From the NCBI GenBank assembly GCA_041690135.1, contig JAWLHY010000014.1, positions 142,150-206,149 of the forward strand: a stretch of DNA of 64,000 bases, in the 5' to 3' direction. The position numbers and the translations under genes were made by a program. Shown one piece after another: positions 1-64,000 of this stretch. Positions within the stretch are counted from its first letter, which is position 1. The number at the start of each line of letters is the position of its first letter. Under the pieces are notes generated by a model that worked only from the letters and a program-made list of their open reading frames with translations, did not search any database and had not been told where the DNA came from. The DNA is from Armatimonadota bacterium (GTDB lineage: Bacteria > Armatimonadota > SYMT01).

Positions 1-457
1 CGACTACCGTCACCGGCACCGTAGCGGTCAACTTGCCGAGGCGGGCGCTCACCTTCGTCTCGCCGTCGCCCACGGGGCGCACCTTCCCGCCGGTTACCGC
101 GGCGATCTTTGCGGACTGGCTGCCGAAGGTCACCCGGTCGGTGATATCCGTCTCCTGCCCGTCTTTCGCGATCCCGGTTACCAGGAGCTGCTGGTGTGCG
201 CGGCCATCGGCCAGGATTACCTCGGCCGGGTCGATCCGGAGCCGTGCAAACTCCGCGGCGGGAGTGGAAATACCCTTCTTTAGCGGCGCGGGGGCTGCTT
301 TACGAGAGGGAGTGCGGGAGACGCTCTTCTTGACCGCGGGTTTGCGGACGGGAGCCTTCGCGCTTTTGCGGGCGGGGGCGGCGGCGAGGGGGCTCGCCCC
401 GGCGATGGCGGTGAGCAGTGCGATCGCCGGACAAAGACGGTTTACCGGAAGCTGCAT
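1..457 (-). CDS. Secreted Ig-like (Big_2) domain protein, N-terminal part; probably a DUF1549/DUF1553-type protein; truncated by the window edge
   Basis: Manual translation from ATG 457 (GAAGGG upstream): MQLPVNRLCPAIALLTAIAGASPLAAAPARKSAK...LRIDPAEVILADGRAHQQLLVTGIAKDGQETDITDRVTFGSQSAKIAAVTGGKVRPVGDGETKVSARLGKLTATVPVTVV. Signal peptide, Lys/Ala linker and a typical QLLVTG...DVT...V.P...G.T.V Ig-like motif. Not in the ORF track because the stop lies outside the window. Confidence 0.75.
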   Translation of the reverse strand, partial: MQLPVNRLCPAIALLTAIAGASPLAAAPARKSAKAPVRKPAVKKSVSRTPSRKAAPAPLKKGISTPAAEFARLRIDPAEVILADGRAHQQLLVTGIAKDGQETDITDRVTFGSQSAKIAAVTGGKVRPVGDGETKVSARLGKLTATVPVTVV

Positions 458-577
458 GCGACTGACCCTTCTCGGCCGGGCGGCGGCGGCGCGGCCCATT
501 GCTGCTCGTTGTCCGTTCAGACGCAGTAGGGTCGGCGGGGTCTCAGTTTTTTCTCGGTAGAAGGGTATAGTGAGGAT

Positions 578-748
578 ATGGCGGAGACAAAGAAGAAGAA
601 ACTGGCCGGGCGAAGCCAGCTTGCCCGCGTGGCGCACCTCCGCTCCGGCGCGGGGGCGATGGGCGGCAACCGGAAGCAGCAGATTCGGCGCCGACGGCGC
701 CGCGACCGGGAAGAAGAAGCCCAGGCGCAGCGGGAACGCGATGAATAG
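578..748 (+). CDS. Small basic hypothetical protein (56 aa)
   Basis: Manual translation MAETKKKKLAGRSQLARVAHLRSGAGAMGGNRKQQIRRRRRRDREEEAQAQRERDE*; TATAGT and GAGG directly upstream; below the ORF-track length cutoff. Confidence 0.5.
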   Translation: MAETKKKKLAGRSQLARVAHLRSGAGAMGGNRKQQIRRRRRRDREEEAQAQRERDE

Positions 749-899
749 CTCTGGAACGCCTCCTCGGTCCTCTGCCGGCCGGCGGCGTGGGCCAGTTCGA
801 TTACCTCGACAAGCGGTAGTCGGCCAGGCTGGAACTTTCCGCAGATTGATTGGAAGCAGAGCTTTCCCGCGGATGGGAAGGCTTTGCCTGTTACTGGGT

Positions 900-3038
900 C
901 TATTCCTTTCGGGCGGCGCGCCGGTCCAGTTCCGTCAGCTTCAACCGCACGCTCGCGATGTAAGGGGCTTCCCCCGGGGTCCAGTGCCCGTAAGTCGTCG
1001 TCACGAACGTTCCGTCCGGCAGCACCTCCACGCCGGGATAGGCGCAGTCCGCCCCCTTGTGATTGTCCATCAGCCGCACGCGGTACTGGCCTTCCCGTCC
1101 CTGGACGATATCCTCGTACCGGCCGACCCACGCCACCCAGTCGCCCTTTGTGGGGCTCTCGTGCGTGGTGTCGCGGAAGGAGATGAACAGGCGGCCGTCC
1201 GGGGCGTACTTCGCGGTGTGGCGGTCGCCGGTTAGGGCCGCGGGCAGTTCGCGCGGGGCGGACCACGTCTTTGCCTCGTCGTTGGAGAAGATCACGTAGG
1301 AGTTGCGCCGCCGGCTGTTCTCCCGGAGCAGCACCGCGAGCTGCTTGCCATCCGGAGACCGTATGATGCCCGGCTCGCAGAGGTGGATGTCGCTGGAGCG
1401 GTAGATCACCTGCGGCTCGCCCCAGGTCACCCCGCCGTCACGGCTGAACGTCTGATAGAGCGTGAAGAGGTTCGTGCGCGGCCCACCTTTCCGGAAGAAG
1501 CGCCCGTCGTCGTGGAACATCGCCACGTAGTCGCCGCTCCGGAGCCGTTCCAGGCAGCCCATCGCCACGATCCCACCGTACTCCCCGATCGGCTTCAACT
1601 CGGACCAGGTTCCCCCGTCGTCCTCGCTCACCGCCATCCGGATCGGATAGAGGCCGGAGAACATGATCAGCCGCCGCTTGCCCTGCGGGTCGATCGTGCG
1701 GTAGAGCGTCGGCACTTCCTGGGAAATGGCCCAACTCGCCGGGGTGGGGAGGCGATCGGACCAGGTTTCCCCCCCATCGGTGCTCCGCTTGTAGACGATC
1801 CCCCCGCGCCCGTGTCCCTTGGGGTACACGGCCAGCATGGTCTTGCCGTCTTCCAGCAGCACGGTCGTGGGATGCCCCAGATACTGCCCCGGCTCCCGGT
1901 CCACCACCACCTGCCGGTCTTTCTCCTCCGCCAGGTCGATGGTCGGAATCGTATAGCCTTTCGCCAGCGGCGTATCCATCGTTAGCTCATGGACCCCGGC
2001 CGCCCGGTGCCCCGGCCGGTCCTCGCCACCCGGAACCACAATCTTTCCCTGCCACCGGCACGCGGTGGTGGTCACCAGCCCCGCCGGGTAGGCTCCCGCC
2101 GGGCTCCAACGGCCGGAGCGGGGATCGAAGGCCAGCACCTCGCGGCTGAAGCCGGGGTGTTTCTCCTTCAGCTCGAAGACCCGGGCGGCGTTCTCCCCAT
2201 CGTCGCCGCCGAAGACCAGCAGCCGGTCCCCCTCCGCCAGGCACGGCGCAGCGACCACCGGCCGCGGGAGATCGGCGATCCGCTCCCAGCCGCTCCCCGG
2301 GCGATAGCGGTAGGCATCCCGCAGGTAGCGACGGGCGGGCTTGCCGTCCGGTCCCGCATACAGCTCCGCGCCGCTCGCCAGGTAAAGCTCACCGTCCACC
2401 GCGCCCATCGCCGGCAGGATCCGTCCCGGTCCCGGCCACGGCTCCCGCTCCTTCCACTTCGCGCCCGGTTTCGAGAGGTCCAGCGACCAGAAGCCGCGCA
2501 GGGCCGTGGTGCTGGTCGGCGTCTCCTGGCCCCCGGCCACGTACAACGTGTCGCCGATCCGCGCCCCCGCCAGGTAGGCGCTCGGCCGGGGCAGGTTCGG
2601 CAGCCGGTCCACCCGCAGCTTCTCCCCGGACCACCGGATCCGGTACCCGGTGGCGTAGTGCCGCTCCGCGTCGCAGCCTCCCACGGTGATCAGCGCCTTC
2701 CCATGGGGCGCGGAAACCCCGTAGGCGGAGGGTCCGGGCTGCGGCAGTTGCCCAACCGTCGTCCACTCCCGCTCTCCCGGCCGGAGCGCCTGGACCGTGG
2801 GGACCCATTCCTTCTTGCCGCCCTCGAACAGGGGGACCGGAAAGTGGGTGCCGCCCACCACCAGCAGGCGGTCCCCCGCCGCACCCGCGAACTGCCCGGA
2901 GATCCCCACCGGCAGGTCCGGCAGCCGGGACCAGGTCAGGGAGGTCTTCGCGCCGGGAGCGCCGGTTGCCGCCCCGCAGAGGGCCGCTGCCACCGGCAGC
3001 AGGAGGAGAGAACGTCTGGAGAGGGGAGACTGCTTCAT
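900..3038 (-). CDS. Tat-exported Kelch-repeat (NanM/mutarotase-like) plus BNR/Asp-box sialidase-like fusion protein
   Basis: SRRSLL twin-Arg signal; Kelch repeats (LLVVGG, LYVAGG, LLVFGG...W) in the N-half; Asp-boxes STDGGETW, SEDDGGTW, SRDGGVTW, SNDEAKTW and DCAYPG in the C-half. Confidence 0.8.
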   Translation of the reverse strand: MKQSPLSRRSLLLLPVAAALCGAATGAPGAKTSLTWSRLPDLPVGISGQFAGAAGDRLLVVGGTHFPVPLFEGGKKEWVPTVQALRPGEREWTTVGQLPQPGPSAYGVSAPHGKALITVGGCDAERHYATGYRIRWSGEKLRVDRLPNLPRPSAYLAGARIGDTLYVAGGQETPTSTTALRGFWSLDLSKPGAKWKEREPWPGPGRILPAMGAVDGELYLASGAELYAGPDGKPARRYLRDAYRYRPGSGWERIADLPRPVVAAPCLAEGDRLLVFGGDDGENAARVFELKEKHPGFSREVLAFDPRSGRWSPAGAYPAGLVTTTACRWQGKIVVPGGEDRPGHRAAGVHELTMDTPLAKGYTIPTIDLAEEKDRQVVVDREPGQYLGHPTTVLLEDGKTMLAVYPKGHGRGGIVYKRSTDGGETWSDRLPTPASWAISQEVPTLYRTIDPQGKRRLIMFSGLYPIRMAVSEDDGGTWSELKPIGEYGGIVAMGCLERLRSGDYVAMFHDDGRFFRKGGPRTNLFTLYQTFSRDGGVTWGEPQVIYRSSDIHLCEPGIIRSPDGKQLAVLLRENSRRRNSYVIFSNDEAKTWSAPRELPAALTGDRHTAKYAPDGRLFISFRDTTHESPTKGDWVAWVGRYEDIVQGREGQYRVRLMDNHKGADCAYPGVEVLPDGTFVTTTYGHWTPGEAPYIASVRLKLTELDRRAARKE

Positions 3039-3121
3039 GCAGTCAACTTGTGGGCGTGCGCTGCGAGAACCTTCTTTCGTCCCCGCACCTCACCACCGGA
3101 GCATCACTCGAGGACTCGCAA

Positions 3122-3436
3122 GTGAGTGGCACACTGTTTACAGAGACCGATGCGGGGATGATCTACACCGCTCCCAGGTGTGTGGTGTCACTTGGTGGTC
3201 TGTTCGTCAACTATACGCTGATCAATCGCTGCGCAGTGCCCACCTATGAAGAGACCCGGCTGTTCCTGGAGAAGGCCTTAGCCACAGGTGCTTTTACCTG
3301 GCTTGGGGACGTGAACTTCAGAATCGATGAGACATGGTTCGAGCGAGCCCATCAGTGGGACGTTGCCTGCGATGATGAATTTGAAGCCATAGAAGGGTTC
3401 CCGGTTCCGCTGCCGTTGGCGCCGGGTACCCGATAG
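3122..3436 (+). CDS. Hypothetical protein (~104 aa)
   Basis: GAGG then in-frame GTG at 3122 (alternative ATG 3158); AT-richer than its neighbours, protein-like composition; no recognisable family. Confidence 0.35.
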   Translation: MSGTLFTETDAGMIYTAPRCVVSLGGLFVNYTLINRCAVPTYEETRLFLEKALATGAFTWLGDVNFRIDETWFERAHQWDVACDDEFEAIEGFPVPLPLAPGTR

Positions 3437-3713
3437 CGGGTGTCGCGTTTGCCGAGGGCCATCAAACCCAGAGCAGGGCAGGCACGGTCCCACGCCCCTA
3501 CATTTCGGAAATCCTCATCCTCATTCGCGAAACTTACCGTGCCCATCCGTCCTATCCGTGTCATCCGTGTCGGAAGCCTTTCCGGCGTCTGTGACCCTTC
3601 TCGTCCCCTCTGGTGTCCCTCTGTGTCGAAAGTTCACCCCGAGACCGCGAAACGAACTTCACGCTCCGGACTCCTACTGGATAAGGGTGAAGGATCCGGA
3701 CCTGGGGTGAAGG

Positions 3714-5144
3714 ATGCACGGGGAGGCTTCACAACCGAATGGCTGCGCGGATTTCCGGGCCCGGCTGGGGCGGCGGGAGGTGCTGCGTGCGGGCAGCCTG
3801 GCGCTGTTCGGGATGTCGCTGCCGGAGTTGCTGCGGGCGCAGGCGTTGGCGGCCCCTGTTTCCGGCGGTTCGTTCGGGCGGGCGAAACGGTGCATCATCC
3901 TCTTCATGTGGGGCGGCCCCGGGCAGATGGACACCTGGGACATGAAGCCGGATTCTCCCGCCGAATACCGGGGGGAGTTCAAGCCGATCTCCACCAACGT
4001 CGATGGCATCCAGGTCTGCGAGCTCTTTCCTCGGCTGGCGAAACAGTGCGATAAGCTCGCGATCGTCCGGTCCCTGCACCACCCGGACGTCAACCACACC
4101 ACGGCCACCCACTTCCTGCTCACGGGCCGGGACATGCCGAACCGGCAGGGGCCGGAGTCGGACGACTGGCCCAACATGGGGTCCGTCCTGGCCCGCCTGG
4201 GGCGCGGTAACCCGGCCCTTCCACCCTACGTGACGATGCGACCGAAGACGCCGCTGGACGTGCCGCGCTTCGTGGAGCAAAGCCGGGGGCAGTGGTCCGG
4301 CTGGCTGGGGCCCGCCTTCCAGCCGTTCGTGATCGACGCGAACCCCAACGGCGCGGAATACCGGCGAGGCGAGTTCAGTCTCTCCGCCGAGGTCGGCGCG
4401 GAGCGGTTCCAGCGGCGGATGGGTCTGCGCCGGCAGATCGATTCCGGAGTGCATCAACTGGAGCGGCACCCGGCGGTGCAGGCGCACGACACCAGTTACA
4501 CTCGCGCCTACAACCTGCTTACCTCCGCCGGCGCCGGTAGGGCCTTCGATCTCTCGGAGGAAACGGACGCGATGCGGGACCGCTACGGCCGGAACATGCA
4601 CGGGCAGGCGGTGCTGCAGGCCCGGCGCCTGATCGAGGCCGGCGTGCCCCTCGTCACCGTCTTCTGGCAGAACGACGGCATCAAGAATGTGTCCGTGTAC
4701 TGGGACACCCATAGCCGGACCTTTGTCGACATGCGGGAGCGCCTCGCCCCACCCGCCGACCAGGCCTTTTCCGCCTTGTTGGAGGACCTGGAAGACCGCG
4801 GCCTGCTGGACGAGACGCTGATTCTCTGGACCGGAGAGTTTGGACGCACGCCGAAGGTGGGGCAGGGGGTGCCGGGCGGCGCGGGCGCGGGGAAGGACGG
4901 TCGGGACCACTGGCCGCACGTCTTCACCAGTGTGCTGGCGGGCGGGGGGATCCGGGGCGGGCAGGTCTACGGGAAGAGCGATGCGCTGGCCGCCTACCCC
5001 GAGGAAGACGCCGTCACCCCGGCGGATCTCGCCGCCACCATGTACCACTGCCTGGGAGTGGCGCCCCACACGGAATTGCACGACGCTCAAAACCGTCCGC
5101 TGGCGATCTGCGATGGCAGCGTGATTCGCCCGCTCGTGGGCTAA
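3714..5144 (+). CDS. DUF1501 domain-containing protein
   Basis: GRREVL Tat-like signal; motifs FMWGGPGQMDTWDMKP, WDTH, GEFGRTP, GRDHWP, LAGGGIRGGQVYGKSD. Confidence 0.92.
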   Translation: MHGEASQPNGCADFRARLGRREVLRAGSLALFGMSLPELLRAQALAAPVSGGSFGRAKRCIILFMWGGPGQMDTWDMKPDSPAEYRGEFKPISTNVDGIQVCELFPRLAKQCDKLAIVRSLHHPDVNHTTATHFLLTGRDMPNRQGPESDDWPNMGSVLARLGRGNPALPPYVTMRPKTPLDVPRFVEQSRGQWSGWLGPAFQPFVIDANPNGAEYRRGEFSLSAEVGAERFQRRMGLRRQIDSGVHQLERHPAVQAHDTSYTRAYNLLTSAGAGRAFDLSEETDAMRDRYGRNMHGQAVLQARRLIEAGVPLVTVFWQNDGIKNVSVYWDTHSRTFVDMRERLAPPADQAFSALLEDLEDRGLLDETLILWTGEFGRTPKVGQGVPGGAGAGKDGRDHWPHVFTSVLAGGGIRGGQVYGKSDALAAYPEEDAVTPADLAATMYHCLGVAPHTELHDAQNRPLAICDGSVIRPLVG

Positions 5145-5214
5145 GGCTGCATCCGGAAGGTAGAGCTCCGATTTCCGTATGGGCCGTCATGGGTGTGGTC
5201 CGGGCTTGAACTCC

Positions 5215-5430
5215 GCCCCGGGAGACCCTCCTGATAGGGAATGTGACGTACCCCCGGCGGAGCATAAGGCCGCTCCCTACCGCCGTCGGGGAAGCTGATC
5301 CTTTTGCGCCATACCGGACCAGTCCAGGGCCAGGACGGCTACGAATTGGCGGGAACGGGATCAACCGCAATCCGGCGGAACGCTACGGCGAGACGTTCCC
5401 TAGCGGCGCCGCTTTCGAGAACTTGCCGGA
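5215..5430 (-). repeat. Dispersed ~200-bp REP-doublet/MITE-like element, family A, copy 1
   Basis: Its reverse complement aligns with 10447-10648 and 52402-52622 (TAGGGAACGTCTCGCCGTAGCGTTCC ... CATTCCCTA ends). Confidence 0.8.
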
Positions 5431-5490
5431 GGGGCGCCTACTTGTGTGTCTTCACTCGCCCAACCGGAGCTTTGGTTCTGCGACAGTCCC

Positions 5491-6501
5491 TTATTGTCGC
5501 AGCTTGCGCATCAGGCGCACCAGGCGGGGATCGTCGGGGCTGGCCTCGCGCACGACGCGAAGATGCTCTCGCGCTTCCTCGTACTTGCCGGTCAGGATGA
5601 GGTGTTCCGCCAGCTGCAAGCGCGCATCGGTGTGCCGGGGGGAGACCTGGATGGCGGTTCGCCACGCCTGCTCGGCATCCTGAAGACGCTTCGTGTCCCG
5701 CAAGCGCCGGCCGCGGTCCGTGTAGTAGCCCGCCACGGCCTCCGGGGAGGGGGAGAGAACGACCGCACTCTGACTGCCGATGGAGACGGCTCGTTCGACG
5801 GGAGACCACAGGCCGTCCCGGTCGCGCGTGCGGAGCTGGTAGTCGCCCGGCTTCAGGGTCACCGCCGAGCTAGCGGATGGGTCGGATCTGGCCACCACGC
5901 TCCCGTCCGGCGCGATCAGCTCCAGTTGTAACTCCGGGTGGGGGTTGTCCCACTGAATCTGGATAACCACCGGAGCGCCCGAGAAGGAGCCGCCGTTCCG
6001 TTCCGGCACTGCCGACCGTTTTACCGGCGGCTCCTTGGCTGTTAGGGATCCGAGCCAGGCGCCCACAATGGCCGAACTGGCCAGGAGAGCGACGACCAGA
6101 ACCACCGAGCCGACCAGGCGCAGGGCCGCGGGAACTCCGCGCCGGACCGCCGCCGTGGAGGCGGCCGGAGTGGAGAGGGTCACCACTCCCTGCGGGGAGA
6201 TACGCGGTCGCGGCACGGCCGCGGCGCCACCCAGGCGCGTGGGAGCCCATTGAGTCTCCGCGCGCGACGCTTTCGTCCCGGCGGCCAGAATCTCCGCCAG
6301 GCTGCGCCCGCAGGACCCGCATTCTACGTCCCCATCCGGAATCGCCGTCCAGCAGAAGCTGCAGTAGTGCTTCGCCGCGCGCGAGCGGTGGGGGCTCCTG
6401 TCGGCCACGGGTGAGTCAGACCACCCGAGCTCCAGCAGCAGCTTTTCCGGGTCCAGCGATTCTTGAGTCCGGGATGTAGTTCCCTGTGGCTCACTGTTCA
6501 T
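5491..6501 (-). CDS. Membrane protein with N-terminal zinc ribbon and C-terminal TPR
   Basis: CSFC-x10-CGSC; one TM helix (LVGSVVLVVALLASSAIVGAWL); TPR-like C-terminus (AEQAWRTAIQVSPRHTDARLQLAEHL). Confidence 0.75.
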   Translation of the reverse strand: MNSEPQGTTSRTQESLDPEKLLLELGWSDSPVADRSPHRSRAAKHYCSFCWTAIPDGDVECGSCGRSLAEILAAGTKASRAETQWAPTRLGGAAAVPRPRISPQGVVTLSTPAASTAAVRRGVPAALRLVGSVVLVVALLASSAIVGAWLGSLTAKEPPVKRSAVPERNGGSFSGAPVVIQIQWDNPHPELQLELIAPDGSVVARSDPSASSAVTLKPGDYQLRTRDRDGLWSPVERAVSIGSQSAVVLSPSPEAVAGYYTDRGRRLRDTKRLQDAEQAWRTAIQVSPRHTDARLQLAEHLILTGKYEEAREHLRVVREASPDDPRLVRLMRKLRQ

Positions 6502-6930
6502 CGGCGGAATTATCGGCAGTGTAACGAGCGACTATAGTCCAGTCGAGCGCCGGGTCCTGCATCGGAAGGATGGATATCGGATCATCCTATCGCACGAGAG
6601 CGGGATCGCGGACCCTTCACAGGTAGTGATTGGCAGGAAATCGTACAACCTATAGCTTAATCTTCGCCCAACCCGAAGATCCGGTGGTTGCCTGGCCCCT
6701 CCCTCGCTACTTATCACTCCAAGCTATCAATCCTAGAAAAACACATAAGAACTGTTTACGAATACCGGGTGATAAGAATAGGGGTGCCGGAGCCGCGCAG
6801 CGGCAAGCGAGTTCTCTACCCGGTTCGAGCGCACCCTGTTCGCAGCGGAACCGTTCGGGATCGGTCTATCGGGATCATCGGAACACCGGCAGAAGGAGCT
6901 GGCTCCGAACGTGGGCCAGTCGATCGGACG

Positions 6931-7623
6931 ATGCAACGGAAACCGCTTTCCTCTTCCACTGGAACCAAGATACTGATCGCCGTCAGCGGCCTGGCGCTGT
7001 ACGCGTTCCTGATCTTTCACCTGGCCGGAAACCTCACGGTGTTCGGCGGGGCGGAGATCTTCAACGCCTACTCGCACAAGCTGCTGGGTCTCGGCTTTCT
7101 GGTCTATGTGATCGAGTTTGGCCTGGCGGCCATCTTTCTCCTCCACATTTACAAGGCCGTTACCAACTTCGCCAACAACCGCAAGGCGCGTCCCGACCGC
7201 TACGCGGCCAAACCGGCTCCGCTAACCTCGCGGCGACCGGGCGCGGGCAGCAAGAAGTCGGTCGCCTCTTCGACGATGATCTATACCGGGACGATCGTCA
7301 TCCTGTTCGTGATCATCCACCTCAAGGGGCTCAAGTTCGGGCCTTACTACGAGGCGGCGGAGCCCGGCGTGCGAGACCTCTACCGGTTGGAAATGGAGCA
7401 CTTCGGCAACCCCCTCACGGTGGCCTTCTACGTGCTCAGCATGGCGGTCATCGGCTTCCACATCTGGCACGGCTTCTGGAGCGCCTTCCAGTCGCTGGGC
7501 CTCGGGAACAGCCGGTTCACGCCGAAGCTGGTTACCGCGGCGAAGGCCCTGTCCCTGCTGATTGCCGGCGGGTTCGCGATCATTCCCATTTTCATCTATC
7601 TACAGGTTCTTGCTGGGGGTTAA
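6931..7623 (+). CDS. sdhC: Succinate dehydrogenase/fumarate reductase cytochrome b subunit
   Basis: Five TM helices with haem-ligand His residues (FHLAGNL, LLHIY, IIHL, FHIWHGFWSAFQSLG); directly upstream of sdhA; ATG at 6931. Confidence 0.92.
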   Translation: MQRKPLSSSTGTKILIAVSGLALYAFLIFHLAGNLTVFGGAEIFNAYSHKLLGLGFLVYVIEFGLAAIFLLHIYKAVTNFANNRKARPDRYAAKPAPLTSRRPGAGSKKSVASSTMIYTGTIVILFVIIHLKGLKFGPYYEAAEPGVRDLYRLEMEHFGNPLTVAFYVLSMAVIGFHIWHGFWSAFQSLGLGNSRFTPKLVTAAKALSLLIAGGFAIIPIFIYLQVLAGG

Positions 7624-7626
7624 GTT

Positions 7627-9540
<1,914 letters not shown>

Positions 9541-9548
9541 GTCAACCG

Positions 9549-10289
9549 ATGAGATTGCATTTGAAAGTCTGGCGCCAACCCGCCCCGGACCGGCCGGGCA
9601 AGATGGTCGACTATACCCTGGACGACGTGTCCCCGGACATGTCGTTCCTGGAGATGCTCGACGTGTTGAACGAAGGGTTGATCCGCAAGGGGGAGGAGCC
9701 GGTCGCCTTCGACTCCGATTGCCGGGAAGGCATCTGCGGGATGTGCAGCCTGGTGGTGAACGGCACGCCGCATGGGCCGGAGAAGGGCACCACGGTCTGC
9801 CAGCTCCACATGCGCCGCTTCCGGGATGGGGATACCATCACCGTGGAGCCGTGGCGGGCCCGCGCCTTCCCGATCATCCGGGACCTGGTCGTCGATCGCA
9901 GCGCTTTCGACCGCATCATCGCGGCTGGCGGCTACATCTCCGCCAACGTGGGAGGAGCGCCGGACGGCAACGATATTCCCATCCCCCGCGACACGGTGGA
10001 GCGCGCGATGGACTCCGCCGCCTGCATCGCCTGCGGCGCCTGCGTGGCGGCCTGCAAGAACGCCTCCGCGGCGCTCTTCACTTCGGCCAAGGTCACCCAC
10101 CTGGCCAGCCTGCCGCAGGGCGAGGTGGAACGCGCCCGCCGCGTGATCCGGATGGTGGAACAGCACGACGCCGAAGGGTTCGGAAGCTGCTCCAACGAAG
10201 GCGAGTGCGAGGCCGTGTGCCCAAAGGAGATCCCCATCTCCAACATCGCCAAGATGAACCGGGAGTACTGGAAAGCCGTGCTGAAGTAG
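9549..10289 (+). CDS. sdhB: Succinate dehydrogenase/fumarate reductase iron-sulfur subunit
   Basis: [20 protein letters not shown] and [12 protein letters not shown] clusters; ATG 9549 lies 8 nt after the sdhA stop. Confidence 0.96.
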
Positions 10290-10321
10290 CCCTTCGGCGA
10301 CGAATTCGAAGACTCTCCCAG

Positions 10322-10366
10322 CGTAACGGGCGGTGCCGAAGGATTACTCCGGCGTCGCCCGTTACG
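10322..10366 (+). terminator. Hairpin after sdhB, probable terminator
   Basis: CGTAACGGGCG...CGCCCGTTACG inverted repeat 32 nt after the stop; weak U-tract. Confidence 0.55.
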
Positions 10367-10446
10367 TGTCTATGGGGTGCATCTGGCAAGTAGTATTCAG
10401 ATTCTCACTTCAATGGAACGCGTCCAGCGACGTGGGACGGGACCCG

Positions 10447-10648
10447 TCCGGCAAGCCTGAGAAAGCGGTACCCGTAGGGAACGTCTCGCCGTAGCGTTCC
10501 GTCGGCCTGGGGCTGATCCCTTCCTGCCAACTCGTGGCGGTTCGGATCTAGGACCGGTTCGGGTTGGCGCAACGGGATCAGCTTCGTTGACTGCGGAATG
10601 GAACGGCGTCGCATTCCCTACGGTCCGGCCCTCCCAGGGCGGGTCTGG
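10447..10648 (+). repeat. Family A REP-doublet/MITE-like element, copy 2
   Basis: GTAGGGAACGTCTCGCCGTAGCGTTCC ... GGAACGGCGTCGCATTCCCTAC inverted ends; homologous to 5215-5430 and 52402-52622. Confidence 0.8.
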
Positions 10649-10753
10649 ATTCAGCCGAAGTTTTCGGCATTTCTCGCGGAAGTGAAGCGCGAGATTGCCG
10701 GATAACCTGGCGACCTTCGGAATTTGACGCAACCAGAGCGAAGGAGAAAACGG

Positions 10754-11010
10754 CGTCATTGCGAAGGAGCCTTAGCGACTGCGGCAATCCCCCTGCCCAC
10801 CGAGCCGCCATCTTCGTCACCGCTCGCCCGCTTTGCGGTAGTTGGCTGCGGAACTCCGGGGCCGGAGGGCGAACTACGAGGATCGAAACCTGCTGTGTTT
10901 ACCAGGGGGATTGCCACGCCCCGCAGAGGACGGAGTTCGCACCCGAGTGGGCGCAATCCAGAGCATCGTACGCGTAGCCAGCAACGCACCGGTCGGGGCT
11001 CGCAACGACG
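10754..11010. repeat. REP-like inverted doublet (GTCATTGCGA...GCAATCCCC / GGGGATTGCCACG...CTCGCAACGAC)
   Basis: Inverted arms at 10754-10793 and 10905-11010, between the convergent sdhB and pafA genes. Confidence 0.6.
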
Positions 11011-11077
11011 CAATTTGGCCTTCCGGAGTTACTTCAAGGGGTGCGGTTTGCTTGCAGTTTGATCGTCAAGCAACCAA

Positions 11078-12550
11078 TCACAGCCCTTCCGTAAACTCAT
11101 CCGCTTCCTTCACGTAGGGGTGGAAGGGGTTGCGGAGGTCCAGGAAGCGGTCCCGGTCGAGGTAGACGCTGTCCCAGTCGATCACGTAGCGCTTGGAGCG
11201 GGAGTGCAGCAGGTGCCGGATCACGCGGGCTCGTCCCGCGGCGCGGGTGTTGGGCGGCGGGGCGCAGCGGGCATTTTCGATCCGCTCCTCATCCAGCACG
11301 CGGTGCACCTGCCCGGCCTCGACGAGCCCGTGGAAGAGACTGGTGGCGGGGTTGACGTTGTGGTACTCCAGGTCCAGGCTCTGCATCACGTCGTCCTGCC
11401 AGGTGGCGCCTTCCGCCTGCCGGTACATCTCCAGGAGCTTCCGCTTCGCGACCCAGTCCACCCGGTCGTCCAGTAGCATCGGGTCGGTTTCCAGGCCGGT
11501 GAGGGCGTAATCCCACTCCCGCAGCACCCAGTCCGTCTGGGTGTCGCGACCGCTCAGGTAGGTCATCGCCGTCTCCAGGTAGATCCGCTGGAGATCGACC
11601 GCCGGCAGCGTGGACCCGTCCGCCAGCCGGACCAGCCACCGCCACGAAGGGTCGCGGGAGACGGAGCGGAGCGTTTCGATGGGATCGGCGACCCGCACCG
11701 TATCCGGCACCAGCCCCTCTTCCACCAGGTCGAGGACCAGCGAGGTGGTGCCCACCTTCATCGCGGTGGCCCACTCGCTCATGTTCGCTTCGCCGAAGAG
11801 GAGATGGAGCCGGTGGAGGTCGCTGAAGTTATAGTAGCTGTCCCACTTCGGGTTGATGATCGCCCGGTTGAAGCGGACCTTGGAGGCCACCGTCTTCAGG
11901 ATGTGGTCCGCGCGCTGGGAGAGCTGGAAATCGACCGTCTTGTCGATCTCCACGCCGTAGAAGTTGTGGACCCAGACGTAGTCGACCTCGTACTCGCTCA
12001 TCCGCATGATGTTGTTGCGGAAGTCGGTGCGGTTGAGCCGGTGTCCCCCCACGCGTCCCACCCCCGCGAAGATCTGCCGGGTCACCAGGAACGGGAGGAG
12101 TAGGGCGACCGCGTCGCGGAAGAAGTCCTCGTTCAGCCGGGCGAGGTAGTTCTCGTGGCACCCGAAGGTGTGCCCACCGAAGTGGTCCACGCTGTTGTTG
12201 TGAAAGCTGACGACCTCGCTGAGGTCCAGGTCTTCCAGCGCCTGCTGCAGGATCCGCTGCCCGGCGCGCTCGTTGCTCGCCAGGTCGAAGATGTCGCTGC
12301 ACTCGGCCGTCGCGTACTCCTCGTGGTCGCCCACGGCGTCGATGTACAGCCGTCCCCCGTTGACCAGGAACCCGCCGGCGCGTGCGGGCTCGAAGGTGTA
12401 GTCGCGCGCGTGCAGGTCGATCAGGCCAAGCTGCTGTTGCAGGAAGACGTGGTTCTTCACCCGCTCCACCACCTGCTCGGGCGTGCCCACGGCCGGGTCG
12501 TGCACCAGGCACCCGAACTCCGTTTCGATTCCAAAGATCCTGCGTTCCAT
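11078..12550 (-). CDS. pafA: Pup/UBact--protein ligase PafA
   Basis: MERRIFGIETEFG, NGGRLYID...HEEYATAEC, FGCHENY, LSQRADH, RLHLLFGE, DWVAK, LDLEYH, PPPNTRA, IDWD; last gene of the proteasome operon; start placed at ATG 12550. Confidence 0.93.
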   Translation of the reverse strand: MERRIFGIETEFGCLVHDPAVGTPEQVVERVKNHVFLQQQLGLIDLHARDYTFEPARAGGFLVNGGRLYIDAVGDHEEYATAECSDIFDLASNERAGQRILQQALEDLDLSEVVSFHNNSVDHFGGHTFGCHENYLARLNEDFFRDAVALLLPFLVTRQIFAGVGRVGGHRLNRTDFRNNIMRMSEYEVDYVWVHNFYGVEIDKTVDFQLSQRADHILKTVASKVRFNRAIINPKWDSYYNFSDLHRLHLLFGEANMSEWATAMKVGTTSLVLDLVEEGLVPDTVRVADPIETLRSVSRDPSWRWLVRLADGSTLPAVDLQRIYLETAMTYLSGRDTQTDWVLREWDYALTGLETDPMLLDDRVDWVAKRKLLEMYRQAEGATWQDDVMQSLDLEYHNVNPATSLFHGLVEAGQVHRVLDEERIENARCAPPPNTRAAGRARVIRHLLHSRSKRYVIDWDSVYLDRDRFLDLRNPFHPYVKEADEFTEGL

Positions 12551-12622
12551 ACAACCTTCAGGTCTCTTGCCGGTGCCGCGGTCCAACCGCGAGAGGGGAA
12601 TGAAATTTCCGTCGGACATCGC

Positions 12623-13180
12623 TTATCGGAATAGCCGTCGCAGAGGGATTTCCAGTCCGGGAAAGAGCGAGCTGGATAAACGTTCCTGGCCCGTGAACCG
12701 GCCCGTCTCCTCATACTGGTTGCCGCGCAGTTCCAGGGTGACCGCAGTGCGCTGTTGGGGATCCAGGATCCAGTAGTGGGGAATCCCCGCCTGCGCGTAC
12801 TCGCGGCGCTTGATGACCGTGTCCCGCTCCTCATCATCCGGCGACACGATCTCCACGGCGAGAGTAGGCCGGCCCGTCACCTGGTTGTGCTCCAGGGTGA
12901 TCCCCGCGGCCGCGTCGGCTGCGGAATAAAAGAGGAAGTCCGGGCGTCTCCCGTGGAAGGCGATCGTGGGGACATCGATATCCGCGCCCCAGAAGCCGCC
13001 CGGGCAGTTCTCCTCCAGATAGGGGTCGAGGATCGAGGAGAGGCGGGTCATGGTCCAGCCGTGCAGGGGTCGTGCGGCCACCAGTTCTTCCAAGCGGCCG
13101 TCGACGAGCTCGAAGCGGTTTTCGGTGTTGACGGTCGTGAACTCTTCAAAGGTAAGCGGGCGCTGGGCTACCTGGGACAT
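12623..13180 (-). CDS. Uma2 family (PD-(D/E)XK) endonuclease-like protein
   Basis: FELVDG, RPD, LAVEIVSP, KRREYAQAGIPHYWILDP, LFPGLEI. Confidence 0.92.
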   Translation of the reverse strand: MSQVAQRPLTFEEFTTVNTENRFELVDGRLEELVAARPLHGWTMTRLSSILDPYLEENCPGGFWGADIDVPTIAFHGRRPDFLFYSAADAAAGITLEHNQVTGRPTLAVEIVSPDDEERDTVIKRREYAQAGIPHYWILDPQQRTAVTLELRGNQYEETGRFTGQERLSSSLFPGLEIPLRRLFR

Positions 13181-13204
13181 AACTGCCTCCCCGTCTCCTC
13201 GCGT

Positions 13205-13981
13205 CTATCGATACTCGGCCAGGGCGCTGTCCAGCTCTTCGGGCCGGAGCAGCCGGAATTTGCTTTCTCTCGGCGTGTTGCGCTCGAGCAAGCCTACCTC
13301 CACTGTTCCCTGGGCGAGCTCTTCCTTCAGCACCTGGGCCACGGTCTGGATCTCCACCTCTTCGTCTTCCTCGGTCCGCCCGAAGGAGACGCGCCGGGCG
13401 TGGATCTTGCCGGTGGCCCACGTCTCCAGCCCCAGCCGGATGGCCGACTGCCGGTCCTGCGCGCCTTCCCAGTTGGTATGGAGCAGCTCGATCATCCGGT
13501 TCTCCGCATCCAGCGACGGGCCGACCACGGAGAAGCGGTTCTCGTTCTTGAACTCCCCGTCGAAGTTGAGGGCGAAGAAGGCATCCTGCTCCTGCCGGTC
13601 TCCCAGCTCCGCGAAGAGGCCCCGGAAGACGAACGGCGCCGTGAACGGATCGCCAAACGCCTTCTTCAGTGCCGGGGACAGCACCGAACCGACCAGGCGC
13701 TGAGCGGTCACGTCGTCCGGGGAGCGCTGGAAGCCCTCCTGGTGGGCAAAATCGATGGCCGCGTTCCGCATCGTCTCGATATCGGACTGGTTGCCGATCC
13801 CGCCGAAGATAAGGCGGTCGTAGATCTCGTACACCTTGCGCTGCGTGCGCCGCAGGCTGAGGAGCAGCACCCCCTCCGGCAGGCTCAAGCCCACCACGGG
13901 GCTCCCGTCCCGCAGCCGCTCCTCGATATACTCCATCCGCGTCAGGACGGACTGGTTCCAATCATACGGTGTTAATGACAT
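13205..13981 (-). CDS. prcA: 20S proteasome alpha subunit
   Basis: GSPVVGL, RKVYEIYDRLIFGGIGNQSDIE, RSPDDVTAQRL, VEVGLLER; adjacent to the beta subunit gene. Confidence 0.9.
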   Translation of the reverse strand: MSLTPYDWNQSVLTRMEYIEERLRDGSPVVGLSLPEGVLLLSLRRTQRKVYEIYDRLIFGGIGNQSDIETMRNAAIDFAHQEGFQRSPDDVTAQRLVGSVLSPALKKAFGDPFTAPFVFRGLFAELGDRQEQDAFFALNFDGEFKNENRFSVVGPSLDAENRMIELLHTNWEGAQDRQSAIRLGLETWATGKIHARRVSFGRTEEDEEVEIQTVAQVLKEELAQGTVEVGLLERNTPRESKFRLLRPEELDSALAEYR

Positions 13982-14003
13982 AGCCTACCGTGGTGAAAGC
14001 CCC

Positions 14004-14780
14004 TTATTCGCTCGGTTTGAAAGCGGCGACGATCGCCCGCATTTGCTCGGCCGGGATCTCCCGGATGCCGTCTTTCGTGATCGCCTTGGCCACGGGCAGC
14101 ACCTTGGCGAAGCCCCCGGTGGCGGCGTCCAGGTCGGCGGCGATGTCCAGGAGGATCAGGCACTCCTGCAGCGCTTCTTCCAGCGTCATCTCCCGGAACG
14201 GCTTCTTCGTGCGGATGATGTAATCGAAGGCGCCGCGGATGCGCTCGGAGCCGGAGCCCGCCGCCCCGAATTCCGCCGTCTCGAAACGGGCGCCCATCCC
14301 ATCGTAGAAGAAGATCCGGCCCTCGTTCGTCTTCGGGTCGTAGGCGCTCACGATCGGAATGAAGGCGCCGATACCCTGCATCGCCATCGGCAGGTTGCCG
14401 GCGATCGCACGAGAGACCTCGCTCACCTTGCCGTCCAGGCTCATCTCCTGGAGCTCGCGCCGGGAGTAGTACTTGAACGCGTGCTTCAGGAAGCGGACGA
14501 TCTCGATCGCCCGGGCAAAGGAGCCCGAGATGGCGATCAGCGTGAAGTCGTCCAGCGCGAGCACCTTCTCCGCGCGGTCGTACATCACCGCCATGTTGGC
14601 CGTGGCGCGGCGGTCGCCGACGTTCAGGACCCCGTCGCGGTACTTCACAGCGATGACGGTGGTGCCGTGCGTGTCGAGGGACGAGGCGGCCGCCGAGTGC
14701 GAAACGGGCGCGTCACCGACGCGCCCGAGCTCGGAGGGGATCCCTCCCACCAATTCCAGAAAATCTCCGGGTCGCGCCAT
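14004..14780 (-). CDS. prcB: 20S proteasome beta subunit with propeptide
   Basis: HG|TTVIA autoprocessing site with catalytic Thr, GDRRAT, LSLDGK-like MSLDGK, GSGS, DAATGG. Confidence 0.93.
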   Translation of the reverse strand: MARPGDFLELVGGIPSELGRVGDAPVSHSAAASSLDTHGTTVIAVKYRDGVLNVGDRRATANMAVMYDRAEKVLALDDFTLIAISGSFARAIEIVRFLKHAFKYYSRRELQEMSLDGKVSEVSRAIAGNLPMAMQGIGAFIPIVSAYDPKTNEGRIFFYDGMGARFETAEFGAAGSGSERIRGAFDYIIRTKKPFREMTLEEALQECLILLDIAADLDAATGGFAKVLPVAKAITKDGIREIPAEQMRAIVAAFKPSE

Positions 14781-14781
14781 G

Positions 14782-14970
14782 CTACTCGCCGCTCCGCTGG
14801 CGGTACCGCTTCGCCTGGTCCGGGTCCACCCGGCGCATGCGCTTCAGTAGGTCGCTCGGGTCGGGACGCTTCACGTTGGGGGCCTTCGGGCCGTCGTCGC
14901 TCCCGGGCCGCGTAATCGGGTCCTGCGGGACCGGGCGCTGTATTCTTTCTTCACCCTTGATCGGGAACAT
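14782..14970 (-). CDS. ubact: Ubiquitin-like protein UBact (62 aa; 64 aa if ATG 14976 is used)
   Basis: Ends ...DLLKRMRRVDPDQAKRYRQRSGE, matching the UBact R[ST]G[EQ] terminus; sits between dop and prcB; AGGAG is spaced correctly for ATG 14970. Confidence 0.93.
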   Translation of the reverse strand: MFPIKGEERIQRPVPQDPITRPGSDDGPKAPNVKRPDPSDLLKRMRRVDPDQAKRYRQRSGE

Positions 14971-16516
14971 CCTCATCTCCTGAATCTCCGGTTAGGACGG
15001 CTATTGCCTCCGCGACTGTTTTAGCGGACTGAAGCTGCCCAGACAACGTTAGCGCGGGATCGGCGCCGAATTCGGCCGGCAGGGGCACCCAGCGCGCCCG
15101 TGCGTCTTCTTTCAGCGCCACGCGTCCCCAGCTTACCCGCGTGATGTCCGGTGTGAACCTCCGGATCAGGTCTCCCCGCAGCGCGGCGCGCGTGTTGGCC
15201 GGCGGCTCCGTGAGAGCCGCCGCGATCTCCTCTTCCCCCGCCACCTGCACCATCTGGCCGGCCTCTTCCAGGGCGTAATAGAGCCCCTCAACGGGATCGA
15301 CGTTATGGTACTCCAGGTCCAGGCTGCGCAGGGTCGGGTCCTCCCACCAGATCCCCTCGGACTCGATGAACGTCTCCAACAACCGCCGTTTCGCCACCCA
15401 ATCGAGGCGATCCTCGGTGAGGGTGTAATCCTGCTCGAGATCATTCAGTACGCGTTCCCACTCGCGCAGCACCCAGTCGGTGTCCGCGTCCGCGCCGGCC
15501 AGCAGCTTCTGGGCGTCGCGCAGATAGATGCGCTGGAGATCGGTGGCCCGCATGGTCCGCCCGTCTTCCAACTCCAGGACCCAGCGGAAGGAGGGGTCGC
15601 GGGACAGCTTTTTGATGGCGGTTACCGGATCCCGCAGGCGGAAGAGGGGCTCCCACCCGGACTCGATCAGGCTCAGGACCAGGCTCGTCGTTCCCACTTT
15701 AAGGGCGGTGGCAAACTGGCTGAGGTTTGCGTCGCCGCAGATGACGTGCAGGCGCCGGTAGTGCCGCGAGTCCGCGTGCGCCTCGTCGCGGGTGTTGAAG
15801 AGCGGGCGGCGGGCCAGGGTGTCCACGCTGGCGATCTCTTCGAAGAAATCGGCTCGCTGCGAAAGCTGGAACTGGCACTCCTCGCGCAGCGGGCCATCCG
15901 TCTCCACTCCCGTCTTGCCCGCGCCGGCATAGAGGATGCGCGTGACCAGGAACGGCAGCATCCCGTAAAGCAGGCTTTCGAACGGCACCGTTCGGGCCAC
16001 GAGATACCCCTCGTGGCACCCGTAACTCATCCCGTGGAGATCGGAGTTGTTCTTGAAGATGCGGACCTCGCGCCCCGTTGCCTCCATACGCAGCCGCGCG
16101 CATTCATGCACGATCCGCTCGCCTGCGCGGTCGTGCGCCACGATCTGGCGCAGGGTACGGCACTCGGGCGTGGCGTACTCGGGATGGCCGTGGTCGTTAT
16201 ACAGGCGAGCGCCGTTCACCAGGGCATGGTCCGCCCGCTGCTCCTGGCTGCTGAGGTGGCTGCCGGGGCCTTCGCGGTCGTAGCGCGCGTCCTCCCGGTC
16301 GTAGTTCAGGTGGTCAACCGTGTAACCCCGCATGTCGCGACGGGGGTTTTCCGCCTGGTAATCCCAGGGCCCGGCCCATGGGCCGGGGTAGGCCTGCACC
16401 AGCAGGCGCGATTCTTCCATCAGGTCCGCGGCTCCCCGGCCCTCGACCAGGATGCCGTACTCCGTCTCGATGCCGAAAAGCCGGCTGCCGATGCACTCCG
16501 ATTGCCTGTTCTTCAA
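14951..16516 (-). CDS. dop: Depupylase/deamidase Dop (PafA2 family)
   Basis: FGIETEYG, Dop-loop WDYQAENPRRDMRG, NGARLYNDHGHPEYATPEC, SQRADFFE, RRLHVICGDAN. Confidence 0.92.
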   Translation of the reverse strand: MKNRQSECIGSRLFGIETEYGILVEGRGAADLMEESRLLVQAYPGPWAGPWDYQAENPRRDMRGYTVDHLNYDREDARYDREGPGSHLSSQEQRADHALVNGARLYNDHGHPEYATPECRTLRQIVAHDRAGERIVHECARLRMEATGREVRIFKNNSDLHGMSYGCHEGYLVARTVPFESLLYGMLPFLVTRILYAGAGKTGVETDGPLREECQFQLSQRADFFEEIASVDTLARRPLFNTRDEAHADSRHYRRLHVICGDANLSQFATALKVGTTSLVLSLIESGWEPLFRLRDPVTAIKKLSRDPSFRWVLELEDGRTMRATDLQRIYLRDAQKLLAGADADTDWVLREWERVLNDLEQDYTLTEDRLDWVAKRRLLETFIESEGIWWEDPTLRSLDLEYHNVDPVEGLYYALEEAGQMVQVAGEEEIAAALTEPPANTRAALRGDLIRRFTPDITRVSWGRVALKEDARARWVPLPAEFGADPALTLSGQLQSAKTVAEAIAVLTGDSGDEDVPDQG

Positions 16517-16896
16517 AACGCTACTCGTCTCCGAAACTCACCACCACCTGGCGTCCAAACACAAACAGAGGAAAAATCATGTCCCGGAAATTCGGCGAGT
16601 TTGCGAAGGGTGTGGTTGCCTATTCCGAACTCCTCATCGGCCGCCCAACTTGCTTCCCCCGCCGTATCACGGAACAGGGTACGACCATCCAGGGAGATGG
16701 CGATCCATTTACCGGGGTGCGAGTGGAGATAGGGCTTGCCATAGCGCTCGAAGAGGTAATTGTCCCGCGCGATGACCCGTTCCCGCAGCGCGCGGAACTC
16801 GGGGGCATCGTCCGGGACCTGCGCCTGGATCAGGCGGCGGCGCTCCCGGCCGTACTCCTCGCCGGTGATCAGGTGTTCCTCTTGTTCGATGCTCAT
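16513..16896 (-). CDS. Hypothetical protein, DUF5678-like
   Basis: GGAG RBS; HPGKWIAISLDG motif; 4-nt overlap with the dop start. Confidence 0.6.
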   Translation of the reverse strand: MSIEQEEHLITGEEYGRERRRLIQAQVPDDAPEFRALRERVIARDNYLFERYGKPYLHSHPGKWIAISLDGRTLFRDTAGEASWAADEEFGIGNHTLRKLAEFPGHDFSSVCVWTPGGGEFRRRVAF

Positions 16897-16974
16897 CTCC
16901 GGTGCTCCCCGAGATCCTAATAAAGGCCAGCATTATGGAAGTTGATTGCCCAAGCCACGCCCGGCGCCCGTGAC

Positions 16975-17390
16975 CCACCCCCGGATTGAAATCCTGGGCT
17001 GACTGACCAAAGTCCGCCTGCGCGGACTCGGAAGCGGTCACACCCAGCGCAGCGGTGCGTCTAACTCGGCAATCTCTATGAAAGCCGGGCTGTGCGAGCG
17101 AAATCCACATCCACCCCTGCTCCGTGGGTATCCCGGCGAAGCCTCCGCGGATGTAGGGAACCCCAGAACCGTAGGGTTTCCCCACTCAGTATACGGAGTG
17201 TTCCCCCAGGGAGCATGGGTCACGCCTGCCGCAGCGGTCTCCGGAGCCGATTGGAGCAAGGGAACGGGGCGAGCATTCGCGAACAAGGCTTCTGGGAACA
17301 TGTCCGGCATCAAGACACCAGAATTGGAATGCCGGGCTGTGCGTGCGAAACCCGCACCTCCGCGGAGCGTAAACCTGCGCGGGTTTGGGG
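16975..17390. repeat. REP-like repeat cluster
   Basis: Hairpins CCCGGATTGAAATCCTGGG and AGTCCGCCTGCGCGGACT; direct repeat GCCGGGCTGTGCG(A/T)GCGAAA near 17083 and 17331. Confidence 0.6.
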
Positions 17391-17438
17391 GACGCGCCCC
17401 TACCGACGCCCGTTTCCCTTCGAGTTGGAACCCCTGGC

Positions 17439-18548
17439 ATGTTACTTCGGATTCTGGTTTGTTTCTTTACCGTCTCGTTCTCGCTGCTGAACCTGTCCGC
17501 GACACCGGGCGCCGCGAACGGGAGCAGCAACGGCGCCACCCTCAGCCGGATCGCCTTCGGTTCCTGCGCGCGACAGGAGCGTCCCCAACCGATCTGGGAC
17601 GCCGTCGTGGAGGCAAAGCCGCAGCTCTTCCTGTTCCTGGGCGACAACGTCTATGCCGACACGGAGAACATGGAGCTCATGGCGGAGCGCTACGGAATGC
17701 TGGGCAACCAGCCCGGCTACCGCAAGCTGAAGGCGACCTGTCCGGTGATGGCCACCTGGGACGACCACGACTACGGGGTCAACGACGGAGGCGCGGAGTA
17801 CCCGAAGAAGCGGGAGTCGCAGCAGGTGTTCCTGGACTTCTTCGGAGTGCCGAAAGATTCTCCGCGCCGCCAGCGGGAGGGCGTGTATCACGCCCAGGTG
17901 TTTGGGCCTCCAGGAAAGCGGATCCAGGTGATCCTGCTGGACGGGCGCTATCACCGCAGCCCGCTCAAGACCGGGTTCCAGCCGGGCGAGCCGGGGGAAG
18001 GGTTCCGCGGGCGCTACCAGCCGAACACCGATCCGAAGGCGACCATGCTGGGAGAGGCCCAGTGGAAGTGGCTGAAGGAGCAGCTCCGCGTCCCGGCTGA
18101 GCTGCGGCTCATCTGCTCCGGCGTCCAGGTGATCCCGGACCAGCACGGCTCCGAGCACTGGGGGAATTTCCCGCGGGAGCGGCAAAGGCTCTTCCGCCTG
18201 ATCCGGGAAACCCGCGCGGAGGGGGTCGTCTTCCTCAGCGGCGACCGGCACCTGGCGGAGATCTCGCGCCTGCAGCCCGGAAAGAAGGCGGCGTCCTACC
18301 CGCTCTACGACATCACCTCCACCAGCCTCAACGCCCCCAGCGGGAACATGACGAAGGCGGGGGTGCGGTTCAGCAACGAGATCAACGACTATCGGGTAGG
18401 CCTGACCTACTTCGACACGAACTTCGGCCTGGTGGACGTCGATTGGAACCAGCCGGACCCGGTGATCCGGCTTCAGGTCCGCGACGAAAAGGGCGGCCCG
18501 GTCCTCCAGCAGCGCCTCCTGCTGAGCACCCTCCGCCGGCGGCGCTAA
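17439..18548 (+). CDS. phoD: PhoD-family alkaline phosphatase, secreted
   Basis: Signal peptide; IAFGSC, LGDNVYAD, ATWDDHDYG, LLDGRYHR, MLGEAQWKWL, LSGDRH. Confidence 0.9.
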   Translation: MLLRILVCFFTVSFSLLNLSATPGAANGSSNGATLSRIAFGSCARQERPQPIWDAVVEAKPQLFLFLGDNVYADTENMELMAERYGMLGNQPGYRKLKATCPVMATWDDHDYGVNDGGAEYPKKRESQQVFLDFFGVPKDSPRRQREGVYHAQVFGPPGKRIQVILLDGRYHRSPLKTGFQPGEPGEGFRGRYQPNTDPKATMLGEAQWKWLKEQLRVPAELRLICSGVQVIPDQHGSEHWGNFPRERQRLFRLIRETRAEGVVFLSGDRHLAEISRLQPGKKAASYPLYDITSTSLNAPSGNMTKAGVRFSNEINDYRVGLTYFDTNFGLVDVDWNQPDPVIRLQVRDEKGGPVLQQRLLLSTLRRRR

Positions 18549-18713
18549 TCAAGACCGCGGAAACAGGGAACCACTTTTGCCCGCGGAATACACGGAACAA
18601 CGCGGAAGAAGGGAGAAGACGGAAGAGGTTGATCCATGCCGACCTGTTTCAGCGCACAACAGGCTCTTTCTGCATTCGCGCAATTCGCGGATCATCTGCC
18701 CCGAAAGCCCGCC

Positions 18714-19874
18714 TCAGTCCCGTTTCCGGCTCTGGCGGATCCAGGTGCGGGCGTCCTGGAGGAAACTGTCCATCTCCTCCGGGGCGGGGAAGGTGCGGGC
18801 CGGCACGACGATCGCCACGGCCGGCCCGTAGTAGAAGAAGAGGTGCTGGGGCGTTACCGCCAGGTCGTAAATGCCGGACCAGGCGAGCGTCCCGTCGCCG
18901 AGGGCTTCCGTCCAGCCGATGATGCCGTCTTCCGTGAAGGCCAGCACGCGCGGGCCGAGCACTCCCGGAAGCTCGCACATCCGCCGCAGGACCCACCGGG
19001 GCAGTAGCACCCAAAGCACCAGGGCCCCTGCCGCCACATAGAGGACACCGCCCAGGAAGCCGCCGTTCATGGCCCAGGCTCCCAGGCACGCCATGCCGGC
19101 CAGCGCGAGCAGGGTGGTTCGCAGTCCCTGGTGCAACAGGTGATGTCGTACGAACTCTTGGATGTCCTCCGCGTGGAGTTCGTAGCTCAACACCAGCGCC
19201 CCATCCGGGATGGTGATCACCTCCGAGCCGGTCGTGAGGCCATGCCAGGCGCTCATCCGCGCGGCGTCCCGGAAACGGCGGGCGGTGGTCAGGAAGTGCT
19301 CCGAAGCCTCGTGGTCGAAGAAGGCGCTGCGGGGAACGATGACCGTCTGGAAGTGGTTGATCCGGAAATAGATCGCGGCCGGAGTTGCGGTGATGCTCTG
19401 GACCGTGGTCCACTCGTGCCGGCCCTCCGCCACCTGCGAAAGGTGCGTCAGGCCGCTTGGAAACACCTCCACCGCGTGGGGGCCCAGCAATCCGGGGGTG
19501 TGTACCGCATGCCGGGTGAGGGCTCGCGGATAGAAGTAGAGGAACAGGGGATAGGCCACGAACAGCCCGCCCGTGGCCACCAGGAGACCGACGAGGAACG
19601 CCTGAGCCTCCATTCCTCCCTCGCCCAGCGACTGCGCGAAAGCCAGCAGGGCGGCAATCAGCACCGCCAGGGGATACCCGAGCAACAGCGGCTGTTGGAT
19701 TTGCCGGTCGTGCCGCACGTGGTACCGCGAGTAGGCCAGGAGATCCGCGCGGGTCAGCTCGAAATGCACGACCAGGCCGGGTTCGATGGGGGGTGCTTCG
19801 GCAGCCATAAGCGCGTGAGGAGGGGTTCCGGTGCTCGTCGGGTGGGAGATGTGGTGGAGAGCCGCCCCGGACAC
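18714..19874 (-). CDS. Membrane protein with two tandem YcxB-like domains
   Basis: Two repeats of TM hairpin + PG.LGP + W..(V/I)..(I/L).(A/V)TP..... + IVP..(A/T)F. Confidence 0.75.
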   Translation of the reverse strand: MSGAALHHISHPTSTGTPPHALMAAEAPPIEPGLVVHFELTRADLLAYSRYHVRHDRQIQQPLLLGYPLAVLIAALLAFAQSLGEGGMEAQAFLVGLLVATGGLFVAYPLFLYFYPRALTRHAVHTPGLLGPHAVEVFPSGLTHLSQVAEGRHEWTTVQSITATPAAIYFRINHFQTVIVPRSAFFDHEASEHFLTTARRFRDAARMSAWHGLTTGSEVITIPDGALVLSYELHAEDIQEFVRHHLLHQGLRTTLLALAGMACLGAWAMNGGFLGGVLYVAAGALVLWVLLPRWVLRRMCELPGVLGPRVLAFTEDGIIGWTEALGDGTLAWSGIYDLAVTPQHLFFYYGPAVAIVVPARTFPAPEEMDSFLQDARTWIRQSRKRD

Positions 19875-19887
19875 GTACTCCCTGTTG

Positions 19888-20085
19888 CTATTCTCGGGCT
19901 TTGGGGGCGTTTCCCGGCAGGCGGAGGTTGAGGCTTTCCCGTTCGACGGGACGCTGATCCACCCGTTGCCACACCTGAAGCAGGTACCAGGTAATCCCCA
20001 GCACGACCAGCAGGACCACGATCAACGGCGCGATGTACTCCGTGGGCCGCATGGCGGACCGGGGTTGCTCGGTGGATTTCGTCAT
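19888..20085 (-). CDS. Small single-pass membrane protein
   Basis: One TM helix (IAPLIVVLLVVLGITWYLL); ends 13 nt upstream of the YcxB-like gene. Confidence 0.55.
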   Translation of the reverse strand: MTKSTEQPRSAMRPTEYIAPLIVVLLVVLGITWYLLQVWQRVDQRPVERESLNLRLPGNAPKARE

Positions 20086-20314
20086 AGATGCTTTGATTTG
20101 TTCGTCCAGGAGGCGTCGTGTACCTACGAGGACTTCACTCTGCAATAGCCCCGTGGGTGCGTACCACCTGGGCGAGGACAGTTCGTGCGTGAAATAGCAA
20201 AACAGGAGGCCGCTTCCCCGGAGGACCTCATCCCCCTAGCCCCCTTCTCCGACGCAGAGAAGGGGGAAGTCCCTCGCACCAGTTCGGCGTGTTCGTTTGC
20301 ATCTGCCCCACCCC

Positions 20315-22063
20315 CTAGATCACGTTGCGGCGGGCCACCTGCTGGCTGCGGTCCTGCCGGATCGGCTTCAACGTGACGACGTTCTCCGGCTCATAGTCGA
20401 GTAGCTTGAGCCAGTCTTCCTGGGTGTCCGTCTTCGGGAAGATCTCGTTTTCCTTGTACTCCACCCGGATCGCCCGCTGCAGGTCTTCCAGGCCCACGCC
20501 CTGCTCGAAATCCTTGGTCGCGATGGCGCGCTTGATGGCGTAGTCCTTGGCCCGCTCCACCACGCTGCGGATCAGCGCTCCGGAGAGGAGGTCCTTCCAG
20601 TAGAGACGCTCCACGCCGCCGTTCCGGAGGTGCACCTCCAGGAATTCCGTGTCCTCGTTCCGGCGGAAGAGGAACTGGAGCGCTCCCTCGATGAGGGCTT
20701 CCCGTGCCCCCTCCACGCCTCCGTGTTCGGACAGGGTCGCGGGGTCGTACGGAATGCCCGCGTGCAGGTAGATGCCGAGGATCTCCCGCGCCGCCTTCCG
20801 GTCGGGGCGGACGACCTTTACCTTGCGGTCGATGCGCTCCGGGCGCAGGATCGCCGGGTCGATGTAGTCCGGGCGGTTGGATGTGAGCATCACCACCACG
20901 TTCTCCATCGATACGAGGCCGTCCATCTCCGCCGCGAACTGCGGGACCACCGTGTTCGCGATGTTGAGGTACCGTCCGCTGCTCCGGGTCCGCAGGATCG
21001 CCTCCGCCTCGTCGATGAAGATGAAGACGAGCCGCCCTTCTTTCGCCTTCTCGCGGGCCTGGGCGAAGATCTCCCGCACGATGCGCTCGCTCTCGCCAAG
21101 CCACATGTTCAGGATCTTGGGGCCGTTGATGAACATGAAGTACTCCTCCACGTCCCGGCCGACCCGCTCGCTGTACTCCCGCGTGAGGTTGTAGGCGGTC
21201 GCCTTGCCGATGAGCGTCTTGCCGCAGCCCGGCGGGCCGTACAGCAAGATGCCTTTCAGCGGGCGCTTTTCGAATTTCGCGTAGAGATCGGGATAAAGCA
21301 GCGGGTGTTCGATCGCATCCCGGATGACCTGGATCGCCTCTTCCTGGCCGCCCACGCGGTCCCACGGGATCTCCGGCACCTCTTCCAGGTAGTAGTCGCG
21401 CACGTCCTGCTGCGGGAAGTGCTCCAGCGCCACCCGGAAGTTCGGCTCCACGCGGACCTCGTCCCCCTGCTTGAGCTTCGCTTCCCCCAGGGGCGCCGAG
21501 CGAAGCACAACCCGGCTGGACTGGCCCGCGGCATCCATCGAGACGCGGAGCCGCTCGCCCAGCACCTCGGCGATCTTGACGATGGCGCCGTTCGGCCAGG
21601 GCCCCAGGTCGCCCACGATGGCGTAGGCCTCGTTGAGCTTCACGCGCGTGCCCACCTGGAGGTCCGGGTTCTCCAGCTTCGGATCGAGGCTGCAAACGAA
21701 CTCCCCATCGCCCATGGCGACGCTGGCGTAGCCGTCCGGGGTTTCGCCCAGGTAGGTGCCCACCCGGTTGGCGGGCGACGTCAGCTTCTGGTAGGCCTCT
21801 TCGTACTCGGCCAGGAGCTTCTGCGCCTCTTCGAACTGCGCCTCGTCCGTCTCCAGTTGGTGGCGGAGCAGGAGCAGGTAATTGGTGAGGCGCGGGTCCT
21901 CGCCGTTCACGTGCGCCAGGATCCGGTCCACCAGCGCCAGCGCGCGGTAGGTCGTATCCGGCGCTCGCGGACCGTCTTCCTCTCGCCCATAGCCGCCCCG
22001 GCGCTCCTCGCGTGGGTCGAAAGATCTATCTTCTCGTTTAGACAACGTCAAATTCCTGGTCAA
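20315..22063 (-). CDS. arc: Proteasome-associated AAA+ ATPase ARC/Mpa
   Basis: N-terminal coiled coil, OB domains, EEVPEIPWDRVGG, Walker A GPPGCGKT, KGP-like NGPKILNMWLGESER, Walker B FIFIDE, SRH DPAILRPERIDRK. The true start may be TTG 22045. Confidence 0.93.
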   Translation of the reverse strand: MTRNLTLSKREDRSFDPREERRGGYGREEDGPRAPDTTYRALALVDRILAHVNGEDPRLTNYLLLLRHQLETDEAQFEEAQKLLAEYEEAYQKLTSPANRVGTYLGETPDGYASVAMGDGEFVCSLDPKLENPDLQVGTRVKLNEAYAIVGDLGPWPNGAIVKIAEVLGERLRVSMDAAGQSSRVVLRSAPLGEAKLKQGDEVRVEPNFRVALEHFPQQDVRDYYLEEVPEIPWDRVGGQEEAIQVIRDAIEHPLLYPDLYAKFEKRPLKGILLYGPPGCGKTLIGKATAYNLTREYSERVGRDVEEYFMFINGPKILNMWLGESERIVREIFAQAREKAKEGRLVFIFIDEAEAILRTRSSGRYLNIANTVVPQFAAEMDGLVSMENVVVMLTSNRPDYIDPAILRPERIDRKVKVVRPDRKAAREILGIYLHAGIPYDPATLSEHGGVEGAREALIEGALQFLFRRNEDTEFLEVHLRNGGVERLYWKDLLSGALIRSVVERAKDYAIKRAIATKDFEQGVGLEDLQRAIRVEYKENEIFPKTDTQEDWLKLLDYEPENVVTLKPIRQDRSQQVARRNVI

Positions 22064-22447
22064 TCGTTTAGACGAGTCGATGTTAGTCGCTTTCCCCGCG
22101 TTTGTCAGCCCGCGACGCCCCGGAGCGCGGATGTCCCGGTGAAGTCGATTTACGGTAGTGGGAAGCTGTCCCTGGGCAACCCGCTCGCGGAAACCTCGGA
22201 AGATTGGCTTGCCGTCATGAGGAAAGCCGCCTCCCCTTCCCAGGTTATCTTGGGCAGGTCAATGACACTGGGAGGGATGAATCAGTAGTATGCCAAATAA
22301 ATAAGTACCAGCCTGCTTGGCCGGTATGCGATGGGCCGTGTTTGCAGAGACAAGTTGCAGGAGCAATAGATGCGCAAAACCACCTTTATGATCGATCCTA
22401 AATGTTCCGTGAGCCTTTCAGCCATTGTTGCCCGAAAGGAACGGAAC

Positions 22448-24238
22448 ATGGGATTTAGCAGCGCTGCACGTGCTGCAGGGTTTGAACCGACTGATCCCAA
22501 CATCATCCAGGAGACGGACCTGGTACCGGTGATCCTCTCCGCAACCGACGCTGATGCCCTACTCGATCAACTGCCGGATCTGACAGATACAGAAAGCGTA
22601 GAGTCTATCACAAAAAATGTATCGTATGCGGGGGTGGCTGGGAGCCGGCGTTCTAGCCTGGCCAGCTTGGCGTCAGGCACACCAGCCATTTTGTCAGCAC
22701 ATGTCGGGGCCAATACGCTGGCTGCGCTGATGACAAATCCACAGGTGGAGCGAATGCAGACTAAGAAGGAGAGTAAGCTCCACCTACCGACAGCCCTTCC
22801 GGATATCCGTCTCCTGCTTGCCGCCACTGGGGAACGGGCCGTACCAGAAACGGGCCGCGAGGTCATGATCGGAGTCGTCGATTCTGGTTTCGACTTATCC
22901 CATCCGATGTTCCGCGATGCACAGGGACGGCTGCGTGTCGACGGTTTGCTCGATCAGACTTCAGGAAACCGTGCCTACTCCCACGCGGAATTGGAGAGAG
23001 GATGGGCGAATGGCCGACGAGGACCGGGCGCCGATAACAATGGCCACGGAACTCATGTAGCAACCATCGCGGGAGGCAGTCGGTTCCAAGACATCGAGGG
23101 AGTGGCGCCCGAGGCTCGGTTCCTATTGGTTAAGACTAACTTCCGCGATACGGATTCAGCCGTCTTTTGGATTTTCCAAAAGGCTGGCACCCGCGCATGT
23201 GTCGTGAACTTGAGCCTGGGCCATCACTTCGGCGCACACGACGGCACGGATCTAGAGGAGCGGTTTCATCGCCAGATTACCGGACCCGGGAAGATCATCG
23301 TGGTTTCCGCGGGCAATGAGCGAACCGACAACCTGCACGTGGGTAGCCGGTTTGCTCCGGGGCAAGTACAGGAAGTCCAGTTCGATGTGGGACGCCAGCA
23401 GAACAGGGCGCCCTTTCTGGCCCTCACCTTCTGGTATAGCCAACTTGACCAGTTCGAGTTCAGCTTGCTTACCCCGAGTGGGCAGACCCTACCTTTCCCG
23501 GCCATCAACAGCACGGATAACTATCAATCATCCGGATTGGACATTGAAGTTTCGCTGCGTCCATACGCTTGGAGTAATTCCATTCAGGCACAGGTCGCGC
23601 TGAGTTTCAAGAGCGTGAATGCGCGCGATCGGGACCTGCGTGGCTGGCGGATACGGATGCGTTGTGTGACCGCCGTTATTGGACGACTCGATGGATGGCT
23701 CCACAATTCGGGGTTTGGTAGCTTCCGCGATCATTCAATGATAGAACGAGCGCGCACAATCGGCCTGGCTGCTACCGGCGATGGGTGTATTGCCGTAGCC
23801 AGCCACGTCACGCAGACGCGCTGGACAGGGGATTTGGGAGTTGCGGAAGACACTCGTGCGGTCCTGGAGCGATCCAGTGACTTCTCGAGCCAGGGACCCA
23901 CGCGGGATGGACGTTGGAAGCCGGATATTTCTGCTCCTGGACAATACCTTACCGCGGCGCTTGCCGATGGCTCGGAGATGGCGGATTGGGACGAGCGAGC
24001 TAGCGTGCAACAGAGATTGCTGACGATCGAGGGAACCAGCATGGCCGCACCTATGGTTTCCGGCGCGATAGCTCTTTTGCTTCAGCGGAAGCCCAACCTC
24101 ACAGTTGAACAGATCCGTACCCTGATGGGCAAAACCGCCCGACGCGATGCTCACACGGGACCAGGGCAGTGGAACCCATCGTACGGTTTCGGGAAGATTG
24201 ATGTCGCGGAAGCAGTGAACCAGATAGATTCGGTGTAG
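22448..24238 (+). CDS. S8 subtilase with an inserted jelly-roll-like domain; no signal peptide
   Basis: Catalytic triad VVDSG, HGTHVA, GTSMAAP; oxyanion SAGNE; KPDISAPG; AAGGA RBS before ATG 22448 (the ORF track starts it at 22370); visibly lower GC and atypical codons. Confidence 0.9.
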   Translation: MGFSSAARAAGFEPTDPNIIQETDLVPVILSATDADALLDQLPDLTDTESVESITKNVSYAGVAGSRRSSLASLASGTPAILSAHVGANTLAALMTNPQVERMQTKKESKLHLPTALPDIRLLLAATGERAVPETGREVMIGVVDSGFDLSHPMFRDAQGRLRVDGLLDQTSGNRAYSHAELERGWANGRRGPGADNNGHGTHVATIAGGSRFQDIEGVAPEARFLLVKTNFRDTDSAVFWIFQKAGTRACVVNLSLGHHFGAHDGTDLEERFHRQITGPGKIIVVSAGNERTDNLHVGSRFAPGQVQEVQFDVGRQQNRAPFLALTFWYSQLDQFEFSLLTPSGQTLPFPAINSTDNYQSSGLDIEVSLRPYAWSNSIQAQVALSFKSVNARDRDLRGWRIRMRCVTAVIGRLDGWLHNSGFGSFRDHSMIERARTIGLAATGDGCIAVASHVTQTRWTGDLGVAEDTRAVLERSSDFSSQGPTRDGRWKPDISAPGQYLTAALADGSEMADWDERASVQQRLLTIEGTSMAAPMVSGAIALLLQRKPNLTVEQIRTLMGKTARRDAHTGPGQWNPSYGFGKIDVAEAVNQIDSV

Positions 24239-24285
24239 TGATCAGGGTACGGTTTCGGGTACACTCATCTGAGAGGAGCTCGAAA

Positions 24286-24543
24286 GTGTTCTTAAAGAAA
24301 GTTCCGTCCAGTGAAGCAGAGGCTATGCGAGCCGCGGCCCCCCCGGAAACGGTGATGGTTGAGCCATTGCCCGGCCACACCGATGAGGAAGTTGCGTCCG
24401 TACTGGCAGCATCCGGTGCACGGTCGGTGCAAATTCTCACTCCCGGCTTCATTTCGGCCGAAGTAGACGGGGTGTCTCGGGAAGCGGTGACGGGTATCGC
24501 ACAAGTTCACCCAAAGGTGCTCAAATCACCCCGATACGTGTAA
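24286..24543 (+). CDS. Small protein resembling a free-standing subtilase prodomain (I9-like inhibitor)
   Basis: GAGAGGAG RBS + GTG; TPGFISAEV...AQVHPK resembles the upstream subtilase prodomain TPAILSAHV...PQVERMQTK. Confidence 0.65.
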   Translation: MFLKKVPSSEAEAMRAAAPPETVMVEPLPGHTDEEVASVLAASGARSVQILTPGFISAEVDGVSREAVTGIAQVHPKVLKSPRYV

Positions 24544-24576
24544 AAGGGCAGGTGGGCAATGTCCCCACCTGCCCTT
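24543..24576 (+). terminator. Hairpin terminator after the subtilase pair
   Basis: AAGGGCAGGTGGG-CAATGTC-CCCACCTGCCCTT, a 13-bp stem directly after the stop. Confidence 0.75.
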
Positions 24577-24767
24577 CAGCAGCCCTGTTGTTAGGGTAGT
24601 CGGAATAGTATATGGACTACCGGCATAGGCGAACGCTGCAGAACGCTTTCGTTTCCGCGCCCTGACAATCGCACTCTATAACGCCCGCAGGTTGAAGCTG
24701 CCACGGGTTTGCAAAGTGGCCATCGTCGACGGGCGAGGATCGACGGCTTGAACCCCAGCGTCAGTCG

Positions 24768-25130
24768 CTACGGCAAGGAGGCCTGGAGCTTGCCTTCCGT
24801 ATCGTAGAGCACGAAATCGCCGCCGGTTTCGTCCGCGAACAGCAGCGCCACCGTTTTGCCGTTGGCCCCGCAGATGCTGATGCTTCCGCCCGTGGGGATG
24901 ATGTCCAGCACCAGGGCGGTGTCGCCCGCGGCGTTCAGCACGCGCAGCGTGGGCCCCGTGTCGCCCAGGTCCATGTCGAGCATCGTCTTCCCCTGGCTAT
25001 CGACCACCCGGAACGGCCCGCTCACTGTCACTCCATCCTCGGGGTTGATCGTGAGGCGCTTACTGAGCGTGGCGAGTTGCTCCTCGGCGCGGGCCAGGCG
25101 TTCTTCCAGTTCTTTCAGGCGTTGTTCCAT
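24768..25130 (-). CDS. Hypothetical protein (coiled coil + beta-strand repeats)
   Basis: AGAGGGG RBS; MEQRLKELEERLARAEEQL coiled coil followed by repeats (VVDSQGK, VLNAAGD, ICGANGK, LYDTEGK). Confidence 0.7.
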   Translation of the reverse strand: MEQRLKELEERLARAEEQLATLSKRLTINPEDGVTVSGPFRVVDSQGKTMLDMDLGDTGPTLRVLNAAGDTALVLDIIPTGGSISICGANGKTVALLFADETGGDFVLYDTEGKLQASLP

Positions 25131-25234
25131 AGCGTCCCCTCTTGTTTTCCAGTTTGCCCGCTTTCCCGACCGGTCCAACCGGTTTTCTGTAGGTGAGGGT
25201 GCGCTTGTTGTGGAAGGTCATCCGGGGCCTGGGA

Positions 25235-26090
25235 GCCCTGGACCCGCCCAGGGCTGAACCCCTGGGCTCTGGTACGACACGGTCCCCGCACCCCCTCGGG
25301 GCGTAAACCTGCGCGGGCACAAGTCACGCACTCAAGCACCGGTGAAGTCCGGATGTTCGCCCACGCCCTTCTGCCTATCCCGGGTACTCCAGACGCTGTC
25401 TTGTGCCCCCACCGGGCGCCTACGGAGGTAGGCGCCGTGCATTACCCGAGCCCGCCCGTTCAGGGGTGGGGCGGATCGTGGACCGGGACCCGCCCAGGTT
25501 CGGGATCCGCCCAGGGCTGAACCCCTGGGCTTTGGTACCGCACGCTGCCCGCCTCCGCGGGCACCCATCACGCGCGTTGGTCGAGCGTAGGTTCTGGGTG
25601 TTGTCTGACGCAAGTACCCATGTCCGGTTAACCCACCGTCGTCCTGAGCACCCACCGGGCGCCCGCGGAGGCGGGCAGCGTGCATTACCCGAGCCCACCC
25701 GTTCAGGGGTGGGGCGGATCGAGGACGGGAACCCGTCGAGGGCTGAACCCCTGGGCTCTGGTATGACACGGTCCCCGCCTGCGCGGGCACCGCTCGCGCG
25801 CACCAGGCGAACGTAGCAAGGGGATGTTGATCGACGCAAATACCCATGTGCGGTTAACCTACCGTCGTCCTGAGCACCCACCGGGCGCCCGCGGAGGCGG
25901 GCAGCGTGCATTGCCCGAGCCCACCCGTTTAGGGTCGGGGCGGATCGAGGACGGGAACCCGTCGAGGGCTGGACCCTCCATGCGAACGCATGCGCTGGGT
26001 TCCGGAACGGCACGGTGCCCACACCCCCGCGGGGCGTAAACCTCCATTGGCACCTCTCACGCGCGTTGGGCGAGCGTCGTTTCGAGGTGT
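25235..26090. repeat. BIME-like tandem REP array, ~230-240-bp unit, 3-4 copies
   Basis: CCCACCGGGCGCC...GTGCATT(A/G)CCCGAGCCC(G/A)CCCGTT recurs near 25408, 25651 and 25877; AGGGCTGAACCCCTGGGCT recurs near 25250, 25513 and 25740. Confidence 0.85.
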
Positions 26091-26282
26091 TGGCTGACGC
26101 CCTTCTGCTGGTCCGAGGGATCCCCGCCGCCGCACTGCGACCTCACCGAGCCCCCGCCCCTTTCATCCTTCATCCTTCCGCCTTCATTCTTTAGGAAGCC
26201 TCTTCCCGATCCTTATCTTTGTCCTCATCTTGATCCGCGAAGCCGCAGGGGAAACTCCGCGGTCCGGGAAACCGTAGCTCGG

Positions 26283-28439
26283 ATGGAAGCACTCTGCGCT
26301 TCCCACGGCCGGGGTACTGGGGACGTGAGAAACGGTTTGGGCAGATTATTGGCGGGTTCCGCGAATCACAGGGGCACCGTATCCCTCCGGCGGGGGATGC
26401 TGGGCGGCCTTCTGGCACTGTTCTCCCTCCTGGTGGGAGTGATGCCGGCGGCGGCCCACCCGAACGACGAGGCCAACGTCTACCACTACCTCTGGTTCGA
26501 GGCGCGCCCCGGCAAGCTGGAACTGCAGCACGCCACCATCGCGGGCGGGCTGGTCTCGCAGGCGGTCTGGAGCCAGATGGACCCGGACGGCGACCGCGAG
26601 CTTTCTCCCCAGGAGCAGCGGGACTACGCCCGGCAGTTGGCCGGTAACCTCTTCCTGACCGTGGAGGGGAAGAAGGTGCGTTGGACGCTGGAAGAGTGGG
26701 AGTTTCCCACCCACACCGAGTTCTTCAGCGGTAGCCTCCCCGCCGTGAAGCTGCGCCTGACGGCCAACCTGCCCCGAAAGAGCCAGGGCGGGCCTACCTT
26801 CCAGGTGGAGGACCAGACCTATCCCCAGTTCACCGGCGTTTTTCCGGAGCCGGTGGTCCGGCCGGACCGCCTCTCCGTGCGCGACCTCGTCGTCACCGAG
26901 GACGGGCGCCGGACCCAGGTGACGCTGGGCCCCGCCGGCATGCCTTCGGTGACCACCGGTCGCTCCTCCTCGGAAGCCCCCAACCCGGATGCCGAGAGCT
27001 CGACCGCTCCGGGGAACGCGCCGCGGCTGCCGGGCCTGGAGCTGGAGAGCACGGCTCCCTTGGGATCGGGATCCGCCGTCGCTCCCGGCGCACCACAAGT
27101 GCAGGGAACGGACCTCCAGTCCGTGCCGCTGTTTAAAGAGCGAGGACAGGTCCTCTACGCCCGGCCCGGGGAGAAGCACGATGACCACGCGGACGCGCTG
27201 AAAGGCTTTTTGGGAAAGAACCTGACCCCCGGCCTTCTCGTCGTCGCACTGGGAGTGGCCCTCCTGGCCGGGGCTGCGCACGCGCTCACGCCCGGCCACG
27301 GCAAGGCGATGGTCGGCGCTTACCTGGTGGGGTCGCGGGGGACCATTCGCGACGCGGTGGTCCTGGGATTGGTAGTCACCCTCACCCACACCTCCAGCGT
27401 CTATCTCCTTGGCTTTCTTTGCCTCTGGCTCACCTCTCGGATCCAGGCGGAGGTCGTGGGACAGTGGTTGAGTGTCGGTTCCGGGGTGCTCCTCCTGGGC
27501 ATGGGCTTCTGGCTCTTCCAGCGCGGCCTCCTCGCCTACCACGGCCTCAAGCCCCTCCCCGGCCACTCTCACGGTCCCGGTGGCCATTCGCATGGCTGGG
27601 GGCCGGGGGCCAGCGCAGTGGGCAGTGGGGAAGGGCACGGGCATGCCCATGAGCACATGCACGCTGCCGAGCATACGCATTCCCGCGCGCCGGAGCACGC
27701 GCATTCCCATTCCCACGCAACGCCGGCCCACAGCCATTCCCAAGCCCACGCCAGATCCGAGGCTCACTCTCACACCCACGACCACGGCCACACCCATGAC
27801 CGGGGTCACACCCACGCTGCGGACCACAGCCATACTCACACCGACTCTTCCTTCCCTTCGGATACGGTACCGCTCCCCCAGGATTGGGGGCAGGGGGGCC
27901 GAGCCGGTGTCGCGGACCATAGCCACACCCACGGCAACCCCACCGATCCATCGGGCTCTACCGTCCCGCCCCTTACGCATTACGCAACACGCAATACGGA
28001 TCACGCACCACACCCCCAGGATTGGGGGGCGGGGGGCCGAGACCGCCAACCCCCCTCCGATTCTCCTCTCGACGACTACCGTGGAACCCCTCCGGCCGAC
28101 CTCGCTCCGGCTCCGGGGAGATGGGGGATCATCGGCCTGGGAGTCGCCGGCGGAATGGTGCCCTGCTTCGATGCACTTGCGATCCTCATCGCTGCCGTGA
28201 ATCTCAACAACCTGCCGCTCGGCATGCTCATCATCGCGGCGTTCAGCCTGGGCATGGCGGCGGTCCTGGTCGCGATCGGCGTGCTGATGGTCACCGCCAA
28301 GAGCATGATGAAAAGGTTCACCGGCAACGGCCCCTGGATCCGCGCTTTACCGGCGGTCAGTGGGGGTATTCTCTTCCTGCTGGGTAGCTGGCTCACCTTC
28401 CGCGCCCTCGTGGAAGCCGGGGTCTTGCGTGTTGGGTAA
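26283..28439 (+). CDS. NicO/RcnA-family Ni/Co transporter with an N-terminal extracytoplasmic domain and a long His-rich loop
   Basis: HALTPGHGK, LTHT, GGMVPC signatures; long His-rich loop (HGHAHEHMH...HSHTH); signal peptide ending AAAHPND. The start may be ATG 26397. Confidence 0.88.
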   Translation: MEALCASHGRGTGDVRNGLGRLLAGSANHRGTVSLRRGMLGGLLALFSLLVGVMPAAAHPNDEANVYHYLWFEARPGKLELQHATIAGGLVSQAVWSQMDPDGDRELSPQEQRDYARQLAGNLFLTVEGKKVRWTLEEWEFPTHTEFFSGSLPAVKLRLTANLPRKSQGGPTFQVEDQTYPQFTGVFPEPVVRPDRLSVRDLVVTEDGRRTQVTLGPAGMPSVTTGRSSSEAPNPDAESSTAPGNAPRLPGLELESTAPLGSGSAVAPGAPQVQGTDLQSVPLFKERGQVLYARPGEKHDDHADALKGFLGKNLTPGLLVVALGVALLAGAAHALTPGHGKAMVGAYLVGSRGTIRDAVVLGLVVTLTHTSSVYLLGFLCLWLTSRIQAEVVGQWLSVGSGVLLLGMGFWLFQRGLLAYHGLKPLPGHSHGPGGHSHGWGPGASAVGSGEGHGHAHEHMHAAEHTHSRAPEHAHSHSHATPAHSHSQAHARSEAHSHTHDHGHTHDRGHTHAADHSHTHTDSSFPSDTVPLPQDWGQGGRAGVADHSHTHGNPTDPSGSTVPPLTHYATRNTDHAPHPQDWGAGGRDRQPPSDSPLDDYRGTPPADLAPAPGRWGIIGLGVAGGMVPCFDALAILIAAVNLNNLPLGMLIIAAFSLGMAAVLVAIGVLMVTAKSMMKRFTGNGPWIRALPAVSGGILFLLGSWLTFRALVEAGVLRVG

Positions 28440-28454
28440 TGCTGTGGCCGGCGG

Positions 28455-28680
28455 CTGCGACCCCGAGCTAAACCTCGGGGCTTCAGAACTGCACGGTCCC
28501 CGCCTTCGCGGGCACCCTTTACGCACGAACGGAACTCATGGGCATGCGCCATACCCACGCACCGTCCGGAGTTTTCGCCGCCCCTATGAATTTGGAGCGA
28601 GCGCCCACGGAGGTTTACGCCCCGAGGGGGTGTGGGCAGCGTGCTGTACCCAAGCCCGACCGTTCAGGGTCGGGGCGCAA
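28455..28680. repeat. REP doublet related to the 25.2-26.1 kb array
   Basis: GCACGGTCCCCGCCTTCGCGGGCAC and GGGCAGCGTGC...CCCGACCGTTCAGGGTCGGGGCG. Confidence 0.7.
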
Positions 28681-28825
28681 CCAACCAGGATTTCCGCTTC
28701 CGGTTGCGAATCTCTACACTATCTCCTGAGAACTGCTGCCGGGGCTGCGAAACATCCCGCCGGAGGGCGCGTCTAACCCGGTAACAGCAATCCTTGTTCG
28801 CGACCTGCGATTCGCGGGGGTAACC

Positions 28826-31800
28826 ATGGCGCAAGCACAGGCTCATTTGTCCATCCGGTCGAAGCTCGACGGCGCGCGCGCCTACTGGCGCGCCCTCATG
28901 GCCGGGGAAGGGCTGTGCTGGACGGTCGCCGTGCTTCTGGTGGCGTTCCTGGTCTGTTTCCACCTCGACCGCTGGCTGGTGCTCTCCATCGAGACCCGCA
29001 TTGCGGCCTGGGCGACCCTCGCGATCCTCGGTTCCGGCTTCCTCATCTTCCGCGTCTTGCGCCCGGTGCTGCAGCAGCACTCGCCGGAAGAGATCGCCAC
29101 GCTCATCGAGCAGCGCTATCCGGAGCTGCGGGAGCGCCTTCTCACCGCGGTCGAGTTCAGCGGCCAATCGCGCGACCGTCTCCAGGGGATCTCTCCGGTC
29201 CTGCTCTCCGACCTGATGGCGGACGCGGACCAGGCCGCCGCCCCGCTCGACTTCCGTTCCGCGTTCAAACTGCGCGGGCTGATGAATGCCGGCACGGGTC
29301 TTCTGCTGGCCGTCTTGCTGGTGCTGATGCACATGCTGGTGGCGGGTCCGGCGTTCGGCGCCTTCCTCTCCCGTATGGCGCTCAACAACACGCCGGTCTG
29401 GCGGGACACCCGCGTGCAGGTCGATCCCCTGCGGATCAAAGTGCTGAAGGGAACCGATTTCCGGGTCGCGGTTAACCAGGAAGGAAAGCGGGTCGATCGC
29501 GCCCGGCTCAACTTCAAGTTCGGCGACGGTCGCTGGAACCGCGCGGAGCTGAAGGCGGACGGCGACGGGAAGTTCGTGCACCGCTTCGCCACCCTCACGG
29601 AGGGGATGACCTTCTACGCCACCGCGGGAGACGGCGTTTCGGACCGCGGTATCGTGGAAGTGGTCGATCCGGCGGCCGTGGTGGGCGCGAAGCTCACGCT
29701 CACCTACCCCGCCTACATGGATAAGCCCGCCGCCACCCTGGCCGCGGACTCCGGCGGCGTGGCGGCTCCCGTGGGCACCGTGGTGCGCCTGGAGTTGAAG
29801 GCGAACAAGCCTCTGGAGCAGGCGGAAGCCACCGTAATGGCGGAAAAGCCCGGTCCGTGGCAGGTGAAGGGCGACACGATCTCCGGGCAACTGGTGGTCC
29901 GGAAAGACGGCCAGTACAGCCTGAAGCTCAAGGACCAGGACGGCTTCTACTCCCCCGAGATTCAGACCTTCCCGATCAAGGCGATCCAGGACCAGACCCC
30001 GGAAGTCCACCTCCGCGACCCCGCCGGGGACCTCGAGGTGGTGCCGGATGCCCGGGTCCGCCTCTCGATCCTGGCGAAGGACGATTACGGCATCGCGCAG
30101 GTTCGGGTGCCCTACGAGGCCTCCCGCCGCAAGCCGGCGACTCTTCCGGCCGGTTCCGGGGGGAAGAAGGACCGGGTCCTGGAGTTGGAAAGCCTCTGGG
30201 AACTGGCCGCGATGAAGTTGAAGCCGGGCGACACCGTCACCTACCGGATTGAGGCGCTCGATCACGACAACATTTCCGGCCCCCACGTCGGCCGGACACC
30301 CGAATACCACCTGCGCGTCATCGATCATGCGGAAGCCGAGCGCCGGTATGCGGAGCAGCGCGCCCAGATCCTTCTGGAGTTGAACGCGCTCATCCAGGAG
30401 CAGAAGGCAGCCCGCTCGGACGTGGAGAGCCAGCGCTCCGCCGCCCGCCCCAACGCGGATAAGATCGGCAGCGCCGAGGAGCGCCAGCGCGCGACCGCCG
30501 TCACCAGCTCCGACCTCGCCCGGCGCGTGGCCGAGCTGAACCGGATGGCCGAGACCAATAACCTGGCCGACAAGCCGGACCTCGAGTCGCAGCAGCAGGC
30601 GCAGAAGAGCCTGAACAATCTGTCGCAGCAGGCGATGCCCCAGGCCGCGAACCGGATCGGCAGCGCGCAGGCCCAGGCCGAGTCCAGCCCGCAGAACGCG
30701 AAGTCCGAGCTCGGTCAGGCCTCGCAGCAGCAGCAGGAGATCCTGAAGGAGCTGAGCCGGGTCGCCGAGATGATGAAGCCGGGCAGCGAGCTGAAGCGAC
30801 TCGCGGAGCGGATCGATCGGCTGGCCCGCCAGCAGCGGAACCTCCAGGCCCAGACCGACAAGCTCCTGCCGGATACGCTGGGGAAGGGCATGGAAGAGCT
30901 GACACAGCAGCAGCGCAACCAGCTCCAGCAGCTTTCCCAACAGCAGCAGAACCTGCAGAAGGCTACCGCCCAGGCGGTGCAGGATCTGGAAAAGGCGGGG
31001 CAGTCGATGCAGAGCCGCAGCCCCGAGCAAGGGGATGCCGCCCGGCAGGCCGCGCAGGACCTCCAGCAGGGGCAGGTGACCGAGCAGCAGTCGCAGGCCG
31101 CGCAGAACGCGCAGCAGAACTCGCTGGGGCAGGCGCGCAGCCAGCAGGAGAACGCGGCCCAGCAGCTCGAGAACGCGGCCCAGCAGCTCCGGGATGCGAT
31201 GAACCCGAACGACCCGCGCAACGCGCAGCGGCTCCTCCGGCAGGCGATGAACCGCCTGAACCGGATGATGCAGCAGCAGGGCGAGGCGATCAAGCAGACA
31301 CAGGGCGCGATGTCGCAGCAGCAGCGCCAGGAAGTCGCGGAGCAGCAAAAGGAACTCCAGAAGCAGGCTCAGGAGTTGGCTCGCCAGTTGGAGCGGCTGC
31401 AGCGCCGCACGCCTTCCGCCGGAAAGGCCTCGCAGCAGTTGCAGCAGGCCCAGCAGAAGCTGGGGCAATCCAGCCAGTCGCTCTCGCAGCAGAGCCAGAG
31501 CCAGCAGCAGAGCCAGGCCCAGCAGCAGCAGGCGCTCCAGCAGGAGAACCAGGCCCTCCAGGCCATGCAGCGGGCCATGCAGAGCCTTCAGCAGGCGATG
31601 GCCGAGGCCCAGAAGAACGACGACCCGTTTGCCGAGCTGCGGAAGAACCTGGACCGCTTGGCCACCCGGCAGAAGGCGATCCAGCAGGCCACCCGCCGGA
31701 TCGACATGGACCAGAAGCGCCAGGGTTCGCGCCCGGAAGACCAGGAAGAACTGGAGCGCCTGTCGCAGCAGCAGGCCGAAGTCGAGTCCGAGGCTGCGAA

Positions 31801-32725
31801 GCTGGAGCCCGAGCTTCCTGGCGACGTGTTCAAGAACTTCTCACAGCAGGCCCGCGGCGCCATGTCCCGCTCGAAGAACGCCCTCGCCGAGGCGAACCCG
31901 AAGCAGAACCCGACCCAGCAGGCCCAGCAGCGCGCGCTCACCATCCTGGATCAGCTCAAAAAGGCGCTCGATCCCAATCCGGATGATAACAGCAAAGCAG
32001 AGGGTGGCGGCGGCGGTGGCGGCGGTGGCGGTGGGGGCGGCGGCTCCGACCCCGAACTGCAGAAGCGCCTGGCCGAGATCCGCCTCCTGCGGTACCTCCA
32101 GCAGGGGATCCGCTCGCAGACCCAGGACGTGGACGACAACCGCAGCAGCGACGAGGAGCTGACCGACGCGCAGAAGAGCCAGATCGAGGAGACCGCTCGC
32201 CAGCAGGCCTCGGCCAAGGCTCTCGCGGAGAAGGTGGCGAAGGCGCTCGCTCGCAACCGGCAACTGGCGGATAAGGTCAACTCCGCCAGCAAGTCGATGT
32301 CCGAAGCCCAGCGCGGCCTGGACCGGATGCAGACCGGTGAGCCGGTGCAGGAGCAGGAAAGCCAGGCGATCGTCCGCCTGACCGAAGCCCTCAAGCTGGC
32401 GCAGCGGCAGCAGCAGCAGCAACAGCAGCAGCAACAGCAGCAACAGCAGCAACAACAGCAACAGCAGCAGCAGGCCAACGGTCAGCAGCAGCAGCCTTCG
32501 GGCGGTCAGCAGCAGCAGGGGAATGCTCCGGCACTGCGGTCGGTGGCGCGGCGCGCCGGCCGGCAGGACGGTCCGCTGGCCGGCATCGGCGACGGCCGTG
32601 GCTTCGGCAACCTCGATCCCCGCTCGCAGGATGCCCTCCGCCAGGGCTACAAGGAAAAGGTCCCCGCGGAATACCAGGACCTCATCCAGCGCTACTACCG
32701 GGGCCTCTCCTCACAGGGACGTTAG
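28826..32725 (+). CDS. Large membrane-anchored coiled-coil protein (DUF4175-like) with poly-Gly and poly-Gln tracts
   Basis: Three N-terminal TM helices, PELRERLLTAVEF, Ig-like domains with DQTPEV...AKDDYGI, long Q-rich coiled coil, C-terminal VPAEYQDLIQRYYRGL. Confidence 0.85.
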   Translation: MAQAQAHLSIRSKLDGARAYWRALMAGEGLCWTVAVLLVAFLVCFHLDRWLVLSIETRIAAWATLAILGSGFLIFRVLRPVLQQHSPEEIATLIEQRYPELRERLLTAVEFSGQSRDRLQGISPVLLSDLMADADQAAAPLDFRSAFKLRGLMNAGTGLLLAVLLVLMHMLVAGPAFGAFLSRMALNNTPVWRDTRVQVDPLRIKVLKGTDFRVAVNQEGKRVDRARLNFKFGDGRWNRAELKADGDGKFVHRFATLTEGMTFYATAGDGVSDRGIVEVVDPAAVVGAKLTLTYPAYMDKPAATLAADSGGVAAPVGTVVRLELKANKPLEQAEATVMAEKPGPWQVKGDTISGQLVVRKDGQYSLKLKDQDGFYSPEIQTFPIKAIQDQTPEVHLRDPAGDLEVVPDARVRLSILAKDDYGIAQVRVPYEASRRKPATLPAGSGGKKDRVLELESLWELAAMKLKPGDTVTYRIEALDHDNISGPHVGRTPEYHLRVIDHAEAERRYAEQRAQILLELNALIQEQKAARSDVESQRSAARPNADKIGSAEERQRATAVTSSDLARRVAELNRMAETNNLADKPDLESQQQAQKSLNNLSQQAMPQAANRIGSAQAQAESSPQNAKSELGQASQQQQEILKELSRVAEMMKPGSELKRLAERIDRLARQQRNLQAQTDKLLPDTLGKGMEELTQQQRNQLQQLSQQQQNLQKATAQAVQDLEKAGQSMQSRSPEQGDAARQAAQDLQQGQVTEQQSQAAQNAQQNSLGQARSQQENAAQQLENAAQQLRDAMNPNDPRNAQRLLRQAMNRLNRMMQQQGEAIKQTQGAMSQQQRQEVAEQQKELQKQAQELARQLERLQRRTPSAGKASQQLQQAQQKLGQSSQSLSQQSQSQQQSQAQQQQALQQENQALQAMQRAMQSLQQAMAEAQKNDDPFAELRKNLDRLATRQKAIQQATRRIDMDQKRQGSRPEDQEELERLSQQQAEVESEAAKLEPELPGDVFKNFSQQARGAMSRSKNALAEANPKQNPTQQAQQRALTILDQLKKALDPNPDDNSKAEGGGGGGGGGGGGGGSDPELQKRLAEIRLLRYLQQGIRSQTQDVDDNRSSDEELTDAQKSQIEETARQQASAKALAEKVAKALARNRQLADKVNSASKSMSEAQRGLDRMQTGEPVQEQESQAIVRLTEALKLAQRQQQQQQQQQQQQQQQQQQQQQQANGQQQQPSGGQQQQGNAPALRSVARRAGRQDGPLAGIGDGRGFGNLDPRSQDALRQGYKEKVPAEYQDLIQRYYRGLSSQGR

Positions 32726-32875
32726 TGGGAGTAAGTTTACTCGTATGAAAGTAGGGAAGTGTGGGGGAACCTGTCCCGCGCTTCGCTGTGCCTCGCCCTC
32801 CCTACTCCACCACTCCCACACCCCCATCCTTCACCAATCCTAAACCCCTTTAGCCACTGACTGGATAACTAGCCG

Positions 32876-34000
32876 ATGCGCCGTAAGCCGAAGGTAATGA
32901 TGAACTTGATGGTCGCCGTTCTTGGCGTTCTTGGCGTCCTGGCGGTAACGATCAGCCCTCCCCAGGCCTCGGCTCAGAAAAAGAAGGCCTCCGCCCGCAA
33001 GTCCGGGACCCTCTCCGGCACCGGGTTCACCCTGCAGGAACGCAACGGCGGTCTGGAGCAGGAAGCACGGGAATACCTTGGCAACGCCAAGACCGAAGCG
33101 GCGGTGAAGAAGGCGCTGAAGTACCTCGCCACCACGCAGAACGCGGACGGCTCCTGGGGCGGCGGGGGATACAGCTCGGACGTGGGGATCGTGGGGCTCT
33201 GCTCCCTGGCGTTCATGTCCGCCGGGCACCAGCCGGACCGCGGCCCTTATGGCCAGGTATTGCGTCGCGCGGCCGATTACATCGCCAAGCACAGCCAGCG
33301 GACGGGTCTCATCTATAACCCGCAGGCTGCCGCCGGTCCCCCCATGTACGGGCATGGTTTCGCTACCCTGGCCCTGGCCGAGCTGTACGGCATGACCCGC
33401 CGGGTTGATCTCCGCGACAAGCTGGAGGCGGCGGTGGCGCTCATCATCCGCACGCAGAACTCGGAAGGCGGTTGGCGGTACCAGCCGCGGGTGGCCGATG
33501 CCGACATCAGCGTCGTGATCTGCCAGATCATGGCTCTCCGCGCCGCCGCGAACGCCGGGGTGCCGGTACCCCGCGACACCACCGCGCGCGCCATCGACTA
33601 CGTGAAGCGCTGCTCCAACAACTCAGACGGCGGCTTCAGCTACATGGCGGGCCAGACCGGCTCCGGCCAGGCACGGACCGGCGCGGGCGTCCTCTCGCTC
33701 ATCGTGATGGGCGAGCGCGGCTCGACGGAGTGCAAGCGCGGCCTCGAGTACCTGATGAACAAGCCGCCGGGGACCCGGGACGGCCACGTGTTCTACGCCC
33801 TCTACTATTGCACCCAGGCCATGTACCAGGCCGGCGGCAAATACTGGACCTACTGGTACCCCAAGGCGGCGGACTACCTGCTCTCTACGCAGCGCTCCGA
33901 TGGCTCCTGGTACGACGGCCCCGGCTATGCCTACGCCACCGCCATGGGCACCCTGGCCCTCCAGGTCCCGGCCGCCCTCCTGCCGATTTATCAGAAGTAA
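32876..34000 (+). CDS. Secreted prenyltransferase/squalene-oxidase-repeat (alpha/alpha barrel) protein
   Basis: QW motifs QNADGSW, QNSEGGWRY, QRSDGSW; MYGHGFATLALAE; C-terminal LPIYQK. Confidence 0.88.
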   Translation: MRRKPKVMMNLMVAVLGVLGVLAVTISPPQASAQKKKASARKSGTLSGTGFTLQERNGGLEQEAREYLGNAKTEAAVKKALKYLATTQNADGSWGGGGYSSDVGIVGLCSLAFMSAGHQPDRGPYGQVLRRAADYIAKHSQRTGLIYNPQAAAGPPMYGHGFATLALAELYGMTRRVDLRDKLEAAVALIIRTQNSEGGWRYQPRVADADISVVICQIMALRAAANAGVPVPRDTTARAIDYVKRCSNNSDGGFSYMAGQTGSGQARTGAGVLSLIVMGERGSTECKRGLEYLMNKPPGTRDGHVFYALYYCTQAMYQAGGKYWTYWYPKAADYLLSTQRSDGSWYDGPGYAYATAMGTLALQVPAALLPIYQK

Positions 34001-34242
34001 AGGTTGCGGGTCTCCGGGCGGAGGTTGAAGAACCGGCTAGGTGGGGATGTCAATGAAGAGGGAAACTCGTTGTAGAGGTTCCGTGGAATAGATCTTTAGA
34101 AGTAACTGGTCGCGTGCGTGGTACGCCAGCCGACGTAGGTCGGCTTCGCTGTTTGTAGGCGCGAGTTTACTCGCCCAGCCGCACTGCTCGAGTGCGGTTT
34201 ACCGTTCAACCTTCATAAACCGCCGGATGGGAGCTACGCGAT

Positions 34243-35418
34243 TTGATGCCCTCGATTAGCAAGAGCTTATGGATAGGACCTCTGGCGTTGCTGGGCGCCA
34301 TTGTCCTCACCAATCCCGCCCATGCAGTTCAGGCTACTGTCACCCTGGCCGACGGCCGTACGTTCGAAAAGGCGAAGCTCCTCCCCGGCGCCGCGCCGGA
34401 ACAGGTCCAGTTGGAACCGGCGGGGAAGCCGGCCGTCACCGTGGGCATCCGTGACCTGCTGAGCATTGACTTCGGCCGCGTTCCGGCCCGTCCGCAATTG
34501 CCCACCCTGCAACTGGCCAACGGCGACCGCGTTTACGGCAAGCTCTCCTTTCCCGCCGCGCGCCAGGTGCAGGTGGCCGCGGGCTGGGGGGTACTGACCG
34601 CGCCGTTGCCCTGGTGCTCCACCATCCGGATCAAGGAGACCGCCGAAGCCCCCGCCGGGGTCGCCAAGGACACGCTGGTCCTGGAGAAAGACCGCGTCCA
34701 GGGCGAGGTCCAGAGCTTCAAGGCCGGAAAGGTGACTGTTGACGTGGGCGGCACCCTGGTGCCCGTGGACCTGGCGCGCGTGCAGGCGATTGGCCTGGCC
34801 ACGCGCCAGCAGCCGTCGGCGGACCGGGTCGGGCTTCGGCTGGGGCTGGACCTCGGTGGGGGAGAGCGCCTCAGCGGCCGATGGGTGAAAATGACGCCGG
34901 ACGTGCTCACGGTGCAACTCGACTGGGGGGCCAACCTCGACCTGCCGCTGGCCTCACTCTCTCGCCTGGACGTGAAGAACGGCAAGGTGATCTACCTCTC
35001 CGACCTCACTCCCGCGGAGGCGAAGCACACGCCCTATATCGACGGCGCCTACCCGCTGCAGGTCGATCGGTCCGTCTCCGGCCGCCCGATCCGCCTGGGT
35101 GGCAAGTCGTTCCGCCGCGGCCTGGGCGTGCATAGCCACTCCGAGCTGGTTTACGGCCTGGACGGCGGCTATCAGTTCTTCACCGCCACCCTCGGTCTCG
35201 ATGATGCCGTGGGTGCCCAGGGGAGCGTTGTCTACCGCGTCTACGGCGACGACAAGCTGCTCTTCGAGAGCCCCGTCATTCGCGGTGGCGACACCCCGGC
35301 CGAGATCAAGGTACCGATCAAGGGCGTACTGCTGCTCCGCCTGGAAGTCGACTATGCCGACAACGGCGACGCCGCCGACCACGCCAACTGGGCCGAAGCC
35401 CGCCTCCTCCGGGATTGA
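34243..35418 (+). CDS. Secreted protein with a C-terminal NPCBM/NEW2 carbohydrate-binding domain
   Basis: Signal peptide; YLSDL...GLGVHSHSELVYGL...GSVVYRVYGD...DHANWAEARL. Confidence 0.88.
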   Translation: MMPSISKSLWIGPLALLGAIVLTNPAHAVQATVTLADGRTFEKAKLLPGAAPEQVQLEPAGKPAVTVGIRDLLSIDFGRVPARPQLPTLQLANGDRVYGKLSFPAARQVQVAAGWGVLTAPLPWCSTIRIKETAEAPAGVAKDTLVLEKDRVQGEVQSFKAGKVTVDVGGTLVPVDLARVQAIGLATRQQPSADRVGLRLGLDLGGGERLSGRWVKMTPDVLTVQLDWGANLDLPLASLSRLDVKNGKVIYLSDLTPAEAKHTPYIDGAYPLQVDRSVSGRPIRLGGKSFRRGLGVHSHSELVYGLDGGYQFFTATLGLDDAVGAQGSVVYRVYGDDKLLFESPVIRGGDTPAEIKVPIKGVLLLRLEVDYADNGDAADHANWAEARLLRD

Positions 35419-35424
35419 TCCAGA

Positions 35425-35576
35425 GGAGCGCGGACGTCCCGTCCGCCGGTGCAGCAAATAGCATCCGCGAAGCATTCGGCTGGCGGTACGGAGCGCGGAC
35501 GTCCCGTCCGCCAGTGGCGCGAAAGAAGAACCGAGAGGTTGTAGCGAAGCGGTACGGAGCGGACGTCCCGTCCACC
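35425..35576 (+). repeat. Three REP copies upstream of the RAYT
   Basis: GGAGCGCGGACGTCCCGTCCGCC at 35425 and 35490, plus a variant near 35556; inverted copies at 36220-36242 and 36337-36359. Confidence 0.85.
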
Positions 35577-35589
35577 GGGGGATCAAGCG

Positions 35590-36198
35590 CTGTCCGACCT
35601 TCATAAAGTCAAAGGCTGGCACTCGCGCGGTTATCTCCCGCATTTTGATGCAGGCAGCGTGCCGCAGTTCGTGACTTTTCGCCTGGCCGACTCGCTGCCG
35701 GCTGAGAAGCTCCTTCAATGGAGGCAAGAGCTACCGCACCTGCCGCGCGATGAGAAGGAAGTTGAATACCAACGCAGGATCGAAGAGTATCTCGACCGGG
35801 GAGAGGGGGAAGTCTGGCTAAGCGTCCTCGAAATCGCCGTGGGGGTGCAGAACGCCTTTCTGCACCCCCACGGAGAACGCTATGAGTTGCATGCCTGGGT
35901 GGTGATGCCAAACCACATGCACGCGCTTTTCACTCCCTCGGAGGGCCAAAGCCTCTCTGCCATTCTCCACTCTTGGAAATCGTTCACCTCGAAAATGGGA
36001 AACCGAATTCTCGGACGACGGGGCGACTTTTGGCAGGAAGACTACTTCGATCGCTTCACCCGGAATGCGGAAGACTTCGAACGGTTCCGGTACTATTACT
36101 ATATCGAGACGAACCCCGTGACCGCCGGTTTCTGTACTGAGCCGGAGGAATGGCCGTATTCGAGTGCGGGCCGGCGGGCAAGAACGGAGGAGTTTTGA
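35590..36198 (+). mobile_element. REP-associated tyrosine (Y1 HUH) transposase, RAYT
   Basis: In-frame GWHSRGYLPHFD...FVTFRLADSLP upstream of the listed GTG (35659), HUH motif MPNHMH, FWQEDYFDR, YIETNP catalytic Tyr; flanked by inverted REPs. Start uncertain (CTG 35590). Confidence 0.88.
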
Positions 36199-36199
36199 G

Positions 36200-37036
36200 A
36201 TGATCGAAACGAAGTCACCGGCGGGCGGGACGCCCGCGCTCCGGGATGCGCCCGCGCTCTGGCCTACGCTCCGTCGGCGACGATGGTCGGCACTTCTACT
36301 GGCTGCGGGATCGGCATGGGCAATGAACGGATTACAGGCGGGCGAGACGCCCGCGCTCCTTGGCGCCGCCCTCCAGGCGCCCGACGCGCAGCCGGAGCTT
36401 CCGCCCGACGCCGTCAAGATCGGGGAAGACCTCTACCGGGTCGGCAAAGTGACGGTAGACCTGAAGGCAGGGACCGCCACCACCTCCGGTAAGATCAACA
36501 TGCGCCGGGGGATCGTGGAGTATCTCGCCGTTGCTCCCGGCGGCAAGACCCACGAGAGCCTGCTGACCGTGGACGTGCGGCCCCTGCATTACCAGGTCGC
36601 GCTCATTTTATTGGGGCTCGAACCCAAGGGCGGTCTCACCGTCCAGGGCGATGAAAAGCCGCCGAAGGGCTCTCCCGTCCAGCTCTACGTGAGCTGGAAG
36701 CGAGGCGACCGGAACGTCAAGGTGCGGGCCGAGGAGCTGGTCTGGAACATCGATCGGAAGGCGCCGATGGAGCAGGGGGCCTGGATCTTCAGCGGCTCAC
36801 TGGTGGACAAGCGCGGTTTCCTTGCCGATGAGGAGCTTTCCCTGGTCGCCACCTTCCGAGATCCGGCCGCCATCGTCAACAACGTCCTCCCGGCCGGTTC
36901 GGACGACACGGTCTACAAGGTCAACGAGCGGATCGTGCCTCCCATCGGCACCCCCGTCACCTTCACCGCCACCCCCCGCCCCGACGCGAAACCACCGGCA
37001 TCTCCGAAGCCGGAGCGGAGTGCATTCAACAGTTGA
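36200..37036 (+). CDS. YdjY-domain protein
   Basis: GGAGGAG RBS; VEYLAV..GGKTHESLL...PLHYQVALILLG, WIFSGS, VPPIGTPV. Confidence 0.75.
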   Translation: MIETKSPAGGTPALRDAPALWPTLRRRRWSALLLAAGSAWAMNGLQAGETPALLGAALQAPDAQPELPPDAVKIGEDLYRVGKVTVDLKAGTATTSGKINMRRGIVEYLAVAPGGKTHESLLTVDVRPLHYQVALILLGLEPKGGLTVQGDEKPPKGSPVQLYVSWKRGDRNVKVRAEELVWNIDRKAPMEQGAWIFSGSLVDKRGFLADEELSLVATFRDPAAIVNNVLPAGSDDTVYKVNERIVPPIGTPVTFTATPRPDAKPPASPKPERSAFNS

Positions 37037-37041
37037 TTCAG

Positions 37042-37878
37042 ATGCAGCGCTTCTGGGACAACCCCGTCCTGCGCCACGCCGGGCGCCTCGGCGCGCGGGG
37101 CGCCCGTCCCTGGGTGATCTTCCTGCTCCTGGCCGGATCCGCATTGCTGGGAGCATTGCTGCAGAAGTACTGGATGGAGTTGGAGCTCTACACGCTCCTG
37201 CGCCCGGAACGGCTGGTCCGCTGGCTGGCTCTTACTTTGCTGGCGGAAACAGTAGTGGCTCTTCCCTGGGCCGCCGTGCGGGGATCATTGTTGTGGCGCC
37301 GTCTCGCGGGGGAAGGTCACCTTGAAGAGTATCGTCGCAGCCGGCTCTCCCCCTTCTCCATCGCCCTCGGCGCGATCCTGGCGTCACTTTCGCCGGTACT
37401 GGTTTTGCTCGCCGTCTCGATGGGGGTATCCCTGATTGCAGGGATTACGGCCGGGGAGTTGACTTTCCCCTCGGTGGCGACGGTCCACGGCATTCTCGGG
37501 GCACAGGCATTTGCCTTTGCGGTGTTAGGCTTGTGGCTGGCCGGGCGACTCCGGTATCCGGCGGCCGCGATTCCCACAGCGCTGGTCTTGCTCGCGTTCG
37601 CCGTTTGCGCGATCGCCCTCATCGATCCGTTCTTGCGTCGCCTGAACGAGCCCACCGCCTGGATCTACTGGGCGCTCCTGCCGAACCCGGTGACGGCGGT
37701 GGGGGTCGCGTTGAACACGGACGTGCTTCGCTTTTCCTGGATTTACCAGAAGCTTCATGCCCACGAATACTTCTTCATGTATCCGCCCGTATGGCAGACC
37801 GTCGCCCTCTACCTGGGCGCCGGCGGCGTGCTGCTCCTCCGCCTGGTCCGCCGCATCGCCCGCTGGGAGTCCCCATAA
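37042..37878 (+). CDS. Polytopic membrane protein, ABC-permease-like
   Basis: WDNPVL start, GHLEEYRRSRLSP, about 6 TM helices, LLPNP. Confidence 0.7.
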   Translation: MQRFWDNPVLRHAGRLGARGARPWVIFLLLAGSALLGALLQKYWMELELYTLLRPERLVRWLALTLLAETVVALPWAAVRGSLLWRRLAGEGHLEEYRRSRLSPFSIALGAILASLSPVLVLLAVSMGVSLIAGITAGELTFPSVATVHGILGAQAFAFAVLGLWLAGRLRYPAAAIPTALVLLAFAVCAIALIDPFLRRLNEPTAWIYWALLPNPVTAVGVALNTDVLRFSWIYQKLHAHEYFFMYPPVWQTVALYLGAGGVLLLRLVRRIARWESP

Positions 37879-38057
37879 CGAACGGGTATCCCCTGCGTCT
37901 TAGAAGATACCCGGAGAAGGCAGTGCCCATTCTCAACCATCCCCCCACAACCTCCACCCCCGTCGCATGCGTCCTACGGAACTAAAGGACCTGCGCGCCC
38001 CGGAGATGAAGGTTAGAGGGTGAGGCCCCGTCCTTGTGCAGAATTGAGGAGATCGTA

Positions 38058-39269
38058 ATGAACCGTCAGCCAGCGCGAGAGATGACGAACACCGAGGACC
38101 GGCAGAAGGCCAGTGTGCTTCGACCGGGTTACTGGCTGGGCGCGTCCTTGATTGGCGCTGCTCTGGTGGGCGTGTCTTTGCCGGGAACGGCGGCCCCGGC
38201 GCGGAAGGCTGCCCCGAAAGCAAGGGCGGTCGCGAAGCCGGCCCCGTCCGCCGCGGCGAAGCAGGTCAGCGCCTCGGTGCAGAAGGGCCTGGCTTACCTC
38301 CGCAAGAGCCAGCAGCCGGACGGATCCTGGCAGCGTTATCCCGGTATCACCGCTATTTGCACGCTGGGCTTCATCCGCAACGGCGTTACGGAGAAGGACC
38401 CGGCGGTCGCGAAGGCATGTGCTTACCTGGCCTCGCTGGCCAAGCCGAACGGGGCGATCTACACGGACCAGTTCGGCCCCGGTCAGGCGCTTCCGAATTA
38501 CAACACGGCCCTCGCCCTCTCGGCGCTCCACGCCACGCGCAACCCGAAGTACGCCCCGGTGATCCGCAAAGCCCAGGAGTTCCTCGCGGGATCACAGTAC
38601 GACGAGGGGGAAGGGTTCAAGCCCACGGACCGCCAGTACGGCGGCATCGGTTACGGCTCGAAGCAGGATAACCCGGATGTCTCCAACCTGCAGAATGCCC
38701 TGGAGGCGCTGAAGGAGTCTGGTTACCCCAAGAACGCCGCGGTCTTCAAGAAGGCCCTTATCTTCCTGCAGCGCTGCCAGAACCGGAATGAGAGCAACGA
38801 CCAGTCCTGGGCGGGGACCGACGGCGGATTCGTCTACGCCTCGAGCGGGGAGAGCAAGGCGGAGGAATATACGAAGAGCCCGCACAGCTCTTACGGCAGC
38901 ATGACGTATGCCGGGCTCAAGAGCTATCTCTATTGCAACGTCACCCGGACCGACCCGCGCGTCCAGGCGGCCTGGAGCTGGCTGCGCGCCAACTACGACG
39001 TGGAGCAGAACCCGCGGATGGGGACCGACGGCCTGTACTACTACTACCACACGATGTCCAAGACGCTCGCCGTCCTCGAGGACAAGGTGGTAACGGACAC
39101 GAAGGGGAAGAAGCACGTGTGGGGGCCGGACCTGGCGCGCGCCATCACCGCCCGCCAGAGCCCGGACGGGTCCTGGAAAAATCAGAACCCCCGCTGGTGG
39201 GAAGACCGGCCGGAACTGGCCACCGGCTACGCCCTGATCTCCCTGGCGAACTGCCGACAGGGCCTCTGA
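38058..39269 (+). CDS. Second secreted prenyltransferase/squalene-oxidase-repeat protein
   Basis: GAGGAG RBS; QQPDGSW, YGGIGYG, DGGFVY, SYGSMTYAGLKS, QSPDGSW..NPRWWE. Confidence 0.88.
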   Translation: MNRQPAREMTNTEDRQKASVLRPGYWLGASLIGAALVGVSLPGTAAPARKAAPKARAVAKPAPSAAAKQVSASVQKGLAYLRKSQQPDGSWQRYPGITAICTLGFIRNGVTEKDPAVAKACAYLASLAKPNGAIYTDQFGPGQALPNYNTALALSALHATRNPKYAPVIRKAQEFLAGSQYDEGEGFKPTDRQYGGIGYGSKQDNPDVSNLQNALEALKESGYPKNAAVFKKALIFLQRCQNRNESNDQSWAGTDGGFVYASSGESKAEEYTKSPHSSYGSMTYAGLKSYLYCNVTRTDPRVQAAWSWLRANYDVEQNPRMGTDGLYYYYHTMSKTLAVLEDKVVTDTKGKKHVWGPDLARAITARQSPDGSWKNQNPRWWEDRPELATGYALISLANCRQGL

Positions 39270-39305
39270 CACTAACACCGTATTCCTGGAGGATAGGAGC
39301 TTAAC

Positions 39306-40361
39306 GTGGCGAGCGTGATCGAGACAGCACCGATCGAAGAGCGGCATCGACAGGCGTTGGCGCGCCTTCGGACGGCCCACGACACCATGCGCCAGGAGTT
39401 GGCGAAGGTGATCGTCGGCCAGACGGACGTGGTCGATGAGTTGTTGATGGCGATCTTTTCCCGGGGTCACTGCCTGCTTGTGGGCGTTCCCGGCCTGGCG
39501 AAGACCCTGCTGGTGAGCACGCTCGCCCGGATCCTCTCCCTGGAGTTCAAGCGGATCCAGTTCACCCCGGACCTGATGCCGGCCGACATCACCGGCACGG
39601 AAATCATCCAGGAAGACCCCGTCTCCCGGCAGCGGGCATTCAAGTTCCTCCGCGGCCCCATCTTCGCCAACATCATCCTGGCGGACGAAATCAACCGGAC
39701 TCCCCCCAAGACGCAGGCCGCCCTGCTGGAAGCCATGCAGGAGCACCGCGTCACGGCGGGCGGGCACACCTACGCGCTGGACGAGCCGTTCTTCGTGCTC
39801 GCCACGCAGAACCCAATCGAGCAGGAAGGCACCTATCCGCTTCCGGAAGCGCAGCTCGACCGGTTCATGTTCATGATCCGCGTCGACTACCCGGCGCTGG
39901 ACGAAGAACTGGAGATCATGCGCCGCACCACTTCCAGCATCCGCCAGGAAGTGAGCCCGGTGATGTCCGCGGAGGAGATCCTCTGGCTGCAGGAGTTCCT
40001 CCGGGACTTCCCCGTGCCGCCGCACGTTTTCGATTACGTGCTGTCGCTGGTCCGCGCCACCCGCACCACCCCCACCACCGGCGCGGACAAGATCGACCCG
40101 CGCCTGCGCGACTTCGTGAAGGAATACGTCACCTGGGGCGCCGGCCCCCGTGCCGGCCAGTACCTCATCCTCGGCGCCAAGGCCCGGGCCGCCCTCGACG
40201 GTCGCAACTTCGTGGACTGCTCCGACGTGATGAAGATCGCCGCCCCGGTCCTCCGGCACCGGATCATCACCAACTATCGCGCGGAGTCCGCCGGCATCAC
40301 CCCGGACGAGGTCATTCAGAAACTGATCGAGCTCACGCCGCGCCCCACGGCCGCGAAGTAG
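39306..40361 (+). CDS. moxR: MoxR-family AAA+ ATPase
   Basis: GVPGLAKT, RIQFTPDLMPADITG, LADEINRTPPKTQAALLEAMQE, ATQNPIEQEGTYPLPEAQLDRF. Confidence 0.96.
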   Translation: MASVIETAPIEERHRQALARLRTAHDTMRQELAKVIVGQTDVVDELLMAIFSRGHCLLVGVPGLAKTLLVSTLARILSLEFKRIQFTPDLMPADITGTEIIQEDPVSRQRAFKFLRGPIFANIILADEINRTPPKTQAALLEAMQEHRVTAGGHTYALDEPFFVLATQNPIEQEGTYPLPEAQLDRFMFMIRVDYPALDEELEIMRRTTSSIRQEVSPVMSAEEILWLQEFLRDFPVPPHVFDYVLSLVRATRTTPTTGADKIDPRLRDFVKEYVTWGAGPRAGQYLILGAKARAALDGRNFVDCSDVMKIAAPVLRHRIITNYRAESAGITPDEVIQKLIELTPRPTAAK

Positions 40362-40384
40362 GAAGGGCTCCGAAGTCGATCGCC

Positions 40385-40606
40385 ATGCACGACGAAGTGA
40401 TCATCCGGCTCAGTGTGCCGGACGAGTTGACCTCTTTCCGCTTTCCGCAAGCGCTCGACCGGCGACTGCAGACTCTGCTCGATAAGCAGGACCAGGGAGA
40501 ACTGCTGACGCCAGAGGAGCGGTCGGAAGCGGAAGGGCTGGTTGATCTTGCGGAGGCACTGTCGTTGCTGAGAACTAAGGCGGAAGCAGTATCTATATGC
40601 CCCTGA
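40385..40606 (+). CDS. Small hypothetical protein, antitoxin-like
   Basis: 73 aa; RLQTLLDKQDQGELLTPEERSE pattern resembles small partners of HNH nuclease genes; overlaps the DUF58 start. Confidence 0.65.
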   Translation: MHDEVIIRLSVPDELTSFRFPQALDRRLQTLLDKQDQGELLTPEERSEAEGLVDLAEALSLLRTKAEAVSICP

Positions 40607-41496
40607 CACAGCAGCAACTGAGCGATCCGAAAATCGTAGGGGCTATCGGCCGCCTGGAGTTCCTGGCGCGCGAGGTCGTCGAGGGGGTCATCTCGGGTCT
40701 GCACAAGAGCCCCTACCACGGCTTCAGCGTCGAGTTCGCGCAGCACCGGGAGTACACGCCCGGTGACGAGATCCGGTACATCGACTGGAGAGTCGCGGCC
40801 CGGTCGGACCGGCTCTATGTGAAGGAGTTCGAGGAAGAGACCAACCTCAAGGCGCACCTCCTCGTGGACACCAGCGACTCGATGCGCTACCAGGGCGCCC
40901 GCAAGCCGCACAGCAAGCTGGAGTACGCCTCGATCATGGCCTCGGCCTTCGCCTCTCTGCTCATCCAGCAGCGCGACCAGGCCGGGCTGGTGCTCTACAA
41001 CGACGGGGTGGACCGGTACGTCCCCCCGCGGGCCACGGCGACCCACTACACCCAGATCCTGGAAGAGCTGGTGGCGGCCCAGTCGAAGCCCAAGACGGAC
41101 GTCGCCGGCACCTTCCACAACATGGCCGAGTTGATCAAGCGCCGGGGGCTCGTGGTCGTCTTCTCCGATCTGTTCGGCGACCCGCTGGATGTGCTCGCGG
41201 GTCTGCGTCACTTCCGCTACCGCCGTCATGAAGTGGTCGTGTTCCAGATCCTCGACGAGGACGAGGTAAAGTTCCCCTTCGATGAGCTGACGAAGTTCGA
41301 GGGGTTGGAGCTGGAGCCGGAGTTGCTGGTCGATCCTCGCGGCATCCGAGACGAGTACCTGAAGGAGTTCAACAGCTTCTGCGAGCAGGTCGAGCGCGGC
41401 TGCCGCGAGATCCAGGTCGACGTCGTCCGGGTCCTGACCCACGAACCCCCCGCCGAAGTGATCGCGAGGTACCTGACCAGTAGATCCCGCCGCTAG
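40597..41496 (+). CDS. DUF58 domain protein
   Basis: GLHKSPYHGFSVEFAQHREYTPGDEIRYIDW, VKEFEEETN, DTSDSM, VVFSD. Confidence 0.95.
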   Translation: MPLTQQQLSDPKIVGAIGRLEFLAREVVEGVISGLHKSPYHGFSVEFAQHREYTPGDEIRYIDWRVAARSDRLYVKEFEEETNLKAHLLVDTSDSMRYQGARKPHSKLEYASIMASAFASLLIQQRDQAGLVLYNDGVDRYVPPRATATHYTQILEELVAAQSKPKTDVAGTFHNMAELIKRRGLVVVFSDLFGDPLDVLAGLRHFRYRRHEVVVFQILDEDEVKFPFDELTKFEGLELEPELLVDPRGIRDEYLKEFNSFCEQVERGCREIQVDVVRVLTHEPPAEVIARYLTSRSRR

Positions 41497-41677
41497 CGGG
41501 GCATCCGCCGATCTCATTTTTGGGTTCCCCGATAAGATCTATGCAAACGATCCCGTAGAGAGTAGTTCGTGTTGGAAGGATTCCCTCTTGAACACGCACC
41601 GATGTAGGGCGGGATGCTCCGTCACCGCCTGGCAATGGGCTCGTACGGGTGCTGGCGTGTGCGCCCCACACCATACC

Positions 41678-41797
41678 CCGGTGCATACCGCGCAAATAAT
41701 TTCGTATCTCAAGGCAAGCGGCCTCAAACTCGGCCTGCTGATCAACTTCAACGTACCGCTCCTCAAGGATGGCCTTTGTCGCATCGTCCTCTCTTAA
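41678..41797 (+). pseudogene. C-terminal remnant of a GxxExxY family gene
   Basis: PVHTAQIISYLKASGLKLGLLINFNVPLLKDGLCRIVL matches the family C-terminus; the N-terminal part is missing; followed by CTTGGCGTT-type repeats. Confidence 0.8.
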
Positions 41798-41877
41798 CTC
41801 TTCTCTTTCTCAACTTGGCGTTCTTGGCGTCTTGGCGGTTCACTCCCCGGACGTAGCAGCAGTGAGTTAACGCACGC

Positions 41878-44028
41878 ATGGGTCTTAGCTTCCTTAACAG
41901 CGCATTCCTGGGGGCACTCTCCCTCGTCAGTATCCCGATCATCATCCACCTGCTCCAGCGGCGGCGGTATCGGGTGGTGCGCTGGGGAGCGATGGAGTTC
42001 CTGCGCGTCAGCCAGCGGAACCGCTCGCGCCGCTTGATGATCGAGCAGCTCATCCTGCTCGCCATCCGCTGCCTCGTCATCGCGCTGGTGGTCCTTGCCG
42101 TTTGTCGCCCCGTCATGCGGCTGGGCGGGCTTCCCATTGCCGGGACCCGCGGCTCCGTGCATGCGGTGATCCTGCTGGACAACTCCTACAGCATGGGGTA
42201 CCGGCCGGGAGCGGGCACGGAGACCGTCTTCGACCGCGCGCTCAAGCGGGCCGTTGCCCTCGTGGAGACGGGATTGAAGCAGGGGGACGCCGTCAGCATC
42301 GTGCTCTGCTCCGATCCTGCGAAGGCGGTGATCCGCAAGCCCAGTCTCGACCTGAAAGCCGCCGCGGGCCTTCTGAAGCGCTCCGTTACCGTGACCGACG
42401 CCGGCACCAACTACGGGGCCGCCGCGCGCATCGCCCTCGATATCCTTGGGGAGTCGAGCTTCACGAACCGGGAAGTCTTCCTGATTTCGGACAACCAGAC
42501 GGCGGGCTGGGAAGGCCAGAAACGCGACCCGGCCGCCTGGGAAGCCCTCGGGAAATTGGCCCGCGTGGTGGTGCTGCCCACCCGGGAGGGACCGGCTTCC
42601 AACGTGGCGGTGGAGTGGGTCCAGGCGGCGCGCGGTTTGGCCACGGCGCGCAGCAGCGCCCGCATCCAGGCGCGCGTGGTGAATTACGGTTCCAGCACGG
42701 TGCGCGGCCTTCTCGCGACCCTGGAAGTGGATGGCGAGCCTCAAGGATCGAGCCAGCGGATCGACATTGAGCCGGGCCAGGGCACCCTCATCTCCTTTAA
42801 CCAGATATTCGACAAGCCGGGGGTGCGGCGCTGTGCCGTCCGTCTCGGCGCGGATCGCCTCCCCGCGGATGATGCCGGCTACCTGGCGCTCCGGGTACGG
42901 CAGAGCGTGCGCGTGTTGGTCCTGAACGGAAAACCGAACCCGAGCACGCCTCAGAACGACGGCGCCTTCTTCCTGCAATTGGCTCTTTCGCCACCGATTA
43001 TGGGTCCTGGCGCCGAGCCCACGCCGCTCGAGCCCCACATCGTCACCGGTACCGGCTTCGGCAGCACCGGTGTCCGCGACTTCGACGTGGTGACGCTCAC
43101 CGACGTCGCCTCCCTGAGTGAAGGCGACCGCCGCCTGCTGGCCGAGTTCGTCCAGAACGGCGGGGGCGCGCTCGTGTTCCTGGGGGACCGGGTCAATCCC
43201 GCCCTCTACAACCGCGACCTGTTCGAGGCCAGCCCCAGCCTGCTGCCGGCGCGCCTGGCGGGGATGGGGGCGGCGAAGTCGACGCTGGATCCGGCCACCC
43301 TGGACCATCCCGCGCTGCAGAGGTTCAAAGGCGCGCAGGACGTCGACCTCACCACCGCGGAGTTCACGCGCTACCACAAGCTGGCGCCGAAGGAAGGGGA
43401 CAAGACGGTCCGCGTGATGGCCCGCTTCTCCAACGGAGATCCGGCCCTGATCGAGAAACAGTTCGGCCTGGGGCGCCTGATCCTGGTGGCTAGCACCGCC
43501 AATACGGAGTGGAACAGCCTCCCGGTGAAGCCGGTCTTCCTGCCGCTGATCCACCAACTGGTGGCGCACCTGGCCAGCGGGGCGGACGGCACCCGCAACG
43601 GCACGGTGGGCCAGCCGGTCACGCGCCCGCTGCCGATCGCGGATGCGGGACAGCCGATCACCGTCACCGATCCCGCCGGGGCGAAGACCACCCTCCGTTC
43701 CACCGTGGACGAGCGCGGCGCCCTGGTGACCCTGGAAGCCCCACGCCGCGCCGGGTTCTACCAGGTCGCCATCGCCAGCCGTTCGCAGGATGCCTTTGCC
43801 GTCAACCGGGACACGGCCGAATCGAACCTGGCGGCCGCGGACGAGAACGCGCTCAAGCGGCTGATCCCCGTCGCCCAGTGGACCTGGATCGGTCTGAATG
43901 AGGACCTTTTCGCGGCTCTCAACCAGAGCCGCATGGGCATCGAGCTCTGGCGCCACCTCCTCCTCGCCGCCCTTGCCCTGATGGTCCTGGAGACGATGTT
44001 GGCACAACTGTTCGGACGGAGGAGTTAA
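41878..44028 (+). CDS. BatA/vWA domain membrane protein with CARDB-like and GATase-like domains
   Basis: SFLN...PIIIHLL...WGAMEFL BatA N-terminus; MIDAS LDNSYSM and ISD; GGGALVFLG; NTEWNSLP..PVFLP; ESNL...ELW. Confidence 0.9.
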   Translation: MGLSFLNSAFLGALSLVSIPIIIHLLQRRRYRVVRWGAMEFLRVSQRNRSRRLMIEQLILLAIRCLVIALVVLAVCRPVMRLGGLPIAGTRGSVHAVILLDNSYSMGYRPGAGTETVFDRALKRAVALVETGLKQGDAVSIVLCSDPAKAVIRKPSLDLKAAAGLLKRSVTVTDAGTNYGAAARIALDILGESSFTNREVFLISDNQTAGWEGQKRDPAAWEALGKLARVVVLPTREGPASNVAVEWVQAARGLATARSSARIQARVVNYGSSTVRGLLATLEVDGEPQGSSQRIDIEPGQGTLISFNQIFDKPGVRRCAVRLGADRLPADDAGYLALRVRQSVRVLVLNGKPNPSTPQNDGAFFLQLALSPPIMGPGAEPTPLEPHIVTGTGFGSTGVRDFDVVTLTDVASLSEGDRRLLAEFVQNGGGALVFLGDRVNPALYNRDLFEASPSLLPARLAGMGAAKSTLDPATLDHPALQRFKGAQDVDLTTAEFTRYHKLAPKEGDKTVRVMARFSNGDPALIEKQFGLGRLILVASTANTEWNSLPVKPVFLPLIHQLVAHLASGADGTRNGTVGQPVTRPLPIADAGQPITVTDPAGAKTTLRSTVDERGALVTLEAPRRAGFYQVAIASRSQDAFAVNRDTAESNLAAADENALKRLIPVAQWTWIGLNEDLFAALNQSRMGIELWRHLLLAALALMVLETMLAQLFGRRS

Positions 44029-44049
44029 TCAAGCACGAGGTCACCGCAA

Positions 44050-44454
44050 ATGCGTCTTCGCTATTGGCTCCTCTGCTTCGCGCTCATCGCCTCCGGCTTT
44101 GCCGCGAAGGAACTATGGCTGGGGTTCCAGCGGATGCAACGGGAAGCGAAGCGGAGACAAAAGCAGGAGATGTTCGCCCAGCTACGCAGCGTCTTCAACC
44201 TTCCCAAAGAGGCGGTAGTCGTACGTGGATACGTGCATGACACCTGGTTCGTGGGTGGCCGTTGGATGGTAACCTTCAGTTTGCCTCAAACACGGAGGCC
44301 AGAACAGTGGGTCCGCGAATTGAAAGGCCTTGCATTTCCCCGTGCGAAAGGGACTCGGAAGACACGCCTGAAACTTGAAGGCGGGGGAGATTACTGGCGC
44401 ATCGAGTACCTGCCGGCATTTGGTGAATACGCGATGGAGTTGGTGGTGGACTGA
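44050..44454 (+). CDS. Hypothetical protein with N-terminal signal/anchor
   Basis: GAGG RBS; hydrophobic N-terminus; atypical codon use. Confidence 0.55.
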   Translation: MRLRYWLLCFALIASGFAAKELWLGFQRMQREAKRRQKQEMFAQLRSVFNLPKEAVVVRGYVHDTWFVGGRWMVTFSLPQTRRPEQWVRELKGLAFPRAKGTRKTRLKLEGGGDYWRIEYLPAFGEYAMELVVD

Positions 44455-44740
44455 AAGTACAACACGTAAGTACGTATGCTGGTGGATCATTTGCCTCGCG
44501 GGTTCGCATAGGTGGGGAAAGCGGAGCCCCACACGGCGGCACGGGTGTAAGGACAAGGCCCGGCGAGGACAGCTTGCCCGTAGGGGAGCCTCCGCCCTAC
44601 ATCTGTAGGTGCAACGACAGCACTCATACCGATCACCACGAGCCAAGTCCTGTCACGGCACAGAACGGCCACGGACCATCAGTATTTGGGTGGTAAGCGA
44701 CCCACCGACTCCGGCGCTGCCACCGCTCGGCCTCAAAAGT

Positions 44741-44830
44741 ACCTGAACACCTGAACACCTGAACACCCGACCACCTGAACACCTGAACACCCGAACACCC
44801 GAACACCCGAACACCGAAAGCCTGAACACC
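44741..44830. repeat. 8-bp tandem repeat (CC[T/C]GAACA), about 10 units
   Basis: ACCTGAACACCTGAACACCTGAACACCCGACCACCTGAACACCTGAACACCCGAACACCCGAACA... ends just before ATG 44839. Confidence 0.9.
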
Positions 44831-44838
44831 CCAACCCT

Positions 44839-47226
44839 ATGACCAACTGGATCTACAAGCTGTTAGGAATCGATCCGGGCCAGGATGTCCTGCGGCTCGA
44901 CCGGATTTTCTTCGTCCAGCCGTGGCCGGTGGTGCTGGCAGCGGTGGCGGCGGTGGGCCTGCTGGTGTGGGTGGTCCTCTTCTACTACCGCGACGGCACG
45001 CGTCCATCCTGGCTCTGGAAAGGCGCGATGACCGGCCTCCGGCTCGCGGCCCTGGCCACTCTCGCCTTCATGATCTGGCAGCCAATGCTGCGCAGCCAGC
45101 GGACCGACGCTACGCCCTCCATCGTGGCGGTGGTGGTGGACGAGTCCGAAAGCATGGGGATCAAGGACCGCTGGCAGAACGCGAAGCGGAAGGCGGACCT
45201 GGTCAAGGCGCTGGGCGACCCCACGCTGGCCAACCGGAGCCGGATCGAGGCTGCGGACCGCCTGCTGAACCGCGACGATGCCGCACTGCTGAAGGGCCTG
45301 CTGGAGAAGCATTCGGTGCGGGTCTACCGCTTCGGCGCGGACGTGAAGGGCACCGAGCTTCGCAAGGCCAAGGCGGGTGAGAAGCCCCAGCCCGGCTCCG
45401 AGGCCGGAGAGCCGCTGCCGCTCAAGCTGAACAAGCCGGAGGCGGAGCAGACCCGGATCGGCAGCGCGGTCGATTACGTGCTGCAGGACACGGCGGGCCA
45501 GCCGCTGGCGGGCATCGTGCTGCTCTCCGACGGCGGACACAACATGGGCGACGACCCCGCCTTCGCCGCGCGCCGTGCCTCGGAAGTCCAGGCCCCCATC
45601 TATTCGATCGGCTTCGGCGACCCTACCCCGCCCCAGGACGTGGCCGTCACCAGCCTCCTGGCGGATGAGGTGGTGCGCAAGGGCGACGAGGTTGTCGTTT
45701 CCGTCGGCCTGCGCCAGCGCGGGTACGGCAGCCGCACCGTGCCGCTGGTGCTCAAGCTGGGGAACCGGGTCCTGGAGCGGCGCAGCGTCAAGCTGGGCGC
45801 GGAGGGGCAGAAGCAGGAGCTGAACCTATCCTTCACCCCGGACGAGGCCGGCGCCCGCGCGCTGACCGTCTCCGTCGAGGGCCAGCCGGGGGAGATCACG
45901 CTCTCCAACAACCAGAAGTCGTGGCCGATCCGCATCGTCGACAAGAAGCTGAAGATCCTTTACGTGGAGGGCTACCCGCGCTGGGAGTACCGCTACCTCA
46001 AGAACGCGATCCTGCGGGATAAGACCACCCTCTTCTCCTGCATGCTCGTCGATGCGGACCCGTCCCTGGGCGGTGAGGGCAACCAGCTCATCTACAGCTT
46101 CCCGCGCGACAAGAAGGCGCTCTTCAACTTCGACATCATCATCCTGGGCGACGTGCCGCGCGAGTTCTTCTCGCCGCTGGATATGAAGAACCTCCGCGAT
46201 TTCGTGGAGGAGCGCGGCGGCAGCCTGATCACGATGGCCGGCGAATTGTTCTTGCCCTGGCAGTACCGCGGCACCGACCTGGAGGCCGTCTGGCCGATCA
46301 GCGTGCCTGCCAACCGGCGCGAGATCCTGTTCGAGCAGCCGTTCCAGTTGGAGCTTACCGAGGCCGGCGCCCGCAACCCGATGATGTTCCTGGTGCCCCA
46401 GGTGGAGCAGAACCGGAACATCTGGCACGGGCTCCCCGGCATGTACTGGTGCGGCGTGTCCGATCGGGCTAAGCCGGGCGCCACGGTGCTGGCGCAGCAC
46501 CCGACGCAGATGGGCACGGACGGCAAGATTCCCCTGGTCGCCGTCCAGCAGGTGGGCGAGGGCACCTCGTTCATGACGATGGTGGACAGCACCTGGCAGT
46601 GGCGCTTCCGGGTCGGCGATAAGTACTTCTACCGGTTCTGGGGTCAGGTGGTCCGCTCGCTCACCCCGCATGAGCTGCCTGGGGCCAACCGCTTCGTGCG
46701 CCTCACTGCCGACCGTGCCACCTACTCCCTGGGCGAGAAGGTCGTCTTGCGCGCGCGCTTGCTGACACCCAACTACCACCCGGTCCGCGTGAAAGAAGTG
46801 AATGCCGAGCTGGAGCGGACCGACGGTCAGCGCTTCCCCGTGCGCCTGGAGCCGGTGCCCGGCGCCGCCGGCATCTATTCGGGCGAGTGGCAGGCCTCCC
46901 TTCCCGGTGCGTTCAAAGCCATCCTGAAGGCGCCCGGCGGCCAGCGCAGCGAGTCCGTCACCAATGTGGTGGTGGAAGAGTCGAGCCTGGAGCTGGATCA
47001 GCCCGAGCAGAACGAGGCGCTCCTCCGGCGGGTCGCCAATCTCTCCGGCGGCAAGTACCTCCTCCTGAGCGAGGCCGCCGCCCTCCCCGAGATGATCCCC
47101 GACCGCCGCCAGGAAGTCAGTACCCGGGTGGAGCACTCCCTCTGGGACGCCCCCCTCCCCCTGGCCCTCTTCGTCTTCTGCCTGGTCGGGGAGTGGGTGC
47201 TGAGGAAACGAAAAGGATTACTCTAG
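44839..47226 (+). CDS. vWA + GATase1-like (DUF1355-type) membrane protein of the MoxR cluster
   Basis: MIDAS VDESESM, LLSDG; YVEGYPRWEYRYLKN; DIIILGDV; TWQWRF...FYRFWGQ; C-terminal EWVLRKRKGL. Confidence 0.88.
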   Translation: MTNWIYKLLGIDPGQDVLRLDRIFFVQPWPVVLAAVAAVGLLVWVVLFYYRDGTRPSWLWKGAMTGLRLAALATLAFMIWQPMLRSQRTDATPSIVAVVVDESESMGIKDRWQNAKRKADLVKALGDPTLANRSRIEAADRLLNRDDAALLKGLLEKHSVRVYRFGADVKGTELRKAKAGEKPQPGSEAGEPLPLKLNKPEAEQTRIGSAVDYVLQDTAGQPLAGIVLLSDGGHNMGDDPAFAARRASEVQAPIYSIGFGDPTPPQDVAVTSLLADEVVRKGDEVVVSVGLRQRGYGSRTVPLVLKLGNRVLERRSVKLGAEGQKQELNLSFTPDEAGARALTVSVEGQPGEITLSNNQKSWPIRIVDKKLKILYVEGYPRWEYRYLKNAILRDKTTLFSCMLVDADPSLGGEGNQLIYSFPRDKKALFNFDIIILGDVPREFFSPLDMKNLRDFVEERGGSLITMAGELFLPWQYRGTDLEAVWPISVPANRREILFEQPFQLELTEAGARNPMMFLVPQVEQNRNIWHGLPGMYWCGVSDRAKPGATVLAQHPTQMGTDGKIPLVAVQQVGEGTSFMTMVDSTWQWRFRVGDKYFYRFWGQVVRSLTPHELPGANRFVRLTADRATYSLGEKVVLRARLLTPNYHPVRVKEVNAELERTDGQRFPVRLEPVPGAAGIYSGEWQASLPGAFKAILKAPGGQRSESVTNVVVEESSLELDQPEQNEALLRRVANLSGGKYLLLSEAAALPEMIPDRRQEVSTRVEHSLWDAPLPLALFVFCLVGEWVLRKRKGLL

Positions 47227-47405
47227 GGGTGGCGCTTCTAGGGTCCGTTTGCTTCGAGCGGACTTCACGGACGTTCCACCGGCACCCCATCGGCAAATGG
47301 ACTACCCTTTGAACACGGGGCGATGTAGGGCGGGATGCTCCGTCACCGCCTGGCCATGTACTTGTACTTGTCGCGCCGTGTGGGACTCCCGCTTAGAGAC
47401 AACTC

Positions 47406-47966
47406 ATGGCTGAACCTGCAATCACTTTCCGCCCGATGACCTTCGAAAAGGCTGCCCGCCTCGACCCGGATCAGGAGGCCGGCGACATCGTTCAGGGAAG
47501 GTGGACACCCGTGTCGAGGGACACCTGGAAGCACGCACTGATCGTAGGCAATGCCTATGCGCTCCTTCGACAGTACTGTCGTGAGAACCGGGAATGGATC
47601 GCGGGTGTCGGTGATCCGGGAACCAAGCTCACTAGAAATCCCGATACGCTTCGCGGGCCGGACGTGGGCGTCATCCGATCCGAGCGCCTTCCCACCGGAA
47701 AGGGCGCACAGGGCTGGCTGGATGGCGCCCCCGATCTGGCGGTGGAAGTGACGAGCGATAACCAGACCGCGTCCGAATTGGCGCGGAAGGGGCTCGAGTA
47801 CCTGGCGGCGGGAGGCAAGATGGTCTGGGTAGTCGACCCGGACGCACAACTCGTGCTGGTGCTCACGGCCCCGAACCACCTGCAGATCTACGGCGTGGCC
47901 GACACGCTCGACGCCGGGGATGTGCTGCCCGGCTTCACCTGTCCGGTCTCCGAGTTTTTCGAGTAG
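47406..47966 (+). CDS. Uma2 family endonuclease-like protein
   Basis: DTLRGPDV, APDLAVEVTS, KGLEYLAAG..MVWVVDP, VLPGF. Confidence 0.9.
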   Translation: MAEPAITFRPMTFEKAARLDPDQEAGDIVQGRWTPVSRDTWKHALIVGNAYALLRQYCRENREWIAGVGDPGTKLTRNPDTLRGPDVGVIRSERLPTGKGAQGWLDGAPDLAVEVTSDNQTASELARKGLEYLAAGGKMVWVVDPDAQLVLVLTAPNHLQIYGVADTLDAGDVLPGFTCPVSEFFE

Positions 47967-48064
47967 TCCCCCGCTATACTGGGGATAAGCTCGTAACCTG
48001 AAACGGCGGCCGCCGTCGGGGCGTCCTACTGAGAGTGCGTCACTTCCGAAGGAGCCTTGGATTC

Positions 48065-50248
48065 ATGCCCGTACCGAAGAAACACCGGTCTCACTCGATC
48101 CCCCGGTCCCAGCCGGGTCTCCCTGCCCCGACTTCGGAAACGGGAGGCGCCACCCGCCTCCAGGCTCCCGACATCGCCTCGCCGCGACTCCGCGCGCTCC
48201 TTGCCGCCACCCTGGCCCTGGGAATGCTTGGGGCCGCCGGTATTGGCTCCCGGCCCACGAGCGCCCAGACCCGCGCCGAATTTGTCCCCACCTTCTCCAC
48301 CAACACGCGGGTCAAGCAGCAGTTGGAGCGCCTCGACCGCCTCGCGGCGCAGAAGATGTGGGATGAGTGGCTGGCCGGCTATCAGCAACTCGTGGACGAC
48401 CCCCGCGACCTGGTGATCGAGCGCGACGGCGAATTCCTGGACGGCGTTCGGTTCCGGGCGCACCAGATGCTGGCGGCCCAGCCCGCCGCCGTACGCCAGA
48501 AATACCGCACCCTATTCGATCCCACCGCGCGCAAGCTCTACGACGAAGCGGTGACGAAGAACGATGGCGCGGCGATGCGGGACGTTTACAGCCGTTATCG
48601 CTTCAGCACTTACGGCCCGCGCGCTCTCCTCTGGATCGCCAACCGGTCCCTGGACGAGGGGCGCCCGGAACTGGCGCGGGTCGCCTACAGCCGCCTTTCC
48701 CGGGAGCCGGGCGTTACGGTGCAGACTCTGCTGCGCTACGCCCTGGCGGCGGATGCGGCGGGCAAGCCGGCGGAAGCGACCGCCGTTCTCGACCGTATTC
48801 GGAAAGAGTTCGCCGCCCAGCCGACGCGGCTGGCCGGAAAGGACCTGACGGGCGGCGCCGCCGCGGATGCCGTGGCCAAAGCGCTCCGGAAACCCGGAGC
48901 CGGTGCGAGCTCGGTCTGGCCCTCCTTCGCTGGCGCCGGCGGAGACCGCCGGATGGCCGGGCAGGTCACCGGCGCGCAAAAGAAGCTGTGGGAGTTTGCG
49001 CAGTCCACCAAGCCCGAGGGCAACTCGGGGAACTACCGCGGGCGGGTGCTCGGGTTCAGCAGCCTCGGGAGCGGCCGTTTCCAGTTTTTGAGCTTCCCCG
49101 TGGTGGGTGGAGACCGCGTCTGGATCCAGGGTCCGCAGAATCTCACGGCTGTCAACCTGGACACCGGCGAGCCGGCCTGGGACCAGCAGGATTTCAGCAT
49201 CAGCCGGGACGAGAGCGGGCTTCAGAACACCGATCCGCGCCTGGGCGGCATCTACTACCGATCGGGTCGCGCGGTCCAAACGGCTCCCACGCTGGACGGG
49301 CATGTGCTCCTGGGCCGTTTCCCGCTCAGCTCGTCGGATCGCGACACCAATCGCTGGCCGTCAGACTTCTCGATCGGCGCCTTCGATGCGCGCTCCGGTA
49401 CACCGCTCTGGCAGCGGGTCGCGGGCGGGGAGCCCCGGGGCAGCTTCTATAACCTGCCTACTCTTTCGGCCAACATGGTCCTGGGCGGCGTGACCACCTT
49501 CAAGGGCGGCATCACGGAGTACAACGCGGTCGCCCTGGACGCCGCCACCGGCGAGGAGTTGTGGTCTACCTACCTCGGCGCCGGCAGCGATCCCCTCGGC
49601 ATCGTCGACGGCTCCCCGGCTGCCGTCAAAGACGGCGTCGTGTGGATCGAAAGCTCGCTTTACACGCTCAACATGCTCGACCTGATCACCGGGGAACTCC
49701 GGCAGATCTACCGCTACGATCCCGGCAAGCGGACCACCTTCCGGGGCGGGTTCGACAGCAGCCCGATGGTGCCGCACGAGCCCGTGAGCCTGATCGCGGC
49801 GGCGCAGGGTCCGGTCGTCTTCTGCCCGCGCTGGGGAACCGACGTCGTTGCACTGGACTCCGCGACTGGCCGGCTGCTCTGGTCCTCGCCTAAGGCGCCC
49901 GGCCAGTCTTCCATGGGCTCCCTGTTCGCGGTGGACGACAAGCTCGCCTACGTTTGCGGCGACCATCTCCAGGCCCTCAACCTGGAAGACGGCGCCCGCG
50001 AGTGGCATTGGGAGCCGGAGCAAGCCTCCAGCCGCCACATGGGCTTCGCCGCCCTCGCGGGAGACCGGATCTACTTCCCCGTGGAAGGGAAGATCCACGT
50101 CCGCGCCGCCGCCGACGGCCGCGCCCTGGAGACCCTCGACCTGGTGGACGCCCTCACCGACCAGCCCTACTTCACCTCCCTGGTCGTGCACGGCAACAAG
50201 CTCATCGTCTCCACCAAGGACAAGGTAGTCGCCTTCGGCCCGAAGTGA
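48065..50248 (+). CDS. Secreted TPR-like + PQQ-type beta-propeller (BamB-like) protein
   Basis: GAAGGAG RBS; signal peptide; repeats AVNLDTGEPAW, AFDARSGTPLW, ALDAATGEELW, ALDSATGRLLW, ALNLEDGAREW. Confidence 0.85.
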   Translation: MPVPKKHRSHSIPRSQPGLPAPTSETGGATRLQAPDIASPRLRALLAATLALGMLGAAGIGSRPTSAQTRAEFVPTFSTNTRVKQQLERLDRLAAQKMWDEWLAGYQQLVDDPRDLVIERDGEFLDGVRFRAHQMLAAQPAAVRQKYRTLFDPTARKLYDEAVTKNDGAAMRDVYSRYRFSTYGPRALLWIANRSLDEGRPELARVAYSRLSREPGVTVQTLLRYALAADAAGKPAEATAVLDRIRKEFAAQPTRLAGKDLTGGAAADAVAKALRKPGAGASSVWPSFAGAGGDRRMAGQVTGAQKKLWEFAQSTKPEGNSGNYRGRVLGFSSLGSGRFQFLSFPVVGGDRVWIQGPQNLTAVNLDTGEPAWDQQDFSISRDESGLQNTDPRLGGIYYRSGRAVQTAPTLDGHVLLGRFPLSSSDRDTNRWPSDFSIGAFDARSGTPLWQRVAGGEPRGSFYNLPTLSANMVLGGVTTFKGGITEYNAVALDAATGEELWSTYLGAGSDPLGIVDGSPAAVKDGVVWIESSLYTLNMLDLITGELRQIYRYDPGKRTTFRGGFDSSPMVPHEPVSLIAAAQGPVVFCPRWGTDVVALDSATGRLLWSSPKAPGQSSMGSLFAVDDKLAYVCGDHLQALNLEDGAREWHWEPEQASSRHMGFAALAGDRIYFPVEGKIHVRAAADGRALETLDLVDALTDQPYFTSLVVHGNKLIVSTKDKVVAFGPK

Positions 50249-50323
50249 AGTTGCCGTTCCCCGCGGGTTGCCCGTAACATAGGAATCAGAACACTCCACT
50301 GGATGCAGGAAGAGGAGAGTGCG

Positions 50324-50479
50324 ATGCAGACCCTGGAAAAGCCCCGCCCGGAAGCCGCGCAGGCTCAAAACGTTGAAGAGCGCCCGCTGGACCATATCCC
50401 CGACAAGGTTTCCGATCTGCTGGCGCAGCTCGATGTCAAGAACCTGGCCGAAGCGAACCCCCACGTCAGCGGGGAATAA
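50324..50479 (+). CDS. Unannotated Pup/UBact-like small modifier (51 aa, C-terminal SGE)
   Basis: GAGGAG 6 nt upstream of the ATG; MQTLEKPRPEAAQAQNVEERPLDHIPDKVSDLLAQLDVKNLAEANPHVSGE*; disordered N-terminus, SDLL helix and G-E terminus as in Pup/UBact; directly upstream of a PafA-like gene. Confidence 0.75.
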   Translation: MQTLEKPRPEAAQAQNVEERPLDHIPDKVSDLLAQLDVKNLAEANPHVSGE

Positions 50480-50511
50480 TCCTGTCACCACCGGCAGCAC
50501 TGCCGTGAAAC

Positions 50512-50547
50512 CGAGCGGGAGGGGGACGCGCGTCCCCCTCCCGCTCG
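50512..50547. promoter_or_regulatory. Perfect 36-nt palindrome between the modifier and ligase genes
   Basis: CGAGCGGGAGGGGGACGC|GCGTCCCCCTCCCGCTCG; ends 10 nt before ATG 50558. Confidence 0.7.
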
Positions 50548-50557
50548 TTGCAACTGT

Positions 50558-52057
50558 ATGACCGCTGAGCCAATCTGCAGCCTGGAGCTGGAGTTTTTCG
50601 TCCTCGGCCGTACCTGTCCCGAAGTCCTCCGCTTCCTCCGCGACCGGAATCCCATCGTCACCTATTCCGGCAAGGGGAGTGGGTTCTGGTTGGAACTGCC
50701 GGGGTGCGGAGTGCCGGCCTGGTTCAAGATCTCCGGGGACGGTCCCTACTGTTTCGAAGACCTCGTGTTCGAAGCGGCCCTGCCGGAGACCAACGCCCCC
50801 ACCGCGGCGTACCTGGTGCAGCACTCGCTCCTCCCTTGGTTGGCGCGGCTGGAACGGGAGATGGGGGAGAACGGCGCCCCGGTCCGCTTCATGACGGGCC
50901 CGGACCTCCACGGGCATCGCTCCGCCTTCCAGGTGAACCTCGTCCTCGATCGAGTCGAGGATATCCGCGCCTACTATGCGGCCCTGGCGCCCCTGGTGCT
51001 CACGCTTAGCTGCGTGACGGGCCCTGGTGGGCCCGTTCCTGGTGAGGGATACGTGCTGGCGCCGCGCTTGAACACCCACTGCCGGCCCGGCCATTACCTG
51101 GGAAGCGACGCCTCGCTCCGCCATGCGCCCGTGGCCTATCCCCGCTGGCGCGACTATGGCGCGGGGCACCGGGCCCATTTCAGCCTGGAGTACTCCCGTC
51201 TACCGGGCGCGATGCTGCTGGTCGCGGGTGTCCTTTCGCTGGCTACCCGGGCGTATGAAATTGCCCCCAAGCAGTTCGACCTTCGCTTTCTCGACGAGCC
51301 GATCGCGGCGGCACGGGGGCTCAACCGTCTGGGTGAGCCTCGCGTGCTGGTGGAAGCCGGCATGGAGGAGCACCGCTGGTCCGGCCTCGAGCTCCAGGAG
51401 GCCTTTCTCGAAAGGATCATCGAGCCCGTCCTTTCCGGGGTCGCCGCGGCGCCGGAGTGGACGGAGCCGTTCCTGGAGTACTGGCGCGCGGCGATCGCGG
51501 CCCAGCGGGAGGGCAGGCCTTGCCCGGCGTCTGACTTCAGCACCAAGCACCCATACCTGGAAACCCTCGTCTCTCGGGCGGGCCTGCAGTTCGGCTCGCG
51601 GGAGTGCCAGGCCGCCTACGCCCTCTGCGCCTCTCTGCTGCACGCCCAGGTCGATCTGGATACCTTCTTCAGCCGTCCGGCGTGCACGCTGCCGCTCGAT
51701 GACCGGAGAGCCTCTCTACGGCGTCACCTGGAGACGGTCCCGCCGGAACGCCTCCGGGAGATCTATCTCGGCGGCCTGCGGGAAGCCCTGCTCTTTGAGG
51801 TGGCCTGGCAACGGATCGGGCCGGGAAGCGCCGCCGATCAGTTGACGCCCGATCCGGCCGAAGCCCTTCTCCTGGGGAGCCGCCCGTATCTCGCGCCCCG
51901 CGCCGCCGCACGCGCGGAGCTCTTCCAGGCCCATCGCGAGGACCTCTGGATGGCCGCCGATTGGGACCGCATCGAAACCCTCGACAGTTTCCTCTACTGT
52001 CGCGATCCACGCGACGCACATTTCTCCGACGATCCGGCCGCGGGTCCGGTATACTGA
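50558..52057 (+). CDS. Highly divergent PafA/Dop-family (carboxylate-amine ligase) protein
   Basis: Colinear motif matches to PafA at 11078: SLELEF/GIETEF, FKISGD/RLYID, FEAALPE/EEYATAE, DLHGHRSAFQVN/DHFGGHTFGCHEN, LAPLVLT...GPG/LLPFLVT...GVG, LAPRL/LSQRA, HRAH/HRLH, EPIAA/DPIET, LELQ/VDLQ, DFSTK/DWVAK, PRAAAR/TRAAGR, ADWD/IDWD, RDP/RNP. Confidence 0.75.
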   Translation: MTAEPICSLELEFFVLGRTCPEVLRFLRDRNPIVTYSGKGSGFWLELPGCGVPAWFKISGDGPYCFEDLVFEAALPETNAPTAAYLVQHSLLPWLARLEREMGENGAPVRFMTGPDLHGHRSAFQVNLVLDRVEDIRAYYAALAPLVLTLSCVTGPGGPVPGEGYVLAPRLNTHCRPGHYLGSDASLRHAPVAYPRWRDYGAGHRAHFSLEYSRLPGAMLLVAGVLSLATRAYEIAPKQFDLRFLDEPIAAARGLNRLGEPRVLVEAGMEEHRWSGLELQEAFLERIIEPVLSGVAAAPEWTEPFLEYWRAAIAAQREGRPCPASDFSTKHPYLETLVSRAGLQFGSRECQAAYALCASLLHAQVDLDTFFSRPACTLPLDDRRASLRRHLETVPPERLREIYLGGLREALLFEVAWQRIGPGSAADQLTPDPAEALLLGSRPYLAPRAAARAELFQAHREDLWMAADWDRIETLDSFLYCRDPRDAHFSDDPAAGPVY

Positions 52058-52062
52058 GGTCT

Positions 52063-52353
52063 GTGAACTACCTGTTAATCGAAATCATCCACCGGGGCAC
52101 GGAGGTCATCAGCCTCGTCGTGATCGCGTCGATCATCCTCTCGATGATTGCCCAGGTCACCCACGCCCGCTGGATCCACCATCCCGCCGTCCGCTTCGTC
52201 GTCGCCGCCGGTGATGCCATCTGCGCGCCTTTCCGGGAACTGATGCAGCGCCTCGGCCTGCCCACTGCGCCGCTCGATTTCTCGCCGATGGTCGCCCTGT
52301 TTGCCATTCGCATGATCAGCGGCTTTCTGATCCGCATCCTGATCGCGAGCTAA
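52063..52353 (+). CDS. yggT: YggT family membrane protein
   Basis: GTG 5 nt after the ligase stop; IASIILSM...HPAVRFV...APFR...LDFSPMVA. Confidence 0.85.
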   Translation: MNYLLIEIIHRGTEVISLVVIASIILSMIAQVTHARWIHHPAVRFVVAAGDAICAPFRELMQRLGLPTAPLDFSPMVALFAIRMISGFLIRILIAS

Positions 52354-52401
52354 TCCGGAAACGGACCGGGCAAAAGGTCCGTTGAACCCTCGGTATGCGG
52401 T

Positions 52402-52622
52402 ACCTGTAGGGAGCGTCTCGTACACCCGGCGAAGCACAGGGCCGCAGCGTTCCGCCGCCCTGGGGCTGATCTCATTCTGCCAAACCGTGGCGGTTCGGGT
52501 TCAGGACTGATTCGAGTTGGCGCAACCGCATCAACTCCGGTAACTGCGGAATGGAACGGCCCTAGCTGCGCCGGGTGTACGTCGCATTCCCTACGGTCCG
52601 TCTCCCCTGGGCGCGTCTTGGA
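52402..52622 (+). repeat. Family A REP-doublet/MITE-like element, copy 3
   Basis: Aligns with 10447-10648, with extra 21-nt and 20-nt inserts in the two arms. Confidence 0.8.
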
Positions 52623-52862
52623 CCTGGACCGTTCCTCTTTATCCTTATCCTCCCACTCTCGTTATCCTTATCCTCCCGGCTTCCCGATCCTCCCGGCTTC
52701 CCGTTCTCCCGCCCTTATCCGTTTCCCAACCCTTTTCCGTCTCCCCGCATTCAAAAATCGGGAAGGTAGCAGAACTTTGCGGCGCAAAGTAAGCACCAAC
52801 AGAGGGAGTCGGGTCCCGCGCGTGGGACCCTTTCCTTTTCCGGCTCCGGCGGAGGGACGAAC

Positions 52863-55457
52863 ATGGAATTCCGGCCCAGGCGAACGGCCCACCGGGTTGC
52901 GGTGGGAATGGCGGTCTTACTCTCCGGCGCGTCGGTCGCGCTGGAGTTGGGCATGGGGATCTGCGCCCAGACCTTTTTCGATCCGCTTCCGACCCCTCTC
53001 TACACCGCCGCTTATCTTTTCCTGGCCGCTATGCTGGCGCTCAACGAGTCGGTGCTGGCGCAGGCGGACCGGCGGATCGGCGAGCGCGTTTGGGAACAGC
53101 GCCAGTCGCTCCCGCTTCCACCCGAGAAGCGCACGCCCCTGGAACTGGCCCGCATCGGCACCGGAGCCGCGCTCGCCGTGGCGGCCGTGTATGCGGTCAT
53201 GTTCCTCCCGATCATGCCGATCTCGGCCATCGGGGTCCTGGTATGGGGGATGGGGCTCTGTGGCTTAAGCCCCTTCATCAACCTCTCCCTGCTCCTGGCG
53301 CAGTCCCGCGCTCTGGGCCACCGCTGGCGCCTCCTGGAACTGGGCACCCCGCTCCGGCCCCAGGCTGCCGCTACCTGTGCCGCGCTCGCTGTTATCTGCG
53401 TGCTGGTGGGGCGGCCGCTCCTCGTGGGTTATCACATCGAGCAGGCGCTGGCGAACCCCGGTCGCCGCGAGCAGGCGGTCCAGCGCCTCCGGTGGATGGC
53501 GGCCGAGTCGGAGGTGCTGCGTCTCTGCTACGAGACCCGCTCGCCTCTACTCGAAAGTGCCGGCCGCTCTCTCTGGACCGCCGGGGTCGATCGGGAGAAC
53601 CTGCCGGATGTCAACGACGAGGCCCGCAAGCTTTACTACTTGCTCACCGGCAAGCCCTTTGAGACCGCGGATGCCTCGCGCCTGACCCGCACGCGGATGT
53701 GGGCCCGCTTCGACGACCCGGTGGTAAACCAGCAGGGTGGGGAACTGGTCGGGCGAGCGGTGAAGGGGCTGAGCCTGAGCTCTTCTCGCCTGGATGGGGT
53801 GGTGGACCCGCGTACGGAAACCGCCTACAGCGAGTGGACGCTGGTGTTCCGGAACGCCACCTCCGTTCCCCAGGAAGCCCGCGCCGAGATCCTTCTACCA
53901 GAGGGAGGCGTGGTAGATAGGGTCTCCCTCTGGATCAGTGGGGAGGAGCGCCCCGCCGCCTTCGGGCCGCGCGACGTGGTCCGGCAGGCCTACCAGGAAG
54001 TAGCCGTGGTGCAGCAGCGCGACCCGCTTCTGGTCACGGCAAAGGATGCCGGCCACGTCCTCGCCCAGTGCTTCCCGGTCCCCGCCTCCGGGGAGATGAA
54101 GATCCGCCTCGGCATGACCGCGCCGCTGGTCTGGGCCGATCCCCGGAACCCTCGTCTCACCTACGCGCTGCCGTCGTTCCAACATGTCAACTTCACGCTT
54201 CCGGCGGACGCGACGCACCAGGTCTGGCTGGAGGGGCACTGGAGGGAGCGTTACGGGCGATTGGCACGGGAGGCCGGTGCGGAGTGGCAATTGCTCACTG
54301 GACCGGCGCCCGCGGGCCAACCGGCAGACGAGCGGACCCACACGGCACGGATGAAGCTCCCGGCGGACCAACTCTTCCAGCGCCACTCGCTGGCGGTGGC
54401 GGGAGGCGCCCCTCCGGCTCCGGGAGACGCGTTGGGAAACGGTCTCGTACGCCGGACCTCTCCGTTCCCTCGCGCTACCCGGCCGGTGGACCTGCTCGTC
54501 CTGCTCAGCCCCACGCTCGACATGCGGAACGCCGTGACCCCGGCCCACCGCGAGGCGCTTCGCCGGGCGCTGGCGGAACTTCCCTCCGGCTCCCACGTCC
54601 GGTTTGTGGACGTGCGGGAAGCGGTCCTGCCGGGCAGCCGCCGGGGCACCTCCTGGCTCGACGTTTCCCAGGTGGAGGAGGCCGATCGCTGGTGGGAGTC
54701 CCGGGACTACCATGGGGGCGCCGAACCGGCCCGTGCTTTGGAATGGGCGTGGGATGAAGCCCTGGGGCGGACCCATCCCACCGCCGTGCTCTGGCTGCAC
54801 GGCCCCACCCCGGAAGAATTCAAAGACGCGGAGCAGCTCGTCGCCAATTACCGCCGCCGCCCCGAAGGCCCGGTCCTGGTAGGCGTTCGCTTCCGGCCCG
54901 GTCCGGACGCCCTGATGCGGGAGCTGGCCGGAAACCCGCGGATCTTCGCCCGCGGTGACGGCGATCAGCCCGAGAGCCTGGCCGCCGCGGTCCGCCTCGC
55001 CGCCGCGGCTCTCGACACGTCGGAGGGGCTGAAAGGCTATGCGGAAGGCGTTACCACCGTGCCGCTGGGTGGACGCGAGCCGGCCCTCAACGGGACCTAC
55101 GTCGTCGGTGGAGCCCGCAGTGGAGCCGTTCCCGTGGCCGGGGCCCCCGGTCGCGTGGCGCGCCTGGCCGCCAACTCGCATGTGCTGGCGCCGTGGTATG
55201 CCGGTCGGCGTGAGGGACGTGAGATCCAGGCCGCGCAGACGCTCGCCATCTCCCGGCGGCTGGTCACGCCCATGTCCGGGGCGGTGGTGCTGGAGACCCA
55301 GGAGCAGTACCGGCGGCACAACTTGAGCGATGCTGCGCCGCAGTCCACCATTCCCAGCGTGCCGGAGCCGGGCACCGTTGCCCTGCTGCTCGTGGGCACC
55401 GTGGTAGCGCTGGCCGCGGCCTATCGGGGGCGAAGGAGATCCGCAGGTGCAGGCTAA
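52863..55457 (+). CDS. Membrane-anchored VIT-domain protein with C-terminal PEP-CTERM sorting signal
   Basis: N-terminal TM helices; VIT-like core AYSEWTLVFRN...QEARAEILLPEGGVVDRVSLWISGEER...RDPLLV...QCFPVP; LVTPMSGAVVLET; VPEPG + TM + RGRRR. Confidence 0.88.
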   Translation: MEFRPRRTAHRVAVGMAVLLSGASVALELGMGICAQTFFDPLPTPLYTAAYLFLAAMLALNESVLAQADRRIGERVWEQRQSLPLPPEKRTPLELARIGTGAALAVAAVYAVMFLPIMPISAIGVLVWGMGLCGLSPFINLSLLLAQSRALGHRWRLLELGTPLRPQAAATCAALAVICVLVGRPLLVGYHIEQALANPGRREQAVQRLRWMAAESEVLRLCYETRSPLLESAGRSLWTAGVDRENLPDVNDEARKLYYLLTGKPFETADASRLTRTRMWARFDDPVVNQQGGELVGRAVKGLSLSSSRLDGVVDPRTETAYSEWTLVFRNATSVPQEARAEILLPEGGVVDRVSLWISGEERPAAFGPRDVVRQAYQEVAVVQQRDPLLVTAKDAGHVLAQCFPVPASGEMKIRLGMTAPLVWADPRNPRLTYALPSFQHVNFTLPADATHQVWLEGHWRERYGRLAREAGAEWQLLTGPAPAGQPADERTHTARMKLPADQLFQRHSLAVAGGAPPAPGDALGNGLVRRTSPFPRATRPVDLLVLLSPTLDMRNAVTPAHREALRRALAELPSGSHVRFVDVREAVLPGSRRGTSWLDVSQVEEADRWWESRDYHGGAEPARALEWAWDEALGRTHPTAVLWLHGPTPEEFKDAEQLVANYRRRPEGPVLVGVRFRPGPDALMRELAGNPRIFARGDGDQPESLAAAVRLAAAALDTSEGLKGYAEGVTTVPLGGREPALNGTYVVGGARSGAVPVAGAPGRVARLAANSHVLAPWYAGRREGREIQAAQTLAISRRLVTPMSGAVVLETQEQYRRHNLSDAAPQSTIPSVPEPGTVALLLVGTVVALAAAYRGRRRSAGAG

Positions 55458-56952
55458 AGCCTCGGGCCTCTCCACGATGGCCGCGCCGATGCCGGCGCTC
55501 CGGGCGCGCCTCGCCGTGGTACCGCTCGCGGGCTGGGTCGCCCTCGCCCTGTGGCCGGTGTGGGCCTATCTCCACCGGGCCTACACCAGCCCCGGCGCGG
55601 ATCCGTCTCCCGCGCTGGTGCTGCTCGGCGCCGTCGGTTGGGCCGCCTGGGTGGCCCGTTCGACCGCACGGGAGGAGAAGGAAGGGGCTCCCGCCCACGC
55701 GGTAGGTTCGGAGTGGGCTCGCACCCTCCTGGTGCTTGCGCTCTACGCGGCAGCCTATCCCTGGGCGCCGCCCCTGGCGCGGGCTCTGCTGGGGTTGGCC
55801 GCCCTGGGCCTCTCGCTGCGGGCCCTCCCCGGCGTGCCCGCGAGCGGAGGGTGGGGGCTGGCGGCGCTGGTCGTGCTGGCGGCCCCGGCGGTCGACACGC
55901 TCAGCTTCTTCCTGGGCGGCCCCATGCGCTCCGCCGCGGCCGAGGTGGCGGTGTGGGCCCTCGGCGCCCTGGGCAACTCCGCGCGCGCCGAGGCCGGAGA
56001 CGCGGCCTTCTGGGTCAACGGCCGCCTCTTCAGCGTCGATGCGCCCTGTTCCGGCGTCAACGGGCTCTGGACCGGCCTCGTCCTCGCGGCGGCGGTGGCG
56101 ACGTGGCGGCGCCTCTCCTTCTGGTCCACGGCCCTGCTGCTCTCAGCATCGGTGCTGTTGTGCGTTCCCGCCAACGGTTGGCGCGCGGCCACCCTCGTCT
56201 ACCTGGAGGTGCTCGCCCCGCAGTTCGGCCCCCTCGCTGGCGACCTCAGCCACTCCCTGGTGGGCCTCCTCATCTTCGCCCTCACCACCGGCGTCCTCGT
56301 GGGGTTGTCCCGTCCCTTGTCCCCCGGAGCAAGTTGTGATCGTGATCCTAAGCCACTCTCTTCTCCATCTCCGTCATCCCACGCTCCCAATCGTAATCCA
56401 AATCCTTATCTTTATCGTTACCCTTATCGTCATCTCTATCCTTATCCACTCATACTGGCCGCTTTCGTCCCTCTCCTGCCCCGTTCCGCTCCGGCGACCC
56501 CCGCGGCCCAGGCGTTCCCTGGCTGGCCGCGAGAGTGGATGGGCCGCCCCCTGCGACCCCTCCCAGCCTCTGAGATGGACCGCCGCTGGGCCGCGCTGAC
56601 TCCCGGACCGCTCACACGCTTTGCTCTGCCCGACGGCTCCGAGTTGCTGCTGCGCTGGGTGGACCGGCCCACGCGCGCCCTCCACTCGCCGGAAGATTGC
56701 TACCGTGGCCTGGGCGCCACGCTCACTCCCCGGCCACCAGTGCGGGCTGCCGCACCCGGCACTTCGGGTCCGGTCTTGTGGCGGAGGTTTCGCGTCTCCC
56801 GGCAGGGACGGAGCTGGGAAGTTCGCTCTCTGATCCGCACCGAAAGCGGCGCCACCTACTCCGACCCGGCCTGGTGGTGGTGGCGCGTGGCGGGCCCCGG
56901 GGCGCAGGATCGAGGCCCCTGGTGGGCCATCACGCTCCAGACTCCGCTATGA
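55447..56952 (+). CDS. Dedicated exosortase (XrtN/O/Q-like) with a C-terminal soluble domain
   Basis: VDAPCSG catalytic Cys, ANGWR Arg, SHSLVG His; C-terminal FPGWP...LRWVDRPTRALHSPEDCYRG; overlaps the PEP-CTERM gene. Confidence 0.85.
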   Translation: MQAKASGLSTMAAPMPALRARLAVVPLAGWVALALWPVWAYLHRAYTSPGADPSPALVLLGAVGWAAWVARSTAREEKEGAPAHAVGSEWARTLLVLALYAAAYPWAPPLARALLGLAALGLSLRALPGVPASGGWGLAALVVLAAPAVDTLSFFLGGPMRSAAAEVAVWALGALGNSARAEAGDAAFWVNGRLFSVDAPCSGVNGLWTGLVLAAAVATWRRLSFWSTALLLSASVLLCVPANGWRAATLVYLEVLAPQFGPLAGDLSHSLVGLLIFALTTGVLVGLSRPLSPGASCDRDPKPLSSPSPSSHAPNRNPNPYLYRYPYRHLYPYPLILAAFVPLLPRSAPATPAAQAFPGWPREWMGRPLRPLPASEMDRRWAALTPGPLTRFALPDGSELLLRWVDRPTRALHSPEDCYRGLGATLTPRPPVRAAAPGTSGPVLWRRFRVSRQGRSWEVRSLIRTESGATYSDPAWWWWRVAGPGAQDRGPWWAITLQTPL

Positions 56953-57063
56953 TGGAGTATTGGGCAGTCACTCCCCACGTCGCGACCCCGGTGTCTCGGC
57001 GCGAGGAAGACGCGCGCCCGAAGGTGAACAGGCCGCTGGAGAAGCGATTCGGAGGGGAACCCA

Positions 57064-58629
57064 TTGAACAGGCGCCAACTCATCTCATTCGTGCCCGCCA
57101 CGCTGCTGGGGGGACTCTGCCTTCCCGCTTACGGCGCCGATGAGCACCTCTCCGACGCCCGCACCGCCCGGGCCGTGGCCCTGGAGATCCCCCGGACCAC
57201 CCTGCGGCAGGCCGTTCAGGTTCTGTCCCAGGGCACGGAAGTGCCGTTGTCGGTGACCCCCGTTCTCTCCGAGTTGCCGCTCACGGGCTACGTGCCTACC
57301 CGCCCGCTGCGGGAGATCATGGGCGCGCTCGCCACGCTGTTCGACGGCGCCTGGGTGGCGCAGCCCGGCAACCCCGCAGGGTACCGGCTGGAGCCCGATC
57401 CCGTCGCAGCCAAATCCGCGCTGGCCGCCCGGGAGGCGCTGCTGAAGAAACTGCGGAAGGAGTGGGACGACACTTCCGCCGACGTGACCCGTAAGATCCA
57501 GACCGGGATGCTCACCCCGGCGGGCCGTACCCAGCAGGTCCAGGTGTTCGCTAACCTGATCTGGCACCTCACCCCACCGGCCGAGCGCGACCGGGTGATG
57601 AACGGTGCGACCGTGAGCTTCCCGATTGCTGAGGCCCAGGCTCGGCCGATCTACGAGTTGATGCTCGCCCTCTCCAGCAAAGCTGTCCAGCCACTAAGCG
57701 GTCCCCTGATGGCGACCATCGACCTCGAGGACCGCGCCGACACGGCTTTCCCCCTGGTGCGCACCCGCGCCACGGCGCGCCGGGAGAACTCGATTCTCTC
57801 CATCATCACCGCCAGCCTGGAGTTCCCCTCCCAGCCCGCCAAGAAAGAAGGGGAAACGACCGATAGCTTTGCGGGGGATTACGAATTCTCGAACGGAGTG
57901 GGGGAGAACGGCCGCTTCAACGGCACCCGCGACGAGATCCTGATGCAGGTTGCCAAGACGGCCGGCACGCCGATCCTGTCGCGACACCGTGCTTACGGCG
58001 CCAGCGCCGGCATCGGAGGCGGTGGTCGCAAGCTTTCGCAGGTCGTCGAGGATCTTGCCACCGCGTCGGACGCGGTCGCTTCCAGCACTTCCCGCGGCTT
58101 CCACTTGATCCGGAGCCGCACCGAGCCCATCGATTTCCTGGGGCTCGTGCCGCGGGAGCGCCTGCAGGCGTTTGTCTCCCGCCTTCCGTCCCCGGAGAAG
58201 GCCGTGCCCCTGGAGACCCTCGTCGAACTGGCGCCGCTGACCTCGCTCCAGCTTTCCGTCCTCCACCGGAGCAACGTGGCCCTGGAGCCGGTCGGCTTCG
58301 CGCGGGAGACCTACGCGCTCATCCGGTTCTTCCACGCCCTTAAGCCGGAGCAGCGAGCGGCGCTGTTCACCAAGGAGGGGCTGGATGCCGCCGGCCTTTC
58401 CCACCTCCAGCTCCACCTGCTGCTCGACCAGCGCGACAAGCGGGGCGACTTCGATATCTACGAGCACCTCCAGGAGATCCGCGGCCTCCGCTTCCGCTTC
58501 ATGCCGGAAACCGACGAGGACGGCGAGGGCCTGACCCTGCAGCTCTTCCGGGGCGACATGCTCGTCTCCACCCAAAGCCTCGACCTGCCGGTCTACGAGC
58601 CCGACCCTCAACCTACCATCGTCAAGTAG
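57064..58629 (+). CDS. Hypothetical secreted protein
   Basis: GGAGGGG RBS + TTG; NRRQLI signal; STN-like N-terminal domain; host-like codon use. Confidence 0.7.
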   Translation: MNRRQLISFVPATLLGGLCLPAYGADEHLSDARTARAVALEIPRTTLRQAVQVLSQGTEVPLSVTPVLSELPLTGYVPTRPLREIMGALATLFDGAWVAQPGNPAGYRLEPDPVAAKSALAAREALLKKLRKEWDDTSADVTRKIQTGMLTPAGRTQQVQVFANLIWHLTPPAERDRVMNGATVSFPIAEAQARPIYELMLALSSKAVQPLSGPLMATIDLEDRADTAFPLVRTRATARRENSILSIITASLEFPSQPAKKEGETTDSFAGDYEFSNGVGENGRFNGTRDEILMQVAKTAGTPILSRHRAYGASAGIGGGGRKLSQVVEDLATASDAVASSTSRGFHLIRSRTEPIDFLGLVPRERLQAFVSRLPSPEKAVPLETLVELAPLTSLQLSVLHRSNVALEPVGFARETYALIRFFHALKPEQRAALFTKEGLDAAGLSHLQLHLLLDQRDKRGDFDIYEHLQEIRGLRFRFMPETDEDGEGLTLQLFRGDMLVSTQSLDLPVYEPDPQPTIVK

Positions 58630-58748
58630 GGACTTATTTGGCCCTCCCTCCGAGCTAGGCTGTATCAAGAGGTGCCGACGCCACCGTTCCTAGCCTGCGG
58701 AGGCAGGCTTCGCCTTGTGTAGGTGTGAGTTTACTCGCCCAGCCGAAG

Positions 58749-59411
58749 CTACCGGGTCTTGATCGTCTCCATCAGCTTGTCCCAGCCCGGCTTGGCGGCG
58801 GCCACGCTCTTCGCCGGGCCGACGATCCGGAGGTAGTAGGGACCGTCTCCGCCCTCGCCCGTGGTCTCCACGATGGCGGCGAGCATCCGGTAATCCGGGC
58901 GCGGCGTGAACTCCGTCGAGCGCGGGAACGGACGGTCCATGTAGGTCCCCGGAATATCCACGGCGGTGATCCGCAGCCCTTCGCGCGTGCTCTCGGTCCG
59001 CTTGGCGACCGCCTCCGTGTCGCCGCCGTCCGGCTGGCGCATCAGGCCGTACCAGCGCTTGATGTTGTCCTCCAACGTGCCGCCGCCACCCTTGCCGAAG
59101 TAGAAGACGATGAACTCCGTCTTGGCGGTGTCGCCGGTCGCCTTCGGCACCAGGTGCTGCGAGAGGCGGAACTCGTTCGTCGGCGGCTGCGGGTCCCAGT
59201 TGCCCGGCACCAAGCCCAGCAGGGTTCCGATCTCGATCTCGCGCGGCTCCACCGGCTTCGGTGCGGCGGACTTGGTCGCGGATTTCGCCGGTGCCTTCTT
59301 GGCGGGGGCCTTCTTGGCGGGGGCCTTCTTCGCCGGGGCTTTCTTCGCGGGCGCCGCATGCGCCGGGACCAGCGCAACCAACGTCAGGGGGAGGAGGGAC
59401 CAGTAACGCAT
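58749..59411 (-). CDS. Hypothetical secreted protein with an AKKAP-repeat linker
   Basis: Signal peptide, (PAKKA)n repeats, core FYFGKGGGGTLEDNIKRW...GTY...YRMLAAIVET...YYLRIVGP. Confidence 0.8.
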   Translation of the reverse strand: MRYWSLLPLTLVALVPAHAAPAKKAPAKKAPAKKAPAKKAPAKSATKSAAPKPVEPREIEIGTLLGLVPGNWDPQPPTNEFRLSQHLVPKATGDTAKTEFIVFYFGKGGGGTLEDNIKRWYGLMRQPDGGDTEAVAKRTESTREGLRITAVDIPGTYMDRPFPRSTEFTPRPDYRMLAAIVETTGEGGDGPYYLRIVGPAKSVAAAKPGWDKLMETIKTR

Positions 59412-59802
59412 CGCAGAAATCCTTCAGGGCGGAGTAAGGAGATCCCGCCCTCACGAATCCATTCCGGGCGGCACGCCCCAGTTCCTTCTACCCGGACGAC
59501 CGTTAGCAAACGCAAGGGCCGGCCACCCTCAGGTGCACCGGCCCTTCCGCTTTCCCGCAGGCTTCTATGGAGTTACGACCAGCCAGGGTATACCTTGCCG
59601 TGAAGAATTCCAAACAGGTAAAGAAGAAGATGATAAGGATAAAGATTAGGAAGCCGAACCGGTAAGGATAAGGAAGCAAGCAGGATAAAGATAAGGAAGC
59701 TATCGACCCCGCCCTCCTTCTCCGTACCCTCCCGCCCACACGATCTTTGGCCTTCGGTCCTCGTTATCTTTATCCTTACCTCCCGTCGTCCTTATCCTCA
59801 TC

Positions 59803-60933
59803 ATGGGACCGATCCTCATCCTGACTCAGGGTTTTGCGGGTGACCGCCTTGGCGCCCATCTCATCCCCGGCCTCCGCGCCCGCTTTCCGGACATCGAGTT
59901 GATCGGTCTCGGCGGGCCGCGCATGGAAGAGCAGGGGGTGCGCCTCGTCGCGCGGACGGACCGCATCTCCGCCATGGGAGTTTCCGGGCTGCTGCCCCAG
60001 GTGCCGCGCATCCTCGGGACCATGCGCCAGGCCGCCGCCGCGACCCGGGACCCGCTGCCGGCCTGCGTTATCGCGGTGGACGTCTGGCAGCCGCTCCGGT
60101 TTCTTCACCGGTTCGGTCCCCATCTCCAGGCGCTGCCGCACCTTTGCTACCTGCCGCCCGGCCCCAACTTCATCGGCCAGAGCCGGGTCCACCGGGCCGC
60201 CGCGGAACGGTTTGCGTCGGTCATCACGCCGTTCCCGCATCAAGCGCGCCTCTACGGGGAAGCGGGCGCCCGCGTCCGCCTGGCCGCCCACGCGGGGCTA
60301 CAGGCCTGCCTGCGAGAAACCCGGCCGCTCCCCTGGGACCAGCGGGAAAACCTGCTGGCTATCCTGCCCGGAAGCCGCGCGGCGGAGATCTCCAGCAGCC
60401 TGCCGGTGCAATACGCCGCCGCCCGCCGAGTCCAGGAGCGACATCCGGAACTGAAGCCCGTGGTCTGCTGCGCCAGCGCCGAGGTGGCCCGCCTCGTCGA
60501 GCGGCGTTACCCCGGACTGGAGCATCGTCCCAACGCCCGGGAGGTGCTGGCCCGTGCCCGCTTCGGCATCATCTGCAGCGGCACCGCCTCCCTCGAGGCC
60601 GCCGTGCTCGGCTGTCCTGGGGTGGTCACCTACAACGGCACCGCCCTTCAGCGCTGGGAGTGGCACACCTTCCACGTCTCCAAGCTCACGGAACTCCGCG
60701 CGCGGGGTATCGCTTCGCCCTACGTTGCCCTCCCTAACATCCTTGCGGGCCGGGAACTCTACCCCGAGATCATCGACGCCCCCGCCGACCGGATCGCCGA
60801 GGCCGCCCTGGCCGAGCTTGCCGGAGACCCCGCGGCCCGCCACGCCGCCCTGGACGAGATCACCCGCACCCTCCCCTGGGACGACGCCGGCCAGGTCATC
60901 GCCGAGGAACTGGCCGGTGCCATTACTCCATAG
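59803..60933 (+). CDS. Divergent lipid-A-disaccharide synthase-like glycosyltransferase (LpxB-like)
   Basis: GDRLGA, GLGGPRM, AMG, LLPGSR-like ILPGSRAAEI, SGTASLEAA, YVALPNILAGRELYPE. Confidence 0.75.
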   Translation: MGPILILTQGFAGDRLGAHLIPGLRARFPDIELIGLGGPRMEEQGVRLVARTDRISAMGVSGLLPQVPRILGTMRQAAAATRDPLPACVIAVDVWQPLRFLHRFGPHLQALPHLCYLPPGPNFIGQSRVHRAAAERFASVITPFPHQARLYGEAGARVRLAAHAGLQACLRETRPLPWDQRENLLAILPGSRAAEISSSLPVQYAAARRVQERHPELKPVVCCASAEVARLVERRYPGLEHRPNAREVLARARFGIICSGTASLEAAVLGCPGVVTYNGTALQRWEWHTFHVSKLTELRARGIASPYVALPNILAGRELYPEIIDAPADRIAEAALAELAGDPAARHAALDEITRTLPWDDAGQVIAEELAGAITP

Positions 60934-61019
60934 GATGTCTTCACCACGGAGGCACCGAGACACGGAGAGCACACGGAGAGGGGCTGATAGTTCCCGGTTC
61001 ACGTCTTTCGAGCGTACTC

Positions 61020-61454
61020 TCAAACCACCGGTTCTCCGGCAGTGCCCTCGCTCTCGCTCTCGCTCCGCAACGCCAGATCGAGCGCCTGGGTCAGGTCGCC
61101 CTGGTGTTCCGAAGGTGATTTCCCGGTGGTTTGCCGGATCAACACGGCCTTGGCACACGAATCGCTCAACCGGAAGACGTACCGCACGATATCCATGGCA
61201 TCCAGTGGGTGGAATTCCTGCGCGGTGAGCCGGTCGAAGGCCTCCTCCGGGGTGCTGCACGTTCCCAAGGCTTCCCGATAGGACTCCAGCACCTGCCGCC
61301 GAGCCCAGGCCTCGGATTTTCCGAATGCATCGGCTACCGTGGAAATCACGGTGAACAGCAACGCCCGCTCCTGCCGCAGGCCCTGCACGATTTCCTGGAG
61401 CGTGCTTCCCTGGAGGCGCATCGTCCGGTATTTCTGTGCGTCGATCTTCATCAT
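61020..61454 (-). CDS. Hypothetical protein
   Basis: Helical 144-aa ORF with an internal duplication (TVADAFGKSEAWAR / IVRYVFRLSDSCAK). Confidence 0.55.
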   Translation of the reverse strand: MMKIDAQKYRTMRLQGSTLQEIVQGLRQERALLFTVISTVADAFGKSEAWARRQVLESYREALGTCSTPEEAFDRLTAQEFHPLDAMDIVRYVFRLSDSCAKAVLIRQTTGKSPSEHQGDLTQALDLALRSESESEGTAGEPVV

Positions 61455-61489
61455 TATGCTCTTACAAGCGGGCTCCAGCGGAGCAAGGA

Positions 61490-62050
61490 GCACCCTCGGC
61501 ACGGTTCTCGGGTGGGCGAGTGAACTCGCGGCTACACATGGCGAAGCCCGTACGGGCTGAGGACACACGAGTACAAGAACTTCTCCTTATGACGGTCGCA
61601 TTGATCGTGACAAGAACTCTAGGTGTACACACCCAATGTATGCGAGGAGCCGACGGAGGTCGGCTTTGCTGTGTGTAGCCGCGGCTTGAGCCGCTTGGTT
61701 ATGGCAGGCACCGTTGGGATAAGGATCACCCTCGGCACGGTTCTCGGGTGGGCGAGTGACGACCCACGAGTGGGTGCTCCGGCTACAAACGGCGAAGCCC
61801 TTACGGGTTGGGAACCCGTTGGTACTCAAGCCTGCGTAGTGAATAGCCCGTTTGATCGTGGCAGTTACGTCCGTTGCGAGGGGGCGGAATGCCCGAGGAG
61901 CCGACGCAGGTTTACGCCCCGAGGGGGTGTCGGCTTCACTGTGTGTAGCCACGGCTTGAGCCGCTTGGGTACCGCAGGCGCCATTGGAGAAACGGATGCT
62001 GGTTGTAACCGCGGCTTGAGTACACCCGGCGGAGCATAGGGCCGCTGGGG
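61490..62050. repeat. REP cluster
   Basis: CACCCTCGGCACGGTTCTCGGGTGGGCGAGTGA twice (~61491, ~61727); GTGTGTAGCC(G/A)CGGCTTGAGCCGCTTGG at ~61671 and ~61941; related copies at 34135-34180 and 58690-58745. Confidence 0.8.
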
Positions 62051-62157
62051 CAACCCGCCCGCCCTCTGGACTATGGGTCACTGCCAACCACCCGCGTCCC
62101 GTGCGCATTCTGGAAGTAAAACCGCACTCATGGCCGGGTACTGTACCGGTACCGCCG

Positions 62158-62577
62158 ATGCGACTGGGCGAGCGAAGTGCCGGAGGAACCCTCATCCGCA
62201 ACAACACGCACTTGCGCTTAACTCTCGCAATCGCGGCGGTATGCATCGCTGTCATCGCCCTCGCCTGCCTTGGGTTGGGAGCCTGGCAGCGGAACTCCTG
62301 GCGCGCCCACGAGCAGATCCAGCACATCCCACCCGGGACCACCGCGCCGGAGGTCATCCGTCGCGCCGGACGCCCTCCGGCCCAGATCCTCACCACGGCA
62401 CGGGGCCTGCGCCAGACCGCCGGAGCCTGGGGCTGCACCGCGGTCCCTTCCTGGGATGCCGGGGTCCGGCGTGCCTTTATGTACACGCACTTCGACCATC
62501 CCGACCTCTACTTCCTGTACTTCGACGCCGACGACCGACTTCTCCGTATCGTCTCTTGTCGTCGTCGCGGCCGTTAA
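62158..62577 (+). CDS. Hypothetical membrane-anchored protein (BamE/SmpA-like pattern)
   Basis: TM segment, then IPPGTTAPEVIRRAGRP...Y...LYFDADDRL. Confidence 0.5.
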   Translation: MRLGERSAGGTLIRNNTHLRLTLAIAAVCIAVIALACLGLGAWQRNSWRAHEQIQHIPPGTTAPEVIRRAGRPPAQILTTARGLRQTAGAWGCTAVPSWDAGVRRAFMYTHFDHPDLYFLYFDADDRLLRIVSCRRRGR

Positions 62578-63070
62578 CCCATCACCACTGGCGTACCCAG
62601 GGGATGGGGCTCACTGCATGGTTGGGCGACGGGTGCTAAACCATGGCGGTGGGTCACCGCATTCGCGACTTCCACAATCATAACGGGTGCGTTCCGTGAC
62701 CAAGGATGTGGACGAGATGCACCTCGTGTGCGTACCGTAACCAACGGCCATCGCCCAAGAGGCACCCGCCTCTGCTACCTTCCCTATCCAGTTCGACCAC
62801 ATATGAGCCCTCATTCCTTGCTCTTACTCCGTGGTATTCTCCGTGTTCTTCGTTGCCCACGCGGTGTTCGAAGCGTGGTCGCGTTACCGTAGCCTCTTCC
62901 TCCCAATCTCCTCGAAATCTGTGAAATCTGTGGCTCCCCTCCTTACCGTTATCGATCGGGGGTTAACCGGGGAGGCGGTTGGAACCTGAACAGCGAAAGA
63001 AGAGTCGCAACCCGGGGGGACTCACGATTGCCGGCCCTCCCTGCCCGTTTCCACACCGGAGATTCCAACC

Positions 63071-64000
63071 TTGTCGACCTCGCAGTATTCCCTCGTCGCC
63101 GCCGCCCTGATCCTGACCGGTGTGGTCTCCGTCGCCGGGGCTGGTAAACCCCACACGCTGCCGCCTTCCTCGGCGGCCGAGGGCGCCTACCTCCAGCTTC
63201 CGCTCACCTTCGAGCGCGGTGAGAACTCCGGAAGGGAGGCCAACAGGGCCGCGCCCTTCGTTACCCGCGGCGCGGGGTATGCCGTCTACCTCCAGCCTAC
63301 GGAAGCCCAGCTCCTCACGGCTCCTGCCGCTTCCTCCACCACGGTTCCGCACGCTCGCCCCTCCTCCGCCGGCCGTATCTCCCTGCGGTTTGCCGGGGCC
63401 AACCCGGAGGCCCGGCTGGAGCCGCGCGATCCCGTCTCCGGCGAGAGTCATTACCTGCGAGGGCGGGATCCCCGGCGCTGGCGGACCCATGTGAAGCAGT
63501 ACGCGCGCGTGGAGGCCGAGGACGTCTACCCGGGCATCGACCTGGTCTACTACGGACGCCAGGGCCGGCTGGAGTACGACTTTGTGGTGGCTCCCGGCGC
63601 CGACCCGCACGCCATTCGCCTGGAGTTTTCCGGCGCCCGCGCAGCCACACTCGACCCCTCTGGCAACCTCATCCTCAATACCCCCGGCGGCGAGATTCGC
63701 CAGCAGAAGCCCTTCGTTTACCAGGATCTCGACGGTCGCCGCATCGAAATCCCCGCCCACTACGTCCTCGCCGACCAGGCGGGTCCCGAACTTTCCACTT
63801 TCAACCTTCGACCTTCAACCCGTAACCCGGAACCTTCAACCCGTAACCCGCAACCTTCAACCTTCAACCTTCAACCTTTAACTTCTGTCCGCTTGGCCCT
63901 GGCGGACTACGACCGCACGCGCCCGCTGGTGATCGATCCGGTCCTGGCCTTCTCCACCTATCTGGGCGGCAGCGGGAGCGATGGCGCCTTCAGCGTGGCC
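63071..64000 (+). CDS. SBBP-repeat cell-surface protein, N-terminal part (truncated by the window edge)
   Basis: GGAG + TTG 63071; manual translation LPLTFE...LRFAGAN...YLRG...W...YARV...VYPGIDLVYYG...LEYDFVVAPGADP...YDRTRPLVIDPVLAFSTYLGGSGSD. Confidence 0.88.
   Translation, partial: MSTSQYSLVAAALILTGVVSVAGAGKPHTLPPSSAAEGAYLQLPLTFERGENSGREANRAAPFVTRGAGYAVYLQPTEAQLLTAPAASSTTVPHARPSSAGRISLRFAGANPEARLEPRDPVSGESHYLRGRDPRRWRTHVKQYARVEAEDVYPGIDLVYYGRQGRLEYDFVVAPGADPHAIRLEFSGARAATLDPSGNLILNTPGGEIRQQKPFVYQDLDGRRIEIPAHYVLADQAGPELSTFNLRPSTRNPEPSTRNPQPSTFNLQPLTSVRLALADYDRTRPLVIDPVLAFSTYLGGSGSDGAFSVA

Follow-up and report, generated by a model that had tools for sequence, protein, structure and literature searches.

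A candidate Pup-like modifier gene and a very divergent PafA/Dop-family ligase homologue form a putative two-gene cassette in an Armatimonadota bacterium

To our knowledge, pupylation has no counterpart among bacterial protein-tagging chemistries, and a single ligase, a single tag and a single proteasome route are known for it. PafA is the Pup–protein ligase and Dop the depupylase/deamidase; both are known from Actinobacteria and Nitrospirae, and structures are available (4B0T, 4BJR, 4B0R, 5LRT and 9CKU). UBact, the small protein of the related canonical operon considered here, was reportedly introduced by Lehmann et al. in 2017. The window, that is, the whole stretch of 64,000 nucleotides of an Armatimonadota genome that was analysed, contains such an operon, in which the UBact gene lies between a Dop-like gene and prcB/prcA. 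The initial annotation drew attention to a second locus about 35 kb from this operon (about 35.3 kb when measured from the UBact gene), where a 51-codon gene is followed by a 499-codon gene (Table 1). Do these two genes encode a second tag together with its own ligase, or are they neighbours and nothing more?

Table 1. Features of the two-gene locus and of the canonical operon, in window coordinates
Feature	Position	Strand	Basis or remark
Shine-Dalgarno-like GAGGAG	50312..50317	+	6 nt 5' of the small-ORF ATG; read directly in the sequence
51-codon gene; its acidic product, a candidate Pup-like modifier, ends ...NPHVSGE	50324..50479	+	ORF, ATG 50324 to TAA 50479
Perfect 16-bp stem with 4-nt loop and without T run; possible attenuator, or stabiliser of the small-gene mRNA at its 3' end	50512..50547	+	RNA fold
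499-codon gene for a deep-branching homologue of PafA/Dop-family carboxylate-amine ligases, without Dop-loop; candidate ligase	50558..52057	+	Profile homology
yggT-family membrane protein gene	52063..52353	+	PF02325, E 9.3e-12; 5 nt downstream of the ligase gene
UBact	14782-14976	-	PF20513, E 8.9e-22, 77 bits
Dop-like gene	14951-16516		Adjoins UBact
PafA-like gene of the canonical operon	11078-12619		
AAA ATPase gene of the canonical operon	20315-22063		

The small gene was initially described as a 51-aa ORF with a strong ribosome-binding site, and this description stands: GAGGAG is well placed before the ATG, the gene is conserved, and the product has a Gly-Glu end. An alternative in-frame ATG at 50303, which would give a protein of 58 aa, is without a GAGGAG-like site. 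The translated protein terminates in ...DKVSDLLAQLDVKNLAEANPHVSGE, has a pI of 4.76 and a net charge of -5.3, and contains three Lys, no Cys and no repeated core; in a scan of the hydrophobic moment, which is a scan only, the peak falls at residues 19-27, with another at residue 38. Since the exact 51-aa sequence is present in a public protein set (P0019; an NCBI record from a 235,742-base contig), the term "unannotated" that had been given to the gene holds at most for the ORF track supplied for the initial annotation. A variant, P0018, differs at 2 of the 51 residues and keeps the SGE end, so conservation of a G-E/Q peptide upstream of a ligase homologue is seen in this one close relative. 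The longest contig recorded is 7243 bases both for the P0018 small protein and for its ligase relative. Four sequencing runs were matched, with coverage of the small-ORF region only and small word shares (0.05-0.12), from which neither an absence of the ligase gene nor a habitat can be read; the base differences listed within the small ORF in other runs (50452 and 50476) are both at third codon positions and synonymous. Conservation in a relative and synonymous-only differences led us to reject a chance ORF at 50324-50479. One of the four runs is a metatranscriptome, in which a 201-base contig spans 50314-50514; because such libraries can contain DNA, this contig is at most a hint that the small ORF is transcribed.

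The small protein matched no family in Pfam, NCBIfam or PADLOC. When the Pfam search was opened to E<=10, the sole match was a chance one to NepR (E 0.05), and the Pup model PF05639 was unmatched. A parallel with UBact had been pointed out at the outset, and what is left of it is an SDLL tetrapeptide and the terminal SGE: the UBact model PF20513 gave no match, BLASTP produced no local alignment, and the hhalign probability was 0.3%. Homology of the small protein to UBact or to Pup is therefore not supported, as no similarity is detectable in these comparisons. The opposite charge of the two proteins, also noted at the outset, was confirmed, UBact having a pI of 10.5 and a net charge of +5.5. 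Passages of Iyer et al. (2008, PMC2588565) describe Pup proteins as having 50-90 residues and a C-terminal G[EQ], and state that every PafA occurrence has a neighbouring Pup gene. The new protein, with 51 residues, an SGE terminus and a PafA-family neighbour, has each of these features.

The 499-aa protein alone gave no match at E<=1 in Pfam or NCBIfam and stays below every curated cut-off; a PF03136 scan of this genome found only the two canonical genes. The relationship to PafA and Dop became visible with profiles. A ligase-family profile of 12 relatives aligned by hhalign with 32 PafA/Dop sequences at a probability of 98.4% (E 4.7e-15, 422 columns), over residues 2-485 against 9-483, the C-terminal part included, and a profile of 12 family members aligned with this genome's own Dop/PafA pair, a template of two sequences, at 97% (E 1.2e-10). 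A PDB profile search at E<=10 returned five Dop/PafA sequences (E 5e-8 to 1e-6) and one unrelated match (E 0.32), and neither a glutamine synthetase nor a GCL. Single relatives also bridge the gap: the PF03136 cut-off was passed by three of the nine scanned (36-41.6 bits versus 25, at model positions of about 240-372 only), and at E<=0.01 five of the 12 family members match TIGR03686 and three match TIGR03688. The PafA alignment of this ORF, made by eye in the initial annotation, is thus borne out by hhalign and by the PDB profile search, where the structures matched are those of Dop and PafA. Judged by these profile comparisons, the 499-aa protein does belong to the PafA/Dop superfamily, as a full-length though very divergent member. 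No ribosome-binding site is visible in the sequence before its gene. A PADLOC scan of five proteins gave no match (0/5), and a known defence-system protein was rejected on this ground.

The ligase family is small. About 15 sequences were found among 1.84 billion representatives, and the family occurs in one of the 401 genomes sampled from the phylum. In the tree it stands apart as a separate clan, belonging to neither the PafA nor the Dop clade and lying about 3.3 substitutions per site from the two together, and its branches are long. Scans of genome contigs and metagenome contigs for the DNA of distant homologues revealed no locus, and tblastn against plasmids and phages gave no match. By the tree and the counts above, the clade is separate and extremely rare. 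A literature search, mostly of open-access articles with few subscription journals, yielded no description of such a PafA-like clade.

Alignment with PafA and Dop was used to locate the active site. E10 and E12, in a motif that reads SLELEF, correspond to the GhExE glutamates; E72 and E77 to both Glu of PEYxTPE; R170 to the Arg of SQR, with the Arg of NTR likewise kept; R205 and H207 to the Arg and His of RLH; and W469 to the C-terminal W of the PafA family. In the nine family rows that cover GhExE, the first acid is Glu in eight and Asp in one and the second is Glu in all nine, and R205/H207 are invariant in 12/12 rows. The CHEN motif reads FQVN, with Q125 in place of the His; this His-to-Gln change occurs in 10 of the 11 covering rows, the His being present only in member P0011, and the position of the CHEN Glu is occupied by Val, Phe or Ile across the family. 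To this extent the list of conserved residues given initially stands, including the loss of the CHEN His. Its equation of FKISGD with RLYxD is less secure, as two alignments disagree: alignment to the genome's own Dop/PafA pair sets the Asp of NGARLYND at F66/E67, and the 32-sequence alignment deletes the segment. The Tyr and Asp of the RLYxD strand are thus without a secure counterpart, and the candidates for the catalytic Asp (Asp94 of Dop) are D61 of GDGP, invariant in nine covering rows, versus the variable E67/D68. In a part of PMC8599861 (Fig. 6 legend), the Mg ligands of Acidothermus Dop are given as Glu8, Glu10, Tyr92, Glu99, His155 and His241. Four of these six are identical in the new enzyme (E10, E12, E72 for Glu99 and H207 for His241), His155 is aligned with Q125, and Tyr92 has no secure counterpart. 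A further 20 or so positions hardly vary among family members that share only 28-46% identity; together with the invariant R205/H207, this indicates purifying selection on a defined site.

The Dop-loop, about 35-40 residues long, lies between the strands that carry GhExE and the Asp, and the spacing of the second GhExE Glu and the PEY Glu bears on its presence. This spacing is 93-96 residues in Dop-like sequences (11/11), 67 in PafA-like sequences (10/10 rows where the pattern was found; it failed in two further rows) and 57-68 in the new family (9/9). By this spacing, the ligase family is without a Dop-loop, as in PafA.

The small gene lies 78 nt upstream of the ligase gene on the same strand, and a strong hairpin is predicted between them. 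The fold of 50480-50565 has an energy of -48.2 kcal/mol and a z of -6.3, with 0 of 200 shuffles equal or better. The hairpin is not called by a T-tail terminator scan. It was rejected as a genomic repeat element, as there is no second copy in the genome, and as a known RNA family, as Rfam has none at gathering score and its scores are nowhere near. In run X4 one contig links the small ORF, across the hairpin, to the ligase gene, of which it includes the first 24 bases; within the hairpin it differs only at 50528 and 50529, both in the loop. The pairing is documented in this genome and its near relatives only (P0018 and run X4). In G003, a genome of the same family and another genus, the upstream propeller gene is followed, after a gap of 34 nt, by yggT, and neither gene of the pair is there; the small gene and the ligase gene occur together or not at all, and the genes on either side are conserved. 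The yggT gene is probably a neighbour and not part of the system: it was rejected as a component because it occurs in G003 without the pair and is the only yggT match in this genome. No dop, prc or arc gene adjoins the ligase gene, in agreement with the stand-alone locus that had been proposed.

Given this arrangement, we consider it somewhat probable that the two-gene cassette encodes a protein modifier of the Pup type together with a dedicated ligase, as a system distinct from the genome's UBact-Dop-PafA-proteasome operon. The 51-aa acidic protein would be translated from its strong ribosome-binding site, and the hairpin may limit read-through into the ligase gene or protect the 3' end of a short mRNA, so that more tag than enzyme would be made. 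The enzyme, with a predicted PafA/Dop architecture that includes the C-terminal domain, would bind ATP-Mg through E10/E12, E72, Q125 and H207, and R170 and R205 would lie at its phosphates; these positions are aligned and the roles are putative. By analogy with PafA, we infer that this 499-aa enzyme is a conjugating one. It would phosphorylate the gamma-carboxylate of Glu51 of the tag, and an amine, most likely the side chain of a lysine in a target protein, would attack the acyl-phosphate to give an isopeptide bond. No deamidase would be needed, because the tag ends in Glu. As no proteasome, ATPase or Dop gene is attached to the locus, the tag may work independently of the canonical degradation pathway or make use of it.

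One alternative denies that the two products are partners: the two genes would be neighbours but not enzyme and substrate, with the ligase acting elsewhere, as an extra UBact ligase or hydrolase or as a gamma-glutamyl ligase for a metabolite, and the small protein serving as a regulator or an inhibitor, or being unrelated. We regard this as unlikely. By chance, the single gene immediately upstream would have a G-E end in about 1% of cases, since over the 8410 ORFs of at least 200 aa in this genome, the set on which the estimate is based, G[EQ] ends number 105 (1.25%) and SGE ends seven. Moreover, the two genes are gained or lost together, and conservation is higher in the small protein than in the enzyme, at 96% versus 83% identity in the one relative where both are visible. 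The lack of a Dop-loop speaks against a Dop-like role, though section 6 of PMC7947786 describes the loop as not essential to Dop activity. As for a role on UBact, that protein is basic, whereas the enzyme's neighbour is acidic. In favour of the alternative, the small protein has no sequence similarity to known tags, and an adjacent G[EQ] ORF was found in none of the two other solo divergent PafA-like genes of the phylum that were examined (G031:C2 and G062:C34), so the neighbourhood is not universal.

A second alternative, which we hold improbable, accepts the partnership and changes the acceptor: the enzyme would amidate the peptide's terminal Glu, and the amine would come from a metabolite, such as an amino acid or a polyamine, or from one of the peptide's own three Lys, giving a modified peptide, RiPP-like or a scaffold, in place of a protein tag. 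RiPP operons can have a hairpin between a short precursor gene and an enzyme gene, and the strong hairpin here has that layout. The departures of the active site from PafA/Dop, at CHEN and around the catalytic Asp, would suit a different acceptor. The superfamily offers precedents as well, as glutamine synthetase and GCS1/GCS2 join small amines to glutamate gamma-carboxylates, according to a passage of PMC2588565. Yet the cassette consists of two genes, with no protease, transporter or further tailoring enzyme, the propeller and yggT flanks being found in G003 without the pair, and the peptide lacks both Cys and a repeated core. In addition, the enzyme retains the C-terminal part, described in a section of PMC8599861 as unique to pupylation enzymes, and protein-tagging enzymes are its closest relatives in every search.

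A third alternative, in which the enzyme has lost catalysis (as a relic or pseudo-enzyme) and the pair conjugates nothing, is very improbable: Gln for a metal-binding His, Val for the next Glu, the long branches and the extreme, patchy rarity of the family would fit a relic, but the 499-codon frame is intact with codon-position GC of 0.72/0.50/0.82, typical of this genome, the invariant positions indicate purifying selection on the site, and one member has His at the Gln position.

The tag-and-ligase reading can be carried further, to a proposal that we put forward tentatively as possible: the 51-aa protein may found a third prokaryotic ubiquitin-like tag family after Pup and UBact, with its own deep-branching ligase, proteasome-independent, insulated by charge from UBact, and carried as a self-contained two-gene mobile cassette thinly scattered among uncultured bacteria. 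If there is indeed a second, orthogonal pair, a new tag has been put to use on the PafA scaffold, tagging of this kind does not have to lead to a proteasome, and tag/ligase specificity can be insulated within one cytoplasm. PafA/Pup is already used in proximity tagging, and a minimal two-gene pair free of cross-reaction with Pup and UBact would be a useful tool of this sort.

Compared with PafA and Dop, the new enzyme shows profile homology over nearly the full length, keeps the key Glu, Arg and His motifs, has a small G-E gene adjoining its own and, like PafA, has no Dop-loop. It differs in that the 499-aa protein alone falls under curated cut-offs and belongs to a separate clan, in that CHEN is FQVN and the RLYxD strand is unrecognisable, and in that the locus has no adjoining gene for a deamidase/depupylase, a proteasome or an ATPase. 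With the UBact system the locus shares a small protein that ends in SGE and is encoded beside a PafA/Dop-family gene. UBact, however, is nearly invariant in the phylum, 29 of 30 loci having ...RMKRVDPxxAxRYRQRSG[EQ], whereas the new protein is acidic, has V and not R before SGE, and occurs in one of 401 phylum genomes.

Three genomes of the phylum carry a second PafA/Dop pair (G012:C18, G026:C49 and G318:C582) in addition to a UBact operon, and in all three a small ORF ending in GGQ, GGE or SGE lies between the two enzyme genes; we know of no description of these pairs. They resemble the new locus as extra tagging-type loci in genomes that have a UBact operon as well, with comparable ends on their small ORFs. 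They differ in that two enzyme genes flank the tag gene, both scoring 227-332 bits with PF03136 and falling in other clans, whereas the new locus has one enzyme gene. Outside the family, the new family's profile scores highest with the G318 enzyme (70.5 bits), and hhalign between the new small protein and the Pup-like small ORFs of these second systems gave 0.1%. As several genomes of the phylum hold more than one PafA-type locus, such multiplicity may be commoner than the literature searched here suggests.

Proteasome-unlinked pairs of Pup and Pup ligase are described for Plesiocystis and Rhodopirellula in passages of Iyer, Burroughs and Aravind (2008, PMC2588565). As described there, those ligases carry an insertion with four transmembrane segments. 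No such insertion is present in the new family, where hydropathy over 19 residues peaks at 1.2-1.8, in a conserved helix, and a membrane-anchored ligase of the Rhodopirellula type was rejected for want of the hydrophobic insertion. The Pups of those loci, again by that account, came from Pup profile searches, which the new small protein escapes, and the yggT neighbour of the new locus occurs independently of the pair. In the remaining respects given in those passages the loci are alike: a Pup-like gene stands with a single PafA-family gene, no proteasome genes are present, and a membrane-protein gene adjoins.

The 499-aa protein by itself had no match in Pfam, NCBIfam, or PADLOC, nor among the PDB sequences. 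A word-indexed search returned three proteins of its family, and 1.84 billion representatives, searched exhaustively with a HMMER profile, yielded 15 at E<=0.001, one of which, a repetitive protein of 1411 aa, was taken as false; all ten clusters looked up were single-member. The first sign of kinship to PafA/Dop was the profile match to another of the 15, P0015, an ordinary PafA/Dop protein (PF03136, 487 bits). Among the new family (the 499-aa protein and its few relatives), the PF03136 cut-off was passed by 3 of the 9 proteins scanned, and TIGR03686 (PafA) and TIGR03688 (Dop) were matched by 5 and 3 of 12 members, respectively. The 12-sequence family profile, A3, matched Dop (9CKU, 4B0R, 5LRT) and PafA (4B0T, 4BJR) in the PDB with E values of 5e-8 to 1e-6, the sole other match there being one unrelated chain (E 0.32). 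In hhalign, the first 3-sequence profile gave 44%, A3 against the genome's own Dop/PafA pair gave 97% (E 1.2e-10), and the comparison with 32 PafA/Dop sequences, drawn from the PF03136 loci of the phylum survey, gave 98.4% (E 4.7e-15; 422 columns, residues 2-485 on 9-483). This match extends over the C-terminal part, which a passage of PMC8599861 describes as specific to pupylation enzymes; the protein is therefore assigned by alignment to the kin of PafA/Dop itself, not just to the glutamine-synthetase superfamily. P0014, a family fragment of 399 aa, runs ~290 residues past the end of the other members; certain members may thus be extended at the C-terminus or fused to a gene downstream.

Active-site residues were mapped in Acidothermus Dop numbering via the alignment of A3 to the PDB Dop/PafA sequences. 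The ExE metal pair and the Arg and His of RLH, both read as kept in the initial annotation, were found at E10/E12 (Dop Glu8/Glu10) and at R205 and H207 (Arg239, His241), the last two invariant in all 12 rows. Dop Glu99, Glu104, Arg205, and Arg227 correspond to E72, E77, R170, and R196. The reported replacement of the CHEN His by Gln was also borne out (His155 to Q125): position 125 is Gln in 10 of 11 covering rows and His in the family member P0011, and the following residue, Glu in CHEN, is Val, Phe, or Ile in the new family. The strand bearing Tyr92 and the catalytic Asp94 of Dop has no secure alignment to the 499-aa protein. FKISGD, proposed as equivalent to RLYxD, is at most a candidate: D61 is invariant in 9/9 covering rows (E67/D68 are mostly acidic), but the two profile alignments place the segment differently, hhalign setting FKISGDGPYCFED on ALVNGARLYND of the genome's own pair and deleting NGARLYNDHGHP against the 32 sequences. 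GhExE and the PEY Glu are 57-68 residues apart in the new family, compared with 67 in PafA and 93-96 in Dop; with this short, PafA-like spacing, unlike that of Dop, the Dop-loop is absent. The 499-aa protein has no transmembrane insertion.

Features of the window and of the loci compared with it
Feature	Position	Strand	Remark
PafA-like gene	11078-12619	-	canonical operon
Uma2-family gene	12623-13180	-	between prcA and PafA-like gene
prcA	13205-13981	-	canonical operon
prcB	14004-14780	-	canonical operon
UBact	14782-14976	-	PF20513, E 8.9e-22; C-terminal RQRSGE
Dop-like gene	14951-16516	-	canonical operon
AAA ATPase gene	20315-22063	-	canonical operon
Second Uma2-family gene	47406-47966	+	PF05685, E 3.4e-23; 2.4 kb upstream of pair
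TPR and PQQ-type beta-propeller gene	48035-50248		flanks pair upstream
Small ORF, 51 codons	50324 (ATG)-50479 (TAA)	+	C-terminal end ...DKVSDLLAQLDVKNLAEANPHVSGE
Contig, run X1	50278-50539		0 differences from window
Contig, run X2	50308-50481		0 differences from window
Contig, run X3 (metatranscriptome)	50314-50514		3 differences from window
Contig, run X4	50357-50581		9 differences from window
Hairpin	50512-50547		perfect 16-bp stem, 4-nt loop; 32 nt past small ORF, before enzyme gene
Enzyme gene, 499 codons	50558-52057	+	start 11 nt past stem
yggT, 96 codons	from 52063		5 nt past enzyme stop; PF02325, E 9.3e-12
VIT-domain protein gene, 864 aa	52863-55457	+	PEP-CTERM tail
Exosortase gene	55447-56952	+	small overlap with VIT-domain gene
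Second locus L061	G012:C18:1-6500		
Second locus L062	G026:C49:21000-27500		
Second locus L063	G318:C582:5000-12000		
Solo gene, locus L059 (G031:C2:702500-708500)	1808-3322 of locus	-	very divergent PafA/Dop-like, 504 aa

The small ORF does have the strong ribosome-binding site ascribed to it (GAGGAG, 6 nt ahead of the ATG). It had been called unannotated; its exact 51-aa sequence is present in a public protein collection (P0019, an NCBI record), so some pipeline has called it and it is not unannotated everywhere. Its sole relative in 5.8 billion clusters, P0018 (51 aa), differs at 2 of 51 residues (A11V, Q35R) and retains ...HVSGE. P0018 was seen on two contigs, the longest of 7243 bases; the single contig of P0002, which is 83% identical to the 499-aa protein, likewise has 7243 bases, and the equal lengths suggest that both are encoded on one contig. 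Conservation of the tag in this relative exceeds that of the enzyme (96% vs 83% identity). One short contig across the small ORF came from each of four public runs, all of different studies. The differences listed within it, 50452 A>G and 50476 A>G, are both third-codon and leave Glu43 and the terminal Glu51 unaltered, 50452 being a second codon position if read in an overlapping 80-codon frame. The hairpin differences, 50528 and 50529, both lie in the loop, and the X4 contig runs on 24 bases into the ligase gene. Judging from the P0019/P0018 matches and these differences, the small ORF is a real gene for a conserved protein, and a relative has the small gene, the hairpin, and the enzyme gene in this same order.

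On a 2.3-kb stretch, the only well-matching contigs of the four runs are those of 174-262 bases centred on the small ORF (50278-50581), two of them without any difference from the window. Conservation of the small gene may far exceed that of the ligase, or else the small gene is abundant as a short RNA; the library type is on record for one run of the four (metatranscriptome).

The small protein (net charge -5.3, 3 Lys, no Cys) has a pI of 4.76 vs 10.5 for UBact, in line with the claim of an acidic modifier and a basic UBact. The folding energy of 50480-50565 is -48.2 kcal/mol (z -6.3), equalled by 0/200 shuffles. Lacking a T tail, the hairpin was not listed by the terminator scan; it occurs just once in the 9.1-Mb genome, and no Rfam family came close to its gathering score. 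No ribosome-binding site is visible for the 499-codon ORF, whose codon-position GC (0.72/0.50/0.82) is the same as that of neighbouring genes; that of the small ORF is 0.77/0.33/0.75.

Orthologues of the propeller gene occur in all six other genomes of the family. In G003, a member of another genus, yggT lies 34 nt behind it, the small gene and the enzyme gene both being absent; the 1.8-kb pair thus sits between genes that are adjacent in the sister genus. The other five family genomes have no yggT within 5 kb downstream of the propeller gene, and four of them have no PF02325 match anywhere; the yggT at 52063 is its genome's single copy. Since the pair is so rare, its insertion here seems more likely than its loss in the sister genus. 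Searches with profile A3 each gave a single genome with a true member, among 41 relatives, among 8 genomes of the class, and among 401 genomes across the phylum. Another 22 of the 401 genomes matched A3 at E<=1e-5, with scores of 25-70 bits; the matches cross-checked proved to be ordinary or second-system PafA/Dop genes. PF03136 is common in the phylum (40/61 genomes).

Further downstream, the VIT-domain protein matches TIGR04477 ('sorted by XrtN', 95 bits) and the exosortase is closest to XrtQ (86 bits), both below cut-off; they may form an undescribed exosortase/substrate pair.

A quick maximum-likelihood tree of 40 rows was built from 8 full-length new-family proteins, 11 Dop-like, 12 PafA-like, and 6 second-system enzymes, 2 solo paralogues, and P0015; the fragments P0005, P0006, P0010, and P0012, 19 of 29 Dop-like loci, and locus L071 were excluded. 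The new family formed one clan (SH-aLRT 100) ~3.3 substitutions per site from all other rows; as long-branch effects are possible, no sister group is claimed for it.

The canonical UBact-proteasome operon was located, as expected, ~35 kb upstream of the pair on the - strand. Its enzymes were labelled by motif and GhExE-to-PEY spacing: NDHGHPEY and 94 residues for the Dop-like, IDAVGDHEEY and 67 residues for the PafA-like. Table 1 of PMC7947786, as excerpted, lists residues beside the catalytic Asp that agree with this assignment. The two Uma2-family genes of the window belong to a family with a putative restriction endonuclease fold. Across the phylum UBact is nearly invariant (...RMKRVDPxxAxRYRQRSG[EQ] in 29/30 Dop-adjacent loci, L001 and L004-L032), ending in Glu in 24 loci and in Gln in 5, so that ready-to-ligate and deamidation-requiring forms both occur within one phylum.

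Three genomes, G012, G026, and G318, have a UBact operon and a second locus with two PafA/Dop-family genes. The first gene (553-621 aa) is PafA/Dop-like but lacks GhExE at its start, its PF03136 match beginning at model position 69; the last (544-695 aa) is PafA/Dop-like with GhETEYA and, in G318, has a long C-terminal extension. Between them lies a small ORF in 3/3, with C-termini ...QRGGQ, ...QQGGE, and ...QQSGE, which gave no match to the UBact model at E<=1 in G012 and G318, the two of these genomes that were searched. These loci look like a Pup-type second system, and we know of no description of such loci. No G[EQ] ORF adjoins either of two solo divergent PafA-like genes (G031:C2, 94 bits; G062:C34, 242 bits). 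The former, at L059, matches PF03136 over model positions 138-429, has the longest branch of the tree (3.08), and lacks any G[EQ]-terminated ORF within 6 kb. Because of these second loci and solo genes, the presence of several PafA-type loci in one genome is not unique to the window, and a G[EQ] neighbour of PafA-type genes is frequent, not universal.

Beyond the demonstrated homology, residue conservation, gene reality, and linkage, the most economical explanation, and the one towards which we lean, is that the pair consists of a Pup-like tag and a ligase of its own. It is favoured by an enzyme of PafA/Dop type that is full-length and in which selection has kept most of the metal and phosphate ligands, by the PafA-like spacing, by a conserved, acidic neighbour of 51 residues with a Gly-Glu end (1.25% by chance), and by two genes gained or lost together. 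The enzyme would bind the tag and phosphorylate Glu51, an acceptor, presumably an amine, would attack the phosphorylated end, and the hairpin may set the tag-to-enzyme ratio. With the CHEN positions changed and the Asp strand unrecognisable, the acceptor may be a different one, such as a small amine or an intramolecular lysine, or the enzyme may have lost activity. More tentatively, the tag-ligase explanation extends to a third family of protein tags that would work independently of the proteasome, and we hold that full claim to be somewhat doubtful. No published description of the clade or its small protein was found in an incomplete, main-text-only literature coverage. The pair fits the defining description of Pup/PafA neighbourhoods in the available text of PMC2588565. 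The nearest published case, in the same text, is that of Plesiocystis and Rhodopirellula, whose Pup/ligase pairs are not linked to the proteasome and differ from the present pair in having a four-helix membrane insertion and a recognisable Pup.
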